Shown: positions 1 through 64,000 of the stretch, piece after piece
How positions within the stretch are numbered: the stretch's first letter is position 1
How the letters are laid out: the number at the start of each line of letters is the position of its first letter
Assembly (NCBI GenBank): GCA_050874585.1
Contig: JBNMKZ010000004.1
Coordinates: 7-64,006, forward strand
Reading direction: 5' to 3'
DNA length: 64,000 bases
Origin: Verrucomicrobiota bacterium
GTDB taxonomy: Bacteria > Verrucomicrobiota > Kiritimatiellia > RFP12 > UBA1067
The notes under the pieces: generated by a model
Database searches by the model: none
Seen by the model: the letters and a program-made list of their open reading frames with translations, nothing else
What the model was told of the DNA's origin: nothing
Position numbers and translations under genes: made by a program

Positions 1-84
1 GTCTGGCCGTTTCTTGCGGGTTCGGCGGGCGGTCTTCTGACGGGCTGCTCGATTACCGGCAGCGGTCTTGGGCTGACGCTCTGA
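1..84 (+). CDS. 3' end of an upstream CDS entering the window (product unknown)
   Basis: Frame 1 is open from the window edge to TGA 82-84. A GC-rich hairpin follows. The fragment is too short to identify. Confidence 0.3.
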   Translation, partial: VWPFLAGSAGGLLTGCSITGSGLGLTL

Positions 85-90
85 CCGCAA

Positions 91-120
91 GCCCCGTCCG
101 GGGATTCCCCCGGGCGGGGC
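91..120 (+). terminator. GC-rich nested hairpin, possible terminator without a clear U-tract
   Basis: GCCCCG-T-CCGGGG-att-CCCCGG-G-CGGGGC read directly from the sequence. Confidence 0.3.
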
Positions 121-248
121 AAATTAAAGTGTCGTTGGAGTTTTTGACCCCTAAAATTGACCGACCCCATGGAAACAGGTGGGCGGCCGTCATTTTCAAA
201 ACTGGGGAGAATCCAGACTTTCTGCAATGGACGCGAAGGGGCGGGGCG

Positions 249-257
249 TGATATAAT
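249..257 (+). promoter_or_regulatory. extended -10 promoter TGATATAAT for dapA (leaderless geometry)
   Basis: TATAAT at 252-257 ends 6 nt before ATG 264. There is no room for an SD. Confidence 0.6.
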
Positions 258-263
258 ATAGGT

Positions 264-1139
264 ATGAAACTATCAGGTACCATAACTGCGCTCATTACGC
301 CGTTTACGGCGGACGGACAGGTCGATTACGGCAAGCTCCGTGCGCTTGTCGAAAAACAGGTCGAAGGTGGTGTCGAGGGCATTTGCTCGGTCGGTACGAG
401 TGGCGAGTCGCCGACGCTTTCCCATGAGGAGCACCACAAGGTCATTGAGAAGACCATTGAATTTGCCGCCGGCAAGGTGAAGATTGTCGCTGGAACGGGA
501 GCGAACTCAACGGCCGAGGCCGTTTCGCTTACTCGGGCGGCCATTTCGATGGGCGGGGCCGATGCCAGCCTGCAGGTTACGCCCTACTACAACAAACCGA
601 ATGCCGAGGGGCTCTACCGGCACTTCATGACGGTCGCCGACCTTGGTCTGCCGGTTGTACTCTACAACGTGCCGGGGCGGGCGGGTAAGGAAATTCCGCT
701 GGATGTGGTGGCGCGCTTGGCAAAGCACCCGAACATCGTCGCCATCAAGGAGGCGGCGGGTTCCGTGGAACGCGTGTCGGCCATCAAGAACCTTGTGCCC
801 GACTTCACGGTTCTCTCCGGCGATGACTCGTTGGCTCTGCCGATGATTTCGGTTGGTGCCGAGGGTGTCATTTCCGTCGCGTCGAATGTTATTCCGCGCG
901 AAATGGGAGAAATGATTCGCCTGGCATTGGCCGGTGACTTCGTGAAGGCCCGCGCCTATCACGCGAAGTACTATCCTCTTTTCCATAACCTTTTCATTGA
1001 CGTGAATCCCGTGATGGTCAAGGAGGCCCTGTGGCTCATGGGACGCATTGAGCGTTCCTTCCGCCTGCCGCTTTGCGAGACCTCCGAAAAGAATGTGGAG
1101 ATCCTGCGGGGTACGCTGGCTCAGTTGGACCTTGTCTAA
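264..1139 (+). CDS. dapA: 4-hydroxy-tetrahydrodipicolinate synthase
   Basis: 291-aa ORF, DapA-like along its whole length (GTSGESPTLS, VAGTGANST, YNVPGR, IKEA Lys region). Confidence 0.95.
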   Translation: MKLSGTITALITPFTADGQVDYGKLRALVEKQVEGGVEGICSVGTSGESPTLSHEEHHKVIEKTIEFAAGKVKIVAGTGANSTAEAVSLTRAAISMGGADASLQVTPYYNKPNAEGLYRHFMTVADLGLPVVLYNVPGRAGKEIPLDVVARLAKHPNIVAIKEAAGSVERVSAIKNLVPDFTVLSGDDSLALPMISVGAEGVISVASNVIPREMGEMIRLALAGDFVKARAYHAKYYPLFHNLFIDVNPVMVKEALWLMGRIERSFRLPLCETSEKNVEILRGTLAQLDLV

Positions 1140-1164
1140 CGGAAAGCGGAGTACATTGTTCGGT

Positions 1165-2277
1165 ATGGTTCGGCTTCTCGCAATTTTCGTCTCGTTTGCC
1201 GCGATTTCGCTTTGTGCACAACAGAGCGAAATCGCTCGCTTTGACGCGGCGATGGCGCAGGATGGCGTTGTTGTGACGAACGGCATGAAGTGGATTGACG
1301 GCCGATGCCTGCCGATTGAGGGACGGGCCTTCACGGATGTCGACCACTACTACGACCGACTGCCGTCGGATGTGACGACGAACGTCAATGCCGGTGTGCG
1401 TACGATGAAGCATCACACGGCGGGAATGCAGTTCCGCTTTACGACTGATTCGCGGCGGCTTGCCCTCAAGTGGATACCCTACAATGCGGGACTGTCGATG
1501 GACCACATGCCGGCGACTGGCGTCAGTGGAGTTGACATCTATCGGCGGGATGCGGCGAACGGAAGGTGGCGGTATGTCAAGACGGGGCGGATTTGGGATG
1601 CCCGCCAGGGTGGAACGCTTGAAATCCCCTGGACGCCGGGCGAGGCTTGCCTCATCAACCTTCCGCTTTACAATGGTGTCAAGTCCGTGACGCTTGGCGT
1701 TGAGACGAATGCGACGGTTTCGGCACTTGCGCCTCGGTCAAATGGGGTTGTCAAGCCGGTAGTCTTCTATGGGACGTCCATTACCCATGGGGGGTGCTGC
1801 TCACGCCCGGGCATGTCGTTCGTCAATATCGTTGGGCGCGAACTTGATGTCCCCGTTGTCAATCTTGGCTTCTCCGGCTCTGGGCGGATGGAGTTTGAGA
1901 TGAGCGAGCATCTTGCGCGAATTGATGCGAGTTGCTATGTCCTCGACACACTGTGGAATATGAACGACAGCCTTGTTGAAGAACGGTATGAGCCGTTCAT
2001 TCGCAACCTTCGTGCGAAGCGTCCGGGTGTGCCAATTGTGATGGTTGAATTTTATAGCGTTCATTCCGAGTGGCAGTCGTCAATGGACAGGACGATTCGG
2101 AAACTTTACGAAAAGCTTCTTTCCGAAGGCTGGGATCATCTTGTCTATTTGCCGCGCCGCGGCATGTATGTGGATGATGAGGGGACCGTGGACGGGGTTC
2201 ATCCGAACGACTGGGGAATGGTTTCCCTTGCCAAGGGTTTTGAAAAGTCAATTAGAGAAGCATTGGAACTGAAATGA
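1165..2277 (+). CDS. secreted SGNH/GDSL-family hydrolase
   Basis: Internal ATG 1165 gives the signal peptide MVRLLAIFVSFAAISLCAQQ. SGNH blocks GTSITHG, GFSGSG and DGVHPND are present. The track ORF start at 1048 overlaps dapA. Confidence 0.8.
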   Translation: MVRLLAIFVSFAAISLCAQQSEIARFDAAMAQDGVVVTNGMKWIDGRCLPIEGRAFTDVDHYYDRLPSDVTTNVNAGVRTMKHHTAGMQFRFTTDSRRLALKWIPYNAGLSMDHMPATGVSGVDIYRRDAANGRWRYVKTGRIWDARQGGTLEIPWTPGEACLINLPLYNGVKSVTLGVETNATVSALAPRSNGVVKPVVFYGTSITHGGCCSRPGMSFVNIVGRELDVPVVNLGFSGSGRMEFEMSEHLARIDASCYVLDTLWNMNDSLVEERYEPFIRNLRAKRPGVPIVMVEFYSVHSEWQSSMDRTIRKLYEKLLSEGWDHLVYLPRRGMYVDDEGTVDGVHPNDWGMVSLAKGFEKSIREALELK

Positions 2278-3632
2278 GTATGAAAGTCTACAACAGTTTG
2301 ACGCGTTCCATCGAGGACTTGAAGCCACTCAAGGACAACGAGATTCGCCTTTATACCTGTGGTCCGACCGTCTACAATTTTGCGCACATCGGGAACTTTC
2401 GGGCCTACGCCTTTGAGGACATCTTGCGCCGTGTTATCCAGTTCAATGGCATGAAGATTCGCCAGGTGATGAATCTGACGGATGTGGATGACAAGACGAT
2501 TCGGGGCGCCAATGCCGCGAATGTGAAGTTGACGGACTATACGCAGACCTACAAGGATGCGTTCTTCGCCGACCTCAAGAAACTCAATATCCAGCCCGCC
2601 GAGGTCTATCCGGCGGCAACGGATCACATTCCCGAAATGATTGCGATAGTCGAGAAACTCGTGGAGAAGGGCATCGCCTATCGGAGTGAGGATGGGTCGG
2701 TCTATTTCAACGTTCGCAAATTCCCGGGCTATGGGAAGCTCGCCCACATTGACTTTGACAATCAGCGCACGGGGGCGCGGTGCGCGGCGGATGAGTATGA
2801 CAAGGAGAACGTCGGGGACTTTGCGCTTTGGAAAGCCTGGGAGCCGTCGGACGGGCCAGTCGGCTGGGATTCTCCGTGGGGACGCGGTCGTCCGGGTTGG
2901 CACATCGAGTGCTCGGCCATGTCGATGAAGTATCTCGGCGAGACATTCGACCTCCATACGGGTGGCATTGACAATCTCTTCCCCCATCATGAGAACGAAA
3001 TCGCACAGGCTGAGGCGGCGACGGGCAAGCCGTTCGTGAATACGTGGATGCATTGCGCCCATTTGCGGGTGAACGGCGAGAAGATGTCGAAGTCGGCGGG
3101 GAACTTCTTTACGCTTCGTGATCTGCTTGAGAAGGGGTATACAGGGCGGGAGATTCGCTACGTCCTCATCAACGCTCACTATCGGCAAGGGCTGAACTTC
3201 GCCTTTTCGGCTCTGGACGACGCGCGAAAGTCGCTCGCCCGCATTGATGCCTGCGTGGAGAAGGCGACGGAGGGTGAGATTCCCGACTGGGCGCAAAAGC
3301 ACGTGGACGACTTTACGGCGGCCGTGAATGACGACCTCAATACGCCGAAGGCGTTTGCCGCGCTCTTCGAACTCGTGCGCGAGACGAATTCGCATGGTGG
3401 CGGACCTGTGCTGGGGGCTTTCCGGCGCATGGACGAGGTGCTGGGCGTCATTTTCTTCGGCAAGGTCGCGAAGGCTGAGATTCCGGGCGAGATCCAGGCC
3501 CTGCTGACGGCGCGAGCCGAGGCCCGCAAGGCGAAGAATTGGGCCGAGAGCGACCGCCTGCGCGACGAAATCGCCGTCGCTGGCTGGATTGTCAAGGATT
3601 CAAAGGAGGGGCAGTCATGCACAAGGAAGTAA
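2274..3632 (+). CDS. cysS: cysteine--tRNA ligase
   Basis: Class I aaRS motifs HIGN and KMSKS; CysRS-like throughout; ATGA overlap with the upstream stop. Confidence 0.95.
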   Translation: MSMKVYNSLTRSIEDLKPLKDNEIRLYTCGPTVYNFAHIGNFRAYAFEDILRRVIQFNGMKIRQVMNLTDVDDKTIRGANAANVKLTDYTQTYKDAFFADLKKLNIQPAEVYPAATDHIPEMIAIVEKLVEKGIAYRSEDGSVYFNVRKFPGYGKLAHIDFDNQRTGARCAADEYDKENVGDFALWKAWEPSDGPVGWDSPWGRGRPGWHIECSAMSMKYLGETFDLHTGGIDNLFPHHENEIAQAEAATGKPFVNTWMHCAHLRVNGEKMSKSAGNFFTLRDLLEKGYTGREIRYVLINAHYRQGLNFAFSALDDARKSLARIDACVEKATEGEIPDWAQKHVDDFTAAVNDDLNTPKAFAALFELVRETNSHGGGPVLGAFRRMDEVLGVIFFGKVAKAEIPGEIQALLTARAEARKAKNWAESDRLRDEIAVAGWIVKDSKEGQSCTRK

Positions 3633-3922
3633 AGACGGAGGCGGAACTCAAGGATGCGATTGCCACGGGAAAGGTCCTGCTGGACTTTTGGGCAACCTGG
3701 TGCGGACCGTGCCAGATGATGGCACGGGCGATTGCAGACGAACTTGAGCCGAGAATGCCCGACTTGACCATCGTCAAGGTCAATGTGGATGAGGCTCCGG
3801 AACTCGCGGCAAAGTTTGGTGTCATGTCCATCCCTGCCCTTTTTTGCTATAATAATGGAGCAAAGACGGCGGAGTTCGTTGGTGTGACCCCTGTTTCGAG
3901 CATCGCGGCGGCTTTTAACTAA
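3617..3922 (+). CDS. trxA: thioredoxin
   Basis: WCGPC active site. ATG 3617 is preceded by the SD aaggagg. 101 aa. Confidence 0.9.
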   Translation: MHKEVKTEAELKDAIATGKVLLDFWATWCGPCQMMARAIADELEPRMPDLTIVKVNVDEAPELAAKFGVMSIPALFCYNNGAKTAEFVGVTPVSSIAAAFN

Positions 3923-3949
3923 TATCAAGAACTGGAATGGACTGAGATT

Positions 3950-5446
3950 ATGAATACGTATATGGATCGGTTTATGGAGGCCTTCCCCTACGAGGGATTG
4001 ACCTATGATGACGTGACGCTGGTGACGCAGTATGCGGACTTTTTGCCAGACGACGCCTCTCTTGAGACGAAACTGACGTCGCGCACGAAGATGAAAATTC
4101 CGTTTATGTCTGCCGCGATGGATACGGTGACGGAGGCCCCGATGGCGATTGCCATGGCACTGGCCGGCGGCATCGGGTGCATTCATAAGAACTTGGAGGA
4201 GGATGAGCAGGCCGCACAGGTCCGCCTCGTGAAGAACCACCTCAACGGCATGATCGAGAACCCGGTCTGTTTTCATGAGAACGATGACATCGGTTACCTG
4301 CGCAGCGAGAAGATTGCTCGCAAGTTGAAGTTCAACGGCTTCCCGGTACTGGACGACCAGAACCGTCTTGTCGGCATGATTACGTCGAGCGATATGCGGT
4401 TTGCGCCGATGAACGCGGCGAAACTGAAGGACGTGATGCAGAAGGGCCTGCTGACGGCCAAGCCGGGGACGACGCTGAAGGAGGCCTACGACCTGATGCG
4501 CGAGAACAAGATTGGCAAGCTGCCGCTCGTGGATCAGGATGGCCATATCGTTGGTCTTTACAGCTTTACGGATGTCAGCCGTATTGTTGAGAACGCCGCC
4601 GCGCCATCCAACTGTGATGACAAGTTCCGCCTGCGTGTGTCGGCATCGGTCTCGGGCGGCAAGGGCGACCTTTCGCGCATGGAGAAACTGGCGGATGCCG
4701 GTGTTGACGTGGTGGTCGTCGATTCGGCGCATGGGCACACGAAGGGCATCATGGACATGACGGAGTACATCGTCAAGCACTTCCCGAAGGTGGATGTCAT
4801 TGCCGGAAACATTGCGACGGGCGAGGCGGCGGTGGCCTTGGCCAAGTGCGGTGCGCATGCCGTCAAGGTTGGCATCGGGCCTGGGTCGATTTGTACGACG
4901 CGTGTCGTCTGTGGCGTGGGCATTCCCCAGCTGACAGCCGTCTACAACGCGGCGAAGGCGTTGCGCGGCACGGGAGTTGCGGTCATTGCCGACGGTGGCA
5001 TCAAGCTCTCGGGCGATGTTCCGAAGGCGTTGGCGGCGGGTGCCGACTCCGTGATGCTGGGGTCCGTCCTTGCGGGTACCGAGGAGTCCCCGGGCGAGAA
5101 AATCTACTCGAACGGCCGTCAGTATGTCGTCTATCGTGGCATGGGGTCGCTTGCCGCGCTCAAGAACGGCAAGGGATCGCGTGCGCGCTATTTCCAGGAT
5201 AACGAGTCCGAGGATGACCTCGTGCCGCAGGGCATCGAGGGCATGGTTCCGTACTCGGGTCACGTGAAGTCGATTATGACCCAGTTCTGTGGCGGCCTCC
5301 GTGCTTCGCTCGGCTACTGCGGTGCGAGGACGATTGCCGAACTCCAGGAGAAGGGCAAGTTCTTCCGCGTGACCACGGCGGGTCTGCGCGAGGCGCGTCC
5401 GCACGACATCACAATTACCAAGGAAGCCCCCAACTACCGGACCTAA
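3950..5446 (+). CDS. guaB: IMP dehydrogenase
   Basis: CBS pair plus the catalytic loop [11 protein letters not shown]; 498 aa. Confidence 0.95.
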
Positions 5447-6205
5447 GTGAGCGCGAAAAAGGGAAAGTCGTTTCAGGATTACGGCCGTGAGTGGCTGGAC
5501 ACGCTGGTCGTCGCGATTTCGGTCGCGATGGCCTTCCGTGCTTACTTCTTTACGCCGTTCAACATTCCGACCGGCTCCATGCAGCCGACCCTCTGGGGTT
5601 ACCATACGGAGGCCGGAACCGAGAAAGGGTCATGGGACACTTTCCCCCTTTCGCTTCTCAAGTGGGCTTGGACGGGCGAGCGCGTCGTCGACTACCGTGC
5701 GCCGGCGAGCGGAACCGTTCGCTTTGCGCCGCGTAACGACGGGTTCGCCGATGTCGCCGTCGGGCTATCCCCCGAGGTCTTCAAGTTGCCAACGGATGCC
5801 TGTGCCGCGCTTCAGGGACGCTACTTTCGGGAGGGTGAGACGCTGTGGAAGGGCACGATTAAGACGGGCGACTTCATCTTCGTCAATCGCTGGATCTGGA
5901 ACTTTCGCCGCCCGCGTGTCAATGACGTGATGATTTTCTCAACAACCGGTATCGAAGGCCTTCAGCAGGGGACGCACTACATCAAGCGGATGAAGGCGAC
6001 GCCGGGCATGACATATCAGTTGGAGCACCCGATTGAGGGCGGTCCTCGTGCCGTGACGATGGGCGAAGACGAGTATTTCGCCTGCGGGGACAATTTCAAC
6101 AACAGTTTCGACAGCCGCTACTGGGGGCCAGTCCCTGGCACTAAACTGCGCGGGCTGGGCAGTGTCGTATTTTGGCCGTTTAACGGATGGAGGATAATAA
6201 GATGA
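5447..6205 (+). CDS. lepB: signal peptidase I
   Basis: Boxes GSMQPTL (Ser), IKRMKATPG (Lys) and GDNFNNSFDSRYWG. GTG start immediately after the guaB stop. Confidence 0.9.
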   Translation: MSAKKGKSFQDYGREWLDTLVVAISVAMAFRAYFFTPFNIPTGSMQPTLWGYHTEAGTEKGSWDTFPLSLLKWAWTGERVVDYRAPASGTVRFAPRNDGFADVAVGLSPEVFKLPTDACAALQGRYFREGETLWKGTIKTGDFIFVNRWIWNFRRPRVNDVMIFSTTGIEGLQQGTHYIKRMKATPGMTYQLEHPIEGGPRAVTMGEDEYFACGDNFNNSFDSRYWGPVPGTKLRGLGSVVFWPFNGWRIIR

Positions 6206-8736
6206 GCGAGCAGCTGATTCCGACACCAAGTGTTTTCGGTGAGACCGGCAACTTCCTGCTGGAGCGGGAACTCGGGCGCGGCGGTATGGGTGGCGTCTAT
6301 ATGGGACGCGACAAGATGCTGGATCGCCCCGTGGCCGTCAAGGTCATGCTGAAGGAGTACGGCTCGGATGCCGAGTTCGTTGAACGGTTCAAGCACGAGG
6401 CCCAGGCGGCGGCTCGGTTGATTCACCCAAATATCGCCCAGATTTACTCCTATGGCATTGCCGACGGGATGCCGTACATCGCAATGGAACTGGTCGCTGG
6501 CGGCTCGCTTGACCAGCTGATGCGTAATGCCCCCGGCAAGACGGATGTGCCGCGCATCATGAAGATTGGTGAGCAGGTCGCGCAGGCTCTCCGTTGCGCG
6601 GCGGATCAGGGGCTTGTTCATGGCGACATCAAGCCTGAGAACATTCTCTTGGATGCCAACGGCAATGCAAAGATTGTTGATTTCGGTCTCGCCGGGATGC
6701 AGAAGAATACGGACGAGATCTGGGGAACGCCCTACTACATCTCGCCCGAGAAGGTTCGCAAGGAGGTCGTCGACTATCGGGCCGATATGTACAGTCTCGG
6801 TGCGACGCTTTACCATGCCCTGACGGGCGTCGCTCCCTTTGAGGGCGAGGATGCGACATCAGTCGTCAAGAAGCGCTTTGAGGGAATGCCGAAGAAGCCG
6901 AGCGAGGTGCGCCCGGGACTCTCCCCGCAGATTGACGCGCTGATTATGACGATGCTGGCCTTTAACAAGGAGGAGCGTTTCCCCAGTTTCGAAGCCTTGA
7001 TTGAAGAATTCAAGAAGGTCATGACGACGGGCTTGACGACGACCCAGGCCGTCTCGACGGCATCCGTTGCAACTCCTGCGAAGACGGGAACGATGGTGCG
7101 TCCGACCGGCAAGCGGATGGTGGTTCACGGCAAGCGGACGATGACGATGAAGCGTCCGGTTTCGGCCCCGGTTCCGCCTGTGGAGGACGAGGAGGATGAC
7201 GAGGACGAGAAGGGTGGCGGCCTTGGCGCGAAGGTCGCCGGAGTCATCATCGGCGTTATCGTCGTTGTTGGTGGTCTTGTGGGTGGACTCGTGTGGTACA
7301 AGTCGCACGAGCGGAGTTCGGCCGATGCGGCCTACCAGACGACGATTGAGACGAACTGCAAGAATGCGCGGGAAGCCGTTGCGACGACCCGCAAGGCGGC
7401 GGCGGAATTTGCCGACAAGTTTGCGGCCTTTGCCCAGAAGGCGACGGACGGGTGTGTGAAGGCCTCGGGCGAACTTTCAAAACTGTTGCCTGAGTTCGCG
7501 GCGGATCTGAAACTGCCGCCGACGAAGGAGCTGCTCGATCTCATCGCCTCGACCAACGCGGCTGCTTCGACTGCGGAATCCCCGGCGGCAACCAATGGGG
7601 TGGCGGCCGCGTCAACGGGCGCGACCAATGCGGCTCCAGCGGCTGCGACTGCGCCAGCACCTGCGGCAACCGAAGCCCCGGCGGCGGAATCGCGCAAGTT
7701 GCCGGCAGTCGTCAAGGATATGCAGGCCATCTGGGAGAAAGCCTACAGCTGTCAGGCGAGTGCCATTCGTATTCATCTCGCAATGATGAAGGTCGTCGCC
7801 GAATGCGATAAGGCCAATGGGGTTGTGGGTCAGACGAAGGAGGCGATGGAGGCTCTCGGCAAGTTGTCGCAGGACACCAAGGATATGTACGAGCAGGCGC
7901 GTGGATCCAAGGATGTTGAGAATGTTGAGAAGGGCATCTCTTTCATCAACAGTCGAGGCGAGAGAGCTATCAAGAAGACGGTGGAGGAACTGCGCCTTGA
8001 GAAACTCCGTCAGGAGCGTGAGGATGCGGCGGCGCGTGCGGCGGCCGACGCGGCGGCCCGCCAGAAGAAACTCGAGGAGGAGCGGCGGCAGAAGATTGAG
8101 GCAGAGACGGCGTCCGTTCGCGAGAAGTTTGATGCAATTGCCGCGACGAAGACCTTCCGCCTTCTGGATTGGACACACGCCATTCGACAGCTGAAAGACC
8201 TCAAGTCCGAGTTCACGACGGCCGAGGGATCGCTCGCGGCGGATGATGAGATTCGTAAGGTTGAGGCGATGAAGACCGTCCAGGAAATCCTGATTCAGAA
8301 CATGGTCGGGTACAAGTTCCGCGTCAGGAGCAAGGAAAAGCCGTTGCGTGGCTGCGTCGTCAAGTCCGCCAACAAGAAGGAAATTACGTTGGTCGGTGCG
8401 GATGGAGCCTCGTCACGCAAGCTGACATGGCAGAAGTTCTACGAGAAATACCCGGGCAATCTGAATGAGTTGCTGAACAAGTATATTGTGGATGGGAAGG
8501 GGGCCTCGAAGTCCGGCGACGGAAAGTTGTCGGCCAAGGCATGGACCGAGGCGATGTTCGGCGCGGCACTGACGATGCGTCTCATCTGTTCGGATGTTCC
8601 GGGGGCGCAGGCGCGCAGTGAGCAGATGGTGCGGGAAGCCGTCAAGGGCTTCGATGACGAGGCGATGACGAAGACGGCGCAGCGGCTCTTCCCCGACATT
8701 GAGAATCTCGACCAGGCCTCGTCGACGGAAGAGTAG
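6202..8736 (+). CDS. membrane-anchored Hanks-type Ser/Thr protein kinase with a long coiled C-terminal region
   Basis: GRGGMGGVY, VAVK, HGDIKPENILL, DFG and TPYYISPE motifs. TM segment VAGVIIGVIVVVGGLVGGLVWY. Ala- and Glu/Lys/Arg-rich C-terminal half. ATG 6202 overlaps the lepB stop (ATGA); an alternative ATG lies at 6187. Confidence 0.85.
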   Translation: MSEQLIPTPSVFGETGNFLLERELGRGGMGGVYMGRDKMLDRPVAVKVMLKEYGSDAEFVERFKHEAQAAARLIHPNIAQIYSYGIADGMPYIAMELVAGGSLDQLMRNAPGKTDVPRIMKIGEQVAQALRCAADQGLVHGDIKPENILLDANGNAKIVDFGLAGMQKNTDEIWGTPYYISPEKVRKEVVDYRADMYSLGATLYHALTGVAPFEGEDATSVVKKRFEGMPKKPSEVRPGLSPQIDALIMTMLAFNKEERFPSFEALIEEFKKVMTTGLTTTQAVSTASVATPAKTGTMVRPTGKRMVVHGKRTMTMKRPVSAPVPPVEDEEDDEDEKGGGLGAKVAGVIIGVIVVVGGLVGGLVWYKSHERSSADAAYQTTIETNCKNAREAVATTRKAAAEFADKFAAFAQKATDGCVKASGELSKLLPEFAADLKLPPTKELLDLIASTNAAASTAESPAATNGVAAASTGATNAAPAAATAPAPAATEAPAAESRKLPAVVKDMQAIWEKAYSCQASAIRIHLAMMKVVAECDKANGVVGQTKEAMEALGKLSQDTKDMYEQARGSKDVENVEKGISFINSRGERAIKKTVEELRLEKLRQEREDAAARAAADAAARQKKLEEERRQKIEAETASVREKFDAIAATKTFRLLDWTHAIRQLKDLKSEFTTAEGSLAADDEIRKVEAMKTVQEILIQNMVGYKFRVRSKEKPLRGCVVKSANKKEITLVGADGASSRKLTWQKFYEKYPGNLNELLNKYIVDGKGASKSGDGKLSAKAWTEAMFGAALTMRLICSDVPGAQARSEQMVREAVKGFDDEAMTKTAQRLFPDIENLDQASSTEE

Positions 8737-8742
8737 GCGGCC

Positions 8743-9426
8743 TTGGCAGTTGACTTCTCCCGTTCAGTTGCCCTTCTGGGTGAGCAGACTTTCGACCGTC
8801 TCGCGCAGGTACGCGTGGCGGTCGTTGGTGTCGGGGGCGTTGGCAGTTGGTGTGCCGAGGCCCTGTTGCGCACGGGCGTTCGACACCTGACGCTCATTGA
8901 CGACGATTTGGTTGCGCCGAGCAATGTGAACCGTCAGTGTCCGGCAACGGCGCGGACGATTGGCCAGCCGAAAGTGCTTGTCATGCGTGACCGCCTGCTT
9001 GAAATCAATCCGGACGCGGATATTGTGGCAATTCCCGAACGTTATGTGGGGGGCGTACCTTGCGGCGGTGCGGTGGATGCCATTGCCGACGCAATCGATT
9101 CAGTGGATTGCAAGGCGGAACTGATTCTCGCCTCAACGGCGGCGGGCGTTCCAATCGTCAGTTCAATGGGCGCGGCACTTCGGTTCGATCCGACGAAAGT
9201 GGTAGTGCGTCGCTTCGATCGGATTGCGGGTGATGGTCTTGCCCGTGCCCTTCGGCAGAAGTTTCGTCGTCTGGAGCGGTTTCCATCCTCCAAGTTCATG
9301 TGCGTCACGACGGATGAACTCCCCGTGCGCCGTCCCGACCTCCGTACGAAGGGGAGTCTGATGACGGTGACGGCGACATTCGGCATGGTTCTGGCCGCCG
9401 AAGTCATGAAGACTTGCCTCAAATGA
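8743..9426 (+). CDS. tcdA: ThiF/MoeB-family protein, TcdA-like tRNA t6A dehydratase
   Basis: Rossmann motif VVGVGGVGSW. Size and sequence are TcdA/CsdL-like. Apparent TTG start. Confidence 0.75.
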   Translation: MAVDFSRSVALLGEQTFDRLAQVRVAVVGVGGVGSWCAEALLRTGVRHLTLIDDDLVAPSNVNRQCPATARTIGQPKVLVMRDRLLEINPDADIVAIPERYVGGVPCGGAVDAIADAIDSVDCKAELILASTAAGVPIVSSMGAALRFDPTKVVVRRFDRIAGDGLARALRQKFRRLERFPSSKFMCVTTDELPVRRPDLRTKGSLMTVTATFGMVLAAEVMKTCLK

Positions 9427-10610
9427 ACATCTGCTTTGAGACTTTTGGCTGTCGGCTCAACCGTGCGGAAGCACTGGAGGATGAGGCTCGCTATCTTGCC
9501 GAGGGACATCGTGTCGTTTCGACACATGCGGATGCCGATCTGATTGTGGTTCGTGGGTGTTCGGTGACGGCGAGGGCGCAGAAGGACTGTGAACGCCTGA
9601 TTCGCCATCTTGAACAGAAGTATCCGGCGAAGCGTATTGTCGTTGTTGGCTGTCTGCCCAGTGCCAAGCGTCGTTCGCCGCCCGCGCTTTCGGAGTCCTC
9701 GGTGGGGGCGATTCCGACGCGGACGGCCCGTGCCTACCTCAAGGTTCAGGATGGGTGTTCGGGGAGATGTTCGTTCTGCATTGTGCCGCAGTTTCGCGGC
9801 AAATCCGTCTCCATCCCCTTTGACGATGTGCTGGAGCGTGCGCGGCGGTTCATCGAGAGCGGCTATCATGAGATTGTCGTGACGGGTTGCAACCTGTCGC
9901 TCTATGCGTCGGGCGGTCGCCGGCTCCCCGAACTCGTGTCATCGCTTGCCGACCTCTCGTCCTCGTGTCGCATTCGCATTGGTTCGCTCGAGCCAGGGGC
10001 CTGTGCACAGGAGACGGTTCATGCAATGGCGGAAAGGCCGAACATTTGCCGGTTTCTCCATATCCCCGTTCAGTCGGGTTCGAATCGCATTCTCGCGGCC
10101 ATGCACCGCCCCTATCTCATTGCGGATGTTGATGCATTGATTTCCGCGGCGGTTCACACCATGCCGCTGATTGGCATCGGGTGCGACCTGATTGCGGGCT
10201 TCCCCGGCGAAACGGAACTCGACTTCCGCCAAACCCAGGGGTTTCTTGCGCGGCATCTTCTCGCGAATGCACACGTCTTCCCCTATTCGCCGCGACCGGG
10301 GACGCTTGCGGCCGGCTTGCCGGGCGCACTGCCGGAAGATGTCCGCCGCCAGCGGGCGCGGCAGTTGGCGGCGCTGGCGGACGAGAGTCGGCGCAAGTTT
10401 GCCAAGCGGTTTATCGGGCGGTTCGTCGATGTGGTCGTGGAGTCCGAATCGGCCCTCAAGGGCTGGACGTCCGAGTACCTGTGGTTCGAGCGTTCGCAGA
10501 TCGATTTGGTTGGAATGCGTCCGCTCGTCTCGCACCGCAAGGAGTCCATGCGCTTCCAGGTGAGAGCCGCGCATGGGGGCGTTCTCTACGGGGATGGGGA
10601 CTTGGTCTGA
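9423..10610 (+). CDS. mtaB: MiaB/MtaB-family radical SAM methylthiotransferase
   Basis: N-domain FETFGCRLN and radical SAM CSGRCSFC. ATG 9423 overlaps the tcdA stop (ATGA). Confidence 0.8.
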   Translation: MNICFETFGCRLNRAEALEDEARYLAEGHRVVSTHADADLIVVRGCSVTARAQKDCERLIRHLEQKYPAKRIVVVGCLPSAKRRSPPALSESSVGAIPTRTARAYLKVQDGCSGRCSFCIVPQFRGKSVSIPFDDVLERARRFIESGYHEIVVTGCNLSLYASGGRRLPELVSSLADLSSSCRIRIGSLEPGACAQETVHAMAERPNICRFLHIPVQSGSNRILAAMHRPYLIADVDALISAAVHTMPLIGIGCDLIAGFPGETELDFRQTQGFLARHLLANAHVFPYSPRPGTLAAGLPGALPEDVRRQRARQLAALADESRRKFAKRFIGRFVDVVVESESALKGWTSEYLWFERSQIDLVGMRPLVSHRKESMRFQVRAAHGGVLYGDGDLV

Positions 10611-11290
10611 TGGCGGGCGAAACGGTCAAGAGTGAGGCGATTTGCCTTGACCTGCACCCCTGGTCACGGACCAGCCACATTGTGCGGTGGCTGACGCCGA
10701 CCGGTCCGGTCGTCACGGTAGTCAAGGGGGCCGTGCGCCCGAAGAGTGCCTTTCTTGGACAGTACGACCTCAACTACACCTGCGAAATCGTCCGCTACGT
10801 TCGGCAGAAAAATGGCATGAGCGCCCTCCGCGAATGCGCACCGCTTGAGCGGCGCGATGGGTTGCGCGGCGACTTTCGTGCGCTCGCGCTGGCCGGATGG
10901 TTCCGGCGGCTCGCGGCGGAACTTGCGCCGAGTGGGCCGGACTGCCGCGACTGGTATGATCTTCTTTCGGCGGCGCTGACGGCGCTTTCGGCGGCAGGTA
11001 CGGATGTCGTTCGAATTCAGAATCTGCTTGATTTTGAACTAAAGGTCCTTGATTTGATTGGTTTAACACCGGGTTTAACCTTTGCGGAAGGCTCCTTTCT
11101 CCTGCGGGGAGAGCGGCGAATCCCCGTTTCACGCGAAGTTGCCGCGTGCCTGCGCAGTCCACGGGACGAAAAAAATCTAAAAATTCTACTGGACGCGGCG
11201 AGGGTAATTGGTGTATTCTATACTTTCCACTTGGATTGTGCCTCCGATGTGCGGAGGGTGGTCCTGAGGATGATTTCGGAAAACGAATGA
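10610..11290 (+). CDS. recO: DNA repair protein RecO
   Basis: 226 aa from the internal ATG 10610, which overlaps the mtaB stop. RecO-like N-terminal OB region. The track ORF (10181) extends spuriously into mtaB. Confidence 0.8.
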   Translation: MAGETVKSEAICLDLHPWSRTSHIVRWLTPTGPVVTVVKGAVRPKSAFLGQYDLNYTCEIVRYVRQKNGMSALRECAPLERRDGLRGDFRALALAGWFRRLAAELAPSGPDCRDWYDLLSAALTALSAAGTDVVRIQNLLDFELKVLDLIGLTPGLTFAEGSFLLRGERRIPVSREVAACLRSPRDEKNLKILLDAARVIGVFYTFHLDCASDVRRVVLRMISENE

Positions 11291-12417
11291 AAGAAAGAGT
11301 AAAGAAGATGAATAAGTTGCACCTGGTCGGTACGGCGGCACTTGCCGGTCTGATGGTCGTCGGTTGCGTAAAGCACGAGGACGAGACGGTGGATGTTGCG
11401 AAGAAGGCGAACGAGGTCTCCATCGTTGTGGATGGCAAGACGCTGACGTCTGAACAGATCGACATTGATGTCGAGAAGGTTCTTGAGGCGCAGGGCGACA
11501 GGATTCCTGCTGCTCAGAAGGATTATGCGCGGCAGATGATTCGCAACCAGATGGCGCAGTCGTTCCTCTATGAGAACGCGCTCGTTGCTTTGGCGAAGGC
11601 GAAGGGTTTTGTCGTGACCGAGGCCGATCGCGCGGCGCGTGAGGCGGAGTTCCTGAAGAATGTTGCGGGCCGTCCCGATGCCCCGAAGTCTCTCGCCGAG
11701 GCGGCGGAGAAGTTCCCGCTTGGCAAGGATCGGATGATGGAGGAGTTCAACAACGGCATCCTCATCCAGAAGATGATTGACGATGCGATTGCGAAGAAGG
11801 GGATGGACTTCGCGGCCGAGGCGCAGAAGGTGATTGACGGCATCGTCTCCAACAACAATGCCCTCGCCTCCACGAGTGCGGATGCCCTGGCGAAGATCAA
11901 GGCCATCCACGCGGAACTGACGAAGCCAGGCGTTGACGACCTGGCGAAGAAGTTTGCCGCGATCGCGGCGGAGAAAAGCGAGTGCCCGTCCTCCAAGAAG
12001 GGGGGCGACCTCGGCGAGTTCACCCACGGTCAGATGGTCAAGGAGTTCGACGAGGCCGCGTTTGCCCTGCCGGTCGGCAAGGTTTCGGATCCCGTGAAGA
12101 CCCAGTACGGCTACCACCTCATCCTCGTGTCAGAGAAGATTCCCGCTGTCGAGGCCAAGGGTGACACGCCGGCCGCTCCCGAGAAGGTCCGTGCGAGCCA
12201 CATCCTCATCAAGACGCCCGATAAGCAGGAGGTTCCTGCGCTGGAGGATGTCGTCCGCTTCCTGAAGCGTCAGAGTGAGAGCCAGCTGGTCGGGGATTTG
12301 GCAAAAGAGGCCTTGAAAGCCGCGGGCGTTACCACGTCCGACGAGTTCAAGCACCTCCTTCCCAAGGAAGAAACGCCGGTCGAGGCGACCCCGGTTGAAA
12401 CCACGAGCGAAAAATGA
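11287..12417 (+). CDS. parvulin-type peptidyl-prolyl isomerase (SurA/PrsA-like lipoprotein)
   Basis: Signal/lipobox LAGLMVVGC and parvulin block SHILIK...GGDLGEF...QYGYHLILV. ATG 11287 overlaps the recO stop. Confidence 0.8.
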   Translation: MKERVKKMNKLHLVGTAALAGLMVVGCVKHEDETVDVAKKANEVSIVVDGKTLTSEQIDIDVEKVLEAQGDRIPAAQKDYARQMIRNQMAQSFLYENALVALAKAKGFVVTEADRAAREAEFLKNVAGRPDAPKSLAEAAEKFPLGKDRMMEEFNNGILIQKMIDDAIAKKGMDFAAEAQKVIDGIVSNNNALASTSADALAKIKAIHAELTKPGVDDLAKKFAAIAAEKSECPSSKKGGDLGEFTHGQMVKEFDEAAFALPVGKVSDPVKTQYGYHLILVSEKIPAVEAKGDTPAAPEKVRASHILIKTPDKQEVPALEDVVRFLKRQSESQLVGDLAKEALKAAGVTTSDEFKHLLPKEETPVEATPVETTSEK

Positions 12418-12423
12418 TATAAT
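12415..12423 (+). promoter_or_regulatory. extended -10 TGATATAAT upstream of the small basic protein gene
   Basis: Overlaps the PPIase stop codon, 34 nt upstream of ATG 12457. Confidence 0.5.
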
Positions 12424-12456
12424 ACGCGCCTGTTCTGTTGAAAGGATACAAAGACA

Positions 12457-12612
12457 ATGAGTCAGCACGCATCTCTTAAGGGTTCAGGAAAGATTACTTC
12501 CAAGCGCAACGTCCTCAAGCGTTTTGAGCGCGTCAACTTGCTGCAGAAGCGCGGCGAGTGGAAGGAGGGTAGCCGCGGCCTCGGTCTCAAGAAGACCAAG
12601 CCGGAGGCGTAA
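12457..12612 (+). CDS. small basic protein, 51 aa (below the ORF-track length cutoff)
   Basis: Hand translation gives MSQHASLKGSGKITSKRNVLKRFERVNLLQKRGEWKEGSRGLGLKKTKPEA. It has its own promoter and a strong terminator. It resembles the small basic proteins of PVC-group bacteria as I recall them; this was not verified. Confidence 0.65.
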   Translation: MSQHASLKGSGKITSKRNVLKRFERVNLLQKRGEWKEGSRGLGLKKTKPEA

Positions 12613-12631
12613 GGTTCATCCCTCGCTGAAA

Positions 12632-12675
12632 GGGGACGCTTGGTCGGCGAACGATCGGGCGTCCCTCTTTTTTTT
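12632..12675 (+). terminator. rho-independent terminator
   Basis: GGGGACGC / GCGTCCCT stem followed by a run of 8 T at 12668-12675. Confidence 0.75.
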
Positions 12676-12679
12676 GGTT

Positions 12680-13225
12680 ATGAACGCCAGCCCGACGCTC
12701 CTGCACACATGTTGCGGACCTTGCGCGTCCGCCTGCGTCCCCGTCCTCAAGGACGAGGGCCGTTCAGTGGTTCTTTACTTTGCCAATTCCAATATCGATA
12801 CGGAGGAGGAATGGGCGCGGCGGTTGGAGGCGGCCCGCCAACTGGCCGATGCCGAGGGTGTGGAACTCGTTGTTGAACCCTATGACCACGCCGAGTGGCT
12901 GGCGTGTGTCGCCCGGGGTTTTGAGGGGGAGCCCGAGAAGGGGGCGCGGTGTGAACGGTGCTACCGCTACAATTTGCTGAAGGCGGCCCGTTATGCGGCG
13001 GCACACGGACTTGCGGAGGTGACGACTTCGCTGACGATTAGTCCTCACAAACCCTCGCCCATCGTCTTTGCCATGGGGAAGGCAGCGGCGGATTCCGTCG
13101 GGGTCTCATTTTTGCCGCGTGATTTCAAGAAGAAAGACGGATTCAAGAAGAGTGTCGCCCGGGCGAAGGAATTGGGCCTCTACCGTCAGTCCTATTGCGG
13201 GTGCGAGTTTTCCCGTCGGGGATAG
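12680..13225 (+). CDS. queH: epoxyqueuosine reductase QueH (DUF208)
   Basis: Internal ATG 12680. Motifs CCGPC and C-terminal YCGCEFS; about 181 aa. Confidence 0.85.
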   Translation: MNASPTLLHTCCGPCASACVPVLKDEGRSVVLYFANSNIDTEEEWARRLEAARQLADAEGVELVVEPYDHAEWLACVARGFEGEPEKGARCERCYRYNLLKAARYAAAHGLAEVTTSLTISPHKPSPIVFAMGKAAADSVGVSFLPRDFKKKDGFKKSVARAKELGLYRQSYCGCEFSRRG

Positions 13226-13267
13226 GGTGGAATCGTTTCCAGCGCGGCAAACTTTACGCATGGGAGA

Positions 13268-13290
13268 TTCGAGCGCGGCAGTTTAGTTTT
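13268..13290 (+). repeat. hairpin module CGCGGCA-loop-TGCCGCG, shared with the 5' extensions of repeat copies B and C
   Basis: The same 7-bp stem occurs at 58158-58179 and 61068-61121, with similar flanks (GAGCGCGGCAGTTT...TGCCGCG..TGCC.GTGG). Confidence 0.6.
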
Positions 13291-13446
13291 GCCGCGTGTG
13301 CCGTGGGGAGAACTTGCCTATTGGGAAGGAAGGACGGGCTCGTGCCTACGAAGACGCGCTCCCATCGGGACGAAAGCGTTCTCTTTTCCGCAGGAAGAGG
13401 GGCGGATATCCCGAAGGGAACGGGTTTTGATGCCCATCAGGAAGGG

Positions 13447-13530
13447 CAAGCACTAAGGTGGTTTGGATAAAGCACTAAGGTGCTTTGCTCAAAGGACTAA
13501 GGTGCTTTGTTGAAAGGACTAAGGTGCTTT
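13447..13530. repeat. four 18-bp 7-4-7 near-palindromes at exact 22-bp spacing (array I core)
   Basis: Units CAAGCAC-TAAG-GTGGTTT, AAAGCAC-TAAG-GTGCTTT and AAAGGAC-TAAG-GTGCTTT (x2) start at 13447, 13469, 13491 and 13513. Confidence 0.9.
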
Positions 13531-13612
13531 CCCTTCGTATTCCGCAACGCAGCCCTTCCTTATGGGCAGAGCAACCCTTCCTATTGGTGCAAAACGCCCA
13601 TCTTTTTGGGCG
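13531..13612. repeat. right arm of array I: CCCTT/CCCAT motifs every 22 bp, ending in a CGCCCA/TGGGCG hairpin
   Basis: CCCTT at 13531, 13553 and 13575; CCCAT at 13597. They are mirrored by AAGGG 13442, ACGGG 13420 and AGGGG 13398 about a dyad at 13488.5. Confidence 0.7.
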
Positions 13613-13846
13613 AAACTTTTCATTTTCTCAAGGAAGCGGGCGGACGCAAATCACCGTGATTCAAGATGCCCCTATCCATCTCGAAGTGCCGCGTTCCCTC
13701 GCGTCTGCCGCGCCCCTCGGGTACGCGCGCCGTTCGGATCTCGTTCTCAGGTTCTCCGACTTCCTTGTGTAGCGTTCTGAGGGCTTCCTCTTGGATTGCG
13801 CAATTTCCACTTGTTTTGATTCCGTTGTACGCTGAAAACATAATTA

Positions 13847-13855
13847 TGGTATAAT
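13847..13855 (+). promoter_or_regulatory. extended -10 TGGTATAAT for argG
   Basis: 28 nt upstream of ATG 13884, with the SD aaggag in between. Confidence 0.6.
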
Positions 13856-13883
13856 ACGCACTTGATTTCAAGGAGACTATGTC

Positions 13884-15116
13884 ATGAAACTCGAAGAACT
13901 CAAGGGTAAGACAGTTGGCGTCTGCGTGAGCGGAGGCCTCGACTCGAAGACAATCTGCTGCGTCCTTCTTGACGCGGGCGTGAAGGTTAAGGCGTTCAGC
14001 GCGAACGTCGGCCAGCCCGATGAAAAGGACATCAACGACATCAAGAAGCGTATGGCCCCCACGGGCGTGGATACGACGATTGTCGACGTGACGAAGGAAA
14101 TGGCCGACATCTGCTTCGAGACCGTCAAGTGCCAGGCGATGTATGACGGCGGCTACTGGAACTCGACGGGTATCGCCCGTGCGGTGACCGTCCAGAAGCT
14201 CCTGCCGGCGATGAAGAAGGCCGGTTGCTCGGTGCTCGTGCACGGTGCAACGGGGCGCGGCAATGACCAGATGCGCTTTGAGCGGTATGTGAACGTCATG
14301 GACCCGAAGTTCGGCGTGTATGCGCCGTGGCGTGATGCGGATCTTCTCAAGAAGTTCCCCGGACGCACGCAGATGGTCGAGTTCCTCGCCAAGCGCGGCA
14401 TCGTCGCCTTCGTGGGCACGAAGAAGAAATACTCGACGGATGCGAACCTCGCCGGCCTTTCCCACGAGGCCGAGGATCTTGAGTCGATGGAGACGTCGAT
14501 GCGCATCGTGAAGCCCACGATGGGCGTGTGGCCCGAGAAGGCCCCGAACAAGGTCGAGAAGGTGACGCTTTCCTTTGTCAAGGGCCGCTGCGTGGCGGTC
14601 AACGGCAAGAAGATGACGCCGTACGAGGTCATGCTTGAGATGAACAAGATTGGCGGACGCAATGGCATCGGCATGAAGCATGCGCTTGAGAACCGCATCA
14701 TCGGTACGAAGAGCCGTGGCGTGTATGAGGCTCCTGGTATGGAAGTTCTCTCGTGGGGTCTCAAGTACATCTATGAGGGTGTCATGGATCGCCGGTCGAC
14801 CCAGTTCTTCCAGCATCTCTCGAAGTTCATCGCCGACCAGATTTACGATGGCCGCTGGTTCGATCCGGCGACCCGTGCGGCTCGTGCGGCCGTGCAGGTC
14901 TGGGCCGACAAGGCAACGGCCGAGGTGACGCTTGGGCTTTACAAGGGCAACATCTTCTTCGAGTCCCTCAAGGGCCTGAAGGCGACGATCTACAATGAGG
15001 CCGACAGCTCGATGGAGGCGTCGAATGGCTTGAACCCGCACAGCTCGCAGGGCTTTGCCGAGATTCAGTCCGTTGAGGCCAAGATGCTGGCGAAGGCCGG
15101 TCAGATCGAGCTCTGA
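13884..15116 (+). CDS. argG: argininosuccinate synthase
   Basis: 410 aa; N-terminal PP-loop VSGGLDS; ArgG-like throughout. Confidence 0.95.
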   Translation: MKLEELKGKTVGVCVSGGLDSKTICCVLLDAGVKVKAFSANVGQPDEKDINDIKKRMAPTGVDTTIVDVTKEMADICFETVKCQAMYDGGYWNSTGIARAVTVQKLLPAMKKAGCSVLVHGATGRGNDQMRFERYVNVMDPKFGVYAPWRDADLLKKFPGRTQMVEFLAKRGIVAFVGTKKKYSTDANLAGLSHEAEDLESMETSMRIVKPTMGVWPEKAPNKVEKVTLSFVKGRCVAVNGKKMTPYEVMLEMNKIGGRNGIGMKHALENRIIGTKSRGVYEAPGMEVLSWGLKYIYEGVMDRRSTQFFQHLSKFIADQIYDGRWFDPATRAARAAVQVWADKATAEVTLGLYKGNIFFESLKGLKATIYNEADSSMEASNGLNPHSSQGFAEIQSVEAKMLAKAGQIEL

Positions 15117-15130
15117 GAAGAAGAGTCGGT

Positions 15131-15721
15131 GTGATGGAAGAACAAGAAAAGAAAGAGGCGACGGCTTCGGTTTCCGAGGAGTCCACTCCCAAGGGGGACG
15201 CGGCGGCTGAAAAGCCGACCGCCGCCCCTGAAGCGGAGAGCAAGGCTTCCGAGAAGGCCGAGAAAGCCGCGCCCGAGGAAGCGAAGAAGCCGGCGGAGCC
15301 GGACTGGAAAGATCGGTACGCCCGGCTTCTCGCCGACTTTGACAATTTCAAGAAGCGGACCGCCCGCGACCGCGAGGATACCTATCGCTTTGCTGAAGCG
15401 GACATTCTGAAGGACATTCTGCCCACGGTGGATCACCTGTCCCTGGCCCTCGCCAATGCGAAGGATAAGGACGACGACTTCGTCAAGGGTGTCCAGCTCG
15501 TTTACGACTCCCTGCTGAAGGCTCTGAAGGAGCATGGGGCCGAGCCGTTTGATTCCGTCGGCAAGGTCCTTGACCCCGAGCGGATGGAGGCGATTGCCTC
15601 TTTGCCCTCGGCGGACGTTGAAGAGGGCAAGGTGTCGAACGAGGCCAAGAGAGGATGGGTGCTGAAGGAGAAGGTCCTTCGTGCCGCGCAGGTGGTCGTT
15701 TCGTCTGGCAAGCCCCAGTAA
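15131..15721 (+). CDS. grpE: nucleotide exchange factor GrpE
   Basis: Acidic and Lys-rich N-terminus, then a conserved GrpE core (RLLADFDNFKKR...). Confidence 0.9.
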   Translation: MMEEQEKKEATASVSEESTPKGDAAAEKPTAAPEAESKASEKAEKAAPEEAKKPAEPDWKDRYARLLADFDNFKKRTARDREDTYRFAEADILKDILPTVDHLSLALANAKDKDDDFVKGVQLVYDSLLKALKEHGAEPFDSVGKVLDPERMEAIASLPSADVEEGKVSNEAKRGWVLKEKVLRAAQVVVSSGKPQ

Positions 15722-15736
15722 CGGGCTCGCGAAGGT

Positions 15737-16945
15737 GTGGCAATGGCAGCGCAGAAGAGAGATTATTACGAGGTTCTTGGCGTCGCGAAAGATGCGACGG
15801 CGGATCAGATTAAGTCCGCCTACCGCAAGCTCGCGATGAAGTATCATCCTGACCGCAATCCCGACGACCCATCGGCCAAGGAGAAGTTCTCCGAGATTTC
15901 CGAAGCCTACGAGGTCTTGTCGAATGCCGAGAAGCGTCAGCGGTATGACCAGTTCGGCCATCAGGGCGTGAACTTCGGGCCGGGAGGCTTTGACTTCAAC
16001 CGCGATTTCTCGCATTTCCAGGATGTGGACTTGGGTGATATCCTCAATTCCTTCTTTGGTGGCGGGGCTTCATTCGGAGGTGGCGGCGGATTCTCCAGCT
16101 TCTTTGGCGGTGGCGGCGGCCGTGCGCGTCGTGCCGACCCAGAGGGACCGCGCCGTGGGGATGACCTCACCTATCGGTTGGACATTGATTTTGACGAGGC
16201 GATTTTCGGCAGTGAGCGGACGATTGACCTGACGATTCCGGGGCAGTGTCCCGATTGTCATGGTACGGGCGCGGCGGCTGGTTCGAAGCGCGTCGTTTGC
16301 AAGACCTGCCAGGGGCGTGGCTCGATTGTCGCTGGGAGTGGATTCTTCCAGGTTCGGCAGACATGCCCGACATGCGGTGGTGAAGGCTCAATTATTGAGA
16401 AGCCCTGCAAGAAGTGCCGCGGAACGGGGCAGGTTGCGACGCCGTCGCACATTTCCCTGAAGATTCCGGCGGGTGTCGACACGGGTTCGCGCCTGCGCCT
16501 TGCTGGCAAGGGTGCCGCCGGTTTGCGCGGCGGTGAAAATGGCGACCTTTACGTGCTACTGAACGTTCGCGAGAGCGATCTCTTTGAGCGTGACGGTCAG
16601 GACTTGTTTGTTGATGTGCCGGTTTCGCCCATTGTCGCCGCCCTCGGCGGGACGATTGACGTGCCGACTCCAGACGGCGCGGCGCGGCTGAAGATTCCTG
16701 CGGGAACTCCCAATGGCAAGACGTTCCGCCTGCGCGGCAAGGGTGTGCCGAGCCTTCGCGGCGGATTCGCCGGCGACTTGGACGCACGCGTCGTCTTCGA
16801 GGTCCCGGCGAATCTTGATCGCAAGCAGAAAGCCGCGCTTGAGGAGTTCCAGAAGTTGGCGACATCAAGCACGTTCCCTGAAGCGAGTTCGTTCACGAAC
16901 AAGGTAAACGTTTTCTTCGCGCACAAGAAGAAACTCGGCAAATAG
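15737..16945 (+). CDS. dnaJ: molecular chaperone DnaJ
   Basis: J domain with HPD, a G/F-rich linker and four CxxCxGxG zinc-finger repeats. Confidence 0.95.
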
Positions 16946-16953
16946 CCGTTTAC

Positions 16954-17035
16954 GCACCTGTGGTGGAATGGCAGACACGGTGGATTTAGGTTCCACTGCC
17001 TCGGCGTGGGGGTTCGAGTCCCTCCAGGTGCACCA
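16954..17035 (+). tRNA. tRNA-Leu (anticodon UAG), encoded CCA
   Basis: Hand-folded cloverleaf: acceptor GCACCTG/CAGGTGC, anticodon arm GTGGA-TTTAGGT-TCCAC, long variable arm, T-loop TTCGAGT. Starts 8 nt after the dnaJ stop. Confidence 0.9.
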
Positions 17036-17042
17036 CTTTGAG

Positions 17043-17083
17043 TTCTCCGCCTATTTGATGGCGGAGAATTTCTTTTTGTTGTT
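17043..17083 (+). terminator. rho-independent terminator
   Basis: TTCTCCGCC / GGCGGAGAA 9-bp stem, then a T-rich tail TTTCTTTTTGTTGTT. Confidence 0.8.
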
Positions 17084-17405
17084 CTTGTAGTCACATTAGT
17101 CCGTCCGTCGCGGGAGTGAGACTCTTTTGGTCGTCAAACCGACCATGTGTGGTGTGGCATTCCTATCTTGCGGTGGCGTGGCAGTTGCGCAACTGGAACT
17201 TCTTCGGATTGCAAGTGGAACACGCCGGAGTCGCGTCCCCCTCGCGTACGCGTGCGCGGTCTATTTATATTCCCGTCTACGTCTAAGTGCCGCGCGGCCG
17301 CGAGGTCTGGAGGACCGTGTCGAGGGGCTGAGCGTCCTGAGGAAGTGGAACAGTCCGACGGAACGATACTCGTTGAAAATCATTTATAAAATATGACAAT
17401 CCCCA

Positions 17406-17435
17406 TTGACTGTGAATCAAGAAATGTGCTATCAT
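17406..17435 (+). promoter_or_regulatory. sigma70-type promoter: TTGACT, 18-bp spacer, TGcTATCAT
   Basis: -35 at 17406-17411 and extended -10 at 17427-17435. It predicts a leader of about 214 nt before ATG 17656. Confidence 0.6.
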
Positions 17436-17655
17436 TTAGACATTATGACGAACTTACGGAGATTGGCGGGGGATTCGGGCGGCATCAGATGTCCGCCTCA
17501 GGCGCACGGATGGGTGCGCCACTCATTGCCTGTCCTCTCGCTCGACTTGGGTTGGGTGTCAGAACGAAGACTGAACCAACCAAGAGGTCGTGCGGTGTGG
17601 GAAGCGTAGGTCGGGGTAGAGACATTGATAAACTGAAAGACTAAGGGAGAAACAG

Positions 17656-18021
17656 ATGTTTTGTATCGAATGTGGTGCACCAATGGACGAGGGTGCGGAA
17701 ATCTGTCCGGCGTGTGGTGCGGTCGTTGTTCTCGGTCGTCGAGAGAAGGCAGACGGCTTTCAGATGGAGGACGACGATGCAAGGCCGCTTGACAACAGTC
17801 CAGATCCGCTGGCCTTTGGGATTGCGAACTTGATCTTGTGGATCGTACCCGCCATCGGCTTGCCTGTTTCCGTCGTCGGAATGGTGATGAGTGCCAGACG
17901 AAGGAAAAGCGTCAGCCTGTTCCTGTGCATCGTTGGCGTTGTGTTTTCGCTGGTGAATGCGATCGCCGGTGCTGTCATTGGCGGCAAGCTGGGCATCGCA
18001 ATTGGCTTTCTGCTACTTTAG
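17656..18021 (+). CDS. zinc-ribbon domain membrane protein
   Basis: N-terminal CIECG...CPACG zinc ribbon followed by two hydrophobic helices. SD taagggag upstream. Confidence 0.6.
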   Translation: MFCIECGAPMDEGAEICPACGAVVVLGRREKADGFQMEDDDARPLDNSPDPLAFGIANLILWIVPAIGLPVSVVGMVMSARRRKSVSLFLCIVGVVFSLVNAIAGAVIGGKLGIAIGFLLL

Positions 18022-18080
18022 TTCTTCCTGCGGGCCTGTTTTGCCGCGTATGCGCGCTTTGATTTTCTTTCAGACCCCCA

Positions 18081-18110
18081 TTGACGGCGTGGCGCGGGAA
18101 ATGATATACT
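18081..18110 (+). promoter_or_regulatory. promoter for tRNA-Cys: TTGACG, 18-bp spacer (its last 3 nt are the TGA of the extended -10), TATACT
   Basis: -35 at 18081-18086 and extended -10 TGATATACT at 18102-18110. The -10 ends 15 nt before the tRNA 5' end. Confidence 0.6.
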
Positions 18111-18125
18111 ATCAACCACTTGACC

Positions 18126-18199
18126 GGTGGGATGGCCGAGCGGTTAGGTAGCGGACTGCAAATCCGCTTACAGCGGTTCAACTCCGCTTCCCACCTCCA
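18126..18199 (+). tRNA. tRNA-Cys (anticodon GCA), encoded CCA
   Basis: Acceptor GGTGGGA/TCCCACC, anticodon arm GCGGA-CTGCAAA-TCCGC, T arm AGCGG-TTCAACT-CCGCT. Confidence 0.9.
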
Positions 18200-18216
18200 A
18201 TCTTCAAAGTGAGAAC

Positions 18217-18774
18217 ATGATCGCAACTTGGGGCCTGATTCTCGGTTTACCGCTCCTCGCCTTTGGCGGGGGTTCGCTTCTTTTGAGCGGTCGAATGTCC
18301 CGTTTTATTGACTGGTTTGAGACTTCCCGCGCTGTTGCCGTGCTTCTGACGGTCGTCGCTTGGTTTTGGACGGCGTACGAGTGCGACACGATTGGAATTG
18401 ACGTTTTCGACATGATTCTCAAGCGTTTTCCCGGTGAAGTCTGGATTTTGGCGGCGGTGCTGTCGTTCCTGACCGTGGTTTGGATGCCCAAGAACTTGTC
18501 CGTCCGGGCCTTGACGGGCATCCTGATGCTGATACCGGCTGAACTTTTCAAGGTGACGCGGTTGCTCCTGCCCGAGAGCGGTGCCGCGCCTGTGCACCTT
18601 TTCGTGGTGACGGCCTATATTGGGGCCGTTCTCGGAATGTATGGTATGTTCTACCCCTGGCGGCTTGAGCGCGGGATGCGCTGGTTCCAGTCCTCGCCCC
18701 TTCGGCTGAAGGCGTTGGGGCTTGTGTGCGCGGTCTGGGGGCTTGGTCTTCTCCTCATCGGTTTTTCGATATGA
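18217..18774 (+). CDS. multi-pass membrane protein, unknown function
   Basis: 185 aa, about 5 hydrophobic helices. Its stop overlaps the next start. Confidence 0.6.
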   Translation: MIATWGLILGLPLLAFGGGSLLLSGRMSRFIDWFETSRAVAVLLTVVAWFWTAYECDTIGIDVFDMILKRFPGEVWILAAVLSFLTVVWMPKNLSVRALTGILMLIPAELFKVTRLLLPESGAAPVHLFVVTAYIGAVLGMYGMFYPWRLERGMRWFQSSPLRLKALGLVCAVWGLGLLLIGFSI

Positions 18775-20471
18775 AAGATATTCTTCTGATCCTCGTGACG
18801 GTTTGCGGAGGCCTTGGCCTCTTCCTGTTGGGGATGAAGCATCTTTCGGAGGGGCTGCAGGCGACGGCGGGCGGCGGCTTGCGCAAGTTCATGTCCCATG
18901 CGACGAGCCGACGGCTTGTGGGCGTTGGGACGGGCATCATCTCGACGGTCATCGTCCAGTCGTCCTCAATCATCACGGTGATGCTCGTTGGCTTCGTCTC
19001 GACGGCCCTACTGACGTTGCCGCAGGCGATAAACGTGTTGATTGGCGCGAATATCGGCACAACGGCGACGATTTGGATTATCGCCTACGCGCCGGATCCC
19101 CAGGTTCTTGGTTTCATTGGCATCGCGCTTGGCGGCGCGATGTATTTTTTCTTGCGCGGCGAACGCGTCCATAACCTCGGTCTGACGGTCATCGGCCTTG
19201 GGCTGGTCTTCTTGGGCCTTTACTTCATGTCGAAGGGCGTCATGCCGATTCGCGAGAATCCCGAGATTGCGAAAGTCTTCACGTCCATGAGCTGTGAGAC
19301 CATCCCGGGTGTGCTGCTGGTTGCCTTCGCGGCGATGTTGCTGACGGCGGTCATCCAGTCCTCGGCGGCGACGATTGCGATTGCCATGACGCTGGCGGCC
19401 CAGAAGTTGATTACCTACGAGGTGGCGATTGCCGTGCTGTTCGGGGCGAACATCGGCACGACGGCGACGGGGTGGATCGCGGCGATCGGCGGCACGGCGG
19501 ATGCGCGGCGGACGGCGCTGGCGCATACGCTGTCCAACATCATCGGGTCGATTGTGTTTCTGCCGTTGTTCCCCCTGTTCGTGAAGGGCGGGCAGATGCT
19601 CTTTCCGAACTGGAATGTTGCCGAGACGATGATTGTGTCGGGGCATCCGGCACAAGTCCTGACGCACATCATGGCACCCATTGCCGTGACGGATACGATT
19701 TTTGCTGTTTGCCGTGGGGTGTTGCTTTTTCCATTTGTGAAGCCTTTTGCGCGTTTGATTGAGTTTTTGGTCAAACAGCCGGAGAATGAGAAGCCGCACC
19801 TGTCGGCACTGAAGGTCGGTGCGCGTCTCTCGCCCGTCATCGCCTGCGACCAGGCCCTGTTGGAGGTCCAGTTCATGCGCAAGAGCAATCTTGAGTTGCT
19901 GGACTGTGCGCGGCAGGTCATCGCCGGCACAAGCGACGAGGAGATGGAGAATCACATCATCCATCGCGAGGACATTCTGGACAACGTGCAGCGCGAGGTG
20001 ACCGAGTTCCTTGGTGGGATTATGACGAAGCGCCTCGGATGGGATGTCGCGGAACGGGCGCGGCGGCTCCTGCGCATTACGGACGAGTTGGAGTCCGTTT
20101 CGGACGAATCGGCGGCGATTCTGCGTGTCGTTCGTCGATTCAGGACGCGCAAGCAGCGGATTTCAGAGGCTTCGGTGGCCGTTCTCCTCTCCGTCCACGA
20201 CCGTGTGAATGCGTTCGCCGAGAAGGTTTCTCCCTGGATTTGTTCGCCGCGTGTGCCGATTGACGTGGAGGCCGTCCAGGCGGAGTCGCGGGAGATTCAC
20301 GAGTTTATCCGCGAGTGCCGTCGGACGCAGCTCGGACGCATCGGCTCGGACGACCCGGAGTCCCCGTTGCGCGTTCTGGGTGAGTTGGATGTTATCAATG
20401 CCTATGAGCGCATTCGGGCCTATTATCTGAACATTGCCGAGACGCTGGCGGGCGGGAAAGTCGCCAAGTGA
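18771..20471 (+). CDS. Na/Pi cotransporter family protein with a PhoU-like C-terminal domain
   Basis: Internal ATG 18771 (ATGA overlap). Duplicated motif QSSS..T...V...G...GANIGTT; helical cytoplasmic C-terminus. Confidence 0.85.
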   Translation: MKDILLILVTVCGGLGLFLLGMKHLSEGLQATAGGGLRKFMSHATSRRLVGVGTGIISTVIVQSSSIITVMLVGFVSTALLTLPQAINVLIGANIGTTATIWIIAYAPDPQVLGFIGIALGGAMYFFLRGERVHNLGLTVIGLGLVFLGLYFMSKGVMPIRENPEIAKVFTSMSCETIPGVLLVAFAAMLLTAVIQSSAATIAIAMTLAAQKLITYEVAIAVLFGANIGTTATGWIAAIGGTADARRTALAHTLSNIIGSIVFLPLFPLFVKGGQMLFPNWNVAETMIVSGHPAQVLTHIMAPIAVTDTIFAVCRGVLLFPFVKPFARLIEFLVKQPENEKPHLSALKVGARLSPVIACDQALLEVQFMRKSNLELLDCARQVIAGTSDEEMENHIIHREDILDNVQREVTEFLGGIMTKRLGWDVAERARRLLRITDELESVSDESAAILRVVRRFRTRKQRISEASVAVLLSVHDRVNAFAEKVSPWICSPRVPIDVEAVQAESREIHEFIRECRRTQLGRIGSDDPESPLRVLGELDVINAYERIRAYYLNIAETLAGGKVAK

Positions 20472-21691
20472 TGAAGCGGCACCTGATTGGCATTGGGGGC
20501 GTTGGGATGAGCGCCCTTGCGACGACACTCGTTCGCCTGGGCGAGCGGGTGACGGGGGCGGATCGCAACCTGTCGACGAAGAACATCACCTTCCTGCGTT
20601 CCATTGGCATTGCGTGTTTTCCGGATGACGGGAGTGGGGTGGATGCCGAGACGGGTGAGGTGATTGTCTCGACGGCGATTGAGGCGGACAATCCAGGACT
20701 TCGTCGGGCGAGGGAACTTGGAATCCCCGTTGTCCATCGGGCGAAGGCCCTTGCATCCGCCCTGTCCGGGCATCGGCTCGTGGCCGTTGTTGGGACGTGC
20801 GGCAAGTCGACGGTGACGGCGATGCTTGGGCACATCCTCGTCCAGTGTGGATTCGACCCGTTTTGCGTCAATGGCGCGAATGTGCCCGGATGGGAAGGGG
20901 CCGTCCGCGTGGGGTGCGGCGACTATGCCGTTGCCGAGGTCGATGAAAGCGACCGATCCCTGGTCGCGTTCCATCCCTACGCGGCGATTGTCACGAACGC
21001 CAGTGCCGACCACTACTCGAAGGCAGAGATGGACCAGGTCTTTGACGCGTTCATCGAGGGTCTCCCGGGGCCGGTCGTGGACGGTCGGGTTCGGCTTGGT
21101 GAGGCGGATGTCTCGATACCGGGGCTGCACAATCGGCACAATGCGTGGCTGGCGTTGCGCATGGCGGTCGCCCTCGGGTGCGACGAATCCGCCGCGCGCG
21201 AGGCGTTGCGCCATTTTGGCGGGGTCGAGCGGCGTCTTCAGCGGTATGGAACGTGCGTTTATGACGATTATGCGCACAATCCCGAGAAACTGCGGGCCAT
21301 GTGGACGACGCTGGCGGAGGCGTATCCGGGCGGCGTGTGCGTCGTTTGGCGGCCCCATGGGTATGCGCCGCTTCGGAAAATGCTGGATCCGCTGGTTGAG
21401 ATGTTCGCCGAGGTCGTCCGTCCACAGGACAAGCTTCTTCTTTTGCCCGTGTACGATGCGGGTGGAACGGCCGATCGCTCGATTCAGTCGGATGCGCTCG
21501 CTGCACGGCTGGGGGATGGAATTTGCGAGCAGGTTGCCGATTTAGAGGGGGCGTATGCGTGGATTCGGCAGAATCGCGCTGCATTTGCCGCGTTTGCGAC
21601 GTGCGGTGCGCGGGATCCCGACTTGCCGTCTCTTGCCGCACGAATTGCCGCGCTGGTGGACGGGCCCAAGATTGCCCCTTCTTTCGTGTAG
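20468..21691 (+). CDS. Mur ligase family protein (MurC/Mpl-like, short)
   Basis: N-terminal IGIGGVGMSALA and P-loop GTCGKSTVTAM. 407 aa, shorter than typical MurC. Confidence 0.75.
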   Translation: MMKRHLIGIGGVGMSALATTLVRLGERVTGADRNLSTKNITFLRSIGIACFPDDGSGVDAETGEVIVSTAIEADNPGLRRARELGIPVVHRAKALASALSGHRLVAVVGTCGKSTVTAMLGHILVQCGFDPFCVNGANVPGWEGAVRVGCGDYAVAEVDESDRSLVAFHPYAAIVTNASADHYSKAEMDQVFDAFIEGLPGPVVDGRVRLGEADVSIPGLHNRHNAWLALRMAVALGCDESAAREALRHFGGVERRLQRYGTCVYDDYAHNPEKLRAMWTTLAEAYPGGVCVVWRPHGYAPLRKMLDPLVEMFAEVVRPQDKLLLLPVYDAGGTADRSIQSDALAARLGDGICEQVADLEGAYAWIRQNRAAFAAFATCGARDPDLPSLAARIAALVDGPKIAPSFV

Positions 21692-21868
21692 GTCCATTAG
21701 ATTTTACAAGTCTCAAGGTCCTGCGGTGGAGGGCTTTTCAGCCATGGGGCAGTCGTTTTCACGCCGAGCCGCCGAACCGCAAGGGAAATGAACCACGGCG
21801 GATCTTTCCACTTTTGCCGCCCCATTTGGTTGTGCAGTTTTTCCTATTCGAAAATGCCGCGTTCGTCC

Positions 21869-21898
21869 TTGACTTTCGGCGGCGAAAAGCGGTATAAT
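21869..21898 (+). promoter_or_regulatory. promoter: TTGACT, 18-bp spacer, TATAAT, for the V-ATPase genes
   Basis: -35 at 21869-21874 and -10 at 21893-21898. SD aggag lies before ATG 21931. Confidence 0.65.
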
Positions 21899-21930
21899 CA
21901 CTTCCAATCATCCCGCATTAGGAGATTGAA

Positions 21931-22500
21931 ATGGCAGAAGACGTGCAGAGTTTGCTTGAGAAGATTAACCGCGAAGGCGTCGAAAAGGCGCAGGCGACGG
22001 CGGATGGAATCATCGCCGAGGCGAAAAAGCGCGCGGCGGAAATCGTGAAGTCCGCGAATGAGGAGGCCGCCCAGGCCAAGGCTGCGTCCGAGAAGGCGGC
22101 GGCGGATTATGCGGCGCGCGCGGCGGAGACGATCCGCCAGTCCGCTCGCGACACGGTGCTCAAGGTCGAGTCCGCCGTGACGGCTCTCCTTGAAAAGTTG
22201 CTGGCGAAGGACGTGGATCGTGCCTTGGCCGAAGAGAAGACGGTCGTTGCGCTGGTTGCCGAGGCGGTCAAGGGCCTGACGGGTCCGGCGGAAGTCGCCG
22301 TTCCCGCGAAGCTCGCCCCGGCCCTGAAGGCCCAGTTGGCCGCGCAGACGAACCTGACGGTCGTCATGGACGAGACGCTCGGAACGGGATTCTCGGTGAA
22401 GACCGATGGCGGGCGCGTTGAGCATGCCTTTACGGGTTCCGTCCTGACCGAAGAACTGGCGCGTCGGCTGCGTCCCGACCTTGCGAAGTTGGTGAAATGA
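21931..22500 (+). CDS. V-type ATP synthase subunit E
   Basis: 189 aa. Long charged N-terminal helix plus a globular C-terminus, typical of V/A-ATPase subunit E. Confidence 0.8.
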   Translation: MAEDVQSLLEKINREGVEKAQATADGIIAEAKKRAAEIVKSANEEAAQAKAASEKAAADYAARAAETIRQSARDTVLKVESAVTALLEKLLAKDVDRALAEEKTVVALVAEAVKGLTGPAEVAVPAKLAPALKAQLAAQTNLTVVMDETLGTGFSVKTDGGRVEHAFTGSVLTEELARRLRPDLAKLVK

Positions 22501-22982
22501 GCGTTGACTACATTGTCTCAAGCCTTCCGGTGCTGGCGTTTGACCAGCCCGCGCCCTTGACATGGGCGAGATTCGTCGAGGCCTGCGGGGGGGGCGAAAA
22601 AGTGCCGCGCCCGCGCACTTGGACTGATTTGGAGACCCAGTTGCGCAATGCGGTCGCCGAGGCGCGCGGCGGTGAACGCTACAAGCGTCCGGCGGAGGGC
22701 TGTTCGCTCTACTGGAAGAATCGCGTCCTCGCGTGTTTCCAGGAAAAGGACATTGCCCGGCGCGACGAATTGCTGGATCGCGTGTGGTGGGATGCCGCCG
22801 GTGAGCTGACGGCGCTCGCCTCGCCGCTTGGCAGGGGTGCGCTGGCGACATATGCGGTGCGCTTGGAGATTGCCCTTCGGCGTACGCGCATCTCGCGTGA
22901 GAAGGGGAACGAGGCATTTGACCGGCTGACCGCCGAGACGAAGCGGTCGCCCGAAAATCTTGAAACGGAGAAAGAAGCATGA
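22497..22982 (+). CDS. hypothetical protein conserved in V-ATPase operons (DUF2764-like position)
   Basis: 161 aa. ATGA-coupled to both neighbours. Occupies the slot between E and A as in Chlamydia-type operons. Confidence 0.55.
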   Translation: MSVDYIVSSLPVLAFDQPAPLTWARFVEACGGGEKVPRPRTWTDLETQLRNAVAEARGGERYKRPAEGCSLYWKNRVLACFQEKDIARRDELLDRVWWDAAGELTALASPLGRGALATYAVRLEIALRRTRISREKGNEAFDRLTAETKRSPENLETEKEA

Positions 22983-24751
22983 CAACAGGCAGAATCGCAG
23001 CCGTCAACGGCAATATGATCACCGTCGTCTTTGACGGGGCCGTCGCACAAAACGAGGTCGGGTACGCCCTCCTCGGCGACAAGCGGCTCATGGCCGAAAT
23101 CGTCCGCGTGCGCGGCACACGGTGCGACATGCAGGTCTTCGATGCGACGACGGATCTTGCGGTGGATGACAAGGTTGAGTTCTCGGGCGACCTGCTCGCG
23201 GCGGAACTCGGACCGGGGATGCTGGCGCAGGTCTACGACGGCCTGCAGAACCCGCTCGCCGAACTCGCCAAGGAGGCGGGAAAGATTTCAAAGGATGCGG
23301 GCTACTTCCTTCAGCGCGGCATGTACCTGCCGGGTCTGCCGCGTGACAAGAAGTGGGACTGGCACCCGACCGCGAAGGTTGGCCAGCGCGTGACGGCGGG
23401 CGAAGCCCTCGGTTGGGTGACGGAGGGCATCTTCGACGGCAAGACGATGCCGGGGCACAAGATTATGGTGCCGTTCGCCTTCCGCGGCGTTTATACTGTG
23501 AAGGAACTTGCGCCGGCGGGGGACTACACGGTGACGGAAGACGTTGCAACGCTGACGGACGACGCAGGCAAGGATGTCAAGGTCCAGATGATGCAACGTT
23601 GGCCGGTGAAGGTGCCCATCCGTTGCTACACCGAGCGCCTTGCCCCGACCGAGACGCTTGAGACGACCGTGCGGACGATTGACACGTTCTTCCCCGTTGC
23701 AGTTGGTGGAACCTACTGCATTCCCGGTCCGTTTGGCGCGGGCAAGACGGTGTTGCAGCAGACGACGGCGCGTTATGCGAAGGTCGATGTCGTCATTTCC
23801 GCCGCGTGCGGCGAACGCGCGGGCGAGGTTGTTGAGACGCTGAAGGAATTCCCTGAAATCAAGGACCCGAAGACGGGCCAGTCGCTGATGAAGCGCACGA
23901 TCATCATCTGCAACACCTCGTCCATGCCGGTTGCCTCGCGTGAGGCATCGGTGTACACGGCGGTGACGCTGGCGGAGTACTTCCGGCAGATGGGGCTGAA
24001 CGTGCTGGTACTGGCGGACTCGACCTCGCGGTGGGCGCAGGCGATGCGCGAACTCTCGGGCCGACTGGAGGAGATTCCGGGCGAGGAGGCCTTCCCGGCC
24101 TACCTGGAATCGCGCATTGCGGCGTTCTACGAGCGTGCCGGACGCGTGAAGTTGAAGGATGGCTCGATTGGTTCGGTGACCATCGGCGGAACGGTCTCGC
24201 CGGCGGGCGGCAACTTCGACGAGCCGGTGACGCAGGCGACCCTGAAGGTCGTGGGCGGCTTCCACGGGTTGTCGCGGGCGCGTTCGGATGCGCGGCGCTA
24301 CCCGGCGATTGACCCGCTTGACTCGTGGAGCCAGTACAATTCGGTCATTGAGCAGGATCGCGTCGAACGCGCCCGCGCAATTCTCCGCAAGGGCAGCGAG
24401 ATCGGGCAGATGATGAAAGTCGTCGGCGAAGAGGGGACATCCCTTGAGGACTTCACAACCTATCTCAAGGCGGAATTCCTCGACGCGGTCTACCTGCAGC
24501 AGAATGCGTTCAGCGAATCCGATGCGACGACTCCGGTGGAGCGTCAGCGGGTGATGTTCGGCGTGGTCGAGAAGGCCCTGCTTGCGACCTATTCCTTTAA
24601 GGACAAGGATGCAACGCGTGGCTTCTTCATGGATCTGCAGCAGAACTTCATCGACTGGAACGACAAGCCGTTCACGTCGGAGGAATTCGCCACGCAGAAG
24701 GCGGCTCTTGAGGGCAAGATTGCGGCGGCATCCGCGAACGAACATGCATGA
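22979..24751 (+). CDS. V-type ATP synthase subunit A (catalytic)
   Basis: Walker A GPFGAGKTV; 590 aa; A-subunit-specific non-homologous insert. Confidence 0.95.
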   Translation: MTTGRIAAVNGNMITVVFDGAVAQNEVGYALLGDKRLMAEIVRVRGTRCDMQVFDATTDLAVDDKVEFSGDLLAAELGPGMLAQVYDGLQNPLAELAKEAGKISKDAGYFLQRGMYLPGLPRDKKWDWHPTAKVGQRVTAGEALGWVTEGIFDGKTMPGHKIMVPFAFRGVYTVKELAPAGDYTVTEDVATLTDDAGKDVKVQMMQRWPVKVPIRCYTERLAPTETLETTVRTIDTFFPVAVGGTYCIPGPFGAGKTVLQQTTARYAKVDVVISAACGERAGEVVETLKEFPEIKDPKTGQSLMKRTIIICNTSSMPVASREASVYTAVTLAEYFRQMGLNVLVLADSTSRWAQAMRELSGRLEEIPGEEAFPAYLESRIAAFYERAGRVKLKDGSIGSVTIGGTVSPAGGNFDEPVTQATLKVVGGFHGLSRARSDARRYPAIDPLDSWSQYNSVIEQDRVERARAILRKGSEIGQMMKVVGEEGTSLEDFTTYLKAEFLDAVYLQQNAFSESDATTPVERQRVMFGVVEKALLATYSFKDKDATRGFFMDLQQNFIDWNDKPFTSEEFATQKAALEGKIAAASANEHA

Positions 24752-24762
24752 GGAGTTAGACG

Positions 24763-26073
24763 ATGTTCAACAACAAGATTTACCACAAGATTGACGCGCT
24801 TTCGGGCTCGGTGGCGACGCTGCGGGCCGAAGGCGTGAAGTACAACGAAATCGCCGAGGTCGAGTCGCGAGCCGGAACGTCGCTGGCACAGGTCATCAAG
24901 TTGGACGGGCCGAACGTGACGCTGCAGATTTTTGCGGGTGCGCGTGGCGTGGATACGGCGGCGAAGGTGCGCTTTCTGGGCGAGACGATGAAGGTCCCGT
25001 TCTCGGATGCGCTTCTTGGCCGGGCGTTCACGGGTACGGGTGTGCCGCGTGACGGTGGCCCTGCGATTACCGAGAATCCCTCGCCCATCGGACAGCCGTC
25101 GGTGAACCCGGCTAAGCGCATTATGCCGAACAAGATGGTGCGCACGAACATTCCGATGATTGACCTCTTCAACTCGCTCGTGAAGTCGCAGAAGTTGCCG
25201 ATTTTTGCGCGTGCGGGCGAGCCGTACAACGAACTGCTGGCGCGAATCGCCCTCCAGGCCGACTCGGACGTGATTGTCATCGGTGGCATGGGACTGAAGT
25301 ATGACGAGTACCTGAAGTTCCGTAATACGCTCGACAAGTCGGGTGCGCTCGCGAAGACGGTGATGTTCGTCCATACGGCGGCGGATCCGACCGTGGAGTG
25401 TATGCTGGTTCCGGATGTCTCGCTCGCCGTCGCCGAGAAGTTCGCACTGAAGGGCAAGGATGTCCTCGTTCTTCTGACGGACATGACGTCGTTTGCGGAC
25501 GCGATGAAGGAAATCGCCATTACGATGGAGCAGATTCCATCGAACCGCGGCTATCCAGGCGACCTCTATTCCCAGCTCGCCTCGCGCTACGAGAAGGCCG
25601 TGGACTTCGATGGGGCTGGCTCCATCACGATTCTGGCGGTGACGACCATGCCGGGCGATGACGTGACGCACCCGGTGCCGGATAACACGGGCTACATTAC
25701 CGAGGGTCAGTTCTACCTGCGCAACGGGCGCATTGAGCCGTTCGGTTCGCTGAGCCGTCTGAAACAGCAGGTGAACAAGAACACGCGTGAAGACCACCGC
25801 ACGGTGATGGATGCAATGATCAAGCTTTACGCCCAGTACAAGGAGACGGTCGAGAAGCAGTCCATGGGCTTCAAGATGTCTGCCTGGGACCAGAAACTCC
25901 TGGCCTATGGCGCGGCGTTTGAGAAGAACATGATGGACCTTTCGGTCAACATCACCCTTGAGGAGGCCTTGGACCTCGGGTGGAAGATCCTGGCGGACAA
26001 CTTCGAGAAGACCGAAGTTGGTATTCCCTCCAAGCTGAGCGACAAGTTCTGGCCGAAGAAGTCTGCCGCATGA
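24763..26073 (+). CDS. V-type ATP synthase subunit B
   Basis: 436 aa, B-subunit-like throughout. Confidence 0.95.
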
Positions 26074-26627
26074 ATACGACATCCGTCGCCGACCGCGAGG
26101 CGCAGAAACTGGCGGAGTGCGTCCATTCGATTCCCGACTTCCCGAAGCCCGGCATCCTGTTTAGGGACGTGACGGGGATTTTCGACACGGCGGAAGGCTT
26201 CCGACTGTCGATTGATCTTCTCGTGCGAGCATTGGAGGGTGTCAAGTTTGACCTCATCGTCGCGCCCGAGTCGCGCGGGTTCATCTTCGGTGCAGCCCTT
26301 GCCGATCGGCTTGGCAAGGCGTTTGTGCCGATTCGCAAGCCTGGCAAACTGCCGCGTGCGACGATTAGCGAGGACTACAAGCTGGAGTATGGAACGGCGA
26401 CCGTCCAGATGCATGCGGACGCGGTCAAGCCCGGTGCGAGGGTTGTTCTCATCGACGACTTGCTGGCGACGGGCGGGACGGCGGCAGCCGGAGCGCGACT
26501 CGTCGAGCGCTTGGGTGGAAAGGTCGTGAAGATGGTCTTTCCGCTTGAACTGGCGGGATTTGATGCACGGCGCGGCATTCTTGCTGGCTACGACGTCGCC
26601 TCGCTCGTGCAATACCCCGGCAAGTGA
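26070..26627 (+). CDS. apt: adenine phosphoribosyltransferase
   Basis: Internal ATG 26070 overlaps the subunit B stop. PRPP motif [13 protein letters not shown]. Confidence 0.9.
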
Positions 26628-26723
26628 CGCGGACGGGATAATGCGCCTACATCGTTTTGACGCTTTGTTCCGCGTGGACGGTTTTTGGATATTTTGTTTT
26701 GAAACCCATAAGAAGGATGGGGA

Positions 26724-27567
26724 ATGAAAGTATCGCGAATGCTTGTTTATGCGGGCTGATGGGCCTGCCGTTCTTTTTGCAGGCGGCGGGTGCTCCCTCG
26801 GACTATCCAATGACCGATGTCAACCGGATGTTGGCCGATGATGTGCGCGGCGAGGCATTGAGATCGTTGACTACCATCTCCATGTTCGGGGCGGCATGAC
26901 CCCAGAGAAATGCGTTTCGCGAGAACGGGCGTGGATTGTCCGTTCAAGTGCCATGGACAATCATGGGCGGGAGTGGGAGACGAGTACGGACGCGCAATTG
27001 TGCGCTTTTGCCGCGAAAGCCCGTGCGGCGAGCGCTGGAATGCCAGTTGGCATCCAGGTGAATGACCGGGATTGGTTTGAGCAGATTGCGCCGAAGACGC
27101 GGCAGAAGTTTGACTATATCCTTGCGGATACGATGATTTTTGGCAATGATTCCGACTGGCGAAAGAATTGCCTTTGGAATCCGCAGAAGATTGTTGACGA
27201 GGACAAGTGGATGGAAGCCTATGTGAATCACCACCTGAGGATTCTTTCCGAGCCGATTTCCATTTTGGCGAACCCGACCTATCTGCCGGTCGAAATTGCC
27301 GGTGACTACGATCGGCTCTGGACGGAAGAACGGATGCGGCGGGTGATTGGTAAGGCCGTTGAGCGGGGTATTGCGATTGAGATTCAGGCGGCATCGCCTT
27401 TCCCCCGGCCGAAGTTTCTGCGCCTTGCCAAGCAAATGGGGGCTAAATTCTCGTTTGGAACGAACAATTTTGATGACCGCCCGAAGGACTTAACGCATTG
27501 GCTTGATGTCATCACTTGGCTTGACTTGCATGGGGAAGACATTTGGAAGCCAGGCGATTTGAAGTAG
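26724..27567 (+). pseudogene. PHP/amidohydrolase-like metal-dependent hydrolase, apparently disrupted by two single-base frameshifts near the 5' end
   Basis: The SD-preceded ATG 26724 gives MKVSRMLVYAG then a stop. The signal peptide continues in another frame (LMGLPFFLQAAG...). The metal motif VDYHLH lies in the main frame, upstream of its first ATG (26896) and downstream of a stop at 26839. Confidence 0.55.
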
Positions 27568-27605
27568 GGTGCGGTGTCGCTAACCGCTGCAATTATGTGA
27601 TGTTT

Positions 27606-27640
27606 GCCAGCCACTCCTTGCGGATGGCTGGCGGCTTTTA
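27606..27640 (+). terminator. probable rho-independent terminator
   Basis: GCCAGCCA / TGGCTGGC stem, then GGCTTTTA. Confidence 0.6.
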
Positions 27641-27774
27641 TGGGTGGGTGTGAATGCATTCGTTTTTCCTGTCGGTTTCGTGTTTCTGCCATTTTTATTC
27701 GTGGCGGTTTTTTTGTCACGAATCGCGGTGAATGAATGCAGGCGTAAGTGAAATAACACAAAAGCCCGTGCGTA

Positions 27775-27783
27775 TGGTATAAT
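27775..27783 (+). promoter_or_regulatory. extended -10 TGGTATAAT for argB
   Basis: Ends 10 nt before ATG 27794. Confidence 0.6.
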
Positions 27784-27793
27784 ACTCACCCCT

Positions 27794-28654
27794 ATGGAGA
27801 TGATGGATACAGCAATGGCCAAAGCCGCGGTTCTCACCGAGGCTTTGCCGTATATTCAGGCCTTCAGAGGTTCGGTCGTCCTCGTCAAACTTGGCGGTTC
27901 CGTCATGGAGGTCGAGGCGAATCTCGATGGTCTGATGGACGACATCGCCTTTATGCATGCCGTTGGGATGAAGATTGTCATCGTGCACGGCGGCGGCAAG
28001 GCGATTTCGCGGGCCATTCGTGAGTCGGGTCATGAGCCGAAGTTCGTGGACGGCCTTCGGGTGACTGATGAGACGACGATGGAGATTGTCCGCCGGACGC
28101 TCAACAAGGTCGTCAATCCTGATTTGGTCCGCCGGTTGCAGTTGCGCGGCTCGAATGCCCGTCCCCTGCACGGGAACTGGATTTTCACGGCACGCAAGAT
28201 TGCCGCGCCCGACCGTGGGTATGTGGGCGAGGTGACGGAAGTCGATGCGCGTGTCGTGACCGAAATGCTGGATGCGGGCATCATCCCCGTCATCACGCCG
28301 CTCGGCACGGGAGCCGACGACGACCATCTCTATAATGTCAATGCCGATTTTGCCGCCGCCGCGCTTGCAAAGGCCCTGAAGGTCCTGAAGTTTGTGCTGG
28401 TTTCGGATGTTCCAGGCCTACTGAAGGACCCGAACGACCCGACGACGCTCTTCTCAACGCTTCACCTGAGCGACACGGCTGCGCTGAAGGCGGATGGAAC
28501 GATTGCGGGAGGAATGCTCCCGAAAATCGAGAGTTGCGAAGATGCGATTCGCTCCGGCGTTCATAAGGTTCAGCTTGTGGATGGACGGATGGCGCATTCG
28601 CTTTTGTTGGAAATATTCACGCGTAAGGGCGTGGGAACGGAGATAACGGAATGA
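27794..28654 (+). CDS. argB: acetylglutamate kinase
   Basis: 286 aa, amino-acid kinase fold (VVKLGGS, IVHGGG). Confidence 0.95.
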   Translation: MEMMDTAMAKAAVLTEALPYIQAFRGSVVLVKLGGSVMEVEANLDGLMDDIAFMHAVGMKIVIVHGGGKAISRAIRESGHEPKFVDGLRVTDETTMEIVRRTLNKVVNPDLVRRLQLRGSNARPLHGNWIFTARKIAAPDRGYVGEVTEVDARVVTEMLDAGIIPVITPLGTGADDDHLYNVNADFAAAALAKALKVLKFVLVSDVPGLLKDPNDPTTLFSTLHLSDTAALKADGTIAGGMLPKIESCEDAIRSGVHKVQLVDGRMAHSLLLEIFTRKGVGTEITE

Positions 28655-29850
28655 GCAATAATACGAAGGGAATCCTTGACCTTTATCAGGAGAAGTTGAT
28701 GCCGACATATGCGCCGAGCGTGGTGCTGGCGAGCGGCAAGGGTGTGACGGTGCGTGATGTGGACGGTCGGAGTTTCTACGATTTCACTTCGGGCATTGGC
28801 GTTCACAATGTGGGCTATGCGAATCCTCAGGTCGTTCAGGCCATCCAGAATCAGGCCGCCGCGCTGACGCATTCCTCGAATCTTTTTGCAAACGAGCCTG
28901 AGACGCGCCTTGCCGAGAAGCTGGTTGCCCTGTCGGGACTGGGTGGCAAGGTGTTCTTCTGCAATTCGGGTGCGGAGGCGAACGAGGCCGCCATCAAGTT
29001 GGCCCGCAAGTGGGGCTCGGCCAACGGTGGACGCTATGAAATCGTCACGATGCGCCAGGGGTTCCATGGGCGCACACTTGCAACGGTGGCGGCGACGGCC
29101 CAGGCGTGGTGCCAGGAAGGGTACGACCCGCTCCCGGTCGGCTTTGCCTACGCGACTTATAACGATCTTGAGAGCGTGAAGGCCGCCGTCAACGAGAAGA
29201 CGGTCGCCATTATGCTTGAGGCCGTGCAGGGCGAAGGTGGCGTGACACCGGCGACCCCGGAGTTCATCGAAGGCATTCGTGCGCTGTGCGACGAGAAGAA
29301 CCTCCTCATGATTTGCGATGAGGTGCAGTCCGGCATGGGCCGTACGGGCACGTGGTTTGCCTGGCAGGGCTACAATGTGAAGCCCGACCTCTTCACCTGC
29401 GCAAAGGCGATTGCCGACGGCATCCCGATGGGCGCGCTCGTCTCGAATGCGAAACTGGCGGATGTCTTTACGCTGTCGGCCCATGCGTCGACGTTTGGCG
29501 GCAATCCCGTGGCCGCCGCTGCCGCGCTGGCGGTGATCGGCGTTATCGAGTCCGAGAACCTGCTGGCCCGGGCGACCGAGATTGGCAACCTTCTGAAGGA
29601 GGCCCTGCTTGGCTTCGTTGACAAGTACGACAAGCTTCTGGAAGTGCGCGGCAAGGGGCTGATGCTCGGTCTTGTCGTGGATGGCGAGGCGAAACCGGTG
29701 GTGGACGCGTTGCGCGACCAGGGGTTGCTTGCGCTCACGGCGGGCCCCAACGTGGTGCGCTTCCTCCCGCCGCTGGTGCTGGGCGAGAGCGATCTCGAAG
29801 ATGCCGTCGACATGATGTCCGACGCGTTGGATGGGGTGTTCGGGGAATAA
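28651..29850 (+). CDS. argD: acetylornithine aminotransferase (class III)
   Basis: 399 aa, class III aminotransferase-like throughout. ATGA-coupled to argB. Confidence 0.9.
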   Translation: MSNNTKGILDLYQEKLMPTYAPSVVLASGKGVTVRDVDGRSFYDFTSGIGVHNVGYANPQVVQAIQNQAAALTHSSNLFANEPETRLAEKLVALSGLGGKVFFCNSGAEANEAAIKLARKWGSANGGRYEIVTMRQGFHGRTLATVAATAQAWCQEGYDPLPVGFAYATYNDLESVKAAVNEKTVAIMLEAVQGEGGVTPATPEFIEGIRALCDEKNLLMICDEVQSGMGRTGTWFAWQGYNVKPDLFTCAKAIADGIPMGALVSNAKLADVFTLSAHASTFGGNPVAAAAALAVIGVIESENLLARATEIGNLLKEALLGFVDKYDKLLEVRGKGLMLGLVVDGEAKPVVDALRDQGLLALTAGPNVVRFLPPLVLGESDLEDAVDMMSDALDGVFGE

Positions 29851-29876
29851 GAGAAACCATCAGTTTCGGTGATTCG

Positions 29877-29915
29877 GGGATGCCGCGGAAGCTTCGCGGC
29901 ATCCCTTTGCTCTTT
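29877..29915 (+). terminator. rho-independent terminator
   Basis: GGGATGCCGCG / CGCGGCATCCC 11-bp stem, then TTTGCTCTTTG. Confidence 0.75.
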
Positions 29916-30287
29916 GTCGTCCTGCAAAGCCACCTTTAATTTGATGACTTGAAAGGGCCATTGGCCTGCAGAAAGTCCCTAATCCTTCTTGGCAAGACAT
30001 GGAGCGTAAGCATACGCCGTTTCTCCGTTGAGTGATTTCCTGTGAAAGGTGTCCCCAGTCCTCAAGAGATTTCCGCGCCTTGTTACGCGGCAGAAGCCCG
30101 TACTCTTGGGGTGTCTACCGCCTGACGAGGCGGTGGCAGTTCTCGATGCCGCGCTTCCCGATGTGGCTGTAGAATGCCCTCAGACACGGGATGGCCGTGC
30201 GGATTATCATCCACGCGTCGACGGGGAACGAAGGAGTCCCAGCGCGGCGTGCCTGAAGAGAACGGGTTGGCATGGGCAAGGGAAGCG

Positions 30288-30379
30288 TCTGGGATGCGCA
30301 ACCCAACGGGTCTAACTTGCGCAACCGAAGGGGTCTGGGATGCGCAACCCAAAGGGTTTAGGTTGCGCAACCTAAAGGG
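30288..30379. repeat. four tandem 23-bp units with a TGCGCAACC core (array II, left arm)
   Basis: tctgggatgcgcaacccaacggg / tctaacttgcgcaaccgaagggg / tctgggatgcgcaacccaaaggg / tttaggttgcgcaacctaaaggg. Unit 4 contains the perfect palindrome GGTTGCGCAACC. Confidence 0.9.
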
Positions 30380-30463
30380 AAAGGACTAAGGAGGTTTCTT
30401 CAAAGGACTAAGGTGCTTTGATCAAACCACCTTAGTGCTTTGTGCAAAGGACTAAGGTGCTTT
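30380..30463. repeat. four 18-bp 7-4-7 near-palindromes at 22-bp spacing (array II core)
   Basis: AAAGGAC-TAAG-GAGGTTT, AAAGGAC-TAAG-GTGCTTT, AAACCAC-CTTA-GTGCTTT and AAAGGAC-TAAG-GTGCTTT start at 30380, 30402, 30424 and 30446. This is the same unit family as 13447-13530. Confidence 0.9.
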
Positions 30464-30749
30464 CCCGTTCTCCTGCTTGTCTTCACTCGTGGAGACAAGC
30501 CTCTCCACTCTCTGTAATCGTCAAAAACCCCGTTTGTGATGAGCATTTCCGCATCGATTCATGCAGTCGCGGGAGCTCGCATCCGCGCGAACGGGCGCAG
30601 GGTGATGCGCAGGTCCCGCCTGACGGCCCCGTCGTGCTCGTCGGGATTCTGCGCTCCCGGTCGGGCGAGGTTCCTTCCTCTTTTACGGACCCATTCGGTT
30701 TTACAATTTTCCGATTTCTTTTCTGCACTTGCACAGGAGGCGCGGAATT

Positions 30750-30758
30750 TGATACAAT
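30750..30758 (+). promoter_or_regulatory. extended -10 TGATACAAT for infC
   Basis: 34 nt upstream of the proposed start at 30793. Confidence 0.5.
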
Positions 30759-30792
30759 ACGAGAATCATAAACCAAATAAAAGAGGTGGGTT

Positions 30793-31371
30793 ATCGCACA
30801 GTTCACTCGTGTAAACTTCAAGATTCGCGTGCCGCAGGTTCGCGTTCTTGATGCTCAGGGAAAAATGCTTGGCGTCATGCCGACGCGAGAAGCGCAGCGT
30901 CTTGCTGATCAACAGGGGCTCGATTTGGTGGAGATTACGCCGAATGCCGTGCCGCCAGTCTGCAAGATTATGGACTACGGTAAGTTCAAGTACGAGGAGT
31001 CCATCCGGGCGAAGCAGGCACGCAAGTCGCAGAAGGTGCAGAAGGTCAAGGAAATCAAGTTCCACCCTGGTACCGATACGAACGACTTCGATTACAAGCT
31101 CAAGCAGATTCGTGGCTTCTTGGGTGAGGGGTGCAAGGTGAAGTTGACGCTCCAGTACCGTGGTCGCGAGAACGCGCACCGTGAATTGGGCGAGGATGTC
31201 ATCAACCGCGTACTTGAGGCCCTGGCGAACGAGTGCTTCGTTGAGCAGGCGCCGAAGACGCTTGGTCGAGTTCTCGGTGCCCTGATTGGTCCGCCGCGCA
31301 AGAATGCGCCGAAAGCGCCGCGTCCGGCCGCCGAACAGAATCCGGGAGCCATTAAGATTTCCGTGTCATGA
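30793..31371 (+). CDS. infC: translation initiation factor IF-3, probable AUC start
   Basis: The conserved IF-3 N-terminus RVNFKIRVPQVRVLD lies upstream of the track start (GTG 30829). The frame opens after TAA 30778-30780. SD aagaggtgg at 30781-30789 is followed by ATC 30793. Confidence 0.85.
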   Translation: MAQFTRVNFKIRVPQVRVLDAQGKMLGVMPTREAQRLADQQGLDLVEITPNAVPPVCKIMDYGKFKYEESIRAKQARKSQKVQKVKEIKFHPGTDTNDFDYKLKQIRGFLGEGCKVKLTLQYRGRENAHRELGEDVINRVLEALANECFVEQAPKTLGRVLGALIGPPRKNAPKAPRPAAEQNPGAIKISVS

Positions 31372-32069
31372 GCGAGCCGAAGCCTGACTTTTCGAATAGC
31401 GCCTACCTCTTCCCCCACATCAATCGTGAGGGGATGAGGTTTGGGGTGATTGCGCTTGTTCTGGCGATTCTTTTTGCCGTGGCGGCGGCGGTTTTTCTGC
31501 CGATTCTGTCGGTATTGACGATTCCCTTCTTCCTCTTGGCGTATGGGGTCTTCCTCTTTTTTAGGGATCCGGACCGTTATCCGCCCGAGGATACGAAGGC
31601 GATTCTCTCGCCGGCGGACGGGCGCATCTGCCTCATCAGCGAGGAGGAATTGCCGGATGGGCTGGCTGATGGGCGAAAGCACTGGCGCGTTTCGGTCTTT
31701 ATGAGTGTTTTCAATGTCCACGTGAACCGTCTGCCGACGGCTGGTACGGTCGAGCGGGTTGAGTATATTGCGGCGGGCAAGTTCTTCAACGCGTCGCTCG
31801 ACAAGGCCTCGAAGGAAAACGAGCGCTGCAACTACCTCGTGAAGGCGGACAATGGTCAGGTTTATGGCGTGACGCAGATTGCTGGGTTGGTGGCGCGGCG
31901 GATTGTCCCCCAGGTTGAGGAGGGTGCGCACCTTGATCGTGCCGAGCGTTTCGGACTGATTCGTTTTGGATCCAGACTTGATGTTTACCTACCGGAGGGC
32001 GTAAAGCCTGAAGTCCGCGTCGGCCAGATTATGGTCGCCGGGGAAACGGTGCTTGCGCATCTGTCATGA
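31368..32069 (+). CDS. psd: phosphatidylserine decarboxylase family protein (short form)
   Basis: FGSRLD self-cleavage-type motif; N-terminal TM pair; ATGA-coupled. Confidence 0.85.
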   Translation: MSEPKPDFSNSAYLFPHINREGMRFGVIALVLAILFAVAAAVFLPILSVLTIPFFLLAYGVFLFFRDPDRYPPEDTKAILSPADGRICLISEEELPDGLADGRKHWRVSVFMSVFNVHVNRLPTAGTVERVEYIAAGKFFNASLDKASKENERCNYLVKADNGQVYGVTQIAGLVARRIVPQVEEGAHLDRAERFGLIRFGSRLDVYLPEGVKPEVRVGQIMVAGETVLAHLS

Positions 32070-32905
32070 GCGACGAACAACTTCAGCAGCAGATTCCTCT
32101 TCGGGCGATTGTCCCGAACCTGATTACTTCATTGGCCGCGTGCGCGGGTATTACGTCCATTTCCCTGTCCAGCGAAGGACGTTTCATGCCGGCCCTTTGG
32201 GCGCTTCTTGTGGCCTGCCTTTGTGATGGTGTGGATGGTCGGGTGGCACGACTGCTGAAGGCGAGTTCCAAACTGGGGGCAGAACTGGATTCGCTGGCGG
32301 ATTTCGTCAATTTCGGCGTTGCTCCGGCGATGTTCATGTACTACTGGATGACGGGTGGTCCCGCCCATGTGCTGGCGGATGGAACGCTCGTCTCACCTCA
32401 GCAGATTCGCATCGTCCTTGGGTGTGCGCTCTACTACGCCATGTGTGACTGCTTTCGGTTGGCCCGTTTCAATACAATGCTGGAGCAGCCGACGATGCCG
32501 TACTGGAAGCATTTCTTCACAGGAGTTCCCGCGCCTGGCGGTTGCTGGATGGTCCTCACGCCGGCGATACTTTCCTTTGCGCTTGATGCGAAGGAGATTT
32601 CGATGCCGTTCGCGACATTCCTTCAGAATCCGCTGACAGGAATCTTCATGCTTCTTTTTGTTGGGTCGCTGATGGCCTCGCGTTTGCCGACGATTTCGCT
32701 AAAGGCGATTCATATTCCGCGGCGGTATCTCTTGCCCGTGATGGTCGGGTTCCTCTTGCTGATTGCCCTGCTTGTGCCGAACTTTTGGTTGGCCATGGGA
32801 GTTTTGGGACTCCTTTACATTCTGACCGTTCCCTTGACGGGCTGGTTGTTCCTTCGCGCCCGGGCGGCGTGGGAGCGTTCCTCCCAAATCGAAGCTCGGG
32901 ATTGA
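32066..32905 (+). CDS. pssA: CDP-diacylglycerol--serine O-phosphatidyltransferase
   Basis: CDP-alcohol phosphatidyltransferase motif DGVDGRVAR...GAELDSLAD. Confidence 0.9.
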   Translation: MSDEQLQQQIPLRAIVPNLITSLAACAGITSISLSSEGRFMPALWALLVACLCDGVDGRVARLLKASSKLGAELDSLADFVNFGVAPAMFMYYWMTGGPAHVLADGTLVSPQQIRIVLGCALYYAMCDCFRLARFNTMLEQPTMPYWKHFFTGVPAPGGCWMVLTPAILSFALDAKEISMPFATFLQNPLTGIFMLLFVGSLMASRLPTISLKAIHIPRRYLLPVMVGFLLLIALLVPNFWLAMGVLGLLYILTVPLTGWLFLRARAAWERSSQIEARD

Positions 32906-32925
32906 CTGAATGGGGCGGAGAGGTG

Positions 32926-33420
32926 ATGATGAAGAGGTTCGCGATTCTTCTGGCTCTTTTGGCCGTAGCCGTCGGGTTCTGGCTTTATACGCATTCGGAC
33001 ACGGCGCGAATCAAGGGCCTCTTCCGCGACATTGAGCGAATGGCCTCGCGGGAATCGTCCGAGACGGTAATGGAAGGGGCGTTGCGGGCGCAGTCCCTTT
33101 CATCCTTTGTCCTTGATAAGTGCCGCTTTTCAATTCCGGAGTTCGCCGTTTCGACGGTTTTGTCGCGGGATGATTTCGCAGGTTCCGTTCTGGCTTACCG
33201 TTCGGGAGCGCGTGTCCTGAGCGTACGCTTCAAGGATCTTGAGATAGAGTCCGATTCGGGACGAGCGACCGTAGTTGGTGTCCTTGATCTGAGTGGATCG
33301 GACTTTGAGGGTGCGACGGCGGGGACGTCAGAGCGTACATTCTCGTGCGTCCTTGTGGAGGATGAGGATGGAAAGTGGAGGTTCTCCCAGGTCTCGCTCA
33401 ATCCCGAGCGGCGGGACTAG
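32926..33420 (+). CDS. membrane-anchored hypothetical protein
   Basis: Internal ATG 32926 after the SD ggcggagagg. N-terminal anchor MMKRFAILLALLAVAVGFWLY. Confidence 0.6.
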   Translation: MMKRFAILLALLAVAVGFWLYTHSDTARIKGLFRDIERMASRESSETVMEGALRAQSLSSFVLDKCRFSIPEFAVSTVLSRDDFAGSVLAYRSGARVLSVRFKDLEIESDSGRATVVGVLDLSGSDFEGATAGTSERTFSCVLVEDEDGKWRFSQVSLNPERRD

Positions 33421-33450
33421 GTGTTTGATTTCTTAATGGAAAGGAAAGAG

Positions 33451-33894
33451 ATGATGAAGAAAATGATGATTTTGGCACTTGTTGGGCTGGCTTCTGCGGC
33501 AGTTTTTGCGCACGGCGGTCATCGTGGTCCTGGTTTCCGTCCTGGACCGCCGCCCCCTCGGCATGGGAGTATGTGGGGGCGCGGCGGTAGTAACTTCTGG
33601 CCGGGATTTGTTGGTGGTGCGGTCGCAGGGCTTGTGGCGGGGGCCGTGGCTCAGCCGACGGCGGTCGTCGTCCAGCAACCGGTCGTGCCCGTGCAGGTCG
33701 TCACGCCGCAGCCCGTCATTGTTCAGCAGCCGGTCGTTGTCCAGCAACCCGTGGTCGTTCAACCTCAACCCGTCTATCAGACGCAGAATGTTTGGGTCGA
33801 GGGACGGTATGTCGATACGGTGAATGCGGACGGGACGACGGTCCGCACGTGGCAGCCGGGCCACTACGAGTCGCGAACCGTGCGCATCCAGTGA
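33451..33894 (+). CDS. secreted low-complexity (Gly/Pro, then QQPVV repeats) protein
   Basis: Signal peptide MMKKMMILALVGLASAAVFA. The C-terminal WVEGRYVD...WQPGHYE resembles YXWGXW-type motifs. Confidence 0.6.
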   Translation: MMKKMMILALVGLASAAVFAHGGHRGPGFRPGPPPPRHGSMWGRGGSNFWPGFVGGAVAGLVAGAVAQPTAVVVQQPVVPVQVVTPQPVIVQQPVVVQQPVVVQPQPVYQTQNVWVEGRYVDTVNADGTTVRTWQPGHYESRTVRIQ

Positions 33895-34877
33895 AGGTCG
33901 CCGTTGGCATTTCAGGTGGCGTGGACTCCGCTGTCACGGCCCTTCTCCTGAGGGAGAGGGGCTTTGAAGTCGTTGGCGTGACGATGGCCCTCGGTCGGTC
34001 GGGCGAATCTGCCGCGATTGCGGAAGCGCGGGCCGCCGCCGCGCATTTGGGCATTGAGTTCCAGCTCTTCGACCTCGCGGCGGAATGGAATTCGAATGTC
34101 CTCTCCTATCTGAAGAAGACCTATCTTTCGGGGAGGACACCGAATCCGTGCGTGAGATGCAACGAGACGGTCAAGTTTGGTCTTTTGCCGCGCCTGGCCT
34201 TCGCGGCGTGTGGATGCGAAGCTTTTGCGACGGGACATTATGCGCGAGTGGAGGGGGGACGCCTCTTTCGGGGGGCTGACCACACGAAGGACCAGAGCTA
34301 TTTTCTCTATCGGGTTCCGGCGGATGTTCTTGCGCGTACCATCTTTCCACTCGGCGGCCTGACGAAGTCGGCTGTTCGGGCCAAGGCGCGTGAATTCGGT
34401 CTGCCCGTTGCTGACAAGACTGACAGCCAGGATTTTTGCGGCGGGGACCCCATGGGCATCGTAGGCGCGGCAGAATGCCCGGGCAATATCGTCACGGAGG
34501 ATGGTCGGATTCTCGGACGACATCGTGGTTTTTGGAATTATACGGTGGGTAAGCGCAAGGGGTTGGGAATTGGTGGCGGAACGCCCTATTATGTCATCCG
34601 CCTGAATGCCAGCCGCAACGAAGTCATCGTTGGTTTCAGGGAACAGGCGGTTGTGCATTCGTTTGAGATTGCTTCCGTCGTCCGTTTTCCGGGAGTCGCG
34701 GACGGTCCTTTGGATGTGTCCGTCAAGATTCGCAGTGCGGGGGAGCCGAAAGGGCCTGTGACATGGACAGGTTCTCGTGTTGAGTCGAAGGAGGGCCTGA
34801 TGGGCGTCGCCCCTGGACAAAGTGCAGTCTTTTATCGGGGGGATGAGATTGTCGGCGGCGGAATCATCGTCGGCTGA
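33891..34877 (+). CDS. mnmA: tRNA 2-thiouridine(34) synthase MnmA
   Basis: GTG 33891 overlaps the upstream stop (GTGA). PP-loop ISGGVDS. Confidence 0.9.
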   Translation: MKVAVGISGGVDSAVTALLLRERGFEVVGVTMALGRSGESAAIAEARAAAAHLGIEFQLFDLAAEWNSNVLSYLKKTYLSGRTPNPCVRCNETVKFGLLPRLAFAACGCEAFATGHYARVEGGRLFRGADHTKDQSYFLYRVPADVLARTIFPLGGLTKSAVRAKAREFGLPVADKTDSQDFCGGDPMGIVGAAECPGNIVTEDGRILGRHRGFWNYTVGKRKGLGIGGGTPYYVIRLNASRNEVIVGFREQAVVHSFEIASVVRFPGVADGPLDVSVKIRSAGEPKGPVTWTGSRVESKEGLMGVAPGQSAVFYRGDEIVGGGIIVG

Positions 34878-35069
34878 CCGCCGTGTCGACACTTGGTTTC
34901 CGTTGAGCAAGTGAGCCTTTTAGCTTTGCCGCCGCAATTCTTCGGTACTTATGCCGTGGGGCTGTGCCTTCTTACGGCCCTTCTTCTCGGGTTCGGTTCT
35001 TTCCGTTTTGGATATGCCATGAGACTTTACAATGTTCCTGTAGCGTTCTTCGCCCCATTGTGCGCTTTA

Positions 35070-35078
35070 TGGTATAAT
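35070..35078 (+). promoter_or_regulatory. extended -10 TGGTATAAT, near-leaderless
   Basis: TATAAT ends 8 nt before ATG 35087. Confidence 0.6.
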
Positions 35079-35086
35079 ATCGGGCC

Positions 35087-37012
35087 ATGAAAACGAAGCC
35101 AATGACCGTAGTTGAGAAGATTCTTTCGAAGCATCTCGTCGAGGGGAACCCTGCGACGGATTCCGAGCTGGGCATTCGCATTGACCAGACCCTGACGCAG
35201 GATGCGACTGGCACGATGGCTTATCTCCAGTTTGAGTCGATGGGCGTAGCCCATGTGAAGAACGACTTGGCCGTGAGTTATGTGGATCACAATACCGTGC
35301 AGATTGGTTTTGAGAATGCCGATGACCATGACTTTCTCGCGTCCATCGCCAAGAAATACGGCATCATCTACTCCAAGGCGGGTAATGGGATTTGCCATCA
35401 GCTCCACCTGGAGCGATTCGGCAAGCCTGGGACGACGCTACTTGGGTCCGACTCCCACACGCCGACGGGCGGTGGCATCGGGCAAATTGCCATTGGCGCG
35501 GGCGGCATCGATATCGCCGTCGCCATGGCCGGCGGGGCGTTTCACATTCCGACGCCGAAGGTTCGCGCCATTTACCTGAAGGGCAAACTGAAGCGTGGTG
35601 TGAGTGCCAAGGATGTAATCCTCAAGGTGCTGGAGAAGTTTGGCACGAAGGGGAATGTTGGCTGGATTTTCGAGTACTGCGGGCCGGGCGTTGAGACTTT
35701 GGATGTGCCCTCGCGTGCGACGATTACGAACATGGGTGCGGAACTCGGCGTGACGACGAGCGTCTTCCCGTCCGATGCCGTGACTAAACAGTTCCTCGTG
35801 GCGCAGGGGCGCGGCAAGGACTGGACGGAAATCGTTGCGGATGCCGGTTCGGTGTATGATGATTCCTTCACGATTGACCTGTCGAAGCTGGAACCGCTGG
35901 CGGCGGCCCCGCACAGCCCGGGCAATATTGTGACGGTGAAGTCGATGGTCGGCACGAAGGTAAATCAGATCATGATTGGCTCGTGTACGAATTCATCCTA
36001 CCGCGACATCCGCACGGTGGCCCAGATTCTGAAGGGTAAGCATGTGGCGGATGAGGTTGAGGTCGGCATTGCCTGTGGTTCGCGTCAGGTCGTCAATATG
36101 CTGGCGGCGGATGGGTCGCTGGCCATTCTCATCAAGGCAGGGTGCCGCATTCTTGAGAACGCCTGCGGGTTCTGCATCGGGGCGCACATGAGCCCGTCAA
36201 CGAATGCCGTGTCGCTGCGAACGAACAACCGCAATTTTGAAGGACGTAGCGGAACGAAGTCCGCGAAGGTCTATCTTGTCTCGCCCGAAACGGCGGCGGC
36301 CTCGGCTCTGGCGGGCGAGGTAACGGTCTGCAAGGGTACGACGGCCGTTCCTGCGCCGAAGAAGTTCCCGATTGACGACACGATGTTCCTCTATCGCGAG
36401 ACGGCCGGGAAGGGCGTAAAGGGAACGAAGATTGTTCGAGGTCCGAACATTGCAACCGTGCCGAAAGGCGAACCGCTTGCGCGGAATCTCGCGGGCGTGG
36501 TCGCCATCCGCGTGGGTGACAAGATTACGACCGACCACATCATGCCGGCCGGGGCTCGCCTCAAGTTTCGCTCGAATGTGCCGGAATATGCGAAATACGT
36601 CTTTGAGCCGTGCGACAAGACGTTCCACGACCGTTGCCTCGCCAACAAGGAGGCGGGTTTGGTGAACGTCATTGTGGCCGGCGAAAGCTATGGACAGGGC
36701 AGTTCGCGTGAACACGCGGCACTTTGTCCGATGTATCTCGGCGTGAAGGCTCTGATTGCAAAATCCATTGAGCGCATTCACCGTGCCAACCTCATCAATT
36801 TCGGAATCGTTCCGTTTGTGTTTGCCGATCCAAAGGATTACGACAAGTTAGAAGCGGGCGACCGACTTGAATTGAAGGGCATTCGAGAGGCCGTTGCGGG
36901 TGATGGCGTTCTGATGGTGAAGAGCACGAAGGGTTCGTTTGAAGTGCGGACGACACTTTCGGCGCGTGAGAAGCATCTCATTCTTTCGGGAGGGCTTCTC
37001 GCCTCGTTGTGA
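35087..37012 (+). CDS. aconitase-family hydratase (fused catalytic and swivel domains), probable aconitate hydratase
   Basis: GSDSHT, IGSCTNSS and YGQGSSREHAA motifs; 641 aa. Confidence 0.85.
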   Translation: MKTKPMTVVEKILSKHLVEGNPATDSELGIRIDQTLTQDATGTMAYLQFESMGVAHVKNDLAVSYVDHNTVQIGFENADDHDFLASIAKKYGIIYSKAGNGICHQLHLERFGKPGTTLLGSDSHTPTGGGIGQIAIGAGGIDIAVAMAGGAFHIPTPKVRAIYLKGKLKRGVSAKDVILKVLEKFGTKGNVGWIFEYCGPGVETLDVPSRATITNMGAELGVTTSVFPSDAVTKQFLVAQGRGKDWTEIVADAGSVYDDSFTIDLSKLEPLAAAPHSPGNIVTVKSMVGTKVNQIMIGSCTNSSYRDIRTVAQILKGKHVADEVEVGIACGSRQVVNMLAADGSLAILIKAGCRILENACGFCIGAHMSPSTNAVSLRTNNRNFEGRSGTKSAKVYLVSPETAAASALAGEVTVCKGTTAVPAPKKFPIDDTMFLYRETAGKGVKGTKIVRGPNIATVPKGEPLARNLAGVVAIRVGDKITTDHIMPAGARLKFRSNVPEYAKYVFEPCDKTFHDRCLANKEAGLVNVIVAGESYGQGSSREHAALCPMYLGVKALIAKSIERIHRANLINFGIVPFVFADPKDYDKLEAGDRLELKGIREAVAGDGVLMVKSTKGSFEVRTTLSAREKHLILSGGLLASL

Positions 37013-37094
37013 ACTGTTCGCTTTTGTATTGATGCGGCGGCCTTCGGTTCATGTCCTTGGGTTTGTGCCTGTTGATACAGGGTGTCCTGAATTG

Positions 37095-37103
37095 TGGTAT
37101 AAT
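37095..37103 (+). promoter_or_regulatory. extended -10 TGGTATAAT, leaderless
   Basis: TATAAT ends 6 nt before ATG 37110. Confidence 0.6.
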
Positions 37104-37109
37104 AAGCGT

Positions 37110-38144
37110 ATGAAGTTTAGAAATTCGTTCTTATTGCTTGCAGTTGCCTGTGCTTTTGGCACGGTTGGCGCGGTGGATCAGCCAGGCGTCAGCCCTGGTC
37201 CTGGCGTTCGGTATGCGACCGATGCCTACCCGGGTTTCGACAGCGAGGACGAGATTGTGCGTCCGTCGAAGAAGGAGCCGCGGTGGTTTGCTTGGCTGAC
37301 TGGCCCGAAGATGACGAATGCGGCGGATCAGTTCGCTTGGGCGCAGGCGTGCGAACGTGAGGAGTCATGGGGCGCGGCGCGGCGTGGGTACGATGCGCTT
37401 GTGCGGTACTGGCCGACAGCCCCCGAGGCGGTGAAGGCACAGAAAGCGCTGGCGGATCTGCTGCTTGTGCACGACCTCGACTACGAGGAGGCTTTTGCCG
37501 AGTATCGGTATCTGCTCGACTTCTATTCGCTTGAATGCGACTATGACGCAATTGCCGCGCAGGCGTACAAGGTGGCGAACCTGATGCGCGAGGAAGGCAA
37601 GCACATCCTTTTCTTCCGCTTTGCAAACACGGTGGATGTGCGACGCGCCTACGAGTCGGTTGTCCTGCGGTCGCCCGGCGCGGCATTTGTGCCGGAGGCA
37701 CTCCTGACGATTGCCGAACTGCGCGAAGACGAGGGAAAGTATGAGGTCGCCGTCGAGGTCTATGAGAATCTGCGCAACCTCTACCCAGAGTCGCCAGAGG
37801 CCAAGGAGGCTTTGGTGCGCGAGGCGCGGGTCCGGATGAAGATTCTGGAGGACAACGGGTACAACCGGCTGCGTGTCAACGACACCATCGGTTACCTCAA
37901 GTTGGCCATGCGCGAGGACATTTCAGCGAGTGCTCGGGAGGAGTTGGCCGAGATGCTGGATCGTGTCCAGTGCGATCTTGAGGCAGAGGCCTATCGAGCG
38001 GCGAAGTTCTACGATTCGCGTACGCGCACGCTGCGCTCGGCGGTGAATGCATACGAGAAGTATCTGCGGGACTATCCGACGGGTGCACATGCGGCGGAAG
38101 TCCGTGAGCGGCTGGCGATACTGAAGGAGGGCAAGGAGAAATGA
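37110..38144 (+). CDS. secreted tetratricopeptide-repeat protein (BamD-like context)
   Basis: Internal ATG 37110 gives the signal peptide MKFRNSFLLLAVACAFGTVGA. TPR-like helical repeats. Followed by an LptE-like lipoprotein gene. Confidence 0.7.
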   Translation: MKFRNSFLLLAVACAFGTVGAVDQPGVSPGPGVRYATDAYPGFDSEDEIVRPSKKEPRWFAWLTGPKMTNAADQFAWAQACEREESWGAARRGYDALVRYWPTAPEAVKAQKALADLLLVHDLDYEEAFAEYRYLLDFYSLECDYDAIAAQAYKVANLMREEGKHILFFRFANTVDVRRAYESVVLRSPGAAFVPEALLTIAELREDEGKYEVAVEVYENLRNLYPESPEAKEALVREARVRMKILEDNGYNRLRVNDTIGYLKLAMREDISASAREELAEMLDRVQCDLEAEAYRAAKFYDSRTRTLRSAVNAYEKYLRDYPTGAHAAEVRERLAILKEGKEK

Positions 38145-38647
38145 TTCGGAAGTTCTTGAAGATGGTTGTTCCGGCAGTCGCGCTGGCTGGTTGTGCATCC
38201 TACACATGGACATCGTCCATTCCGGCGGAGATGCGCACAATCTCGGTTCCGACTTTCCGCAATGAGAGTAAGGTGACGGAACTCGGCAATGTCGTTGCGC
38301 GGCAGATATTGCGCGAGGTTCAGCGTGAGGGAACTTTTAGGATTGAGTCCGCCGATGACGCAGTTCTTGAGATTCAGGGGGTTGTTAAGTCGGCTGGATC
38401 AAGCCATCTGGGTAGCGATCGGTCAACGGGACAACGGAACTCGATTCAGAGTCTTTCCGTGCAGGTGGTGGTCTCAGTCATCGACCACAAGAATGGAAAG
38501 GTCCTGATGGACAACCGTGTCTACGAGGCATCCGTTCCATTTGGGACGAGCGGCGACCTGATGACGGGCATGCGCAATGCATCTGGTCGTGTGGCGGAAG
38601 AAATCGCCGCACGCGTTATGGATGATGTCCTTGCGCTCAAGTTTTGA
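38141..38647 (+). CDS. lipoprotein, LptE-like
   Basis: Lipobox LAGC. 168 aa, with size and pattern similar to LptE. Confidence 0.55.
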   Translation: MIRKFLKMVVPAVALAGCASYTWTSSIPAEMRTISVPTFRNESKVTELGNVVARQILREVQREGTFRIESADDAVLEIQGVVKSAGSSHLGSDRSTGQRNSIQSLSVQVVVSVIDHKNGKVLMDNRVYEASVPFGTSGDLMTGMRNASGRVAEEIAARVMDDVLALKF

Positions 38648-38676
38648 CAGTTTAAAGCATTGAAGGAAAGAAGACC

Positions 38677-38985
38677 ATGAACGAAGTACATGCGGTAATT
38701 GAACTCAAGATTACGCCCCAGCGTGATTGTGGCTTTGGCAAGATTGCCGAGAAGGTTTCGAAGTTCGAGCAGGTTGAGGCCTGTTTCTTGATGTCTGGCG
38801 GCTATGATCTGCTGGTGTTTGTCAAGGGTGACAGTCTTCAGGATGTGGCGCAGTTCGTTGCGGCGGATCTTTCGACGCTTGACGGTGTGCTGTCAACCTC
38901 GACGCATTTCATGCTGAAGACCTATAAGCAGAAGGGCATTCTCGACCTTCCCGAGGACGATGGGCGTTTGGCGGTGACGCCCTAA
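38677..38985 (+). CDS. Lrp/AsnC ligand-binding-domain protein (stand-alone RAM domain)
   Basis: 102 aa with a beta-alpha-beta-beta-alpha-beta RAM-like sequence and no HTH. Confidence 0.75.
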   Translation: MNEVHAVIELKITPQRDCGFGKIAEKVSKFEQVEACFLMSGGYDLLVFVKGDSLQDVAQFVAADLSTLDGVLSTSTHFMLKTYKQKGILDLPEDDGRLAVTP

Positions 38986-39006
38986 CAGCGAGAGGAGCGT
39001 GTAAAG

Positions 39007-40398
39007 ATGGCAGTCGATTTGGCGCAGAAGGCCCAGAATTTCACCAATCGCGGGCGGCAGGCCCTTGAGACGGGTCGGTATGACCTTGCGGTTGACATGC
39101 TGATGGAGGCGGTTGCGGCAGCACCGGATGTCCTTGAGACGCGGCGCCTGTTGCGGACGGCTCAGATTGCTAACTTCAGAAAGAACGGCAAAGCCGGCTT
39201 CGGTGCGAAACTTGGCTATATGCTGGCGCGGCAGAAGATTCTCGGTCTCGCCAAGAAGGGCAAGGGAGCTGAGGCGATGGCTGAGGCTGAGAAACTCCTT
39301 TGCCAGAATCCGTTGGATGCGGACAACATCGAGGCGGCGGTCAAGGCGGCTGAGGCCGCTGGAAAGGCGGATCACGCCGCCATTTCGATTGAGGCGGCCT
39401 ATGAATGTAGCAATAAGGATCCTTCGCTTTTGGAACGTGTGGCAACCTACTACACGATGGCCAAGCGGTGGGACAAGGCCCGCGATGCCTACCAGAAGCT
39501 CTCGGAACTGAAGCCCGGCGACCAACGTGTGATGCAGTTGCTCAAGAATGCCGAGGCGCAGGCAACGATGAATGCCGGGTGGGAGCAGACGGCCGGCAAG
39601 AAGGGCGGCTTCCAGAATCTCATCGCCAATAAGGAGCAGGCGAAGCGTCTTGATCAGGCGAACAAGGCGGTCGTGACGGGTTCGGATGCCGATGCGCTCA
39701 TTGCCGAGAAGCTCGCGCAGATTGAAAAGGAACCGAAGAATATGAACTACCGCCGCGCCCTGGCGCGACTCTATGTTCAGAACAAGCGGTTCGCGGAGGC
39801 GATTGACTGCCTGTCGAAGGCGATTGAGGCGGCGGGTTCCATGGACCCTGAACTCGATCGGATGCTCTCCCAGACGCGAGTTCAGTACTACGACCAGCAG
39901 ATTGACGCGCTGAAGGCTGAGGGCAAGACGGAGGATGCCGAACAGCTTGAGGGCGAGAAGAACCAGTTTGTGTTTGACGATCTCGCTGCGCGCGTTGAGC
40001 GCTATCCGAACGACCTGCATTTGCGCTATGAACTGGGTGTCCAGTATTTCACCTATGGCTATTACGACGAGGCGCTTGAGCACCTCCAGTTGGCGCAGAA
40101 GAGTCCGAAGGACCGTCTTTGGGCACTCTATTACCTGGCGATGTGCTTCCTGATGAAGGGTCAGTCCGACATGGCCGTCATGCAGCTTGAGACGGCTCGT
40201 GACCAGATTCCGACGATGGATGACCTGAAGAAGAAAGTCGTCTATCGACTGGGGCTTTGCGCCGAGGAGGCTGGAGATCTTGAAAAGGCCTACCAGTACT
40301 ACAAGGATGTCTATTCAACGGATGTCGGGTTTGAGGACTTGTCGGATCGTATGCTGGCGGTCAGTCAGGCCCTCAAGGAACGGCAACAGCAGGGTTGA
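39007..40398 (+). CDS. tetratricopeptide-repeat protein
   Basis: 463 aa with multiple TPR-like repeats. Confidence 0.75.
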   Translation: MAVDLAQKAQNFTNRGRQALETGRYDLAVDMLMEAVAAAPDVLETRRLLRTAQIANFRKNGKAGFGAKLGYMLARQKILGLAKKGKGAEAMAEAEKLLCQNPLDADNIEAAVKAAEAAGKADHAAISIEAAYECSNKDPSLLERVATYYTMAKRWDKARDAYQKLSELKPGDQRVMQLLKNAEAQATMNAGWEQTAGKKGGFQNLIANKEQAKRLDQANKAVVTGSDADALIAEKLAQIEKEPKNMNYRRALARLYVQNKRFAEAIDCLSKAIEAAGSMDPELDRMLSQTRVQYYDQQIDALKAEGKTEDAEQLEGEKNQFVFDDLAARVERYPNDLHLRYELGVQYFTYGYYDEALEHLQLAQKSPKDRLWALYYLAMCFLMKGQSDMAVMQLETARDQIPTMDDLKKKVVYRLGLCAEEAGDLEKAYQYYKDVYSTDVGFEDLSDRMLAVSQALKERQQQG

Positions 40399-40496
40399 CG
40401 TTCATGGGGCGGGCGACGGGTTTTCCCGTCGCCCGTACTCATTGAAGGTGCGGGTATATAAGATGGAAAACCATCGCTCAGTGATCAAGTGGGAAG

Positions 40497-40571
40497 TGGC
40501 AGCCCCAAGGAGAGTCGAACTCCTCTACCAAGCATGAAAAGCTCGTGTCCTAGCCGATAGACGATGGGGCC
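40497..40571 (-). tRNA. tRNA-Glu (anticodon UUC), encoded CCA
   Basis: The reverse complement GGCCCCATCGTCTATCGG...CGAGC-TTTTCAT-GCTTG...TTCGACT...GGGGCTGCCA folds as a cloverleaf. Confidence 0.9.
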
Positions 40572-40587
40572 GTTTCAACAGGCGGAA

Positions 40588-40596
40588 AGTATATCA
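40588..40596 (-). promoter_or_regulatory. extended -10 TGATATACT for tRNA-Glu
   Basis: Same -10 sequence and similar spacing (16 nt) as the tRNA-Cys promoter. Confidence 0.55.
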
Positions 40597-40629
40597 TAAT
40601 TTGGATGATGAAATCAAGGGGGTACTTGA

Positions 40630-41736
40630 GTGACTGAACAAGAGGCCTATGTGGCGTTCAATCTCGCCGAGCGGGTCGGTTCCGTTACGGTCGAGAAACT
40701 GGTGTCTCGATATGGGTCGGTCGTTGCCGCCTGGGAGAATTTTCCGAAGAAAGTGGCGCGGAATGGTGGCGAGATCGACTGGCGGCGCGAGTTCTCCATC
40801 GCTGCAAAATATCATGTGACGATTCTGACGCCGGCGGACGCAGATTATCCGGAGATTCTGCTGAAGACGCAGGGGCATCCGCTCGTGCTCTATGTCATGG
40901 GGGATGTCGCGGCACTTTCGAAAGCGGCTATTGCCATTGTCGGGACACGTCGTGCGACGGCCTATGGTCGCGATCAGGCCAATCGGTTTGGGTATGAACT
41001 TGCCAGCAACGGTTGGTGTATTGTGTCGGGGTTGGCCCTTGGCGTAGATGCCGAAGCGCATCGTGGAGCCTTGGATGCGGGAGGTGTGACGGTTGCTGTG
41101 CTGGGTTCGGCGCTTGATCGCCTCTATCCCGAGGAGAACCGTGAATTGGCCCGCGAGATCGTAAAAAAGGGCGGGGCCGTGGTGAGTGAGTTCCCCTTTG
41201 GCCGGGAACCCGACAATCAGACGTTCCCTCAGCGGAACCATGTGGTCGCTGCACTTGCGAGTGGGGTTCTCGCCGTTGAGGCTCCGTCCAAGAGCGGAAC
41301 CTTGATTACAGTTGGGTTCGCGACGACACTTGGACGTACGTGCATGGCCGTGCCGGGGCGAGTGGACAGTCCGGCAAGCGCGGGTTGCCTGAAACTGATT
41401 CGAGACGGTGTGACGCTTGTGCGATGCGCGGCGGATGTGCAGGAAGCAATGTCCAATTTGTTGCCTCAGAGTAGCAGGAGAGTTGGAAAAGAGGATGCCG
41501 CACCGTCGAATCCCGTTGTAAAGAAGTCGCCGATTGTTGTGGAGCCGCCGAAGTTCTCACTTGAGGAGTCGATGATTATGCGGGAGGTTGATGCAGCGGG
41601 CGTTTCAATGGACCATCTGGTCGGGTGCACGGGACTGTCCGAGTCAAAGGTTGCCACGCTTTGCATGACCCTTCGGCTGAAGGGGCGGTTGCGCTACTTG
41701 CCGGGCAATCGGGTGGCCCTGCCGCGCCAACCCTGA
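40630..41736 (+). CDS. dprA: DNA processing protein DprA
   Basis: DprA Rossmann core (GTRRATAYG, SGLALGVDAEAHRGAL). GTG start. Confidence 0.9.
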   Translation: MTEQEAYVAFNLAERVGSVTVEKLVSRYGSVVAAWENFPKKVARNGGEIDWRREFSIAAKYHVTILTPADADYPEILLKTQGHPLVLYVMGDVAALSKAAIAIVGTRRATAYGRDQANRFGYELASNGWCIVSGLALGVDAEAHRGALDAGGVTVAVLGSALDRLYPEENRELAREIVKKGGAVVSEFPFGREPDNQTFPQRNHVVAALASGVLAVEAPSKSGTLITVGFATTLGRTCMAVPGRVDSPASAGCLKLIRDGVTLVRCAADVQEAMSNLLPQSSRRVGKEDAAPSNPVVKKSPIVVEPPKFSLEESMIMREVDAAGVSMDHLVGCTGLSESKVATLCMTLRLKGRLRYLPGNRVALPRQP

Positions 41737-41773
41737 CGGTGGAATCATAGAAAACAGAAAGACAAACGAAGTA

Positions 41774-42415
41774 GTGAAGATGAAAGAAGAGACGAATGCC
41801 TACATATTCGACATGGACGGTACATTGATCAACAACTGCCGCTATCACATCATCGCCTGGCAGGAGTTCTCGCGGCGATATGGGCACGAACTGACAGCCC
41901 GTGAAATCATTGATTGGATGGGGGCCCCTAATACCTATTATTGTGAGCAGATTTTCGGTCGTCCGCTTTCGCCGGATGAACTGGCTCGGTTGGGCGAGGA
42001 GAAGGAGCAAATCTATCGGGAACTGTTTGCGCCACATTTGCGCTTGCCCGATGGGCTTCGTGCGTTCCTTGACCGTGCCCATGCCGAAGGCATCCCATGT
42101 GCCGTAGCGACGGGAGGTCCGAAGGAAAACGTTGATTTCGTTCTGGATGGGCTTGCCATTCGCAAGGATTTCGAGGTTGTCATCGATGCGTCGTGCTATA
42201 CGCACGGGAAGCCGGCACCGGATTGTTTCTTGGCTGCGGCAAGCCGACTGGGCGTCTCGGCTGGACGATGCACCGTTTTCGAGGATGCGGTGGCTGGCAT
42301 CCGTGCCGCCAAGGCGGCTGGTATGCGGGTCATTGCCGTCACGTTTACAAATCCGCGTACCACATTGCTTGCCGAAGCCCCCGATCAAATCATTGACTCG
42401 TATACGGAACTCTGA
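41774..42415 (+). CDS. HAD-family hydrolase (beta-phosphoglucomutase-like)
   Basis: DMDGTL motif I, cap domain, and motif VFEDAVAGIRAAKAAGM. Confidence 0.85.
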   Translation: MKMKEETNAYIFDMDGTLINNCRYHIIAWQEFSRRYGHELTAREIIDWMGAPNTYYCEQIFGRPLSPDELARLGEEKEQIYRELFAPHLRLPDGLRAFLDRAHAEGIPCAVATGGPKENVDFVLDGLAIRKDFEVVIDASCYTHGKPAPDCFLAAASRLGVSAGRCTVFEDAVAGIRAAKAAGMRVIAVTFTNPRTTLLAEAPDQIIDSYTEL

Positions 42416-42432
42416 ATGGGGATTGCCCCATG

Positions 42433-42441
42433 TGGTATAAT
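42433..42441 (+). promoter_or_regulatory. extended -10 TGGTATAAT
   Basis: Ends 11 nt before ATG 42453. Confidence 0.55.
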
Positions 42442-42452
42442 CTTCCGCCCGT

Positions 42453-43394
42453 ATGGAAAATTTCTTGGTTGTTGCGCGGCAGGTTGCCGTTCTGTTTGCA
42501 CTGATTGGTGTTGGGGCCGTTTGTCGGCGGATGCACCTTTTGGGCGCGTCCGCCGTGCGGGGAATGGTCAATGTTCTTCTTCTCCTCGTCACACCGTGCC
42601 TGATTGTGGATGCATTTCAGCGTCCGTTTGATTCGTCCATGTTGGCGCAGCTGGGACTGGCGTTCTTGATTGCGTTGGCTTTGCATGCGGTGCTCATTCT
42701 ATTGGCGCACATTCTCATCCGGACGGGGCGGGCTTCGACAGAGACCGTTTTGCGGTTGGCCGTCGTCTTCTCGAATGCGGGTTTTATGGGCATTCCGCTT
42801 GAGCAGGCCGTACTGGGGGATGAAGGCGTGTTCTTCGGCATCATATATGTTGCGGTCTTCAATGTGATGGTCTGGAGTTGGGGCTTGCGGGTTATGCGGG
42901 GGACGGATAGCAGAAGCGCGGAGAGCCGTGGTCCATGGGTCATGTTCGTCAATCCAGGAACGGTTGGCCTGATGCTTGGGCTCCCGCTTTTCCTCTTCTC
43001 GGTTAGCCTGCCGGAGATTGTGCACACGCCAGTTCGGATGATGGCATCTCTGAATACGCCGTTGGCGATGCTGGTCATCGGCTACTATTTGGCAGGAGCA
43101 CACCTTGGGGCGGTTGTGCGCAACCTGTCGGCCTATGAGGCGGCGATTATGCGCCTCATCATCTGCCCATTGGCTCTGACATTTGCGCTCTATCCTTTCC
43201 GTGGCCAATTGGATAGGGTCATGATGCTCTCCCTTGTGGCCGCCGCGTCCGCTCCTGTTGCGGCTACGGTTACGATGTTTGCTTCGAAATATGGTCGGGA
43301 TGTCGACCTGTCGGTTGGCGTTGTAAGCGGCACGACCATTCTCAGTATTGTGACGATGCCGACTGTCATTGCACTTGCCATGAGTGTTCTTTAA
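42453..43394 (+). CDS. AEC (auxin efflux carrier) family transporter
   Basis: 313 aa, about 10 TM helices, AEC-like. Confidence 0.85.
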   Translation: MENFLVVARQVAVLFALIGVGAVCRRMHLLGASAVRGMVNVLLLLVTPCLIVDAFQRPFDSSMLAQLGLAFLIALALHAVLILLAHILIRTGRASTETVLRLAVVFSNAGFMGIPLEQAVLGDEGVFFGIIYVAVFNVMVWSWGLRVMRGTDSRSAESRGPWVMFVNPGTVGLMLGLPLFLFSVSLPEIVHTPVRMMASLNTPLAMLVIGYYLAGAHLGAVVRNLSAYEAAIMRLIICPLALTFALYPFRGQLDRVMMLSLVAAASAPVAATVTMFASKYGRDVDLSVGVVSGTTILSIVTMPTVIALAMSVL

Positions 43395-43432
43395 TCACCT
43401 ATACATTATATAGTAGTATAAGGAGCGTCGAA

Positions 43433-44005
43433 ATGAATGAGATGATGAAGAAAGCGGCTGAAGGTCTGATGCGGCGTGGATTTGAGGTCACTCTTGTGGC
43501 GAGCAAAGAGGCGGCGACCGAACTCATCCTTCGTGAGGCAGTTTCGGCGGCATCCGTCGGCTGGGGTGGAAGCGAGACCATTAAGGCTCTTGGCGTTCGC
43601 GAGCGGCTGGCCGCCGAAGGAAAGGAAATCCGTGATCACCAGCTGGTGATGGACCTTTTTCTCCTGAGTGCGAACGCGTTGACAGTGGACGGCCGTATCG
43701 TGAATATCGACGGGCGCGGCAATCGCGTGGCGGCCTCAATTACGGGGCCAGGGCGCGTCATTTATGTCGTGGGACGAAATAAGATTGTCGATGGGGGCGT
43801 GGACGCGGCAATCGCCCGCATTCGCAAGTTCGCCTGTCCTCCGAATTGCCGACGATTGGGTAAGCGGACGCCCTGTGCGCTGACGGGAAGGTGCGAAAAC
43901 TGCGACTCACCAGACCGAATCTGCCGCGTTATCGCCATATTTGAGCGTCGGCCGACTGCAACACCAACGCACGTCATTCTTGTTGACGAGGATCTCGGCT
44001 ACTGA
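43433..44005 (+). CDS. LUD-domain (lactate utilization B/C-like) protein
   Basis: 190 aa, LutC/YkgG-like pattern, with a C-terminal Cys cluster. Confidence 0.7.
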   Translation: MNEMMKKAAEGLMRRGFEVTLVASKEAATELILREAVSAASVGWGGSETIKALGVRERLAAEGKEIRDHQLVMDLFLLSANALTVDGRIVNIDGRGNRVAASITGPGRVIYVVGRNKIVDGGVDAAIARIRKFACPPNCRRLGKRTPCALTGRCENCDSPDRICRVIAIFERRPTATPTHVILVDEDLGY

Positions 44006-44040
44006 GTTTTCATGCGGGACTTGGGCATTGCCCAATCAGG

Positions 44041-44082
44041 GACAGGTGGGACATTCTGTTACGGTTGAATGTCCCACCTGTC
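44041..44082 (+). terminator. perfect 16-bp inverted repeat hairpin, probably a terminator (weak U-tract)
   Basis: GACAGGTGGGACATTC, 10-nt loop, GAATGTCCCACCTGTC. Starts 36 nt after the LUD-gene stop. Confidence 0.55.
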
Positions 44083-44189
44083 GCATTATTCGCGGAAAAT
44101 GGTGGCGGAATGTAGGTCTTGAACGGATGGCATGCGCTCTGCTACACTATGGGTGACACCCGTGGTGGGTGCAGAAAGAAGAAGAAAAT

Positions 44190-46130
44190 ATGGCAAAAGT
44201 ACTTGGTATTGACTTGGGAACGACCAACAGCTGCATGGCTGTGATGGAAGGTGGCGAGGCGGTCGTTATTCCCAATAAGGAGGGTGCGCGCACGACTCCG
44301 TCCATTGTCGCTTTCACGAAGACGGGTGAGATTCTTGTCGGCCAGGCGGCGAAGCGTCAGGCTGTAACGAATCCCCACTCGACTATTTATTCGATTAAGC
44401 GGTTCATTGGTCGTCGCTTTGATGAGATGACGGACGAAATCAAGATGGTTCCGTACAAGGTTGTCGCGGCGCCGAATGGCGATGCGGCAGTTGAGGTGAA
44501 CGGCAAGGTCTACACGGCGCAGGAAATCTCCGCCATGGTTCTCCGCAAACTGAAGGAGGATGCGGAGGCCTTCTTGGGTGAGAAGATTACTGAGGCAGTG
44601 ATTACGGTTCCGGCCTACTTCAACGACCAGCAGCGTCAGGCGACAAAGGACGCGGGCAAGATTGCGGGTCTTGATGTGAAGCGCATCGTGAACGAGCCGA
44701 CGGCGGCTTCGCTGGCGTATGGTCTCGACAAGAAGAAAAACGAGAAGATTGCGGTCTACGACTTCGGTGGTGGTACGTTTGATATCTCAATCCTTGATAT
44801 TGGCGATGGTGTCTTTGAGGTGAAGGCCACGAATGGTGATACCCATTTGGGTGGTGATGACCTCGATCAGGCGATTATGAAGTGGATGATCGCCGACTTC
44901 AAGGCTAAGGAAGGCATTGACCTCGGCAACGATATGATGGCCCTTCAGCGTCTGAAAGAGGAGGCTGAAAAGGCGAAGTGCGCGCTTTCGAGTGCCACGA
45001 CCTATGACATCAACCTGCCGTTCATCACGGCGGATGCGACTGGCCCGAAGCACCTGACGACGACCTTGACGCGCTCGATTCTTGAGACGCTGACGATGGA
45101 TCTTGTCAACCGCACGAGTGAGCCGTGCCGCAAGTGCATGGCCGATGCCGACTTGTCTTCGGTCGATGAGGTCGTGCTGGTCGGTGGTCAGACGCGTATG
45201 CCGCTCATTCAGGAGAAGGCGAAGAGCCTGTTCGGCAAGGAACCCCACAAGGGCGTGAACCCCGATGAGGTGGTGGCGATGGGTGCGGCCATTCAGGGCG
45301 GCATTCTGAAGGGCGAGGTCAAGGATGTGTTGCTGTTGGATGTGACGCCGTTGACGCTTGGTATTGAGACGCTGGGCGGTGTGATGACTCCGCTCATTGA
45401 GCGTAACACGACGATCCCGACGAAGAAGTCGCAGGTCTTCTCGACGGCTGCTGATAACCAGCCGGCCGTGACGATTGCGATTTTCCAGGGCGACCGCAAG
45501 ATGGCGCGTGACAACAAGAGCCTTGGTAACTTCAACTTGGACGGCATTCCGCCGGCTCCGCGTGGGGTTCCTCAGATTGAGGTGACCTTTGATATTGATG
45601 CGAACGGCATCTTGAACGTCTCGGCAAAGGATCTTGGCACTCAAAAGGAGCAGAAGATCACGATTACTGCGGCGGGCGGTCTCTCGAAAGAGGAGATTGA
45701 AAAGATGCGCAAGGATGCCGAAGCCCATGCGGCGGAAGACGAGAAGCGTCACGCCGAGGTTGAGGAGCGCAACAAGGCCGATGGTCTTGCCTTCCAGGTT
45801 GAGAAGACCCTGAAGGATGCGGGCGACAAGATTGCCGCCGATAAGAAGGCTCCGGTTGAGGCGGCCCTCAAGGCCCTCAAGGATGAGCTTGCCAAGAACC
45901 CGCCGGCTCCGATTGCCGACATCAAGGCGAAACAGGAAGCCCTCATGAAGGCGATGGAACCCGTTGCCCAGGAAATGTACGCTTCGGCGCAGGCCGGTCA
46001 GGCGGCTGGGGCTCAGCCGGGTGGCAATGCGAACCCGGGTGCGGGGACACCGCCGCCGAATCAGGGCGGTGATGCCGGTAAGGGCAAGAATGGCGACGAT
46101 GTCGTTGATGCCGACTTCACGATGAAGTAA
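44190..46130 (+). CDS. dnaK: molecular chaperone DnaK
   Basis: Internal ATG 44190. IDLGTTNS; Hsp70 throughout. Confidence 0.97.
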
Positions 46131-46182
46131 GGCGCGGCGAAAACGAAACGATTGAAGCAAAGGCAAATAAAAGGAGAATAAA

Positions 46183-48167
<1,985 letters not shown>

Positions 48168-48193
48168 TCCACCCTGTTGCGGAACAAACAGGA

Positions 48194-48231
48194 GGCCACG
48201 GACATCCACGGGATGTCCGTGGCCTTTTTTT
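48194..48231 (+). terminator. rho-independent terminator
   Basis: 14-bp stem GGCCACGGACATCC / GGATGTCCGTGGCC followed by 7 T. Confidence 0.9.
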
Positions 48232-48274
48232 AGAGTGCTCGTTTACTTGTCTGGCTGTGTATGGGGCGTACATT

Positions 48275-48283
48275 TGGTATAAT
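48275..48283 (+). promoter_or_regulatory. extended -10 TGGTATAAT, leaderless
   Basis: TATAAT ends 6 nt before ATG 48290. Confidence 0.6.
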
Positions 48284-48289
48284 GTGCAC

Positions 48290-49168
48290 ATGAAACGCAT
48301 CTTGATTACGGGCGGAACGGGATTCTTCGGGAAGTCGATCATCGACTACTTTTCGCAGCATCCCGCTGAGGTGGATCTAACGGTCCTCTCGCGGCATGGT
48401 TTTGACGCGGCGTTTTCGCCTTTGCTTCCCGTTCATATTCTTACGGGGGATGTGAGAACCTTTGATGTTGGGTCGGCACATTTCGACTGGGTGATTCATG
48501 CGGCAACACCGGTGCGGGTGGATGTCCCCGACGAGGAGATGCGTTCAATTATCATTGATGGGACGGCGAATGCCATTTGTCAGGCAACCAAATGTGGCGC
48601 GGAGAAGTTTATGATGGTCTCATCCGGCGGCGTTTATGGAAGAGGACAGGAGGGGCCGATAGGAGAAGACTGCGCACCGTGCCCCGTGACGACCTATGGA
48701 AAGGCCAAGTTGGAGGCCGAGCAAATGGCCATTGACTCAGGACTTTTTACGCTGATTCCCCGTTGCTTTGCCTTTGTCGGGAAGTATCTTCCACGGGGTC
48801 AGCATTTTGCCATTGGGAACTTCCTGGCCGACTGTCAGGCTGGCCGCGAGATTGTCATTCGGGGAGATGGATTGCCCATGCGCTCCTACTTGTATGCGGA
48901 TGACCTTGTGGAATGGCTGTGGGCGATTTTGGCGCGTGGTGAATCGGGGCGCGTCTACAACGTAGGTTCGGATGAAGCGATTCGCATCCGAGACTTGGCC
49001 GCCCTCGTTCGCCGCGCTCTTGGGAGTACGAGCGAAATCCACGTCCTTGGCCAGACGGTTGCCGGCGCGGCGGATTATTATGTCCCGGATGTCTCGCGCA
49101 TCAAGGCAGAACTCGGGGTCGAGGTAAAGGTCGATCTCGCCGAAGCCTGTCGTCTGAGTCTCGCGTGA
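48290..49168 (+). CDS. NAD-dependent epimerase/dehydratase family protein
   Basis: TGGTGFFG Rossmann motif and a YxxxK region (YGKAK). Confidence 0.85.
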   Translation: MKRILITGGTGFFGKSIIDYFSQHPAEVDLTVLSRHGFDAAFSPLLPVHILTGDVRTFDVGSAHFDWVIHAATPVRVDVPDEEMRSIIIDGTANAICQATKCGAEKFMMVSSGGVYGRGQEGPIGEDCAPCPVTTYGKAKLEAEQMAIDSGLFTLIPRCFAFVGKYLPRGQHFAIGNFLADCQAGREIVIRGDGLPMRSYLYADDLVEWLWAILARGESGRVYNVGSDEAIRIRDLAALVRRALGSTSEIHVLGQTVAGAADYYVPDVSRIKAELGVEVKVDLAEACRLSLA

Positions 49169-49173
49169 GCGAG

Positions 49174-49866
49174 TCAGTCGTTCGGGGCCTTGGTGGTCTC
49201 CTGAATCCACACATTGCGGAACTCAATGGCCCCACCCTCGGATTGAAGGGCGATGGCACCGCGCAACGCGGCGATTCCTGAAATGCGGTTCTGCTCAACA
49301 CCGTTGAGTCGGTTGACGAGCGTATCCCCGGAAAGTTCAATCTCCATCACATTCCATTCGCCAAAGGGCTTTTCGTTGTCTGCATTGTGCCTGGGGGAGC
49401 GGATGATGCCAGACAGAGGATCGGAAGGCGTATAGGCCGAACGAGGGGTGAAACCTTCGAACACTGCGCCACCCAGGGCCAGCACGTCGCCCATCATACC
49501 GCGGCAAAGCTGATTCTCAAGACAGGACGGTACGAACGAACCCGTTTCACGCGAGAGACGGACGAACACGCCCGAGTTTGGACGCGTTGTCTGCCGCCAC
49601 CAGCGGTATTCGACATGGAGGGTGTAGTCACCGAAATCAGACCGCTTCGTTCGCAGGTAGCCGAATGGTGTTCCCGTTGTACGAATTGCGCCATTCGTCA
49701 CAAACCATGTGGGTTCGGAGGCCGCATAGCCCCCCGTCACGTCGTAGTCCTGGACGGATGTCCATCCGGAGAGATCTCGCCCATTGAAAAGCGGGATTTT
49801 CTCGGCATTCGCGAAAGTGGTGCCGCACAGGAGGACGGCGAACAGCATAGACGGTGCATATTTCAT
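49174..49866 (-). CDS. secreted DUF1080 (3-keto-disaccharide hydrolase-like) protein
   Basis: The internal start at 49866 gives the signal peptide MKYAPSMLFAVLLCGTTFANA. DUF1080-like pattern FNGRDLSGW...NSG. Confidence 0.8.
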   Translation of the reverse strand: MKYAPSMLFAVLLCGTTFANAEKIPLFNGRDLSGWTSVQDYDVTGGYAASEPTWFVTNGAIRTTGTPFGYLRTKRSDFGDYTLHVEYRWWRQTTRPNSGVFVRLSRETGSFVPSCLENQLCRGMMGDVLALGGAVFEGFTPRSAYTPSDPLSGIIRSPRHNADNEKPFGEWNVMEIELSGDTLVNRLNGVEQNRISGIAALRGAIALQSEGGAIEFRNVWIQETTKAPND

Positions 49867-49873
49867 GTCCACT

Positions 49874-49882
49874 ATTATACCA
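49874..49882 (-). promoter_or_regulatory. extended -10 TGGTATAAT (minus strand), leaderless
   Basis: TATAAT ends 7 nt before the start codon at 49866. Confidence 0.6.
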
Positions 49883-49904
49883 CGAACGGGTGATTCGGTG
49901 AATA

Positions 49905-49913
49905 TGGTATAAT
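49905..49913 (+). promoter_or_regulatory. extended -10 TGGTATAAT for the GH127 gene (divergent partner)
   Basis: 33 nt upstream of ATG 49947. Confidence 0.55.
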
Positions 49914-49946
49914 GTCCGTCCATTCAAGTTCTATAGGATTGACCGA

Positions 49947-51941
49947 ATGAAGCCTATCTTTTCCATCGCAGGTGTCGTTATTGGAGGCTGTTGTGCATGG
50001 TCGCTTTTGGCGGGTACACTTCCGTCTCCGGCGGAGTTGGACGTGTTGCCACTCGGAAGCGTTCGGGCAGAAGGGTGGCTTTTGCGGCAGCTGGAAAAGC
50101 AGCGCGACGGATTGACGGGGCATGCGGAGGAGCTTTACGACGACATCGGGGCGTCCGATTGGCTGACCAATGCCGGGAGAGGTGGCCAGTATGCCTGGGA
50201 GCGAGGCCCCTACTACGCGAAAGGACTGGTGGCGTTGGCCTTGACCCTGGACGATGCCGCGCTGAAGCAGAAGGCTCGGCGGTGGGTGGACGCGGCACTC
50301 GCCTCCCAACGGCCGTCTGGCGACTTTGGTCCGAAAGCCGACAACTGGTGGGCAAACATGATTGTGCTCCACTACCTGAGAGACTGGGCCGAGGTGACGG
50401 GTGATGTGCGCATTGAGCCATTCCTGCGCCGCTATTTTGCCTACCAGTCTAAGCGACTTGCAGGCTGTCCGCTTCTTGCCGATTCGGCCTGGGCGGCTTG
50501 TCGGGTGGGGGATGAACTTGAGGTGGTTCTGTGGCTCTACAAGCGAACGGGTTCGCCAGAACTGCTCGATTTTGCCAAATTGCTGACAGCGCAGGCTTCC
50601 GATTGGACGACCTATTACCGTGAGGGTGGGAACGGACGCTGGGCCGAGGGGTATCGGATGCACATCGTGAACTTTATGCAGGGGCTCAAGTTCCCGGCTC
50701 TTCGGTTCCGCCTTTTTGGCGAGGAGCGCGACCGTTTGGCGTATGACGCGGCGTTCGATGCCGCCGGATGGGCCATGCAGATGCACGGCCGCCCCGATCG
50801 AATGCTCAATGGAACGGAACCTCTCTCAGGTCGGGATACGACGGAGGGAACGGAACTTTGCGCCATTGCGGAGCGGATTCTCTCCTGCCGCGATGTCATC
50901 GCGGCAACGGGGAATCTGAAGGCGGCGGACGACATGGAGATTGTGGCGTACAATGCACTGCCCGCCATTCTGGGCGATGACGGGCGTGGCGTTCGCTACT
51001 ACCTCGTGCTGAATCAGCCGAATTGCCGCGTGGAGGGGCGCAATGGGTTCGAGTGCAATGAGGAAGGCGGGGCGGTCACCCCGGGCCCAGATTCCGGATA
51101 TGGTTGCTGTCGCTCCAATTACCACTTCGCGTGGCCGAAGTTTACGCAGTCGCTTTGGATGCGAAAGGGGGACGGCCTCGCGGCAGTTGCCTATGCGCCT
51201 TCATTACTGAAAACGGAGCGTGCGACCATTCGAACGGAGGGGTCGTATCCTTTCGGCGATTCGGTTGCCTTGAAGATTCTTTCTGCGGATGGCGCGAAAT
51301 GGCCGCTCTTTGTCCGTGTGCCAGGCTGGAGTCGCGGCGCGGCAGTTTGTGTGAATGGCGAGAAGGTGCCCGCTGCACGAGCGGGTGAGTTCGTGCGGAT
51401 TGACCGCGCATGGAAGGCTGGTGATTGCGTCGCCTTGACCTTCCCCGCCGAGATTACGACGGAAAGGGGCCTCAACCAGTGCGTTTCCGTGCGGAGAGGC
51501 CCAATCGTCTATGTCGCGGCTCCTGCCGCCGAGATTCGGGAATTGCCGACATCATCCAATCGCACGGGCTTCCCCGTGCGCGAGTATCTTGCGAAGGATG
51601 ACTGGAATTGGATGCTGCTGATGGCGGATGATGGCCAAAGCCTTGACGCGGCTTCGTTCACGCCTGCCACGGCGGATTCCATCAAGGATCCGTTTCGGCA
51701 GGAAGCCGCCCCCTGCCGCCTGGTTGTCAAGGCGAGCCGAACGGGCTTTGGCGGATGGGGAACCTATCGTCCCGATCGCGGCGGACTCTTCTCGTTGCGC
51801 ATCCTTGAGCCGCCGCCGTCCCCCGTGCCGCCGGCGATGCAGGTCTCGGCCGTGCAGAACCTGGAACTTGTACCCCTTGGGTCAACGCAAATCCGCATCA
51901 CGTCCTTTCCATGGACAGTGTCGCGGCCTGCGGTTCGGTAA
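49947..51941 (+). CDS. glycoside hydrolase family 127 (DUF1680, beta-L-arabinofuranosidase-like)
   Basis: 664 aa with a signal peptide and the GH127-like Cys-containing region GYGCCRSNY. Confidence 0.85.
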   Translation: MKPIFSIAGVVIGGCCAWSLLAGTLPSPAELDVLPLGSVRAEGWLLRQLEKQRDGLTGHAEELYDDIGASDWLTNAGRGGQYAWERGPYYAKGLVALALTLDDAALKQKARRWVDAALASQRPSGDFGPKADNWWANMIVLHYLRDWAEVTGDVRIEPFLRRYFAYQSKRLAGCPLLADSAWAACRVGDELEVVLWLYKRTGSPELLDFAKLLTAQASDWTTYYREGGNGRWAEGYRMHIVNFMQGLKFPALRFRLFGEERDRLAYDAAFDAAGWAMQMHGRPDRMLNGTEPLSGRDTTEGTELCAIAERILSCRDVIAATGNLKAADDMEIVAYNALPAILGDDGRGVRYYLVLNQPNCRVEGRNGFECNEEGGAVTPGPDSGYGCCRSNYHFAWPKFTQSLWMRKGDGLAAVAYAPSLLKTERATIRTEGSYPFGDSVALKILSADGAKWPLFVRVPGWSRGAAVCVNGEKVPAARAGEFVRIDRAWKAGDCVALTFPAEITTERGLNQCVSVRRGPIVYVAAPAAEIRELPTSSNRTGFPVREYLAKDDWNWMLLMADDGQSLDAASFTPATADSIKDPFRQEAAPCRLVVKASRTGFGGWGTYRPDRGGLFSLRILEPPPSPVPPAMQVSAVQNLELVPLGSTQIRITSFPWTVSRPAVR

Positions 51942-51958
51942 TCCCATCCATCAGAATA

Positions 51959-51967
51959 TGGTATAAT
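51959..51967 (+). promoter_or_regulatory. extended -10 TGGTATAAT for queA
   Basis: Ends 12 nt before ATG 51980. Confidence 0.55.
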
Positions 51968-51979
51968 GAAGGCCAAGAG

Positions 51980-53068
51980 ATGAAGACATCACAATTTTGG
52001 TATCCGCTTCCGGAGCGGCTCATTGCCCAGCACCCCGCCGAGAAGCGTGGAACGGAGCGCATGATGGTTTTGCACCGTGCGACGGGGGTCATCGAGCATC
52101 GTCACATCGCCGACATCGTCGACTACATCACGCCGAACGACTTGCTCGTCGTCAATGACACGAAGGTCTTTCCGGCGCGGCTGATTGGCAAGTGGGAGGA
52201 TTCGGACGGTGCGGTCGAGGTCCTGATGATTGCGGCTGCTCCCGAGAGTGAGACGACGAAGGAACTCGTCTGGAACTGCATGCTGGGAAGCGGGCGGAAG
52301 TGCCGCGAAGGGCAGATTGCCGTCTTCGGCCCGAATCACGAACTGAAGGTCCGTCTGCTGAAGCCCCTGTCGGGGATTGGTATGTGGAAGGTCGAGTTCC
52401 TCTGCGAGCGGCCACTGATGGATTTGCTGGATGAGTTCGGCCATACTCCCGTGCCGCCCTATGTCAAGCGCGAGGGAACGCGTGAGGAGGAACTCGAAGA
52501 CCGTGTCCGCTACCAGACGATTTACGCCAAGCATGTCGGCTCGGTTGCCGCGCCGACGGCGGGCCTGCATTTCACGCCGGAGATTTTCGCGGCACTTGAG
52601 GCGAAGGGCGTGAAGCGCGTGGCCGTCACGCTTCACGTCGGGCCGGGGACGTTCCGTCCCGTGAAGGCGGAGAATATCGAGGACCACCAGATGGACTTCG
52701 AGGCGTTCACCGTTCCACCGGAAACGGCGGAGGCAATCAACGCCTGCAAGGCTCGCGGCGGACGCGTCTTCTGCGTCGGGTCGACGACCGTGCGGACGCT
52801 TGAGACCGTGGCGAACCGTCCGCGGGAAGACGGTTCGGACGAGCCGCTCGTCGTGCCGGGGTCGGGTGCTTCGAATATCTTCATCTATCCGCCCTATACC
52901 TTCAAGGTTTGCGACTGTATGCTGACGAATTTCCATCTTCCTCAGTCGACCCTGCTGATGATGATTTCGGCCCTTGCCGGACGCGAACGCGTCCTGTGCG
53001 CCTATGCCCTGGCCATTCGTGCGCAGTACATGTTCTTCAGCTACGGTGATTGCATGCTCATCGTCTAA
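51980..53068 (+). CDS. queA: S-adenosylmethionine:tRNA ribosyltransferase-isomerase
   Basis: Internal ATG 51980. QueA-like throughout (PLPERLIAQHP, TNFHLPQSTLLMM). Confidence 0.95.
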   Translation: MKTSQFWYPLPERLIAQHPAEKRGTERMMVLHRATGVIEHRHIADIVDYITPNDLLVVNDTKVFPARLIGKWEDSDGAVEVLMIAAAPESETTKELVWNCMLGSGRKCREGQIAVFGPNHELKVRLLKPLSGIGMWKVEFLCERPLMDLLDEFGHTPVPPYVKREGTREEELEDRVRYQTIYAKHVGSVAAPTAGLHFTPEIFAALEAKGVKRVAVTLHVGPGTFRPVKAENIEDHQMDFEAFTVPPETAEAINACKARGGRVFCVGSTTVRTLETVANRPREDGSDEPLVVPGSGASNIFIYPPYTFKVCDCMLTNFHLPQSTLLMMISALAGRERVLCAYALAIRAQYMFFSYGDCMLIV

Positions 53069-53070
53069 TA

Positions 53071-53079
53071 TGGTATAAT
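53071..53079 (+). promoter_or_regulatory. extended -10 TGGTATAAT, leaderless
   Basis: TATAAT ends 7 nt before ATG 53087. Confidence 0.6.
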
Positions 53080-53086
53080 TTAAGAA

Positions 53087-53800
53087 ATGCCGTTATTTGT
53101 ACCAAGAGATCGCAAGTCACTGTTCCGTCAGTTCCTGGCGGGAATGTACGATGCCGTTATCATTACGGACCCGAATGGGCACGTGATTGAGATTAACCCG
53201 CGTGCCGAGGAGCACTTCGGGTATACGCAGGAAGAGGTTGTGGACCGTCCTATCTCGATGTTCATTTCGGGCCTCTCGACCGAAATCGTCCAGCGCATTC
53301 GGCGCGGGCTTGAGGAGAATCATCGGATGCTGGTCGACGGCAATGGGATTTGCAAGGGCGGGCGAAAGTTCTCCTGTGAAGTGACGATTTCGGTCATCGA
53401 CCTGATGGATCCCTCCGACTTGGTCTTCACCGTCCGGAACACGGAACGCCGGCGCAAGTTGCGCGAACGCCTGCGGACGAAGGAGAACGCGTTCGACATC
53501 TCGAACGCGGCACTTTTCGCCTGCGATCGTGAAGGGCATTTCACCGAAGTCAACAACGCCTTTCTTGAGATGTTTGGGCTGGAAGATGCCGAAGCCGCCC
53601 GCAAGCTCGTCTTTACGGACTTGATTGACGATGATCCCTTGCCGTCGGACTTCAAGAAAGCCCTGAATGGCGAGTCGTCGACCGTCGGGATTGTCGCGGA
53701 GACGGAGGGCGAAGGCCGCGAGGAGATTGAGGTCAAGCTTGGCCCGAACAGAATTGGCAGCCGTACGGTCGGTGTCGTCGGCAGCATTTTGAAGGTTTAA
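53087..53800 (+). CDS. tandem PAS-domain protein without an output domain
   Basis: Two PAS-like segments (ITDPNGHVIEIN..., CDREGHFTEVNNAF...). Confidence 0.75.
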   Translation: MPLFVPRDRKSLFRQFLAGMYDAVIITDPNGHVIEINPRAEEHFGYTQEEVVDRPISMFISGLSTEIVQRIRRGLEENHRMLVDGNGICKGGRKFSCEVTISVIDLMDPSDLVFTVRNTERRRKLRERLRTKENAFDISNAALFACDREGHFTEVNNAFLEMFGLEDAEAARKLVFTDLIDDDPLPSDFKKALNGESSTVGIVAETEGEGREEIEVKLGPNRIGSRTVGVVGSILKV

Positions 53801-54739
53801 TTGATTATGCGTCGTGCACCACAGCATTCGGCGGGCATTACCTCGCTCATTGTCAACAAGACGGACCCCAAGTTCCTCCAGGACTTCCTTTCTCTTAAGT
53901 TCTCACTTTCGCGGCGGACGGCCAAGGCGATGATTGACGGGCGCAATGTCTGGGTCAATCGCACGTGCGTGTGGATTGCGCGCTTCGCCCTCAATACGGG
54001 GGATGTGATTGAAATCCCGGCGAATGTCGTCAAGGGTGCGGTTCGGCAGTCCGCGAAGTCCGATGGTGCAGGTTCGTCGCGGGGTGAGGCGGTGGCGAAG
54101 TCGTCGCCGCGTCGCCATATCCGCGTCCTCTGGCAGAATGAGAACTACCTGGTTGCCGACAAGCCGTCGGGGATCGTCAGTTGCGACGACCCGCATTCGG
54201 TCGAGACGACGCTCCGCGAGCAGGAGAAGATTCCGACGCTGGAGGCGGTACACCGCTTGGACCGCGACACGACGGGGTGCCTCTTGCTGGCGAAGAACCA
54301 CGCGGCACTTTTGGCGGCAATTGAGATGTTCAAGACGCATCGCGTGTCGAAAGTCTATCACGCGATTGCCCTCGGCAAGTTCAAGTACTCCCACCAGTTG
54401 ATTAACACGCCCTTGGATGACCAGCCCGCCGTCTCGAAAGTGACGCGTGAGGCGGCATCGGACGATGCGAGTTTCCTGCGTGTGCGCATTGAGACTGGTC
54501 GGACGAACCAGATTCGCCGCCATCTCTCCTCCGTGCGTGCGCCGATTGTCGGCGACCGCGTGTTTGGGCTGAAGAATGCGCGTGATCCGCGCATGATGCG
54601 CATTGCGCGGCAGATGCTTCATGCCTCGACGCTGACATTGCCCGACCCCATGAAGCCGCACAGCGAGATCAATGTCCACTCGCCCCTGCCGGCGGACTTC
54701 CGTTCAGCCCTCCGTCTTTTTGGCATGGGCAAGAAATAA
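53801..54739 (+). CDS. RluA-family pseudouridine synthase with an S4 domain
   Basis: Catalytic motif HRLDRDTTG and an N-terminal S4-like region. Confidence 0.9.
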   Translation: MIMRRAPQHSAGITSLIVNKTDPKFLQDFLSLKFSLSRRTAKAMIDGRNVWVNRTCVWIARFALNTGDVIEIPANVVKGAVRQSAKSDGAGSSRGEAVAKSSPRRHIRVLWQNENYLVADKPSGIVSCDDPHSVETTLREQEKIPTLEAVHRLDRDTTGCLLLAKNHAALLAAIEMFKTHRVSKVYHAIALGKFKYSHQLINTPLDDQPAVSKVTREAASDDASFLRVRIETGRTNQIRRHLSSVRAPIVGDRVFGLKNARDPRMMRIARQMLHASTLTLPDPMKPHSEINVHSPLPADFRSALRLFGMGKK

Positions 54740-54804
54740 TTCGCGGCGAACGAGCGAAACTGCCGCGCTCGCGAGTGGCGCAGGCCGTTCCACCCTGAAA
54801 GACA

Positions 54805-54843
54805 AAGCGGATGCAACCCATGAGGTTGCATCCGCTTGTTTTC
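54805..54843. terminator. bidirectional terminator between convergent genes
   Basis: 14-bp stem AAGCGGATGCAACC / GGTTGCATCCGCTT, T-rich on the + side and A-rich upstream. Confidence 0.85.
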
Positions 54844-54859
54844 GTTCTACTTCCGTGGA

Positions 54860-56575
54860 TTACGCGAGAAGCGCACGAATGGCGTCGACGGCTCCGTCGG
54901 GCGCAACAATCTTCATCTGCGACTTGTCCTGGTCGCGGCGCTTGATCTCGATGCCGCCATTGGCGAGCCCCTTCGCGCCAACGACGGCACGCACGGGGAA
55001 TCCGATGAGGTCGGCATCCTTGAACTTCACGCCGGGACGCTCCGCACGATCGTCCACGATGACATCAATGCCCGCCGCCTCCAGGCTGGCTTCCAGTGTC
55101 TCGGCGGTCTTGGCGACCTCGGGCTGGTCGGGATCGAGCAGGTCGATGACGACCTGGTAGGGCGCGACCGAGGCCGGCCAGATGATGCCGTCCTTGTCGT
55201 GGCTCTGCTCAATGACGGCCTGAACGGTGCGGCTGATGCCGATTCCGTAGCAGCCCATGACCATGGTCTGCTCCTTGAGTTCGGCCGTCTTGTAGGTCGC
55301 GTGAAAGGCATCCGTATACTTGGTGCCGAGTTTGAAGACGTGGCCGACTTCAATGCCGCGCTTGATGACGAGGGGCTTGCCGCACTTCGCGCAGATGTCG
55401 CCGTCCTTCACCACGATGAGATCCGTGTAGTCCGATTCGGCAATCGAGCAGTCGCGGGCGAGGTCAACGTTCTTGAAGTGGAAGTCATCCTTGTTGGCAC
55501 CGACGATGCAGCCCCGTGCGCCCTTGAGGCCGATGTCGCAGACGATTCTCAGCGACTGGTCGGCGGGTTTCACCGGACCGACTGAACCGGCATTCGCGCC
55601 GGAAGCCTTGAGCACCGTTTCGTAGTCGGCCAGCTCGACTTTCTTCGCATTGAGGAAGTGGCGGAGCTTGACCTCGTTGACATCCCTGTCGCCCTCGACG
55701 CAGACCATGACGGGCTTGCCGTCGGCGGAATAGATGAGGGACTTGACGAACGCCGAGCCAGGCACGCCCATGAACGCGGAAACCTGGTCAATCGTCTTCG
55801 CCCCGGGCGTTGCGACCTCCTCGTAGGCCGGGCATTCGGGGTCGTGTCGTTCGGCAACCTTGCGCTCGGCCTTTTCGAGATTCGCGGCATAACCGCAGGC
55901 ACCACAGAAGGCGATGCCGTCCTCGCCTGCGTCCGCAAGCACGTGGAACTCGTGCGAGAACTTGCCGCCAATGTCGCCGGTGTCGGCCTCAACGGGATAG
56001 GCCTTCAGTCCGCAGCGGGTGAAGATGCGCTTGTAGGCCTCGAACATGGCCATGTAGCTCTTGTCGGCGGCTTCCATGGAGACGTCGAAGGAGTAGGCAT
56101 CCTTCATCATGAATTCCTTTGAGCGCATCAGGCCAAAGCGCGGGCGAATCTCGTCGCGGAACTTCCACTGGAACTGGTAGACGGTCACGGGAAGCTGGCG
56201 GTAGGAACTGATGACGCTGCGAATGACTTCGGTCACGGTTTCCTCGGCCGTCGGACTCATCGCGTAGTCATGCTGGGCGCGATCCTTGACGCGGAACATG
56301 TTCGGACCCATCGATTCCCAGCGCCCGGACTGCTTCCAGAGCTCGGCCGGCTGGAGGACGGGCATCGTGATTTCAAGGGCGCCCGCACGGTCCATCTCTT
56401 CGCGGATAATGCGCGTCACTTTGGCAAAGGCACGCTGGCCGAGGGGAAGATAGGTGTAAAGCCCGCCGGCGAGCTTCTTGATAAGCCCAGCCCGGACGAG
56501 GAGCTTGTGAGAGTCAATTTCGGCATCACCGGGATTCTCCCGGAGCGTCTGAATGAGCGATTTAGTCCATTTCAT
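54860..56575 (-). CDS. proS: proline--tRNA ligase
   Basis: 571 aa, bacterial-type ProRS with an editing insertion. Confidence 0.95.
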   Translation of the reverse strand: MKWTKSLIQTLRENPGDAEIDSHKLLVRAGLIKKLAGGLYTYLPLGQRAFAKVTRIIREEMDRAGALEITMPVLQPAELWKQSGRWESMGPNMFRVKDRAQHDYAMSPTAEETVTEVIRSVISSYRQLPVTVYQFQWKFRDEIRPRFGLMRSKEFMMKDAYSFDVSMEAADKSYMAMFEAYKRIFTRCGLKAYPVEADTGDIGGKFSHEFHVLADAGEDGIAFCGACGYAANLEKAERKVAERHDPECPAYEEVATPGAKTIDQVSAFMGVPGSAFVKSLIYSADGKPVMVCVEGDRDVNEVKLRHFLNAKKVELADYETVLKASGANAGSVGPVKPADQSLRIVCDIGLKGARGCIVGANKDDFHFKNVDLARDCSIAESDYTDLIVVKDGDICAKCGKPLVIKRGIEVGHVFKLGTKYTDAFHATYKTAELKEQTMVMGCYGIGISRTVQAVIEQSHDKDGIIWPASVAPYQVVIDLLDPDQPEVAKTAETLEASLEAAGIDVIVDDRAERPGVKFKDADLIGFPVRAVVGAKGLANGGIEIKRRDQDKSQMKIVAPDGAVDAIRALLA

Positions 56576-56583
56576 AGGCGGAT

Positions 56584-56592
56584 ATTATACCA
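56584..56592 (-). promoter_or_regulatory. extended -10 TGGTATAAT for proS, near-leaderless
   Basis: TATAAT ends 8 nt before the start codon at 56575. A 25-nt repeat-tail module abuts it (56595-56619). Confidence 0.6.
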
Positions 56593-56676
56593 TAAACCGC
56601 CTGCTCGGGGGCTTGCGCGGCGGCCTGCGGGGGGTCGGGGGCGCCGCCCCCGTCCCTTCGCCAAGGCGGCATCGGC

Positions 56677-57102
56677 CTAACGTCGGTTGACGCGGTCGCC
56701 CTTGAGCCGCCAGCTGAAGTCGCTCGTCGAAAGGTCCAACTTGGCAAGGGGGCTGACGCGCACGACAAGCTTGTTCTTGCTCGACAATCTCCCATCCTTT
56801 TCGACCGACCCCTTCAGAAACGGCTGGAGGCGAAGGTAGCCATCCAGATTGACGGCGTTTCCCTTTTCAAGGTGCTCCCGGACCAGGCCCATCACGCACT
56901 CAAACTGGGACTTCAAGAACTCCTCGCTCCCCATGGTGGCACCCCTATCCTTCGCACCCTTGATCAGCTCGTTGAACCCGACGGTCTTCTGCCCCAGTAT
57001 CCTCGGCGTATGCGTCACGGTCTTCCGAATCGGATGCTTGAAGTCGACAACCTGGTACTCCAGGACCTTCCTGTTGGCATACACCTCCAGTTTCTTGCTC
57101 AT
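56677..57102 (-). CDS. HU-like (Bacteroidota-type HU-HIG/DUF4469-like) DNA-binding protein
   Basis: The internal start at 57102 is preceded by the SD aaggag. 141 aa, MSKKLEVYANRKVLEYQVVDF...; the pattern resembles histone-like HU-HIG proteins as I recall them. Confidence 0.6.
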   Translation of the reverse strand: MSKKLEVYANRKVLEYQVVDFKHPIRKTVTHTPRILGQKTVGFNELIKGAKDRGATMGSEEFLKSQFECVMGLVREHLEKGNAVNLDGYLRLQPFLKGSVEKDGRLSSKNKLVVRVSPLAKLDLSTSDFSWRLKGDRVNRR

Positions 57103-57157
57103 GAACCCGAACTCCTTTCTTCGCAAATCCAGTCCCTCATCAACCGGAATGGGAGGA

Positions 57158-57166
57158 ATTGTACCA
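57158..57166 (-). promoter_or_regulatory. extended -10 TGGTACAAT for the HU-like gene
   Basis: Read on the minus strand, about 55 nt upstream of the start at 57102. Confidence 0.5.
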
Positions 57167-57284
57167 TTTCGTACGCATGGACCGCAAGCGGATTCCACGG
57201 TCGCGGCGCGGCAAAAGTACAGGAGCGCGGCGAAATGTCCACAGGAGATAGTGCGATCCTGTACATCAGACGAGCGAGTCCTAC

Positions 57285-57616
57285 TCATGAATGCGGGTCA
57301 TTCCTCTCATGCAAAAGGGCAAGACATCTCATGAACAAGGGTCAACCATGTCACAACGAAGGGCGGAGATGTACAGGACAAAGGGAAAGTACCATGCTAC
57401 TTTTGATAAAGCACCATGCTGGTTTGTCCAAACCACCATGCTACTTTTCACAAACCAGCATGGTGGTTTCCGCTTGTCATAAGATCCCTGACCCTTCTTC
57501 ATGAGATGTCCGACCCTTCTTCATGAGATGTCTTGCCCTTTTGTATGACAGGAATTTCACCAAATCAAGGGAGGAATTGCCCGTCGTCATGAGATTGTTT
57601 GGCCCGTTTCTTAGGA
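57285..57616. repeat. dyad-symmetric array of about fifteen 22-bp-phased units (array III)
   Basis: Left units TCAnnAnnAAGGGnnA start at 57285, 57307, 57329, 57351 and 57372. Four 7-4-7 palindromes with a CATG centre start at 57386, 57408, 57430 and 57452. Inverted copies of the left units start at 57489, 57511, 57533 and 57577. The symmetry axis is at 57427.5. Confidence 0.9.
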
Positions 57617-57617
57617 A

Positions 57618-57898
57618 TGCCGCGGGATGCCTGTGGTCGGCCTTGTCCCTCCTCTCGGGCGAGGGGGTGAGCGCGAAGTGTCGCGAGTGAGGTCTTCCAC
57701 GGGGCGCCACCGTGAGAGTTGTCTTGTCCGAAACCAGTGATAACCACCGAGGCTGGACAGGCTAAGTAAACTTTTGTTGCCCAGGCGCGAAAGGTGAGCG
57801 CAACCGTGGAAGCCGAGACCGAGCGACAGCTTCGCGCAAGCCCCCGAGCAAGCGGTTCCTGCGGGGCAGAACACGAAAACCTTCAGTGAATTTCAGTG
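57618..57898 (+). repeat. long repeat copy A (candidate structured RNA or mobile repeat)
   Basis: 57618-57867 matches 58173-58422 with 2 mismatches in 250 nt. The shared tail CTTCAGTGAATTTCAGTG ends at 57898. Confidence 0.9.
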
Positions 57899-58126
57899 TC
57901 GGTCGATAGACCGTTCAGTGTGTTCTGTGGCAGAAAACAAGCACTCCCTCCACCCACGCCGTCGGATCATCCGTCCCTTCGGGACTGCGAACCCCTCAGT
58001 TCGCCGTCGCCGCGCCCCACCCGCTCCTCCCTCCGCCCGCTCGTGGGCCTGTCCGGGGCTTCGCGAACGGCAGTCGCATGGACGGGGAATGGCACATTCG
58101 GCCCTGCTTGGGAGGCCGGGGAAAAG

Positions 58127-58495
58127 CCACACCGCGCAGGCGTTCAGAAGGCGCAAGCGCGGCAAAACCATCTGCCGCGGGATGCCTGTGGTCGGCCTTG
58201 TCCCTCCTCTCGGGCGAGGGGGTGAGCGCGAAGTGTCGCGAGTGAGGTCTTCCACGGGGCGCCACCGTGAGAGTTGTCCTGTCCGAAACCAGTGATAACC
58301 ACCGAGGCTGGACAGGCTAAGTAAACTTTTGTTGCCCAAGCGCGAAAGGTGAGCGCAACCGTGGAAGCCGAGACCGAGCGACAGCTTCGCGCAAGCCCCC
58401 GAGCAAGCGGTTCCTGCGGGGCTGACACGAAAATTCACGAAAGCCGCCTGACGGCGGACACGAAACCGCCGCGCCCTCTTCAGTGAATTTCAGTG
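58127..58495 (+). repeat. long repeat copy B with a 5' extension shared with copy C
   Basis: The 5' extension CCACACCGCGCAGGCGT...CGCGGCA...TGCCGCG matches 61040-61121. The core is 99% identical to A. There is a 3' insertion relative to A. Confidence 0.9.
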
Positions 58496-58831
58496 ACCGC
58501 CGCTAGGCATGGTAAACTCCAGGGGTAAAAATGGGTGTAGATTGCGAAGTAAGTGGACAGGGGCGACGGTAGGTCGGCGAGGGTCGCTTGTCCCCATGTC
58601 TTGAAGGCACGGATTTGCCTTGGAAGCCAAGACTCCACTGTGGGGCCTGCGTGTCCCGCGCGGAGTCCGTTCATTGGAGATTCCCCAATTTTTGAGGCAA
58701 GAAAATCGCCGCGCCCTTGAAAACAAAGGGTGAAGTGGCGATTTCCGTTTTGCGCCAAGTGAAAATCCGACAATAGGAGCACCGAGGCGTTCCGTGTCGA
58801 GACGCAGAAATTGGCCGTTGCGAGGGGTTCG

Positions 58832-60112
58832 TCATCCCGTGTTCATTCCGAAGAATGCGAAGAGCGACGCCCCGTCCCTCTTCTCGGCTTCCTCGGGGTC
58901 GAACCCGCGCCACCTGCGGCCTCTTTTCAGGATGTCGCTCGCTCCGTCCGCGATGGCGTAGAAGTGGAATTCCGGCACGTCGTGTATCCTGAACGACATG
59001 CGCGCGACGCTTCTTGCGATGACGTCGTGCCTCTCCGAGTTCCCGCTCCATGCCATGCTGAAGTAGACTGTAGTCAGGACGATCGCGGCCAGGGCCTTGA
59101 TCTTGGCGTACCTGAACAGGCGCATGTCCTCGAGGCTGTAGGACTGCTTGACGTGGCGGATGGTGTCCTCGACCCTCCAGCGGGTGATGTATCCCTCCAC
59201 GACCTGCCAGAGCGCCTCGCGCGTCGTTGTCTTCGCGAGGGTCGTCAGCAGCATCATCGGCTTCTGCCCGAACCCCCTCACGACGACCATGTGCAGGAGC
59301 CTGTCGGGGATGTCGGGAAGCCGCACGGGCACGGCGCCGAACTCGATCGTCACGCGACGCTCCTTCCCGTGGTGGTCGAACGTCACGACCTCCCTGTAGC
59401 GCATCCGGCACTCCCAGGCGAGTTCGCCGCACATGACGTTGCGCTTCCAGCTGCGCACGTACCTTTCCTTGAGTCGGACGATGAAATCCAGCCCTTTCCC
59501 GAGGAAATGGCGGTAGAACTCGATGTTGTCTCCGCCACGGTCGTACACGAATATCCCCCGCCTCTTCGTGTGCCTGGTGATTCCATCCACGATGGGCTTC
59601 ACCTCCTCGTTCTCGCTGACGAACCCCGGCGAGTCCGCGGACCACAGCCTGAAGTGCAGCGGAATCGGCCTGCGGCCGCCTGATTCGCGGGCTACGGCCA
59701 TGCAGCCCCAGAAGCCGAGGTTGTCGCCCACCTCGCCCTTGCTCCCGTCCCAGACCTTGGCGAGGTACTCCATCTTCTTCGCGTAGGGCTTCTGCACGTC
59801 GGACGGGTCCAGGATGATGAGCGCGTTCCTGTGGACCCTCCTGGCGCCCTCGGAGGCGATGAGGCGGTGCAGCCCCGCCTCCAGCCCGTCCGACGAGAGC
59901 ATCCGGCTGAGCCTGTCCTCGACCTTTTTCGGGGTGGTTTCCTCCTTCAGCGCGCGGACCACGGACGAGAGCTTCACGTCCTTCTCCGCCATGATCCCGT
60001 AGACCATGTCGCCTATGAAACGGGCGACCGGCTTGTGGAAATGGGGGGAAATCCTCCCCAGAAAAGATTCAAGTTGCCCGAGCAGTTTCGCCGCAATTGT
60101 GGTATCATGCAT
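58832..60112 (-). CDS. IS4-family DDE transposase
   Basis: 426 aa, with YDRGGD and the IS4 Y-x2-R-x3-E-x6-K signature (YITRWRVEDTIRHVK). Confidence 0.9.
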   Translation of the reverse strand: MHDTTIAAKLLGQLESFLGRISPHFHKPVARFIGDMVYGIMAEKDVKLSSVVRALKEETTPKKVEDRLSRMLSSDGLEAGLHRLIASEGARRVHRNALIILDPSDVQKPYAKKMEYLAKVWDGSKGEVGDNLGFWGCMAVARESGGRRPIPLHFRLWSADSPGFVSENEEVKPIVDGITRHTKRRGIFVYDRGGDNIEFYRHFLGKGLDFIVRLKERYVRSWKRNVMCGELAWECRMRYREVVTFDHHGKERRVTIEFGAVPVRLPDIPDRLLHMVVVRGFGQKPMMLLTTLAKTTTREALWQVVEGYITRWRVEDTIRHVKQSYSLEDMRLFRYAKIKALAAIVLTTVYFSMAWSGNSERHDVIARSVARMSFRIHDVPEFHFYAIADGASDILKRGRRWRGFDPEEAEKRDGASLFAFFGMNTG

Positions 60113-60149
60113 GGCGTCGCCTTTCCTGTTTGGTGTTTAGCACTTCGGC

Positions 60150-60158
60150 ATTATACCG
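60150..60158 (-). promoter_or_regulatory. -10 CGGTATAAT for the transposase, within a CTTCGG/CCGAAG palindrome
   Basis: Read on the minus strand, about 38 nt upstream of the start at 60112. Confidence 0.5.
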
Positions 60159-60273
60159 AAGATCGAACTCGAAAGGCGACTCTCTTTCCCAAAAATCGGC
60201 TCATAACCGCGCAGACCGTCGCAACGTCTTGCCAGCGAAGAAAAATGGGGAACCTCCAAAAGCGGATACCCCG

Positions 60274-60303
60274 TTGACATCGGAGAGGCGTTTTTGGTAT
60301 CAT
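60274..60303 (+). promoter_or_regulatory. promoter for tRNA-Met: TTGACA, 18-bp spacer (its last 3 nt are the TGG of the extended -10), TATCAT
   Basis: -35 at 60274-60279 and extended -10 TGGTATCAT at 60295-60303. It lies just outside the IS right end. Confidence 0.6.
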
Positions 60304-60322
60304 ATACGCGTTCACCTTTATT

Positions 60323-60398
60323 GGCGAGATAGCTCAGTTGGTAGAGCGCAGGACTCATAAGCCTAAGGTCAAGGGTTCGATCCCCTTTCTCGCCACCA
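60323..60398 (+). tRNA. tRNA with CAU anticodon (Met, or Ile2 if lysidinylated), encoded CCA, weak anticodon stem
   Basis: Acceptor GGCGAGA/TCTCGCC, D arm GCTC/GAGC, T arm AAGGG-TTCGATC-CCCTT, loop CTCATAA. The anticodon stem has C27-A43 and A31-G39 mismatches. Confidence 0.8.
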
Positions 60399-60434
60399 TT
60401 CTTCACAATCCCTCCCAACGAAGAACTGCACAGT

Positions 60435-60887
60435 ATGAGAATCCTTTTTTGCTGTCACGGCAACATCTGCCGCTCACCCATGGCCGAATTCGTCATGAAG
60501 GAACTGGCCAGAAAAGCCGGGCGCACGGACCTTGTCATCGAATCCGCAGCCCTTCATACGGACGAAATTGGCAATGACATCCATCCCGGCACGCGTGCCG
60601 AACTGCTGAAGCACGGCATTCCCTTTGCACCCCGTGCCGCCTGGCAGCTGACGGCCTCGAAGGCCAAGTCATACGACCTTCTCATTGGCATGGACGACTA
60701 CAACATGGCGGACCTTCGGAGACTGGTCGAGCCTGCCGCGCGCGGCAAAATTCATCGTCTCCTTGCGTACGCAGGGCTTGACCGCGCCATCGCCGATCCG
60801 TGGTACACGGGGGACTTCGACGCGACCTATCGCGACGTTCTCCTCGGTTGCACGGCTCTCCTCAAGGAGATCGCCGCGCCCGCCTGA
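60435..60887 (+). CDS. low-molecular-weight protein-tyrosine phosphatase
   Basis: CHGNICRS (C-X5-R-S) P-loop at residues 7-14 and a DP motif (DPWY). Confidence 0.9.
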   Translation: MRILFCCHGNICRSPMAEFVMKELARKAGRTDLVIESAALHTDEIGNDIHPGTRAELLKHGIPFAPRAAWQLTASKAKSYDLLIGMDDYNMADLRRLVEPAARGKIHRLLAYAGLDRAIADPWYTGDFDATYRDVLLGCTALLKEIAAPA

Positions 60888-60896
60888 GGACGGCCC

Positions 60897-60920
60897 GTCC
60901 CTCTCTCGGGCGAGGGGGTG
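60897..60920 (+). repeat. solo copy of the hairpin module CCCTC-TCTCGGGC-GAGGGGG from the long repeat
   Basis: GTCCCTCTCTCGGGCGAGGGGGTG begins 10 nt after the phosphatase stop. The same module lies inside copies A, B and C. Confidence 0.7.
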
Positions 60921-61039
60921 CGGCACACGGGAAGGGTCGGTTTGAGCCGGCCGAGGCCTGCGGGCGAACCACGGAAAGGCGAAGGGTGGTTTTTAGCCGC
61001 AAGGGACGCAAAGGTCGCAGAGAGTGGGGGAGAGAGGCC

Positions 61040-61353
61040 CCACCGCGCAGGCGTGTGAAGGCGCGAGCGCGGCAGTTTGGGTGGCCTGCCGGACGGCAGG
61101 CCGGCAAGACCATTTGCCGCGTTTTGGCCTGTGGTCAGCCTGTTCCTTCTCTCGGGCGAGGGGGTGCGCGCGAAGTGTCGCGAGTGAGGTCTTCCGCGGG
61201 GCGCCACCGTAGGAGTTGTTTCGTCCGAAACCAGCCGTCTTGTCGAGGCTGGACAGGCTAAGTAAACTTTTGTTGCCCAGGCGCGAGAGGTGAGCGCAAC
61301 CGTGGAAGCCGAGACCGAGCGACAGCTTCGCGCAAACACACGAGCAAGCGGTT
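61040..61353 (+). repeat. long repeat copy C (diverged, roughly 87% identical to A in the core)
   Basis: Collinear with B, including the 5' extension. The 3' half GGCTGGACAGGCTAAGTAAAC...CAGCTTCGCGCAA is nearly identical. It ends directly at a TGATATAAT promoter. Confidence 0.9.
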
Positions 61354-61356
61354 TTA

Positions 61357-61365
61357 TGATATAAT
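61357..61365 (+). promoter_or_regulatory. extended -10 TGATATAAT immediately after repeat copy C
   Basis: Same junction geometry as the proS promoter. Its transcript would run through the poly-C tract toward the 61729 operon. Confidence 0.5.
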
Positions 61366-61483
61366 ATGCGCCGAAAGCGAGAATTAGCGGAGTTTGTGAT
61401 GGAGTCGGCGATGACTGAGATTCGCCCGAGGTGGCGTATAAGCGCACGAAACGGTGCGCCTGCGACTCCGTTTGCTAAGTTTA

Positions 61484-61500
61484 CCCCCCCCCCCCCCCCC
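61484..61500 (+). repeat. homopolymeric tract of 17 C
   Basis: Counted directly and cross-checked against the track translation (PPPPPP). Confidence 0.95.
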
Positions 61501-61728
61501 AGTAACAGGCGCGTGTGACGGGTGGCTGAGCCACTTCTTGCCTTTTGGACTGCGGATCCTCAGGATTCTCCGTACGGTTGCCCATCTGGCACATTTTTCC
61601 TTTTATTTCCTCTCGGGGCACATAGTTGTGCCCAGGTTGGAGTTTGTACGGCAAAGGCATGCCACTTCATTTTCCCGCGTGGGCGGCGGCCTTGGAGGTT
61701 GTCGCGGGAGAAGGAATGAAAGGGGTTG

Positions 61729-62172
61729 ATGATGCACGATGATATGCGATTGAAATATATGGTGGCCAAGGGACTTGGATGCCTCAATGTTCCATGTCTT
61801 GAAGCGTGCAATGAGAGTTGTCCTTGCGAGAAACTGAAGAATTTTGTTAAGGAGGAATCTAAGAAACCTTCTGCAAATACTGCCTCTCTTGAACTTGAAT
61901 GGGTGCATGTTCCTACATGGGAAAGTGTTGGCGTTCGGTTGAAGCGCGCGATTTCGATTGGGGTTGTGCTGGGGTTGGGGATACTTTTGGGTGCTGGGGT
62001 GGTGAAGGGATGTTGTTCAAATGAGAGAGAGATTAAGGTATCTTTGTCTAAAGACGGATACCAAATTGAGCGCCGTTTTGAATCGATAGAAGATTTTGAG
62101 AAGATCGGGACTAATGACCTTCGGCGTGTCATGAACGCGCTTGAGAGCCTTCACAAATCAGGTAATAACTGA
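61729..62172 (+). CDS. hypothetical single-pass membrane protein with a Cys-rich N-terminus
   Basis: SD gaaagggg upstream. N-terminal CLNVPCLEACNESCPC and TM segment AISIGVVLGLGILLGAGVV. Lower GC than the core genes. Confidence 0.55.
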   Translation: MMHDDMRLKYMVAKGLGCLNVPCLEACNESCPCEKLKNFVKEESKKPSANTASLELEWVHVPTWESVGVRLKRAISIGVVLGLGILLGAGVVKGCCSNEREIKVSLSKDGYQIERRFESIEDFEKIGTNDLRRVMNALESLHKSGNN

Positions 62173-62202
62173 GTTTAGAGGGCCTTTCCAAGGATACTGA
62201 AG

Positions 62203-62883
62203 ATGCAATGCGAAAAAGAGCAGCAGATTACTCCTCGCGCCATCTATGAGTCATTTTGGAAATGTCGCGATCTTGAAATCAACATGCTGTGGACGCGGCT
62301 GACTTTGTTGGGCGCGTTCATGGGCTTGACCTATGCCGGATATGGTACGCTGATTCTGAAAAGCGTCGACGGCATTGGAAATTGGGATGTCTTTCATCTT
62401 GTGGCCATTGGCGCGAGTAGCTTTGGTTTGCTCTTTTCGATTCTGTGGACGACGACCGCCAAGGGGTCGAAAGCGTGGTTTGAGCGGTATGAGGCGATGA
62501 TTGCCTATTTCCAGGAAACATACAAAGACTTGGGTCTCTTTGCGAGAACGGCGGGCGAGGATCTGGTTCTCTCGTATCTTGACGATGGCAATCGAAACGT
62601 CGTCCGGCGGTTGAGGCCCCTTGACACCGATTTGTTTTCGCAGTATGCCGGCGCCTATTCGGTTTCAAAAATCCCAATCGTCATGGGGCAGGTTTCGATT
62701 GTGGCGTGGGGCGTCATCGGAATCGTCCATGCGGTTGCCTGCGTGATCGGGCGGCGCGGCATTCTCGATTTCGTCCAGAATGTTCATGTCGGGGCAATTG
62801 CCGTGGCAATGGTTGTTGTGACGGCCATCAGTGCCTGCCTCGTCTGCTCCTGTGTCGGGAGCAGCGCTTTGAAGGGGAAGTGA
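62203..62883 (+). CDS. hypothetical 4-TM membrane protein
   Basis: 226 aa. An N-terminal amphipathic region, then a TM hairpin (LWTRLTLLGAFMGLTYAGYG / VFHLVAIGASSFGLLFSILW), a soluble linker and two more TM helices. Confidence 0.65.
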   Translation: MQCEKEQQITPRAIYESFWKCRDLEINMLWTRLTLLGAFMGLTYAGYGTLILKSVDGIGNWDVFHLVAIGASSFGLLFSILWTTTAKGSKAWFERYEAMIAYFQETYKDLGLFARTAGEDLVLSYLDDGNRNVVRRLRPLDTDLFSQYAGAYSVSKIPIVMGQVSIVAWGVIGIVHAVACVIGRRGILDFVQNVHVGAIAVAMVVVTAISACLVCSCVGSSALKGK

Positions 62884-62885
62884 AC

Positions 62886-63140
62886 ATGATGCGAGTTCCG
62901 GAACATATCGTTTCATTCGGACAGAGCGCATCGGGCGATTCTGGGGGGGCGGTGCGAAAACTTTTTTATTCCCCGCGTCACTTTTCCGTTCCGAGAAGGG
63001 AATATGCAGTAGAGGATATGGAAGACTCAATCTACAAAAAATGCGGACTCGCCCTCAACTGCATTCCAATGTCCGCAGAAATTGAGTTGGCTGAATATTG
63101 CTTCGGCGTGACAAAGGAAGAATCCCATTTGATTCGTTAA
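62886..63140 (+). CDS. hypothetical small soluble protein (84 aa)
   Basis: The internal ATG 62886 lies 2 nt after the upstream stop. No recognisable motifs. Confidence 0.45.
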   Translation: MMRVPEHIVSFGQSASGDSGGAVRKLFYSPRHFSVPRREYAVEDMEDSIYKKCGLALNCIPMSAEIELAEYCFGVTKEESHLIR

Positions 63141-63225
63141 TTCTGCAAAAACAAGCGATGTATAGATTCGCCCTTGTCTGGTCGCTTGCAAAATACATAA
63201 GGGAAACAGCATAAAGGAAGTCGCT

Positions 63226-64000
63226 ATGGTTAAAGAAACAACAATGGCAGAAGAAGAAGTAGGTGCTGCCATCACGCAAGGTGGAAACCCTGTAAATAAT
63301 AGCAAAGTTGATCTTACCCCAAGACTTGTTAAGGAACCGGCGGCAATTGCAAAACTCTGGGAGAAAATTGATGTCCGCCGGGGATCCTTTGAGATTCCGC
63401 GCCTGCGAAAGGACGGGTTCGTAGAGATGAACCTTGCCGGAACTGGAATTGAGAAGGCCATGTATGCACTTGGCAAGCCAGGGATTAAAGATATTATCAG
63501 TGTAGAGGCGATGGTATTCCCATGTGTTTCCATAGCCCAGAAGGTCGCTGCTGATCTTCGGTGGTATGAAAGGCTGAGATTCAAACCAAAGGATCGAACA
63601 GATTTGATTCCGCTAGCCAAAAATCAAAGGGATTATCGCGATCCGTGGTCAGATGGTAAATTCCCATCTTTTGAAGGCAAGACCTCTGGTAGTGAAATAA
63701 TTCCGCAATCATGTGTTTTGGATGATTGCCCTGCTTGCGATGGCGAGGGTACTAAACTTGGTAAGGTCTTTCAGGGACAAAAAGACAGAGGTTGGATTAC
63801 GTGTCGGCACTGTGATGGTACTGGGAAAGAAGGTGCATTGCTTTGCGATCATTGTCAGGGCCACGGAGGTTGGTATTCTCGTAGTCAAGTCAACCAGTAT
63901 GCCACGCAGCAGGTAAAGTGCGACAAATGCGATGGCTCCGGGAAGTTGCTGGCGGTGTTAAAGGCTCACAAGCAGGTGGATACGTATGAGAAGTTCGATT
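63226..64000 (+). CDS. hypothetical protein with four DnaJ-type CxxCxGxG zinc-finger repeats; 3' end beyond the window
   Basis: Not in the ORF track because no stop occurs within the window. SD aaaggaag precedes ATG 63226. Hand translation gives 258 codons without a stop, with CPACDGEG, CRHCDGTG, CDHCQGHG and CDKCDGSG at 63727-63941. Confidence 0.7.
   Translation, partial: MVKETTMAEEEVGAAITQGGNPVNNSKVDLTPRLVKEPAAIAKLWEKIDVRRGSFEIPRLRKDGFVEMNLAGTGIEKAMYALGKPGIKDIISVEAMVFPCVSIAQKVAADLRWYERLRFKPKDRTDLIPLAKNQRDYRDPWSDGKFPSFEGKTSGSEIIPQSCVLDDCPACDGEGTKLGKVFQGQKDRGWITCRHCDGTGKEGALLCDHCQGHGGWYSRSQVNQYATQQVKCDKCDGSGKLLAVLKAHKQVDTYEKFD

Follow-up and report, generated by a model that had tools for sequence, protein, structure and literature searches.

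The repeats found in the window, a 64,000-nt stretch of Kiritimatiellia DNA, are tentatively interpreted as an undescribed structured-RNA module, in which both the RNA and its ends are predicted, and which would be part of an intergenic cassette that duplicates and bears a promoter in Kiritimatiellia of the gut and rumen. The original prediction had named the repeats as a candidate structured non-coding RNA, and this designation is supported by the analyses described below, in which the repeats were found from sequence alone to be non-coding and to share a conserved fold with strong covariation.

The near-identical tandem repeats are real. Copy A (57618-57870, + strand) and the corresponding part of copy B (58173-58425) form a 253-nt direct repeat with 99% identity, in which only 2 of the 253 positions differ (T57724/C58279 and G57786/A58341), and the distance between their starts is 555 nt. 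This identity fits a recent duplication or gene conversion. Copy A, defined by the repeat search and by a covariance-model core at 57671-57838 (192.4 bits), is truncated at the 5' end and the 5' module of the family is missing. Copy B is a full unit (58113-58425, + strand), with the 5' module at 58113-58172 and the core at 58226-58393 (192.1 bits). The third copy of the family in the window, copy C, was detected by the repeat search at 61141-61353 with 91-96% identity to A and B and with 1-nt indels, and was extended by nhmmer and the covariance model to about 61029-61358. Its full unit is placed at 61029-61356 on the + strand, with the core at 61168-61334 (173.7 bits), and its 5' module carries a 40-nt insert. 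The family unit is longer than the 250 nt originally assigned to it, because B and C bear a 60-100-nt 5' module that is not present in A. The interval between A and B, which had been described as about 230 nt of unique DNA, is 302 nt long, and some of its sequence is also found in the spacers of the related L023 array. The tail and spacer between the two copies (57871-58112, + strand), read directly from the sequence, contain TTCAGTG and CACGAAA heptamers, and the stretch CACGCCGTCGGATCATCCG.CCCTTCG... is the part shared with the L023 spacers. The tail of B (58426-58495, + strand) contains two copies of ACACGAAA, a small hairpin and CTTCAGTGAATTTCAGTG. The last of these is the tail already recognised as common to both copies, and it was found only at 57881-57898 and 58478-58495. 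Copy C is preceded by a short array leader (60890-61028, + strand), which begins with the unit fragment CTCTCGGGCGAGGGGGTG at 60903-60920 and is thereafter homologous to the CACGGAA-rich leader of L023.

We agree with the earlier judgement that coding is unlikely. Copies A and B are separated from C by 1-nt indels, the variable columns are distributed as 16/12/16 by position modulo 3, with no 3-base periodicity, and no Pfam domain was found in the overlying ORFs or in their database 'homologues', which are themselves domain-less ORFs in different frames. These results rule out a protein-coding gene or pseudogene. No real protein ORF overlapping the element was found on the + strand. No Rfam 15 family matched the repeats either, in line with the earlier inspection by eye. 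The search of the whole window at the gathering score detected four tRNAs only, the region 57200-61700 gave only chance matches at E<=10, and the element was unmatched at seven related loci. When the 341 nt of copy B were searched alone, the best matches were Twister-sister with 13.7 bits (cut-off 34) and sR23 with 11.9 bits, in the tail and not in the core, and no HEARO or IS605-orfB match appeared even at E = 10.

Homologues were found by searching with the translations of the spurious ORFs overlying the repeat and then reading the contigs. Homologous elements with 72-89% identity are present in other gut and rumen Kiritimatiellia contigs, and much more diverged members were recovered by a metagenome scan. 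The family is modular and is composed of a 5' module, an optional insert, the core and spacer modules. The units occur singly or in tandem arrays, and the array composition varies between strains, as seen from the unlike arrays of L024 and L026. A scan of the genome collection with GCTAAGTAAACTTTTGTTG gave 11 loci, none of which was the element; 10 were antisense to Patescibacteria 23S rRNA and one was a chance match in a Brevefilum contig. No copy was found in viral contigs (searched with two patterns), phage records or plasmid records, nor in the nearest species by ProS (85% ProS identity), in which the neighbourhood differs. The family is undescribed, no literature on such an element in Kiritimatiellia having been found, and it is, as far as found, restricted to Kiritimatiellia. 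Assemblies break near the element, and the exact-species Logan contig ends at about position 57107 of the window.

On the + strand, the core of about 168 nt folds into a long interrupted rod, consisting of P1, two purine-rich internal loops, P2 and P3, which closes a branched interior of nearly invariant nucleotides. The near-invariant motifs of the interior are GAGUGAGG, CGUARGAG, GCAACCAGUGAUARYCRCCGAGGCA, GGCUAA, UUGUC, GAGAG and CGAGACCGAGC, and the family comparison showed that the internal loops are conserved, not variable. A kink-turn in the GA-rich internal loops and a CAAC/GUUG pseudoknot were considered; there is little variation in these parts. The closing stem is followed by a short, variable U-run (2-6 U).

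The core fold is strongly supported by covariation in the aligned sequences. RNAalifold predicted 45 pairs, with double changes in 22 of them. In this structure, 89.9% of the cells pair, versus 34-46% when it is slid along the alignment, and the 22 pairs changed on both sides are to be compared with 4-9 in the slid controls; none of 500 shuffles reached the observed values. The same picture was obtained with a model-fitted alignment of 18 distinct sequences over a 168-position core, in which 92.1% of the cells pair, versus 33-42% in the slid controls, and 23 of the 45 pairs show compensatory (double) changes. Pairs are thus kept through compensatory changes beyond the controls, which is what distinguishes a structured RNA. 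The long helices exist in three unrelated sequence versions, and P2, for instance, is formed by CUUCCACGG/CCGUGGAAG, UGCGGUGCGA/UCGCCGCCGCA or GUUCGUUUUUGC/GCAAAAAACGAAC. Most of the sequences belong to a small number of related species, so that the covariation signal is in part due to these three subfamilies and not to many independent events. Individual members each fold alone into the same rod. Among the helices read previously in the window copies, the long-range pairings of CTTCCACGG (57694-57702) with CCGTGGAAG (57804-57812) and of GCGCGAA with TTCGCGC were found where they had been placed, and have the best covariation support. The local CACGG/CCGTG hairpin, which is in competition with the long-range helix, is not the structure that diverged members conserve. 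The T57724/C58279 difference, which had been assigned to a helix, does pair in the window copies as a helix extension, but this extension lies outside the family consensus.

The strand of the fold was judged from the folding energies and from the wobble pairs. The minimum free energy of copy A was -129.6 kcal/mol (z = -4.1) on the + strand and -115.3 kcal/mol (z = -2.7) on the - strand, and the + strand value was the lower one in 10 of 11 members. The alignment contains 86 G.U cells versus 23 A.C cells, and therefore 92% of the cells pair on the + strand and 83% on the - strand. Near-invariant U.G and G.U pairs occur in the core. The excess of G.U over A.C favours the + strand as the folded strand, and a folded single DNA strand would also fit the asymmetry.

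The units lie on the G-rich strand at all 9 loci and almost always, in 11 of 12 contexts, point in the same direction as the next gene. Each gene-proximal copy is followed within about 60 nt on its 3' side by a sigma-70-like putative promoter, with the boxes TGnTATAAT, TACAAT, TACACT or TTGACA-17-TAGAAT. At the 3' edge of copy C, the extended -10 promoter TGATATAAT (61357-61365, + strand) is directed at the downstream genes. L023 and L024 have the same junction, and TGGTATAAT is found at the corresponding junction in L030a, L030b, L034 and L039. Because TGnTATAAT directly abuts the conserved 3' edge in five terminal units, and TTGTGGTATAATA is identical across three unrelated contexts, the putative promoter belongs to the repeat at those terminal units. 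The tRNA-Met promoter of the window, located by a pattern scan, is near-consensus and of sigma-70 type (TTGACA-18-TATCAT), and it is therefore reasonable to read TGnTATAAT as a promoter in this genome. For the A/B array of the window, no promoter was identified. A sigma-54/ECF promoter upstream of the 5' module (TGGAAC-N5-TTGG, seen by eye in two copies) was rejected, since the motif lacks the -12 GC and is not consistent. The stretch of about 180 nt on the 3' side of the copy C promoter was dropped as a small RNA, since it showed no excess fold stability (z = 0.1). The genes downstream of the element are unrelated. Among them are gyrA, tRNA-Met, a ZorD/DpdE-like SNF2 gene, operons for pseudopilins and for TPR/VWA proteins, GH95, Hsp20 and an 8xMP cassette, and defence-like cassettes occur in this position too. 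In addition, a solo 3' fragment with a promoter lies upstream of an epimerase gene, and leuA is among the neighbouring housekeeping genes. No relevant paper was found in a literature search for '8xMP'.

We propose from these features that the array would be transcribed on the + strand; at other loci, transcription would start from a TATA(T)AAGG box located where the composite has its sharp 5' boundary. The individual units would give stable RNAs, whose conserved interior may be recognised by a common factor, and these RNAs would end with the closing stem and the short U-run, immediately ahead of the outward promoter of the neighbour gene. The cassette would spread and alter its copy number by duplication and by recombination between units, and such recombination may also gain or lose cargo such as AbiEi/AbiEii. 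The RNA could act in trans, as the scaffold of a ribonucleoprotein, or in cis, as a boundary or a stabiliser. A length of 170 nt and an invariant interior are more than a plain terminator or insulator requires, and there is no obvious need for an RNA acting in trans to have many copies upstream of promoters.

Several known systems share part of these properties. ROOL, GOLLD, raiA and OLE are similar to the element in size class, strong covariation, invariant junction nucleotides, absence of coding potential and lack of an assigned function, whereas they usually occur in one or few copies per genome with no tie to promoters, and their models do not match the element. The 6S RNA is likewise a long interrupted rod of about 170-190 nt with a large internal region and an apical hairpin, but it is present in 1-2 copies, no match was obtained with the Rfam 6S models, and the element shows no sign of an open-promoter-like bubble. 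The Correia elements of Neisseria and other 'mobile promoters' are multi-copy and intergenic, direct outward promoters to unrelated genes and fold into hairpins when transcribed, as the element is predicted to do. Correia elements are 100-155 bp long, have terminal inverted repeats of 26 bp and show a TA duplication. They are found in either orientation and lack a conserved branched interior. The element, in contrast, has a unit of at least 300 nt, no terminal inverted repeat or target-site duplication was seen, and it shows strict orientation and strong covariation. The pneumococcal BOX, ERIC and REP/BIME repeats resemble it in modular build, intergenic location and potential RNA structure. 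These repeats are shorter, are simple palindromes without invariant internal loops and usually lie at the 3' ends of genes or between the genes of operons, whereas the element adjoins promoters on their upstream side.

It is on balance unlikely that the repeats are a selfish mobile element in which the conserved fold serves to propagate the element itself. Such an element could be of the non-autonomous IS200/IS605 type (PATE), with an orphan omega/re-RNA scaffold that would work with a TnpB or IscB from another place in the genome, or it could move as single-stranded DNA, folded, from the lagging-strand template. The family is multi-copy, with tandem, mosaic and truncated copies, and the mosaic and truncated ones are what selfish repeats would be expected to show. 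On the 3' side the boundary is sharp (...GAGCAAGCGGT) and unrelated sequence follows; this flank is variable and consists of a promoter, of a further unit or of a shared spacer. Copies lie at junctions with mobile or defence DNA (IS, AbiE, a polyvalent ART/LPD3 protein, a ZorD-like gene), and assemblies break nearby. The folded strand is the G-rich strand at 9 of 9 loci, and IS200/IS605 elements show a G-rich-strand bias. The guide-RNA scaffolds of IS200/IS605 elements (HEARO/IscB omega-RNA and TnpB re-RNA) have the size of the element (150-300 nt), have a dense structure in which the interior is conserved and the helices vary, and are also multi-copy, with orphan copies without a protein gene, one sharp boundary and strand bias. 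Unlike these scaffolds, the element has no Rfam match, no adjacent iscB, tnpB or tnpA and no overlapping ORF, and it forms tandem arrays and carries an outward promoter at its 3' edge.

Further evidence against a selfish element came from the gene tables and from the ends of the element. No tnpA, tnpB, iscB, OrfB, HNH, Y1 or other transposase gene adjoins the element in about 12 contexts, except the unrelated DDE_Tnp_1 IS of the window (58674-60259). This IS has its own 19-bp inverted repeats, and the gene lists showed no IS beside the element at other loci and no tRNA at ten other loci with it. The window IS is a separate insertion, and the presence of the IS and the tRNA next to the repeats, to which the original prediction had drawn attention, is incidental. 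Its suggestion of an RNA-guided mobile-element component gained no positive evidence, as no IscB, TnpB, IS110 or reverse-transcriptase gene was found among the neighbours in about 12 contexts. An IscB/TnpB omega-RNA encoded beside its protein gene was rejected on these gene tables; an IS110 bridge RNA or IS1111 seekRNA was rejected because there is no such recombinase, only the DDE_Tnp_1 IS, and the internal loops are conserved; and a retron msr/msd, a DGR template and a DRT ncRNA were rejected because no gene table of the element loci contains an RT domain. At the composite ends (L023, L028 and L034), no terminal inverted repeat, conserved short target motif or target-site duplication was seen. 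The ends, TATATATAAGG... and ...GGTATAAT, are complementary over only about 5 nt, which speaks against a MITE. In addition, no precise pair of filled and empty sites was found, and the viral, phage and plasmid collections contained no copies.

A broader possibility, which we regard as rather improbable, is that the fold is the nucleic-acid part, either RNA or a folded DNA strand, of an unknown mobility or recombination system of Kiritimatiellia. The promoter-carrying cassette would then copy itself and shuffle AbiE and 8xMP cargo at the repeats with a protein partner encoded elsewhere, and would be a functional analogue of attC or of guide or bridge RNAs with an unrelated architecture.

That the repeats are recombination sites for gene-cassette exchange, in which one folded strand would serve as an attC analogue for a site-specific recombinase encoded elsewhere, is quite improbable. 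Like integron attC arrays, they are structured repeats in the same orientation between short cassettes, with abortive-infection or toxin-antitoxin cargo, and in both cases the stem structure is conserved more than the sequence; covarying stems are found on one strand. The units of the arrays are short and contain no ORFs (555 nt in the window and 300-400 nt in L023), and the low-GC 8xMP cassette follows both copy C and the L023 array. AbiEi/AbiEii and one unit lie between direct repeats of the 3' third of the unit in L024-27 and are absent from the orthologous L023 array, but homologous recombination between repeats explains this difference equally. The attC sites are 57-141 nt long, whereas the unit of about 300 nt is 2-5 times longer than any attC, has a highly conserved interior sequence and has the housekeeping neighbours gyrA, tRNA-Met and leuA. 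No R''/R' boxes (RYYYAAC / GTTRRRY) or L boxes were found, the bases after GCGGT being CCTG, TTAT, TGCC and others, not RRRY, and the gene tables of the element loci contain no integrase. An integron attC was therefore rejected. A type III toxin-antitoxin RNA array (ToxI-like, with repeats of about 36 nt upstream of ToxN/AbiQ) was also rejected, since the units are 300-555 nt and the downstream genes are varied, including gyrA and tRNA-Met.

There is very little probability that the element controls the downstream gene as a cis-regulatory leader, for example as a riboswitch or an antiterminator. In 11 of 12 contexts it lies just upstream of the next gene and in the orientation of that gene, it combines an aptamer-like conserved interior with variable helices, and some riboswitches occur as tandem copies. 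Against this, a sigma-70-like box, recognised by sequence pattern, lies 3' of the element in every gene-proximal copy, and a simple leader role fails where the promoter is 3' of the unit, because the unit is then outside the mRNA of that gene. The downstream genes have no function in common, and the internal units of arrays have no following gene. The position of these boxes speaks against a riboswitch or 5' leader. A neutral repeat, whose structure is a by-product of palindromic DNA and recent duplication, is the least probable, because, in spite of the 99% identity of A and B and the many broken copies, the helices are kept through complete sequence turnover with invariant interior loops, and a one-strand G.U excess is unexpected for a DNA palindrome.

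The element unites features typical of a functional RNA with features of a repeat that spreads. It attracts spurious gene calls and breaks assemblies, and a covariance model would improve annotation. Kiritimatiellia are common and little-studied degraders of mucin and polysaccharides in the gut and rumen. If the RNA is expressed, it would be a new class of large structured RNA, and if the cassette is mobile, it would be a route for distributing promoters and defence cargo in the phylum.

A direct repeat of 253 nt with two mismatches was found between 57618-57870 (copy A) and 58173-58425 (in copy B, 58113-58425) by a repeat search of the window, and a third copy, with an identity of 91–96%, lies at 61141-61353 (in copy C, 61029-61356). 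All three have + strand orientation. When the whole 64 kb was searched with a covariance model, no copy beyond A, B and C was detected. In the three-copy alignment, A and B are distinguished from C by indels of 1 nt, and B and C share 60–100 nt of extra upstream sequence that A does not have. The original prediction of nearly identical tandem repeats with a third copy, a common tail and several internal helices held: the tail CTTCAGTGAATTTCAGTG is present behind copies A and B only, and the helices were found where they had been placed. This tail consists of two units of the heptamer CAC[GTA]GAA (complement TTC[ACT]GTG). The heptamers are repeated many times in tails, spacers and array leaders, at 57873-57935 and 58427-58495 of the window and in two related loci, L023 (11580-11290) and L034 (1440-1230). 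The + strand of copy A folds at -129.6 kcal/mol (z = -4.1 against shuffled sequence), and the fold of the - strand is weaker (-115.3, z = -2.7).

A search of the window against Rfam 15 at the gathering score returned four tRNAs only. Even at E<=10, nothing was found on the repeats in the window region, in seven related loci, or in 341 nt of copy B alone, in agreement with the earlier failure to match them to a known RNA consensus. The element was not found in viral contigs by DNA pattern scans or in phages and plasmids by BLAST, and no paper describing it was found in the literature. The pattern scan of the genome collection gave 11 matches, none of which is a copy of the element: ten are the antisense of Patescibacteria 23S rRNA, matched by chance, and the eleventh is unrelated, in a Brevefilum contig. 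The 19-mer GCTAAGTAAACTTTTGTTG in the element interior equals, base for base, the antisense of a 23S rRNA segment of Patescibacteria/Levyibacteriota (L001-L010). Because the likeness stops at the 19-mer, the match is due to chance, and the conservation of the gene multiplied it. ProS puts the organism in Kiritimatiellia; its closest sequenced relatives, at 85% identity and abundant in gut metagenomes, have a different proS neighbourhood with no copy of the element. Relatives of the element were obtained from the protein collection, which was searched with translations of both - strand frames that are open in copy A. The resulting 15 domain-less 'proteins' are spurious ORFs over homologous DNA, and their contigs supplied the loci L023-L034 and L039. 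The motif AACCAGTGATARYCRCCGAGGC from those loci matched four further loci in JGI metagenomes, three of them far more diverged. The + strand frames gave only six domain-less ORFs in the same protein search, and therefore no real protein gene lies over the element on its own strand.

Canonical copies elsewhere are 72–89% identical to the window copies, and two further subfamilies keep the interior sequence with entirely different helices. The P2 helix of the outer rod is CUUCCACGG/CCGUGGAAG in canonical copies, UGCGGUGCGA/UCGCCGCCGCA in the variant subfamily (L024b, L037, L030b) and GUUCGUUUUUGC/GCAAAAAACGAAC in L035 and L038. Likewise, P1 is GCGCGAAGUGUCGC/GCGACAGCUUCGCGC in canonical copies, GCGCGGCGGUCGC/GCGAGCCGCCGCGC in the same variant subfamily and GGGAGUUCUGC/GCAGAAGCUCCC in L038, where the bulged G is retained. 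The outer rod was the same in each member when folded singly. For 12 distinct cores, RNAalifold predicted 45 pairs, with compensatory double changes in 22 of them, as compared with 4–9 when the partners were slid; 89.9% of the cells were paired, against 34–46% after sliding, and none of 500 shuffles reached the observed values. With 18 distinct sequences, 92.1% of the cells were paired with 23 double-change pairs, in a model-fitted alignment that leans to structure by construction. The interior, resolved less well than the outer rod, has a hairpin holding the invariant CAACCA...GUGAUAAC...CCGAGGC, and a second hairpin, of 4 bp, whose loop is A/U-rich and which shows one covarying pair. The core fold is real and under selection, and the covariation supports the structured sequence that the original prediction had suggested.

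With 86 G.U against 23 A.C cells, the paired share is 92% for the + strand and 83% for the - strand. Two wobble pairs are near-invariant, and the free energy was lower on the + strand in 10 of 11 members, with closer z-scores. This pattern favours a single-stranded fold of the + strand, as RNA or as single-stranded DNA alike. The prediction that coding is unlikely also stood, given the 1-nt indels, the lack of domains and an even spread of variable columns over the three codon positions (16/12/16); the long - strand ORFs over the repeats had no Pfam match.

The element is modular, and its parts follow the order of 5' edge, leader, iterons, heptamers, 5' module, core and 3' edge. The 5' edge is sharp, at a TATA(T)AAGG box, in some loci only, and is followed by a conserved leader. 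Blocks of four 22-bp palindromic iterons (GATGCCCATC twice and GACGGGCATC twice) precede the arrays of L023 (about 11700-11590), L024 and L028 (about 10620-10530); those of the window have the same 4 x 22 bp layout and a different sequence. A heptamer run, CAC[GUA]GAA, leads to the 5' module, in which a hairpin insert of 40 nt is optional, and the core ends in the conserved 3' edge ...GAGCAAGCGGU. In array-internal units a common spacer follows this edge, and every gene-nearest copy has a sigma-70-like promoter within about 60 nt behind it. Directly abutting the edge are TGATATAAT (copy C, L023, L024b) and TGGTATAAT (L030a, L030b, L034, L039m); TACAAT (L028), TACACT (L039u) and TTGACA-17-TAGAAT (L038) stand behind the other copies. 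Since TTGTGGTATAATA is identical in L030a, L030b and L039m ahead of three unrelated genes, the promoter belongs to the repeat there. L039m is a solo 3' fragment of about 50 nt (L039 2600-2655) with the TGGTATAAT promoter and no core, immediately ahead of an epimerase gene. Copies are commonly broken or mosaic; for example, L023c has an internal deletion, L030a an insertion and a deletion, L030b two successive 3' ends, and window copy A and L026 are truncated at the 5' side.

In the window, proS (- strand) is followed by an ORF for a 141-aa protein (- strand), a palindrome with iterons, copies A and B, an IS element, tRNA-Met with a near-consensus sigma-70 promoter, a low-molecular-weight phosphatase gene, copy C and a lower-GC stretch. 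The 141-aa ORF lies within a 203-aa ORF (56677-57288), whose true start is probably the ATG at 57102, judging from the AAAGGAG ahead of it; the protein had no match in Pfam, NCBIfam or PADLOC. The 256-bp palindrome (57300-57555) has 64-nt arms with 84% complementarity around four 22-bp repeats of the AAAGTACCATGCTACTTT type, each an imperfect palindrome, and this block could be an array operator or a hairpin in the array transcript. The IS (58674-60259), between copy B and the tRNA-Met promoter, has 19-bp inverted repeats of its own (TTGGAGATTCCCCAATTTT) and a 426-aa DDE_Tnp_1 transposase (58832-60112, - strand), and is unrelated to the repeat family. Behind copy C (61357-61545; L023 10000-9815), the TGATATAAT promoter is followed by a stretch of about 130 nt that L023 shares at 91% conservation and L024 likewise contains, without excess folding stability (z = 0.1). 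Then come a C17 tract (61484-61500; C16 in L023), which suggests phase variation, and a hairpin with a U-run (61520-61545) ahead of the first ORF. The lower-GC stretch (61500-64000; 45–55% against about 61%) encodes small proteins without assigned family, an 8xMP octameric membrane protein (62203-62883) and a DnaJ-type CXXCXGXG zinc-finger protein (from 63226 past the window end). An 8xMP gene, with family-less small proteins ahead of it, likewise follows the array in L023 (55-9943).

Of 12 contexts, 11 show the element in the orientation of the gene that follows, the folded strand being the one that points at this gene; in the remaining context, the element faces the abiEii 3' end. The downstream genes have no common function: tRNA-Met, the 8xMP cassette, a TPR/VWA operon, a ZorD/DpdE-like SNF2 gene, a pseudopilin operon, gyrA, GH95, an epimerase, Hsp20 and a secreted protein. 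The G-rich strand carries the element in every locus (GC skew +0.06 to +0.135). In the 85%-ProS relatives (L013-L022), gyrB and gyrA are adjacent. In L034 (1-1650), gyrA is split from gyrB and is preceded by a composite element and a polyvalent ART-PolyVal/LPD3 gene; its sole visible promoter is the TGGTATAAT of the element, 9 nt ahead of the GGGAG Shine-Dalgarno and ATG.

We read L023 and L024 as the same locus from the co-oriented upstream gene on both contigs (typed Acyl_transf_3 in L024), the same array leader of about 620 nt and the junction of promoter and leader that both show behind the array. The L023 array comprises one short copy, two complete units and a 3' part-unit. In L024-L027, one unit and a part-unit are followed by abiEii-abiEi and another full unit, so that the 3' third of the unit flanks the AbiE genes on both sides as a direct repeat. 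This AbiEi/AbiEii abortive-infection pair (L024 840-2284; also L025, L026 and L027) is opposite to the array in orientation and absent from the orthologous array of L023, and L026 has an additional unit in place of the L024 leader. Therefore, both the copy number per locus and the cargo between units vary by strain. As a repeat is expected to cause, contigs frequently stop at the element or close to it. The element is many-copy, modular and recombining.

Our leading, tentative reading is a structured RNA module carried by a cassette that duplicates and bears a promoter. The units would be transcribed, the conserved interior may serve as a recognition surface, and the closing stem with its U-run would end the RNA ahead of the outward promoter. 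Ranked second, and rather unlikely, is a selfish element whose fold is a guide-RNA scaffold or a single-stranded DNA structure for transposition or recombination. This reading agrees with the number of copies, with the sharp 3' edge and the bias in strand, and with the positions at island junctions, but a partner gene was nowhere seen in the loci read: the gene tables of the other loci hold no transposase, integrase, reverse transcriptase, IscB or TnpB, the last three having been thought of as possible neighbours. Nor did the suspected link to the adjacent IS and tRNA gene survive, as no transposase is listed, and no tRNA occurs, in the other element loci. Below both readings rank a recombination site of the attC type, a leader akin to a riboswitch and a repeat without function, each facing a specific contradiction.

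In size and multiplicity the element is similar to HEARO/omega-RNA scaffolds, and in its modular build to BOX elements. Like Correia elements, it brings promoters to unrelated genes, and its conservation pattern is similar to that of ROOL/GOLLD/raiA-type RNAs. Among the tests run, it fails the defining ones of each. With a modest probability, it is part of a mobility or recombination system that has yet to be described. As no paper on it was found, we file it as a new family among bacterial structured non-coding repeats.

Follow-up and report, generated by a model that had tools for sequence, protein, structure and literature searches.

A mosaic intergenic repeat with a long, unequally conserved hairpin in a lineage of uncultured human-gut bacteria

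The repeat and its setting in the window

The + strand of the 64,000-nucleotide stretch of DNA analysed here (the window) carries three copies (A, B and C) of a non-coding repeat of about 300 bases, and the question raised by this locus is what such a sequence does, and on which strand. Motifs of the repeat are present three to four times in the window where 0 to 0.16 occurrences are expected, which is far above chance. The copies were delimited by alignment and by nhmmer. Copies A (57618-57857) and B (58125-58412) lie in tandem with a period of 555 nt, and are 99% identical in sequence. A is truncated on the 5′ side and has no 5′ extension. Copy C (61037-61353) is a complete unit, comprising a 5′ extension, small hairpins, a long imperfect hairpin and a 24-nt tail. 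A first-pass annotation of this region had described C as collinear with B, the 5′ extension included. This is confirmed by alignment, and C additionally contains a hairpin of ~33 nt (GGCCTGCCGGACGGCAGGCC) that is absent from B. The same annotation had estimated from a hand alignment that C is ~87% identical to A. Over the shared core we compute that 214 of 241 aligned columns are identical, i.e. 88.8% with gaps counted and 89.9% without.

The units of the wider family are 240-360 nt in length. They start with a 5′ extension, variable between copies and made up of small hairpins, and continue with a GC-rich hairpin, an imperfect hairpin of 170 nt and the 24-nt tail. The 5′ extension of C occupies 61037-61114 (all coordinates of this unit are on the + strand); in the alignments no other part of the family is as variable or as modular, and the GGCCTGCCGGACGGCAGGCC hairpin within it is optional. 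Hairpin 1 (61146-61164) is small and GC-rich, with the sequence CCTTCTCTC-GGGC-GAGGGGG. The long hairpin comprises a 5′ arm (61168-61208) placed by folding, an apical region (61209-61288) that includes a conserved loop (GTGATAACCACCGAGGC) and an AT-rich patch (61258-61278 in C), and a 3′ arm (61289-61333; GGTGAGCGCAACCGTGGAAGCCGAGACCGAGCGACAGCTTCGCGC). This 170-nt hairpin is predicted in folds of A, B and C, with an outer stem of ~35 Watson-Crick pairs in A and B, and it is found in the folds of every complete copy of the family. The unit ends with the tail (61334-61353), which gives it a sharp 3′ boundary; directly past the tail, unrelated or low-GC DNA begins at several loci. The 24-nt tail motif, GCGCAA-N-C-N-C-N-CGAGCA-N-GCGGTT, begins inside the 3′ arm, and occurs four times in the window compared with 0.01 expected.

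The stem substitutions described by the first-pass annotation are present in our alignment. The 5′ arm of the long hairpin in C carries an A to G change (CTTCCACGG to CTTCCGCGG), and hairpin 1 carries a C to U change (CCCTC to CCTTC). A block of 95 nt had been said to contain a single change. There is indeed one difference between A and C, at 61287 (GCGCGAAAGG to GCGCGAGAGG), but the block as it was written is 89 nt long, and reaches ~95 nt once the preceding CGAGG is counted. A further claim was that a CCAG/CTGG stem is retained in C while its loop is replaced. The loop (at ~61235-61248 in C) has changed from TGATAACCACCGAGG to CCGTCTTGTCGAGG, with a 1-nt difference in length, but the helix is limited to the window copies; CTGG is CAGG, CATGG or CAAGG in most other members of the family.

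A protein-coding repeat was considered and rejected. Reading frames shift between copies, and because a 1-nt indel in the loop breaks the frame between B and C the repeat is non-coding. A Pfam search of the spurious ORFs that lie over the element gave no domains, and the invariant arm shows no variation of the synonymous type.

On the 5′ side of A the window encodes ProS on the - strand (54860-56575, with its ATG at 56575) and an unannotated ORF, also on the - strand (56677-57288), and then contains nested palindromes at about 57290-57560. Between B and C lies an IS4-like insertion sequence at about 58672-60262 (its ends placed by eye) with a DDE_Tnp_1 transposase at 58832-60112, the only insertion sequence in the window. 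It is followed by tRNA-Met (60323-60398), with a promoter TTGACA-18-TATCAT, and by a gene for a low-molecular-weight phosphotyrosine phosphatase (60435-60887). A solitary hairpin-1 module is located at 60900-60918 (+ strand), 13 nt past the phosphatase stop codon, and a weak nhmmer match at 60873-60937 lies over it. After copy C the G+C content falls from about 58% to 49%. Here there is a conserved non-coding leader (61366-61725, + strand) with a run of 17 C at 61484-61500, which is common to the related loci L020, L024 and L028 described below; the sequence 61329-61716 is 84-90% identical to that of L020. Among the low-GC set of genes that follows the leader, one encodes an 8xMP membrane protein and another a DnaJ-type zinc-finger protein. 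A literature search on 8xMP gave nothing relevant, and PADLOC returned a marginal match only for the genes downstream of C.

Family members and their spread

Twelve further distinct copies were found on related contigs from gut metagenomes, giving 15 in all. They were recovered by way of the spurious ORFs that gene callers put over the element, after which the contigs were fetched. The loci (L020 and L024-L036) all come from human-gut metagenomes, including Hadza samples, and by nhmmer the element has the same relative strand at every one of them. The ProS and GyrA proteins of these contigs form clusters of at least 90% identity, and therefore all the copies derive from one species- or genus-level lineage. 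We note that the gene callers predict hypothetical proteins of 170-310 aa over the units, and that assemblies break at them.

Rfam 15 has no family that matches A, B or C at the gathering score or at E ≤10, and in the window tRNAs alone pass; the leader and unit of L032 likewise gave nothing meaningful in Rfam. No matches were found by blastn against phage and plasmid collections. An 18-mer from the AT-rich patch (a part that is variable across the family) gave 18 matches in genome contigs, all of which are chance 18-20-mers in unrelated AT-rich genomes. Patterns of 20 nt gave no matches and then three chance matches in JGI metagenome contigs, and an exact-pattern scan of viral contigs gave none. 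Judged by its sequence, the family is a previously undescribed, lineage-specific mosaic intergenic repeat of an uncultured human-gut bacterium with ~58% G+C.

Within this lineage the copies are both tandem and dispersed, over six or more unrelated loci, and the number of units per array varies between strains, with one in L024 and two in L026 and L020. A leader of ~400 nt upstream of units, containing palindromic GATGCCCATC motifs, is common to unrelated loci. L024 contains at 132-462 a variant unit with a different stem sequence. A 50-nt insertion is present in the 5′ arm of L028 and L030. Truncation has removed 5′ sequence from A and L029, and 3′ sequence from L030 and L036b. In L020a, L026b and L031 the optional GGCCTGCCGGACGGCAGGCC hairpin is decaying, and no compensatory changes accompany this.

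The dispersal over unrelated loci, the strain-variable copy number and the 5′ truncation of A and L029 would be consistent with a non-autonomous mobile element of MITE or REPIN type with an outward-facing promoter. The core of the unit is a long imperfect palindrome that would be recognized by a transposase, possibly as single-stranded DNA, and the + strand bias described below would then reflect folding of that strand during transposition. The sharp 3′ boundary at the tail fits this reading, as does the joining of a promoter to one end of the unit, a feature of Correia elements (PMC2649163). REPINs consist of two inverted blocks with a spacer between them, and this doublet folds into a long hairpin; they are non-coding, occur in multiple copies and are maintained within a single lineage (PMC3116915, PMC3337134). 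However, the arms of a REPIN are short REPs and the unit ends at them, whereas the arms here are internal, and homology continues past them for 100-500 nt in the 5′ direction and for 24 nt in the 3′ direction. The arms are also unequally conserved. No target-site duplication is visible at the boundaries read, and the 5′ boundary is ill-defined. No partner transposase was found; a Y1 transposase in particular is not annotated among the genes called around the copies (the 64 kb window and about 110 kb of relatives), and we know of no RAYT gene in this lineage. A mobile element is thus a rather unlikely explanation, although it is compatible with the transcribed intergenic repeat that we favour below. 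The unit does not have the terminal inverted repeats that delimit a MITE, since the arms are internal and homology extends beyond both, and a MITE derived from an insertion sequence was rejected because the sole IS of the window shares no ends with the arms.

The sequences that adjoin the tail suggest another possibility, that the tail is an attachment-type site at a hot-spot for recombination or integration and that the units are left over from successive insertions. Low-GC DNA starts exactly at the end of the tail, both in the 49% GC locus after C and in the AbiEi/AbiEii cassette of L024-L027. The tail of L020 is duplicated on both sides of a 90-nt segment, and the conserved leader precedes different gene sets in the window and in L020. 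Yet no integrase or recombinase gene adjoins any cassette, the units greatly exceed known attachment sites in length, and the majority of units have no cassette alongside. Moreover, the insertions in L030 and L036b break the unit at other positions, as happens with ordinary insertion and homologous exchange. We consider such a hot-spot very improbable.

Known recombination and retroelement sequences were also compared. Integron attC sites are imperfect palindromes of 60-140 nt with RYYYAAC / GTTRRRY core sites, found at the 3′ end of a cassette and next to intI. This identity was rejected for the repeat, given the length of the unit (240-360 nt), the lack of an ORF between units, arms that do not contain RYYYAAC / GTTRRRY and the absence of an integrase nearby. 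The repeat of a diversity-generating retroelement was also rejected. Copies of such a repeat differ only at adenines of the template, with a reverse transcriptase nearby, whereas A and C are distinguished by C to T, A to G and G to A changes and an indel, among others. No reverse transcriptase was found among the neighbouring genes, and a retron was rejected as well.

Pairing on the two strands and the unequal arms of the long hairpin

From four changes compatible with wobble pairing, the first-pass annotation had proposed that the repeat specifies a structured RNA on the + strand. The 15 distinct copies provide a broader view of this. A reference structure was derived from copy B and mapped onto their alignment (A5); G·U pairs were forbidden in the derivation, so that the structure favours neither strand. 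Non-Watson-Crick cells comprise 101 G·U, which would be tolerated on the + strand, versus 17 A·C, tolerated only on the - strand. Counted by site these become 27 and 9 (naive binomial p = 0.004); because the copies are related and belong to one lineage the cells are not independent, and such counts overstate the number of independent events. Pairing is possible in 90.8% of cells on the + strand and in 82.6% when the identical pairs are read on the - strand. When the register was slid by 1-5 columns as a control, the ratio of G·U to A·C was 0.65-1.8, and therefore base composition does not explain the bias. Folding energy is lower on the + strand in 10 of 12 complete cores.

The direction indicated by the original four events is thus maintained in the larger alignment, where G·U exceeds A·C against slid controls of about 1, but in the long outer stem alone (35 bp) the numbers are just 6 G·U sites versus 3 A·C sites. 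Changes that fit the - strand only are found in L020b (U to C and G to A), L029 and L028. The interpretation of the first-pass annotation is partly supported by these comparisons, and the + strand is the likelier functional strand. Strand-biased mutation could be responsible for part of the wobble bias.

The proposal of a structured RNA gains nothing from covariation, which is not above the level of shuffled alignments. With 15 copies of one lineage, a sample of low power, three pairs have changes on both sides versus 3.3 in the shuffles, and the covariation score of 0.098 (0.095 shuffled) was reached by 90 of 500 shuffles. In the long-range helix that joins hairpin 1 to the tail, columns 48/279 show an exchange of G-C for U-A, with four G-C and six U-A. 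The small apical GUG/CAC hairpin has lost its pairing in L020b and L028, and is rebuilt from other pairs in L030 and L031. RNAalifold places an alternative hairpin in the tail, which is unconvincing as an intrinsic terminator; its stem does not reach the U-run, and its one apparent covariation, from A-U to G-C (L020a and L026b), is at odds with A·C in L028 and L036a.

The strongest signal in the family is the difference between the two arms of the long hairpin. In alignment A5, which covers the 15 copies from the small hairpins onwards (the 5′ extension lying outside it), 3 of the 45 columns of the 3′ arm are variable versus 11 of the 41 in the 5′ arm (p = 0.018 by Fisher's test, rising to 0.06 when the insertion-linked columns are left out). 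By the same measure 53% of columns are variable in the small hairpins preceding the long stem (hairpin 1 included), 51% in the apical region and 35% in the tail. The 3′ arm is invariant even where the 5′ arm is interrupted (L028 and L030). Conservation of the 3′ half, noted earlier from the window copies, is therefore real across the family, but pairing alone does not explain it, since variation in the partner arm is about four times as frequent. Because pairing alone can account neither for the asymmetry nor for invariance opposite an interrupted partner, the 3′ arm must be constrained as sequence. Its conservation could reflect a site bound by a protein, ~45-95 nt ahead of the neighbouring transcription start, or the retained half of a processed hairpin.

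An invariant 3′ arm opposite a variable 5′ arm is what might be seen if one arm of a precursor were the product, and the units could be stand-alone structured non-coding RNA genes on the + strand, consisting either of the unit or of leader plus unit up to about 850 nt. The + strand wobble bias and the lower + strand folding energies point the same way, as do the small apical hairpin, rebuilt with compensation in L030 and L031, and the exchange of G-C for U-A in the hairpin 1-tail helix. Some small-RNA genes are multi-copy and tandem, and the arrangement of the repeat is similar. Possibly a double-strand-specific RNase cuts the hairpin, so that the 3′ arm and tail are kept while the 5′ arm acts as a pairing partner only. 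Against an RNA gene, no unit has a sigma-70-type promoter upstream or a terminator at its end, and the covariation is not significant. Optional hairpins decay uncompensated, many copies are truncated or interrupted, and the distribution is very narrow. The unit lies constantly against a downstream promoter, for which a cis element is a better fit. We regard stand-alone RNA genes as a minority possibility, though the likeliest rival of the reading favoured below.

A more particular version is that the repeat is a new lineage-specific structured RNA in which the hairpin is a processing substrate and the 3′ arm and tail are the product, with arrays standing at the entry to variable loci that resemble those of defence systems (the low-GC 8xMP/DnaJ-type zinc-finger locus, AbiE and ART-PolyVal neighbours). 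The 5′ arm would then evolve freely within the limits of wobble pairing, and the RNA could regulate or mark the loci. OLE, GOLLD, ROOL and HEARO are structured RNAs of several hundred nucleotides that are sometimes multi-copy, and often lie near mobile or defence genes. The repeat is like these in size, in extensive predicted structure, in its multiple copies and in its neighbourhood. Unlike the large RNAs of Rfam, it matches no model at E ≤10, its covariation is no higher than in shuffled alignments, and its copies decay in the manner of selfish or neutral repeats. We think this version unlikely.

Promoters beyond the tail and a proposed role of the unit

Every copy is oriented as its downstream gene, and the upstream genes are co-directional at five of six loci. 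Upstream of A and B the gene is divergent, and no promoter is present past the tail of either copy. By contrast with these internal units, the last unit of an array leads into a promoter within 7-8 nt at five independent places. At gyrA (L032 and L035), at a gene encoding 229 aa (L029) and at ProS the arrangement is tail, 7-8 nt, TGnTA(T/C)A(A/C)T, 6-9 nt and start codon. The sequence following the tail is GCGGTTTTTTGGTATAATATAGGGAGTATG at gyrA in both loci, GCGGTTTTTTGGTATACTATCCTCATG at the 229-aa gene and GCGGTTTATGGTATAATATCCGCCTATG at ProS, on the - strand of the window. The ProS gene has a tail remnant only, and this lies with its TGGTATAAT promoter (56584-56618, - strand) directly upstream of the leaderless-type ProS start. 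Right after the tail of C there is an extended -10 box, TGATATAAT (61357-61365, + strand), that points into the conserved leader and low-GC locus; the sequence after the tail in C, L020 and L024 is GCGGTTTTATGATATAATAT, preceding the conserved leader of 360 nt. In L033 and L034 the tail is followed by a complete TTTACG-17-TACAAT promoter for a TPR gene, which is 8 nt past the tail in L033.

The sequence TG[GA]TATAAT is located 5-10 nt before the start codon of eight long ORFs in the window. The same geometry of promoter and ATG at these ORFs makes the promoters after the tail credible, and with eight such cases leaderless-type extended -10 promoters would be the norm in this organism. Among these window promoters only that of ProS has a tail; the tail is therefore part of the repeat rather than a general component of promoters. 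The extended -10 promoters after the tail have no match to a -35 sequence, in contrast to the tRNA-Met promoter with its TTGACA. No sigma-70-type promoter was found upstream of the units. Neither was a hairpin followed directly by a U-run found at their ends, where the stem and the T-run are 24 nt apart. The leader has at its 5′ edge a TATATATAAGG box that could be a promoter, but that fits the tail of the upstream gene's terminator equally well.

The 3′ arm and tail precede the -10 box by roughly 20-95 nt, which is the zone of activator binding. The repeat might therefore be a regulatory module of double-stranded DNA, whose 3′ arm and tail bind a transcription factor or nucleoid protein, the hairpin being a by-product of inverted duplication. 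In favour of this, the adjacent promoters lack a -35 match, unlike that of tRNA-Met, and the 3′ arm is invariant even where pairing is disrupted. The upstream leaders also contain palindromic, operator-like motifs. With a DNA module, however, the excess of G·U relative to A·C and the rebuilding of the apical hairpin would go unexplained. In addition, the internal units of arrays (A, B, L020a and others) have no promoter and yet the same 3′ arm, while the other seven TG[GA]TATAAT promoters of the window have no tail. On this balance a purely DNA-level module is distinctly unlikely.

The explanation that we favour, while giving it somewhat less than an even chance, is that copy C is an ordinary transcribed intergenic repeat of the ERIC or Correia kind, with hairpins that act in cis and a 3′ end joined to the next promoter. 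We infer that the repeat would form the untranslated end of a + strand transcript from the transcription unit upstream. The hairpins of the repeat may then act in cis as 3′ structure in the RNA, i.e. as a barrier, a terminator or a processing site, and may also insulate the promoter immediately downstream. In many copies the tail is fused to an extended -10 promoter of the leaderless type, and the 3′ end of the unit probably modulates the promoter of the next gene. A simple role as barrier or terminator does not account for a 3′ arm that is four times less variable than its partner and is invariant despite the interrupted 5′ arm of L028 and L030. The 3′ arm, which hardly varies, and the tail probably serve a further function that depends on their sequence; they might bind a protein, for example, or remain as one half of the hairpin after processing. 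The repeats would also offer homology for expansion and contraction of arrays, and foreign low-GC cassettes are found alongside them.

Such a repeat has counterparts in other bacteria. The Correia elements (CREE) are ~100-155 bp in length, with terminal inverted repeats and a TA target duplication. In Neisseria these are multi-copy intergenic elements with an inverted repeat; their transcripts form hairpins open to binding or cleavage by RNase III, and a promoter at the end of the element can drive the gene alongside (PMC2649163). Like CREE, the present repeat forms a hairpin and has a promoter joined to one end. It differs from CREE in its length of 240-360 nt, its internal arms, its tandem arrays and the unequal conservation of the arms, and the two have no sequence similarity. 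CREE have an IHF site, whereas neither an IHF consensus nor a duplication was seen here.

ERIC sequences are 127 bp, and REP sequences 20-40 bp. ERIC/IRU and REP/BIME are imperfect palindromes in transcribed intergenic regions, and are modular mosaics with orientation-dependent effects on mRNA stability (in part after PMC2229807). The core hairpin of the present repeat, of 170 nt and 35 pairs, is unlike these, and it belongs to a different lineage. Promoter adjacency and a single invariant arm are features of this repeat and not of ERIC or REP.

If the structured-RNA reading were true, the repeat would be a new family of large RNA with a precursor-like asymmetry of its arms. If the transcribed intergenic repeat is the correct reading, it would be a further example of a hairpin-forming repeat reused as a combined transcript-end and promoter module, and an unusually large one, in an uncultured lineage from the human gut that depends on leaderless mRNAs. 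For annotation, recognition of the family flags the spurious ORFs called over its units. The repeats may also help to explain the exchange of the variable cassettes that lie beside them.

The C-run in the leader and the genes that follow it

The conserved non-coding leader that lies 3′ of repeat copy C contains an uninterrupted run of 17 C at 61484-61500 of the window. Its counterpart in the related human-gut metagenome contig L020 comprises 16 C (about 9842-9857, - strand); the length varies between strains. Assemblies stop at this run, and a second related contig, L024, ends there. A short ORF that spans the run is kept in both the window and L020 (ME S..IRPRWRISARNGA.ATPFAKFTPPPPP). The variable length together with the assembly breaks suggests that the low-GC locus that follows is controlled through slipped-strand phase variation or by a poly-proline leader peptide.

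Two different low-GC gene sets lie behind this one leader, at 61726-64000 in the window versus 6443-9943 in L020. Both include a gene for an 8xMP octameric membrane protein (62203-62883 in the window). The window set also encodes a protein with a DnaJ-type CXXCXGXG zinc finger from 63226 onwards, whereas that of L020 encodes an FGE-sulfatase-domain protein and a protein of 2122 aa. The region resembles a variable locus of the conflict or defence type; a PADLOC search for defence systems there returned a single marginal match.

We note that the L020 contig itself terminates within an acyltransferase-family gene, in 22 consecutive G (12489-12510). Either assemblies break at this homopolymer as they do at the C-run, or it is an artefact.

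Palindromes, cassettes and an insertion sequence around the repeats

A large nested palindrome, GCAAAAGGGCAAGACATCTCATGAA ... TTCATGAGATGTCTTGCCCTTTTG, lies directly upstream of copy A (57290-57560) and encloses repeats of ACCATGCTACTTTT. Related sequence, repeat family D1, is present at two further sites in the window, 13397-13533 and 30352-30466. At the equivalent site upstream of the arrays of tandem repeat units in related loci there is a different palindromic motif, GATGCCCATC, present twice in direct and twice in inverted orientation.

A cassette carrying AbiEi/AbiEii, with a lower G+C content, is located between two array units in L024 (840-2284), and also in L025, L026 and L027. It starts directly after a complete tail, the motif closing the unit, with GCTCC following GCGGTTTT; L020 lacks the cassette at the equivalent place. 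The window contains an IS4-like insertion sequence (about 58672-60262) with a DDE_Tnp_1 transposase gene (58832-60112, - strand) and, as read by eye, imperfect inverted ends TTGGAGATTCCCCAATTTTT and AAAAATGGGGAACCTCCAA. This insertion sequence sits ahead of the tRNA-Met promoter, inserted ~12 nt upstream of the -35 box.

Two genes lie ahead of the repeat unit that stands upstream of gyrA, one for an ART-PolyVal / LPD3 polyvalent protein and one that is Peptidase_C39-like (L032 6735-10122; L035 1603-4900). Genes of this sort are characteristic of DNA of conjugative or phage origin; in both contigs they adjoin gyrA, a core housekeeping gene.

In a scan of genome contigs, several MAGs of Patescibacteria / Levyibacteriota (L004-L007, L010, L013) also contained the 18-mer GCTAAGTAAACTTTTGTT of the repeat, with the match running to 19-20 nt. 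It may be part of a conserved gene of that group, and its occurrence there is unrelated to the element.

Putative promoters close to start codons

The sequence TG[GA]TATAAT occurs 5-10 nt before the start codon of eight long ORFs of the window, with starts at 264, 27794, 35087, 37110, 48290 and 53087 on the + strand, and at 56575 and 49866 on the - strand. ProS is among the window ORFs with this type of start, and in related contigs gyrA has it too. Judged from these sequences, extended -10 promoters and leaderless mRNAs appear to be in very wide use in the source organism.

Follow-up and report, generated by a model that had tools for sequence, protein, structure and literature searches.

The four-gene stretch at the 3′ end of the window (the whole 64,000-nucleotide stretch of DNA that was analysed) is probably a strain-specific mosaic islet of about 3.6 kb, in which two independently evolving envelope modules have been joined under one conserved leader. 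The coordinates of the islet genes, here named P1 to P4, and of the features surrounding them are summarized in Table 1.

Table 1. Features of the islet and its surroundings, in window coordinates
Feature	Position	Strand	Remarks
Repeat family, ~250 nt	57618-57870, 58173-58425, 61102-61353
DDE_Tnp_1 transposase	58832-60112
tRNA-Met	60323-60398
LMW phosphotyrosine phosphatase gene	60435-60887		ordinary gene, between tRNA and islet
Poly-C tract, 19 C	61484-61502	+	upstream edge of the low-GC islet; from the sequence read
Terminator-like hairpin	61520-61545		3′ of the poly-C tract
Conserved leader, ~70 nt	61650-61716	+	ends at the P1 ribosome-binding site
P1, 147 aa	61729-62172	+	single-pass membrane protein
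P2, 226 aa	62203-62883	+	Pfam PF24838 '8xMP'; conserved core of the locus
Recombination breakpoint	62884-62930	.	homology to L025 and L016 ends ~43 nt past the P2 stop
P3, 84-aa ORF	62886-63140	+	no TM segment
P4, 258 of 594 aa in the window	63226-64000	+	gene end at ~65010 in window coordinates

Composition and surroundings of the islet

The first-pass annotation had described four close-packed, co-directional ORFs of low GC content. The same four ORFs, with gaps of 30, 2 and 85 nt, were obtained when the coordinates were re-read, and the GC content of the stretch 61729-64000 is 48.6% versus 58.3% for the whole window, this being the lowest-GC 2272-nt stretch anywhere in the 64 kb. The GC3 of the islet genes is 0.44–0.65 (P1, 0.45; P2, 0.65; P3, 0.48; P4, 0.44–0.48), versus 0.72–0.88 for proS, the LMW phosphotyrosine phosphatase gene and the transposase. 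Past P4, the GC content climbs back within about 100 nt, so the insert measures only about 3.6 kb. Each of the four genes is preceded by a Shine-Dalgarno-like motif, and P1, P2 and P4, all of which have homologues, are real genes; for P3 the open frame itself is the only support.

The tRNA, the transposase, the repeats and the poly-C tract that had been reported close to the islet are all present, with the correction that a phosphatase gene is interposed. The independent contig L001 breaks off within the poly-C tract. Altogether, the data support the view, already taken in the annotation, that these are accessory, compositionally foreign, non-housekeeping and membrane-associated genes located at a recombination-prone spot.

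The leader that precedes P1 has the sequence GGCAYGCCACTT...TTTTC.GCGC...GGCGCGGGAGAAGGA and a weak predicted structure (-6.5 kcal/mol). It matches L025 and L022 by blastn, and the comparison of upstream sequences, including a six-locus alignment, showed it to be common to 8xMP operons regardless of the type of upstream cassette.

The P1–P2 pair and its usual partners

P2 matches the PF24838 profile with 65.8 bits (E 4.5e-18; cut-off 30), its residues 14-176 corresponding to profile positions 3-134 of 136. It has 183 homologues, and PF24838 was found in all 120 among the matches listed. The family-invariant motifs LWTRLT..G.FM.LTY.GYG, AKGSK.W.E.YE and SVS.IP..GQ.S are present in P2, which is all-helical with about four TM helices (AF2 monomer model, pLDDT 70.5). 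The comparison of this model with the PDB by Foldseek gave no match with E < 1, and PDB sequence searches with P2 and P4 returned nothing below E 0.7. Neither a published function nor a source was found in the literature for PF24838, '8xMP' or an octameric membrane protein family, and the label 'octameric' is the Pfam family name only.

P1 contains a TM segment at aa 73-95 and an N-terminal Cys motif, PC-x3-C-x3-5-CPC. It gave no match in Pfam, PADLOC or NCBIfam, and is 39–42% identical to the ORF upstream of 8xMP in L004, L008, L011 and L017 (E 6e-26). At least three non-homologous upstream cassettes pair with 8xMP, P1 being one of the types; a distant homology between the P1 type and that of L016, L025, L026 and L022 was not borne out by profile comparison (hhalign probability 1.3%).

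P1 and P2 make up a recurrent, conserved pair in Kiritimatiellia and Lentisphaeria gut MAGs. Downstream of the pair, about 15 other loci encode an exported protein, with an Ig-like N-domain and then either an FGE-sulfatase/C-type-lectin (CLec) domain or a BspA-type LRR domain. The gene located 3′ of 8xMP is of the FGE-sulfatase/CLec kind in L004-L011, L016, L017, L018, L022, L023, L025 and L048, and LRR or CLec-like in L019, L024, L026 and L047. We define as the '8xMP trio' the set formed by a small single-pass ORF, 8xMP and the exported CLec/LRR protein. The window shares with its PVC relatives the small single-pass ORF, placed directly 5′ of P2 and behind the conserved leader, and differs from them in what lies downstream, which here is an orphan ORF and a zinc-finger/TM2-like protein. 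No exported FGE-sulfatase/CLec or LRR gene was found beside 8xMP in the window or in the sequence read to about 100 nt past the P4 stop; such a partner could lie further 3′ of P4.

The C-type-lectin/FGE-sulfatase fold of the canonical partner in relatives is that of DGR variable proteins, and in one locus (L020, on the same contig as L012) a true DGR is located directly upstream of the pair, as a cassette of RT, HRDC and TR/VR in which 14 of the 19 TR/VR mismatches fall at TR adenines. The window differs from DGR loci, as it contains neither an RT homologue, nor an FGE-sulfatase gene, nor an adenine-biased TR/VR repeat pair. The ~250-nt repeats near the islet were considered as a TR/VR pair and rejected because their mismatches are without adenine bias. 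Ongoing hypermutation of the FGE genes adjoining 8xMP in L004-L011 was also discarded: only two fixed haplotypes were seen, with the putative VR invariant inside each of them.

The junction downstream of P2

The nucleotide sequence of the closest relative, L025, is 92% identical over P2 only (62225-62926), and homology to it is limited to the leader and P2. The GC3 of P2 (0.65), set against 0.44–0.48 for P1, P3 and P4, likewise points to a mosaic. The first 11 codons of P3 correspond to intergenic sequence in the relatives; in pairwise alignments, L025 reads MARVPEHIVSF followed by a stop. No family in the profile libraries matched P3, nor did tblastn or blastp find a match to it in the fetched loci; the ORFs that occupy its place in L048, L009 and L047 bear no relation to it. 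Judging from these alignments, P3 is probably a chimeric ORF created at the junction. Besides this genome, only the assemblies of two sequencing runs, with accessions of the same prefix, were seen to have the complete four-gene combination.

These observations could also be read as a decaying recombination scar, with the exported partner lost, P1 and P2 orphaned, P3 spurious and P4 a stray from a sigma/kinase cluster, so that the genes would have no joint function and may not even be expressed; the upstream poly-C tract might then switch the locus off. The breakpoints placed exactly at module borders, the chimeric nature of P3, the lack in the window of the usual P4 neighbours, the restriction of the combination to one genome and the assemblies of two runs, and surroundings rich in IS and repeats would all agree with this interpretation. 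Nevertheless, the ORFs of P1, P2 and P4 are intact and of full length, their motifs are conserved and their ribosome-binding sites good, the conserved leader has been kept, and neither frameshifts nor premature stops are seen, so we consider decay unlikely.

The zinc-finger protein P4

The full-length P4 sequence was obtained from contig L001 (positions 1733-3517), which is 100% identical over 2507 nt. Its beta-rich domains, N-terminal and central, have no recognised fold. Besides them, the protein contains four CXXCXGXG knuckles of the DnaJ type (aa 166-240), a linker of basic character and, at the C-terminus, a TM2-like anchor with two to three TM helices that ends in ...FVKKDGNGNRM. The protein descriptions given in the first-pass annotation stand for P1 (single TM segment, Cys-rich N-terminus), P2 (about four TM helices), P3 (without TM segment) and the four knuckles of P4; a correction is that P4 is no soluble cytoplasmic protein, as it ends at its full length of 594 aa in the TM2-like membrane anchor. 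The picture of membrane effectors paired with a cytoplasmic sensor is therefore weakened.

The four knuckles are what P4 has in common with DnaJ/Hsp40 proteins, PF00684 being barely over its threshold (38 bits for the partial and 33.7 for the full protein; cut-off 32.7). P4 differs in the lack of a J domain and of DnaJ C-terminal domains, and in that its finger sits in a novel beta-rich, membrane-tethered protein; no J-domain match was found and the NCBIfam DnaJ models scored far under their cut-offs. The use of the DnaJ cysteine-rich domain alone has relatives in anti-TRAP and BSD2, and the former showed a local structural match to P4 across about 29 residues. The AF2 model of P4 has a pLDDT of 72. 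Its PDB and BFVD fold matches, headed by beta-pore-forming toxins and flavivirus E proteins, have TM-scores of at most 0.1 and were dismissed because the similarity reflects long beta-strands only.

The C-terminal part of P4 is a helical hairpin whose helices are connected by a short turn and which carries a G..G.H..YA.R motif, as is typical of TM2. The scores of PF05154 (TM2) are 12.8 bits for P4 aa 494-537 and 16.6 for the separate anchor gene of L003, where the domain has undergone fission, both below the cut-off of 27.9, and only 1 of 54 anchor-family relatives gave a TM2 match at E < 0.001. The P4 anchor differs from TM2 also in having a third helix and an invariant C-terminal tail, FIKKDGxGNRM. 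From its sequence pattern, then, the anchor is a distinct, PVC-restricted module. The proteins that carry it bear CXXCXGXG fingers in 30 cases out of 54 and Sel1 repeats in 11 out of 54.

The P4 family is rare, with 79 matches, about nine of them full-length, in 1.84 billion representatives searched exhaustively with HMMER. A profile search with the alignment of nine P4 sequences returned only zinc-finger relatives. The relatives of P4 are normally located in sigma/Ser-Thr-kinase/lipoprotein clusters, also described by their 270-216-184-aa set, and never beside 8xMP; these usual neighbours were not found in the window.

Relation to phages and to defence systems

Concerning a phage origin, the islet might be cargo of a prophage or another mobile element, such as a membrane cassette of the holin-like, lysis or superinfection-exclusion kind. 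Small membrane proteins encoded in a low-GC patch that adjoins a tRNA gene and a transposase, and weak PHROG matches to the zinc finger of P4, would agree with such cargo. Nevertheless, the PHROG matches are confined to the generic CXXCXGXG repeats, no match to the 8xMP or the P4 family came up among 2.9 million viral contigs or the GenBank phages, neither an integrase nor a structural gene was seen, and the insert is short. We thus hold this origin to be highly improbable, and the absence of viral matches for either family leaves without support the alternative, raised in the annotation, of an ordinary prophage structural module.

Another possibility is that the four genes are one anti-phage or abortive-infection system, where the zinc-finger/beta domain of P4 would serve to sense an infection cue, and the membrane would be opened or disrupted by P1/P2. 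The setting of the islet beside an IS, repeats and a tRNA gene is compatible with this, and so is the neighbourhood of some relatives. The 8xMP genes of other loci lie near AbiEi/AbiEii (L012), ParE/Phd (L004, L008, L048) and PDC-S01 (L004); on a Bacillus subtilis plasmid an 8xMP gene is followed by a PLD-like nuclease gene, a partner that the window does not have, about 2.6 kb from GajA/GajB (Gabija); and in L028 a P4 relative lies between an FRG/PDC-S15 gene and an Hhe/PDC-S37 helicase-nuclease gene. Also, 8xMP can exchange one partner for another, a flexibility common among defence effectors. This evidence from neighbourhoods comprises, however, a handful of loci counted without a statistical test, and no defence gene was found in the examined part of the window. 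PADLOC-DB v2 gave no match for P1, P2, P3 or full-length P4, the sole hit being a weak one of partial P4 to PDC-M01B on the zinc finger (E 0.002), and the usual partner of 8xMP is an exported binding protein rather than a cytoplasmic sensor.

The unity of the four genes, assumed in the first-pass annotation, is a further difficulty. P1 and P2 alone recur together, their third partner then being another than here; the clusters in which the P4 family is found lack 8xMP, and none of the fetched loci contains a relative of P3, which resembles an artefact of the junction. The proposal of one four-gene system fails because the four genes do not co-occur in other loci, which is what the annotation itself had named as contrary to it. 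The islet genes have no direct tie to phage defence, the support being circumstantial, and we regard a joint defence function as distinctly unlikely.

Some membrane-effector defence systems, such as the Csx28 octameric pore of type VI-B CRISPR, the TM effectors of CBASS and Pycsar, and Rst_2TM_1TM_TIR, resemble the islet in logic only, that is, in the coupling of small multi-pass membrane proteins to interchangeable partners in variable regions. They differ from the window set in showing no sequence or fold similarity to it. No signalling enzyme, nuclease or NTPase was found among the four genes of the window. Literature searches returned nothing that joins TM2, DnaJ and defence.

Proposed organization of the islet and its significance

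Returning to the mosaic of two envelope modules, which we favour, the first module would be an oligomeric inner-membrane complex of P1 and P2. Because in related PVC-group gut bacteria this pair nearly always comes with an exported ligand-binding protein and, in one lineage, lies directly behind a DGR, it seems reasonable to interpret it as a hub in the membrane, be it anchor, transducer or pore, whose partner can be exchanged. In the second module, recombination just 3′ of P2 would have swapped the usual exported partner for P4, the same replacement yielding P3 as a probably meaningless junction ORF. P4 itself would be a tail-anchored inner-membrane protein with a cytoplasmic zinc finger and a novel beta-rich domain, and the most likely role of this cytoplasmic part is binding to other proteins at the membrane. 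Against a mere joining of two modules, the tight spacing, the shared direction, the Shine-Dalgarno-like motifs and the inclusion of all the genes in one compositional islet suggest co-expression, and selection may therefore favour the combination. The reality of P1, P2 and P4 as genes, their families, the borders of the mosaic, the partner patterns and the lack of viral matches are shown by the data, while complex formation, topology, any functional link between P2 and P4 and any role in conflict are inferred.

The partners that such a hub could have, as collected here, are DGR-diversifiable exported C-type-lectin proteins, LRR proteins, the PLD nuclease of Bacillus and, in the window, a membrane-tethered zinc-finger protein. 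A broader and more speculative proposal, to which we give little credence, is that 8xMP with its single-pass partner serves generally as a hub or effector in the membrane, connected to recognition proteins that can be exchanged; it would then define a new class of envelope recognition or defence system, the window variant having a sensor that faces the cytoplasm.

As a one-off mosaic whose membrane-protein genes are uncharacterised, the gene set of the window matters little by itself. More significance can be attached to the two families that meet in it. The first, 8xMP, catalogued but functionally blank, is part of a recurrent three-gene unit of gut PVC bacteria, where its companions are a single-pass protein of variable type and an exported binding protein of lectin-fold or LRR kind; this unit is sometimes linked to a DGR and is often found beside toxin-antitoxin and defence genes. 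The second is a PVC-restricted family in which a constant TM2-like C-terminal anchor bears variable zinc-finger or Sel1 heads and is attached to ECF-sigma/Ser-Thr-kinase clusters. It is possible, and testable, for either family to represent a new system of envelope recognition or conflict.

Composition and surroundings of the islet

The ORF list and translation confirmed the description of P1–P4 in the first-pass annotation as four co-directional ORFs near the window end, separated by gaps of 30, 2 and 85 nt. Their lower GC was also borne out: the islet, i.e., the low-GC stretch holding the four genes, has 48.6% GC versus 58.3% for the window and is the lowest 2272-nt stretch in the 64 kb. GC3 is 0.45 in P1, 0.65 in P2, 0.48 in P3 and 0.44–0.48 in P4, compared with 0.72–0.88 in proS, the LMW phosphotyrosine phosphatase (LMW-PTP) gene and the transposase. 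An independent contig (L001) matches the window at 100% identity across 2507 nt and extends ~1.1 kb past the window end. Past the P4 stop, GC climbs within ~100 nt, so the low-GC insert measures ~3.6 kb and only P1–P4 lie inside.

Coordinates of the features considered (window positions unless a related locus is named)
Feature	Position	Remarks
P1	61729-62172	co-directional with P2–P4; ORF list and translation
P2	62203-62883	co-directional with P1, P3, P4; ORF list and translation
P3	62886-63140	co-directional with P1, P2, P4; ORF list and translation
P4	63226 to window end	co-directional with P1–P3; ORF list and translation
Conserved leader, ~70 nt	61650-61716	upstream of P1
Leader copies	L025:1-53, L022:7797-7867, L018:675-750, L004:5504-5580, L011:338-412	
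Poly-C tract, 19 nt	61484-61502	
LMW-PTP gene, ordinary	60435-60887	between tRNA and islet
tRNA-Met	60323-60398	
DDE_Tnp_1 transposase	58832-60112	
Repeat family, ~250 nt	57618-57870, 58173-58425, 61102-61353	partial copy 60882-60922
L020 VR	7252-7396	in FGE-fold target
L020 TR	9163-9307	
L003 fission pair	2268-2864 and 3694-5187	separate anchor gene and anchor-less P4 homologue

The tRNA, IS, long repeats and poly-C tract that had been placed beside the islet are all there. In such surroundings the islet might be read as mobile-element cargo, which we regard as very improbable; neither the P4 family nor that of P2 (8xMP, see below) was found in 2.9 million viral contigs or in GenBank phages.

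The ~250-nt repeats are GC-rich and 88–99% identical, bracket the IS, tRNA-Met and the LMW-PTP gene, and have no Rfam match. They were rejected as the TR/VR repeat pair of a diversity-generating retroelement (DGR) because their mismatches are not adenine-biased. A large imperfect palindrome with 22-nt tandem units (AAAGYACCATGCT...) occupies 57269-57585 and has related copies near 13419-13580 and 30352-30471; this could be a dispersed element, MITE-like or REP-like. About 225 nt separate the poly-C tract from P1 downstream, and after the tract comes a terminator-like hairpin. The L001 assembly breaks within this tract, at its own start, consistent with heterogeneity in length or possible phase variation.

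P1 and P2 as an 8xMP module

P2 belongs to Pfam PF24838, "8xMP, octameric membrane protein family" (65.8 bits, cut-off 30). At least 183 homologues were found, with PF24838 in all among the matches listed, one of them named from Kiritimatiellae. Scanning of GTDB representatives gave eight 8xMP loci; seven belong to MAGs of Kiritimatiellia or Lentisphaeraceae, and the eighth to a short contig binned as Lachnospiraceae. Sequence search returned no solved relative of P2, and its AF2 model (pLDDT 70.5), which consists of helices only, among them a long hairpin (H11-57, H61-108) and H156-218, had no fold match in the PDB. P1 had no match in Pfam, NCBIfam, PHROGs or PADLOC. It shares 39–42% identity and the motif PC-x3-C-x3-5-CPC with the L004-type upstream ORF; in other loci the upstream ORF is similar in architecture but non-homologous (hhalign probability 1.3%).

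A small single-pass ORF precedes the 8xMP gene in most of these loci (L024 has no clear one and L021 a short candidate only), and the gene of an exported protein comes after it or, in L022, ahead of it. The exported partner carries an FGE-sulfatase domain, of C-type-lectin fold, in L004-L011, L016, L017, L018, L022, L023, L025 and L048, and a BspA-type LRR or other lectin-like domain in L019, L024, L026 and L047. Relative to their hosts, these trios are also low in GC. The leader precedes the small-ORF/8xMP operon in many loci, regardless of the upstream cassette type; RNAalifold gave a weak result (-6.5 kcal/mol, 3 pairs with compensatory changes), and the leader could act as promoter, operator or structured 5′ UTR.

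L020, on the same contig as L012, has the small ORF and 8xMP pair right after a true DGR. Its components are an FGE-fold target, an HRDC gene, an RT and a TR/VR pair in which 14 of the 19 mismatches fall on TR adenines. This DGR, from a sheep-rumen Kiritimatiellae MAG, is complete (5812-9462), and the 8xMP pair and an AbiEi/AbiEii pair come immediately after it. An FGE-like gene, an RT and an adenine-biased repeat pair were looked for in the window and none was present. P1 and P2 are a conserved pair whose usual partner differs from the window's; P2's family is catalogued but functionally blank, and the partner combination in the window is new.

P4, a zinc-finger protein with a C-terminal anchor

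Completed from L001, P4 has 594 aa. Its N-terminal and central regions are beta-rich, four CXXCXGXG knuckles occupy aa 166-240 (PF00684, 33.7 bits, cut-off 32.7), and a lysine-rich linker leads to two or three hydrophobic helices (about aa 495-585; tail FVKKDGNGNRM) with a TM2-like motif under the cut-off (PF05154, 12.8 bits). The four zinc-finger repeats proposed for P4 stand. Given the C-terminal helices, full-length P4 is predicted to be membrane-anchored, not a soluble cytoplasmic protein. It lacks a signal peptide and has a strongly basic linker ahead of the first helix, so its zinc-finger part probably faces the cytoplasm.

No solved relative of P4 was found by sequence search. Its AF2 model (pLDDT 72, core 80-93) shows many long beta-strands, and neither the PDB nor BFVD gave a meaningful match (TM-scores 0.1 or less); only the knuckles were locally similar to anti-TRAP/DnaJ. 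For the non-finger domains no fold was recognised.

Three relatives of P4 came from a word-indexed search covering 5.8 billion proteins, and exhaustive HMMER over 1.84 billion representatives gave 79, ~9 of them full-length; the rest have the C-terminal anchor alone in common. The heads on 54 anchor-bearing proteins comprise CXXCXGXG fingers (30/54), Sel1 repeats (11/54), an FGE-sulfatase domain (1/54) and an HNH domain (1/54). The L003 locus encodes the TM2-like anchor on its own, as a 198-aa product whose N-terminal region is acidic, and the P4 homologue there lies two genes further downstream; this fission suggests that head and anchor work together.

A conserved PVC cluster, whole or partial in L028, L030, L031, L034, L035, L037 and L043-L045, lies upstream of the anchor-family genes. 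It encodes an ECF-type sigma factor, a Ser/Thr kinase, a 270-aa lipoprotein and paralogous 216- and 184-aa proteins. After the cluster comes at least one protein in which a variable head (CXXCXGXG fingers, Sel1, zinc ribbons) is joined to a constant TM2-like anchor that ends in FIKKDGKGNRM.

Mosaic boundaries and the origin of P3

No 8xMP gene occurs in the sigma/kinase-cluster loci and no cluster gene in the window; accordingly, the P1–P4 set co-occurs nowhere else among the loci found. That counts, on the first-pass annotation's own terms, as refuting the single system it had proposed.

The closest relative of the window locus is L025, whose P2 is 93% identical at the protein level. Nucleotide identity of 92% is limited to 62225-62926 plus 51 nt of leader; the upstream gene of L025 is of another cassette type and its downstream gene encodes a 511-aa FGE-sulfatase protein. 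Homology stops ~43 nt past the P2 stop, and the first 11 codons of P3 are intergenic sequence in L025, which has there an 11-codon mini-ORF (MARVPEHIVSF-stop), and in L016, which has no ATG. P3 had no relative in any fetched locus and no match in Pfam, NCBIfam, PHROGs or PADLOC. From its intergenic start and the lack of relatives in those loci, P3 is probably a junction ORF, and by these alignments the window locus is a mosaic. The exact P2 sequence occurs on two short public contigs. One from a second sequencing run (L002, window 61966-62911) ends 15 nt short of the breakpoint at ~62926, which could reflect strain-level assembly-graph branching at the mosaic junction. The locus might also be a recombination scar without function, which seems unlikely to us; a Shine-Dalgarno-like motif lies upstream of each of P1, P2, P3 and P4.

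Defence neighbourhoods

Concerning defence, PADLOC gave no match for P2 or full-length P4, and a weak PDC-M01B match, to the zinc finger only, for partial P4. A few 8xMP loci adjoin ParE/Phd, AbiEi/AbiEii, PDC-S01 (AAA_14/DUF4143) or STAND-like ATPases, and one P4 relative (L028) is flanked by an FRG/PDC-S15 gene and an Hhe/PDC-S37 helicase-nuclease. A B. subtilis plasmid (L046, NZ_CP035396.1, 52556-54072) encodes a clear 8xMP member (178 aa, E 2.7e-25) with a PLD-like nuclease gene next downstream; these two genes, a possible defence candidate, are ~2.6 kb away from a strong Gabija GajA/GajB pair and also have a cytosine methyltransferase nearby. A conflict role for these families is possible on the circumstantial evidence of such neighbours. 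That P1–P4 make up a true four-gene abortive-infection system is quite doubtful.

Interpretation

We favour, with moderate confidence, a strain-specific mosaic islet. Recombination would have joined the P1/8xMP membrane module, which normally partners an exported, sometimes DGR-linked, binding protein, to a stray zinc-finger/TM2-like P4, and would at the same time have created a spurious P3. P1 and P2 may form an oligomeric inner-membrane hub, and P4 may expose a protein-binding zinc-finger/beta domain on its cytoplasmic side. The islet's own gene set is modest; the more promising leads are the family-level patterns, namely the trios in which 8xMP has a lectin/LRR partner and the clusters that hold the anchor family.

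Follow-up and report, generated by a model that had tools for sequence, protein, structure and literature searches.

A rare membrane protein of gut Kiritimatiellae with a DnaJ-type zinc-finger domain modelled as an insert in an unrecognised alpha/beta domain

The last gene of the analysed stretch of DNA (hereafter the window; 64,000 nucleotides from a Verrucomicrobiota bacterium, corresponding to G000:C4:7-64006 on the source contig) encodes a rare, real membrane protein of 594 amino acids from gut Kiritimatiellae bacteria. According to a structure model, the protein carries a DnaJ-type cysteine-rich (CR) domain inserted within a large alpha/beta domain that has no recognisable relatives, followed by a basic linker and a C-terminal membrane anchor. 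The architecture is new, and it is built partly from known modules (the DnaJ CR domain and a TM2-like anchor) placed around the unrecognised domain.

The first 258 codons of the gene lie in the window (63226..64000, + strand). Software translation from the ATG at 63226 yielded 258 residues without a stop, in agreement with the hand translation of an earlier sequence-only reading, and revealed neither a missed stop codon nor a frameshift. A Shine-Dalgarno-like sequence, AAAGGAAG, is located five bases 5' of this ATG (63213..63220, + strand), as that reading had also stated. The frame is 3'-open in the list of open reading frames (ORFs) because it is cut by the window edge; on the source contig it stays open past this edge and ends at a stop after 594 codons, so that the full gene occupies L002:5233-7017, equivalent to 63226-65010 in window numbering. 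Extension along the contig, which the sequence-only reading had proposed, thus supplied the complete ORF including a C-terminal quarter with the linker and a three-helix anchor. Full-length relatives of 552-601 amino acids align end to end with the 594-aa protein, and three of them (P0012, P0014, and P0017) have the same full-length architecture; a chance ORF or a frameshift fusion is thereby ruled out. The six-frame list additionally contains the antisense ORF of 197 amino acids already noted at 63027..63620 (- strand). As it is the + strand frame that is kept in the relatives, this ORF most likely just shadows the conserved gene opposite.

The CR domain comprises residues 163-242 (63712..63951, + strand) and is supported by the Pfam model PF00684, a PDB profile search, and hhalign. 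It contains the four CxxCxGxG motifs that had been recognised by eye, namely CPACDGEG (residues 168-175; 63727-63750), CRHCDGTG (residues 193-200; 63802-63825), CDHCQGHG (residues 207-214; 63844-63867), and CDKCDGSG (residues 232-239; 63919-63942), all on the + strand. PF00684 (DnaJ_CXXCXGXG) scored 38 bits with the window fragment and 33.7 bits with the full protein, both above the gathering score of 32.7, and was the only Pfam family matched by the full protein. The PDB profile search with the 594-aa protein retrieved the CR domain of DnaJ (1exk, E 1.3e-7) and anti-TRAP (3lcz, E 4.3e-7) and nothing beyond CR-domain proteins, and NCBIfam, PHROGs, and PADLOC gave weak matches only, all restricted to the CR segment. 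The genome also encodes a genuine DnaJ at the position given by the sequence-only reading (15737-16945, + strand); in it an HPD motif, a G/F region, and all four CxxCxGxG motifs are present. When the profile of the new family was compared by hhalign with this DnaJ, the two aligned over DnaJ residues 164-233 only, with a probability of 96% and an E-value of 2.7e-9, the homology being limited to 62 aligned CR columns. Because all four motifs aligned in register, they form one complete CR domain and not the four separate zinc fingers that had been proposed. All cysteines and glycines of the four motifs, the eight cysteines included, are invariant among 18 relatives. The motifs are spaced by 25/14/25 residues, and those of Escherichia coli DnaJ by 17/22/14. 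The CR domain of DnaJ has two zinc centres, and by analogy that of the 594-aa protein should hold two as well.

The sequence on both sides of the CR domain was modelled with AF2, using an alignment of 18-21 sequences as input. The model of the whole protein reached a pLDDT of 74, and residues 25-462 refolded alone reached a pLDDT of 82 and a pTM of 0.71. In these models, the sequences before and after the CR domain form a single alpha/beta domain with long beta-hairpins and a few helices. Its N-terminal part, supported by the model and by invariant columns, covers residues 27-162 (63304..63711, + strand) and includes a long beta-hairpin and a conserved D-P-W-x-D-G-K-F-P stretch (residues 139-147), whereas its second half starts at 63952..64000 (+ strand) and continues outside the window to residue ~462. 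The CR domain emerges between the strands 155-167 and 240-260, and the model thus shows it inserted at the tip of a hairpin inside a domain of ~435 residues. The sequence-only reading had assumed a novel N-terminal domain fused to zinc fingers; the unrecognised domain was borne out, but the fusion was not, as the modelled domain continues for another 220 residues behind the insert. Like the zinc ligands, P99, W141, D143, F146, E350, and W416 are invariant across the family clusters. Among the polar residues in a set of 18 sequences, D139, W141, D143, and E350 are kept completely or almost completely, whereas R359, R362, and D418 are shared by the closer ten. Judged from this conservation, the acidic residues D139, D143, E350, and D418 could mark a catalytic site instead of a binding surface.

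No relative of the alpha/beta domain was recognised by any of the approaches used. The sequence flanking the CR domain had no match in Pfam, NCBIfam, PHROGs, PADLOC, or the PDB. Foldseek comparison of the full model with the PDB gave TM-scores below 0.13, and a wide VIA-align search with the full model was filled by hits to the helical anchor. When residues 25-462 were searched separately, Foldseek against the PDB again gave TM-scores of at most 0.13 with a best E-value of 5.8e-3, and the exhaustive wide VIA-align search peaked at a Z of 4.6, with no hit of 5 or above, which is below the usual background of this method (Z = 7-8). The best Foldseek hits of this segment were pore-forming leukocidins; they were rejected as noise caused by the long hairpins. 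A second look with VIA-align and a search of BFVD aligned only the finger, and the ESM Atlas contained no usable match. The best structural matches of the CR segment in the second look were BSD2 (Z 3.8) and anti-TRAP (Z 3.5-3.7), and DnaJ structures matched over the CR part only (7zhs, Z 2.5; 6jzb, Z 2.2; 1exk, Z 2.5; Foldseek and VIA-align). The impression that the first ~165 amino acids are unrecognisable was thus confirmed at the level of families and folds, although weak or missing matches do not prove a new fold.

The C-terminal part of the protein, which lies outside the window, begins with a K/S-rich linker (residues 463-492) that is disordered in the model and contains 13 K/R and no D/E. 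It is followed by a modelled TM2-like helix pair (residues 493-540, in which A-K-R connects a helix at 493-515 to one at 519-540), an acidic loop (residues 541-561), a third helix (residues 562-583), and a C-terminal tail, KKDGNGNRM, which is conserved as KKDGxGNRM in the relatives. The second helix passes the hydropathy threshold and the first stays below it; the charge pattern fits two-span and three-span readings equally, leaving the topology ambiguous. The anchor alone matched Pfam TM2 (PF05154) with an E-value of 0.031 and 14.9 bits, below the cut-off of 27.9 bits. Among 14 short members of the anchor family, four matched Pfam TM2 (best E 6.5e-4), and an 85-aa protein of a related genome (in locus L077) bridges the two groups, with a match to Pfam TM2 (5.9e-12) as well as one to the anchor profile (3.2e-8). 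On these grounds the anchor is regarded as a probable divergent relative of TM2, below the formal Pfam cut-off, with an added third helix and a conserved tail. A C-terminal sorting signal of the exosortase or sortase type was also considered for the tail and was ruled out, as the family members have no signal peptides.

A profile-free search of 1.84 billion representative sequences found 79 proteins, about 60 of which share only residues ~480-594 with the 594-aa protein. Some of these anchor-only proteins consist of the anchor alone; in the others it is joined to Sel1 repeats, FGE-sulfatase, GYF, zinc ribbons, or multiple fingers. One of the fusions, P0081 (1516 aa), joins the TM2-like anchor to an FGE-sulfatase domain, which is the usual occupant of the slot beside the 8xMP genes described below. 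The core domain is shared by ~17 representative clusters, all of them unnamed and drawn from ENA, Logan, or JGI metagenomes, with one to three contigs each. They comprise the core clusters P0008, P0012-P0017, P0019, and P0020 and a more distant core set (P0018, P0021-P0023, and P0025-P0027). In the order, the full protein was detected in only one of 319 species genomes, 116 of which belong to the same genus, and this one was the genome under study; in a sample of the class it was found in 1 of 201 genomes. A scan of GTDB genomes returned only gut and rumen Kiritimatiellae metagenome-assembled genomes, with paralogues sharing the anchor or the fingers only. Neither a tblastn search of phage and plasmid records nor a search of viral contigs yielded a match to the 594-aa protein, on which grounds a common phage or plasmid protein was rejected, and a scan of JGI metagenome contigs with core-domain patterns found nothing.

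The paralogues with Sel1 repeats and fingers (e.g., L005:7983-9479, L011:1135-2952, and L033:40-1911) share with the 594-aa protein the anchor (45-57% identity over ~115 residues), DnaJ-type fingers, and the lineage, but in place of the alpha/beta domain they contain Sel1/TPR repeats together with as many as about a dozen fingers. Their operon, also conserved, is a different one. In five loci (L027, L032, L033, L034, and L011) a paralogue with Sel1/TPR repeats, many CxxCxGxG motifs, and the same anchor is followed by a conserved gene for an N-terminally anchored coiled-coil protein of ~270 amino acids, and in three of them (L027, L033, and L034) a gene for a membrane protein of ~180-195 amino acids is also found downstream. 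Neither of the two accompanying proteins belongs to a Pfam family, and these loci look like a second uncharacterised operon type in the lineage.

The gene of the 594-aa protein is the last of four + strand ORFs in a low-GC operon. The first gene (61726..62172, + strand) encodes a protein of 148 amino acids with one transmembrane (TM) helix, a 39%-identical homologue of which is encoded directly upstream of 8xMP in genome G510. The second (62203..62883, + strand) encodes a multi-TM protein of 226 amino acids that belongs to the 8xMP family (PF24838, Pfam E 4.5e-18). The third ORF, of 84 amino acids (62886..63140, + strand), starts two bases after the 8xMP stop and lies inside the gap of 343 bases that separates the 8xMP gene from the gene of the 594-aa protein. 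This orphan has no family match, its only match among 5.8 billion proteins was its own sequence, and it could represent either a new micro-gene or spacer DNA without coding function. The GC content of the island is 0.45-0.54, compared to ~0.6 in the flanks. The gene of the 594-aa protein has a GC content of 0.47 and a GC3 of 0.48; the two genes that follow have a GC3 of 0.82, and dnaJ has one of 0.69. Its composition is foreign, and the gene is taken to be accessory and horizontally acquired, as the sequence-only reading had proposed for the operon. Upstream of the island are a tRNA-Met gene, an IS4-type transposase gene, and a gene for a low-molecular-weight phosphatase, and downstream are oxidoreductase and AMP-ligase genes. 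The island is bracketed by GC-rich direct repeats of 152 nt, found in a repeat search on L002 (family D1), with the left copy at 61021..61172 (+ strand) and the 91% identical right copy outside the window (L002:7272-7423, equivalent to 65265-65416). These repeats belong to an intergenic repeat family with further copies in the window. The interval from a TGATATAAT box to the first island gene contains an unbroken tract of 17 C (61484-61500), at which strand slippage could, going by the sequence, switch the operon.

With at least 183 clusters, the relatives of the 8xMP protein far outnumber those of the 594-aa protein; in the order, 21 of 319 genomes contain an 8xMP gene. Twelve 8xMP loci were inspected, including the present one (window 61726-62883; L025, L070-L079). 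The cassette region is mostly low in GC, and in all 12 loci a small ORF with 1-2 TM helices precedes the 8xMP gene and a variable gene follows it. A gene with an FGE-sulfatase domain, coding for an exported protein, flanks 8xMP in six of the 12 loci (downstream in five and upstream in L072); the variable gene encodes a BspA-LRR protein in one locus and an Lcl_C protein in another, and is unrecognised in others. Relatives of the 594-aa protein or of the 84-aa ORF were absent from the other 11 8xMP loci of the order, and both are therefore considered to fill an exchangeable slot. Since the metagenomic contigs of the family relatives do not coincide in size with those of the listed close 8xMP homologues, the pairing of the gene with 8xMP may be an accident of insertion. 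A literature search on 8xMP and PF24838 found nothing relevant.

Genes of the TM2 type are rare in the genomes of these loci (0-3 per genome). One such gene (L077:831-1088) lies 0.6 kb from the 8xMP gene in G540, which has one TM2 copy, and another (L025:8925-9308) lies 3.4 kb from the 8xMP gene in G145, which has three. Counting the gene of the 594-aa protein, a TM2-type protein is encoded within 3.5 kb of 8xMP in three of the 12 loci; these are small numbers from related genomes, and the pattern hints at a possible link between the two large families.

The 594-aa protein resembles type I DnaJ proteins in its CR domain (PF00684; 1exk in E. coli DnaJ), where the four motifs align co-linearly with their counterparts in the DnaJ of the same genome, and in the insertion of this module within a beta-rich domain. 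It differs from DnaJ/Hsp40 type I proteins in lacking both the J domain and the G/F region. J-domain families were absent from the Pfam matches at E <= 0.1 for the full protein and at E <= 1 for the window fragment, and the translation contains no Gly/Phe-rich segment, which is present in the own DnaJ. The host domain is not recognisably one of the C-terminal beta-sandwich domains (I and II) that flank the CR domain in DnaJ, as fold searches align the CR part only, and its modelled 24-residue helix and long hairpins are unlike DnaJ domains. Membrane anchoring is a further feature that sets the protein apart from DnaJ. The earlier judgement that it lacks a J domain and a G/F region and is not a DnaJ paralogue is thus upheld by Pfam and by the restriction of the hhalign match to the CR domain.

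CR-type fingers without a J domain are known from anti-TRAP (2bx9, 3lcz), BSD2 (6ekb), FIP, OR, and CYO1. The last three combine the finger with a membrane anchor, as does the 594-aa protein, and act by binding partners (PMC5915565). However, these proteins are small, with the finger making up approximately the whole soluble part (in FIP with two motifs only), and they show no sequence relation to the 594-aa protein outside the finger; in the latter, the finger is set within a domain of ~435 residues, the anchor is C-terminal and TM2-like, and the host is a gut bacterium. The sequence-only reading had called the arrangement unusual; the architecture and the domain are new, but the idea is less exceptional than that, since J-less membrane zinc-finger proteins as such are known from plastids (PMC5915565). 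Bacterial proteins with a zinc ribbon and TM2 (PF05154 with PF13240 or PF12773) follow the same plan of a cytoplasmic Cys4 module and a TM2-type helix pair, an example from a related genome being L025:8925-9308 (TM2 E 6.8e-14), and the function of TM2 itself is unknown (PMC3581485). Compared to them, the anchor of the 594-aa protein is divergent (14.9 vs 27.9 bits) and is extended by an acidic loop, a third helix, and the KKDGxGNRM terminus, and its zinc module is of the DnaJ CR type and not a ribbon.

J-less DnaJ-type zinc-finger membrane proteins bind their partners without Hsp70 (PMC5915565), and for this reason a membrane-tethered binding or adaptor module, possibly acting with an 8xMP oligomer, is tentatively favoured for the 594-aa protein by analogy, at somewhat less than even probability. 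The protein would be held in the inner membrane by its C-terminal three-helix anchor, and the large domain would face the cytoplasm, because a signal peptide is absent, the zinc ligands are thiolates, and the linker is strongly basic. The CR domain would hold two zinc ions as in DnaJ and serve as a protein-recognition surface, working like the J-less anti-TRAP, BSD2, FIP, and OR and not as an Hsp70 co-chaperone; the client binding assumed in the sequence-only reading would likewise be an analogy. The protein would occupy the exchangeable third slot of a cassette composed of a small TM protein, 8xMP, and a variable protein, and may act together with the 8xMP oligomer. For the cassette, an envelope function and a role in inter-genomic conflict are both possible.

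Other readings of the protein have to be weighed against this one. It might be a stand-alone membrane-tethered holdase or assembly factor that is functionally unlinked to the adjoining 8xMP gene, its CR domain binding membrane or secreted proteins that are unfolded or in assembly on the inner side of the membrane, in the manner of BSD2, FIP, OR, and CYO1. The completeness of the CR domain and its co-linearity with that of DnaJ agree with this idea, as do the structural proximity to BSD2 (Z 3.8) and anti-TRAP (Z 3.7), the lack of a conserved 8xMP partnership among the loci examined, and the precedent of the plastid J-less proteins (PMC5915565). A general proteostasis factor should be widespread, however, and the protein occurs in one of the 319 genomes of the order, in a low-GC island with foreign codon usage; moreover, the large conserved domain outside the CR module would be left unexplained, and we regard a holdase as rather doubtful. 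The small size, foreign nature, and sporadic occurrence of the island beside a tRNA gene and an insertion sequence, the variable slot adjoining a conserved membrane protein, and the recurrence of TM2-type proteins near 8xMP genes would also suit a subunit providing sensing or specificity in a membrane-based conflict module (e.g., anti-phage) not described before; its cytoplasmic zinc-finger domain would recognise a component of an invader and signal to the 8xMP oligomer or to its own TM2-like helices, leading to membrane damage. Yet PADLOC gave no significant match (best PDC-M01B, E 0.026, over the finger only) and none at all for the 8xMP protein, phage and plasmid records and viral contigs lack the protein, known defence genes are not adjacent, and the usual cassette partner, being an exported FGE-sulfatase-domain protein, is as suggestive of the cell surface as of defence, so that this explanation appears unlikely.

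It is distinctly improbable that the alpha/beta domain is an enzyme at the membrane with the CR domain as a purely structural or oligomerisation insert. Such a role would account for the conserved polar residues outside the zinc ligands (D139, W141, D143, and E350; R359, R362, and D418) and for the high model confidence of the strands around them, but no enzyme family or fold was matched (best Z 4.6 against the usual background of 7-8) and no known catalytic motif was seen. A divergent DnaJ/Hsp40 paralogue, for which the NCBIfam DnaJ models (E 2.9e-5 and weaker, far below cut-off) and a BLASTP alignment to the own DnaJ (24% identity over 203 residues) might be cited, is for practical purposes refuted by the absence of a J domain, HPD motif, and G/F region, by the confinement of the hhalign homology to the CR columns, which did not confirm the BLASTP and NCBIfam extensions, and by fold searches that align the CR part only. 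A non-functional or chance ORF is refuted to the same degree, given the existence of conserved full-length relatives.

The membrane-tethered binding or adaptor module therefore remains the preferred, tentative reading. A bolder version, which we consider improbable, would have a new cytoplasmic fold with a DnaJ-type zinc module act as the exchangeable sensor or specificity subunit of a membrane system made of the 8xMP oligomer and TM2-type helices and found an undescribed family; a mobile cassette of gut Kiritimatiellae would, on the same long-shot assumption, swap its third gene (FGE-sulfatase-domain, LRR, or zinc-finger) to change recognition.

Should the preferred reading be right, the protein would be the first bacterial J-less DnaJ-type zinc module in a large membrane-tethered domain, among the examples found, and would carry over to gut bacteria a design that has been explored chiefly through plastid assembly factors. 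The protein also provides a confidently modelled domain (pLDDT 82) without a match in the PDB. The organism is uncultured and the family tiny, which keeps the immediate impact modest. A recurrent three-gene cassette of low GC content, built around 8xMP and with a swappable third gene, is present in gut Kiritimatiellae, and since 8xMP and TM2 are large families without an established function, their repeated association in genomes offers a usable lead.
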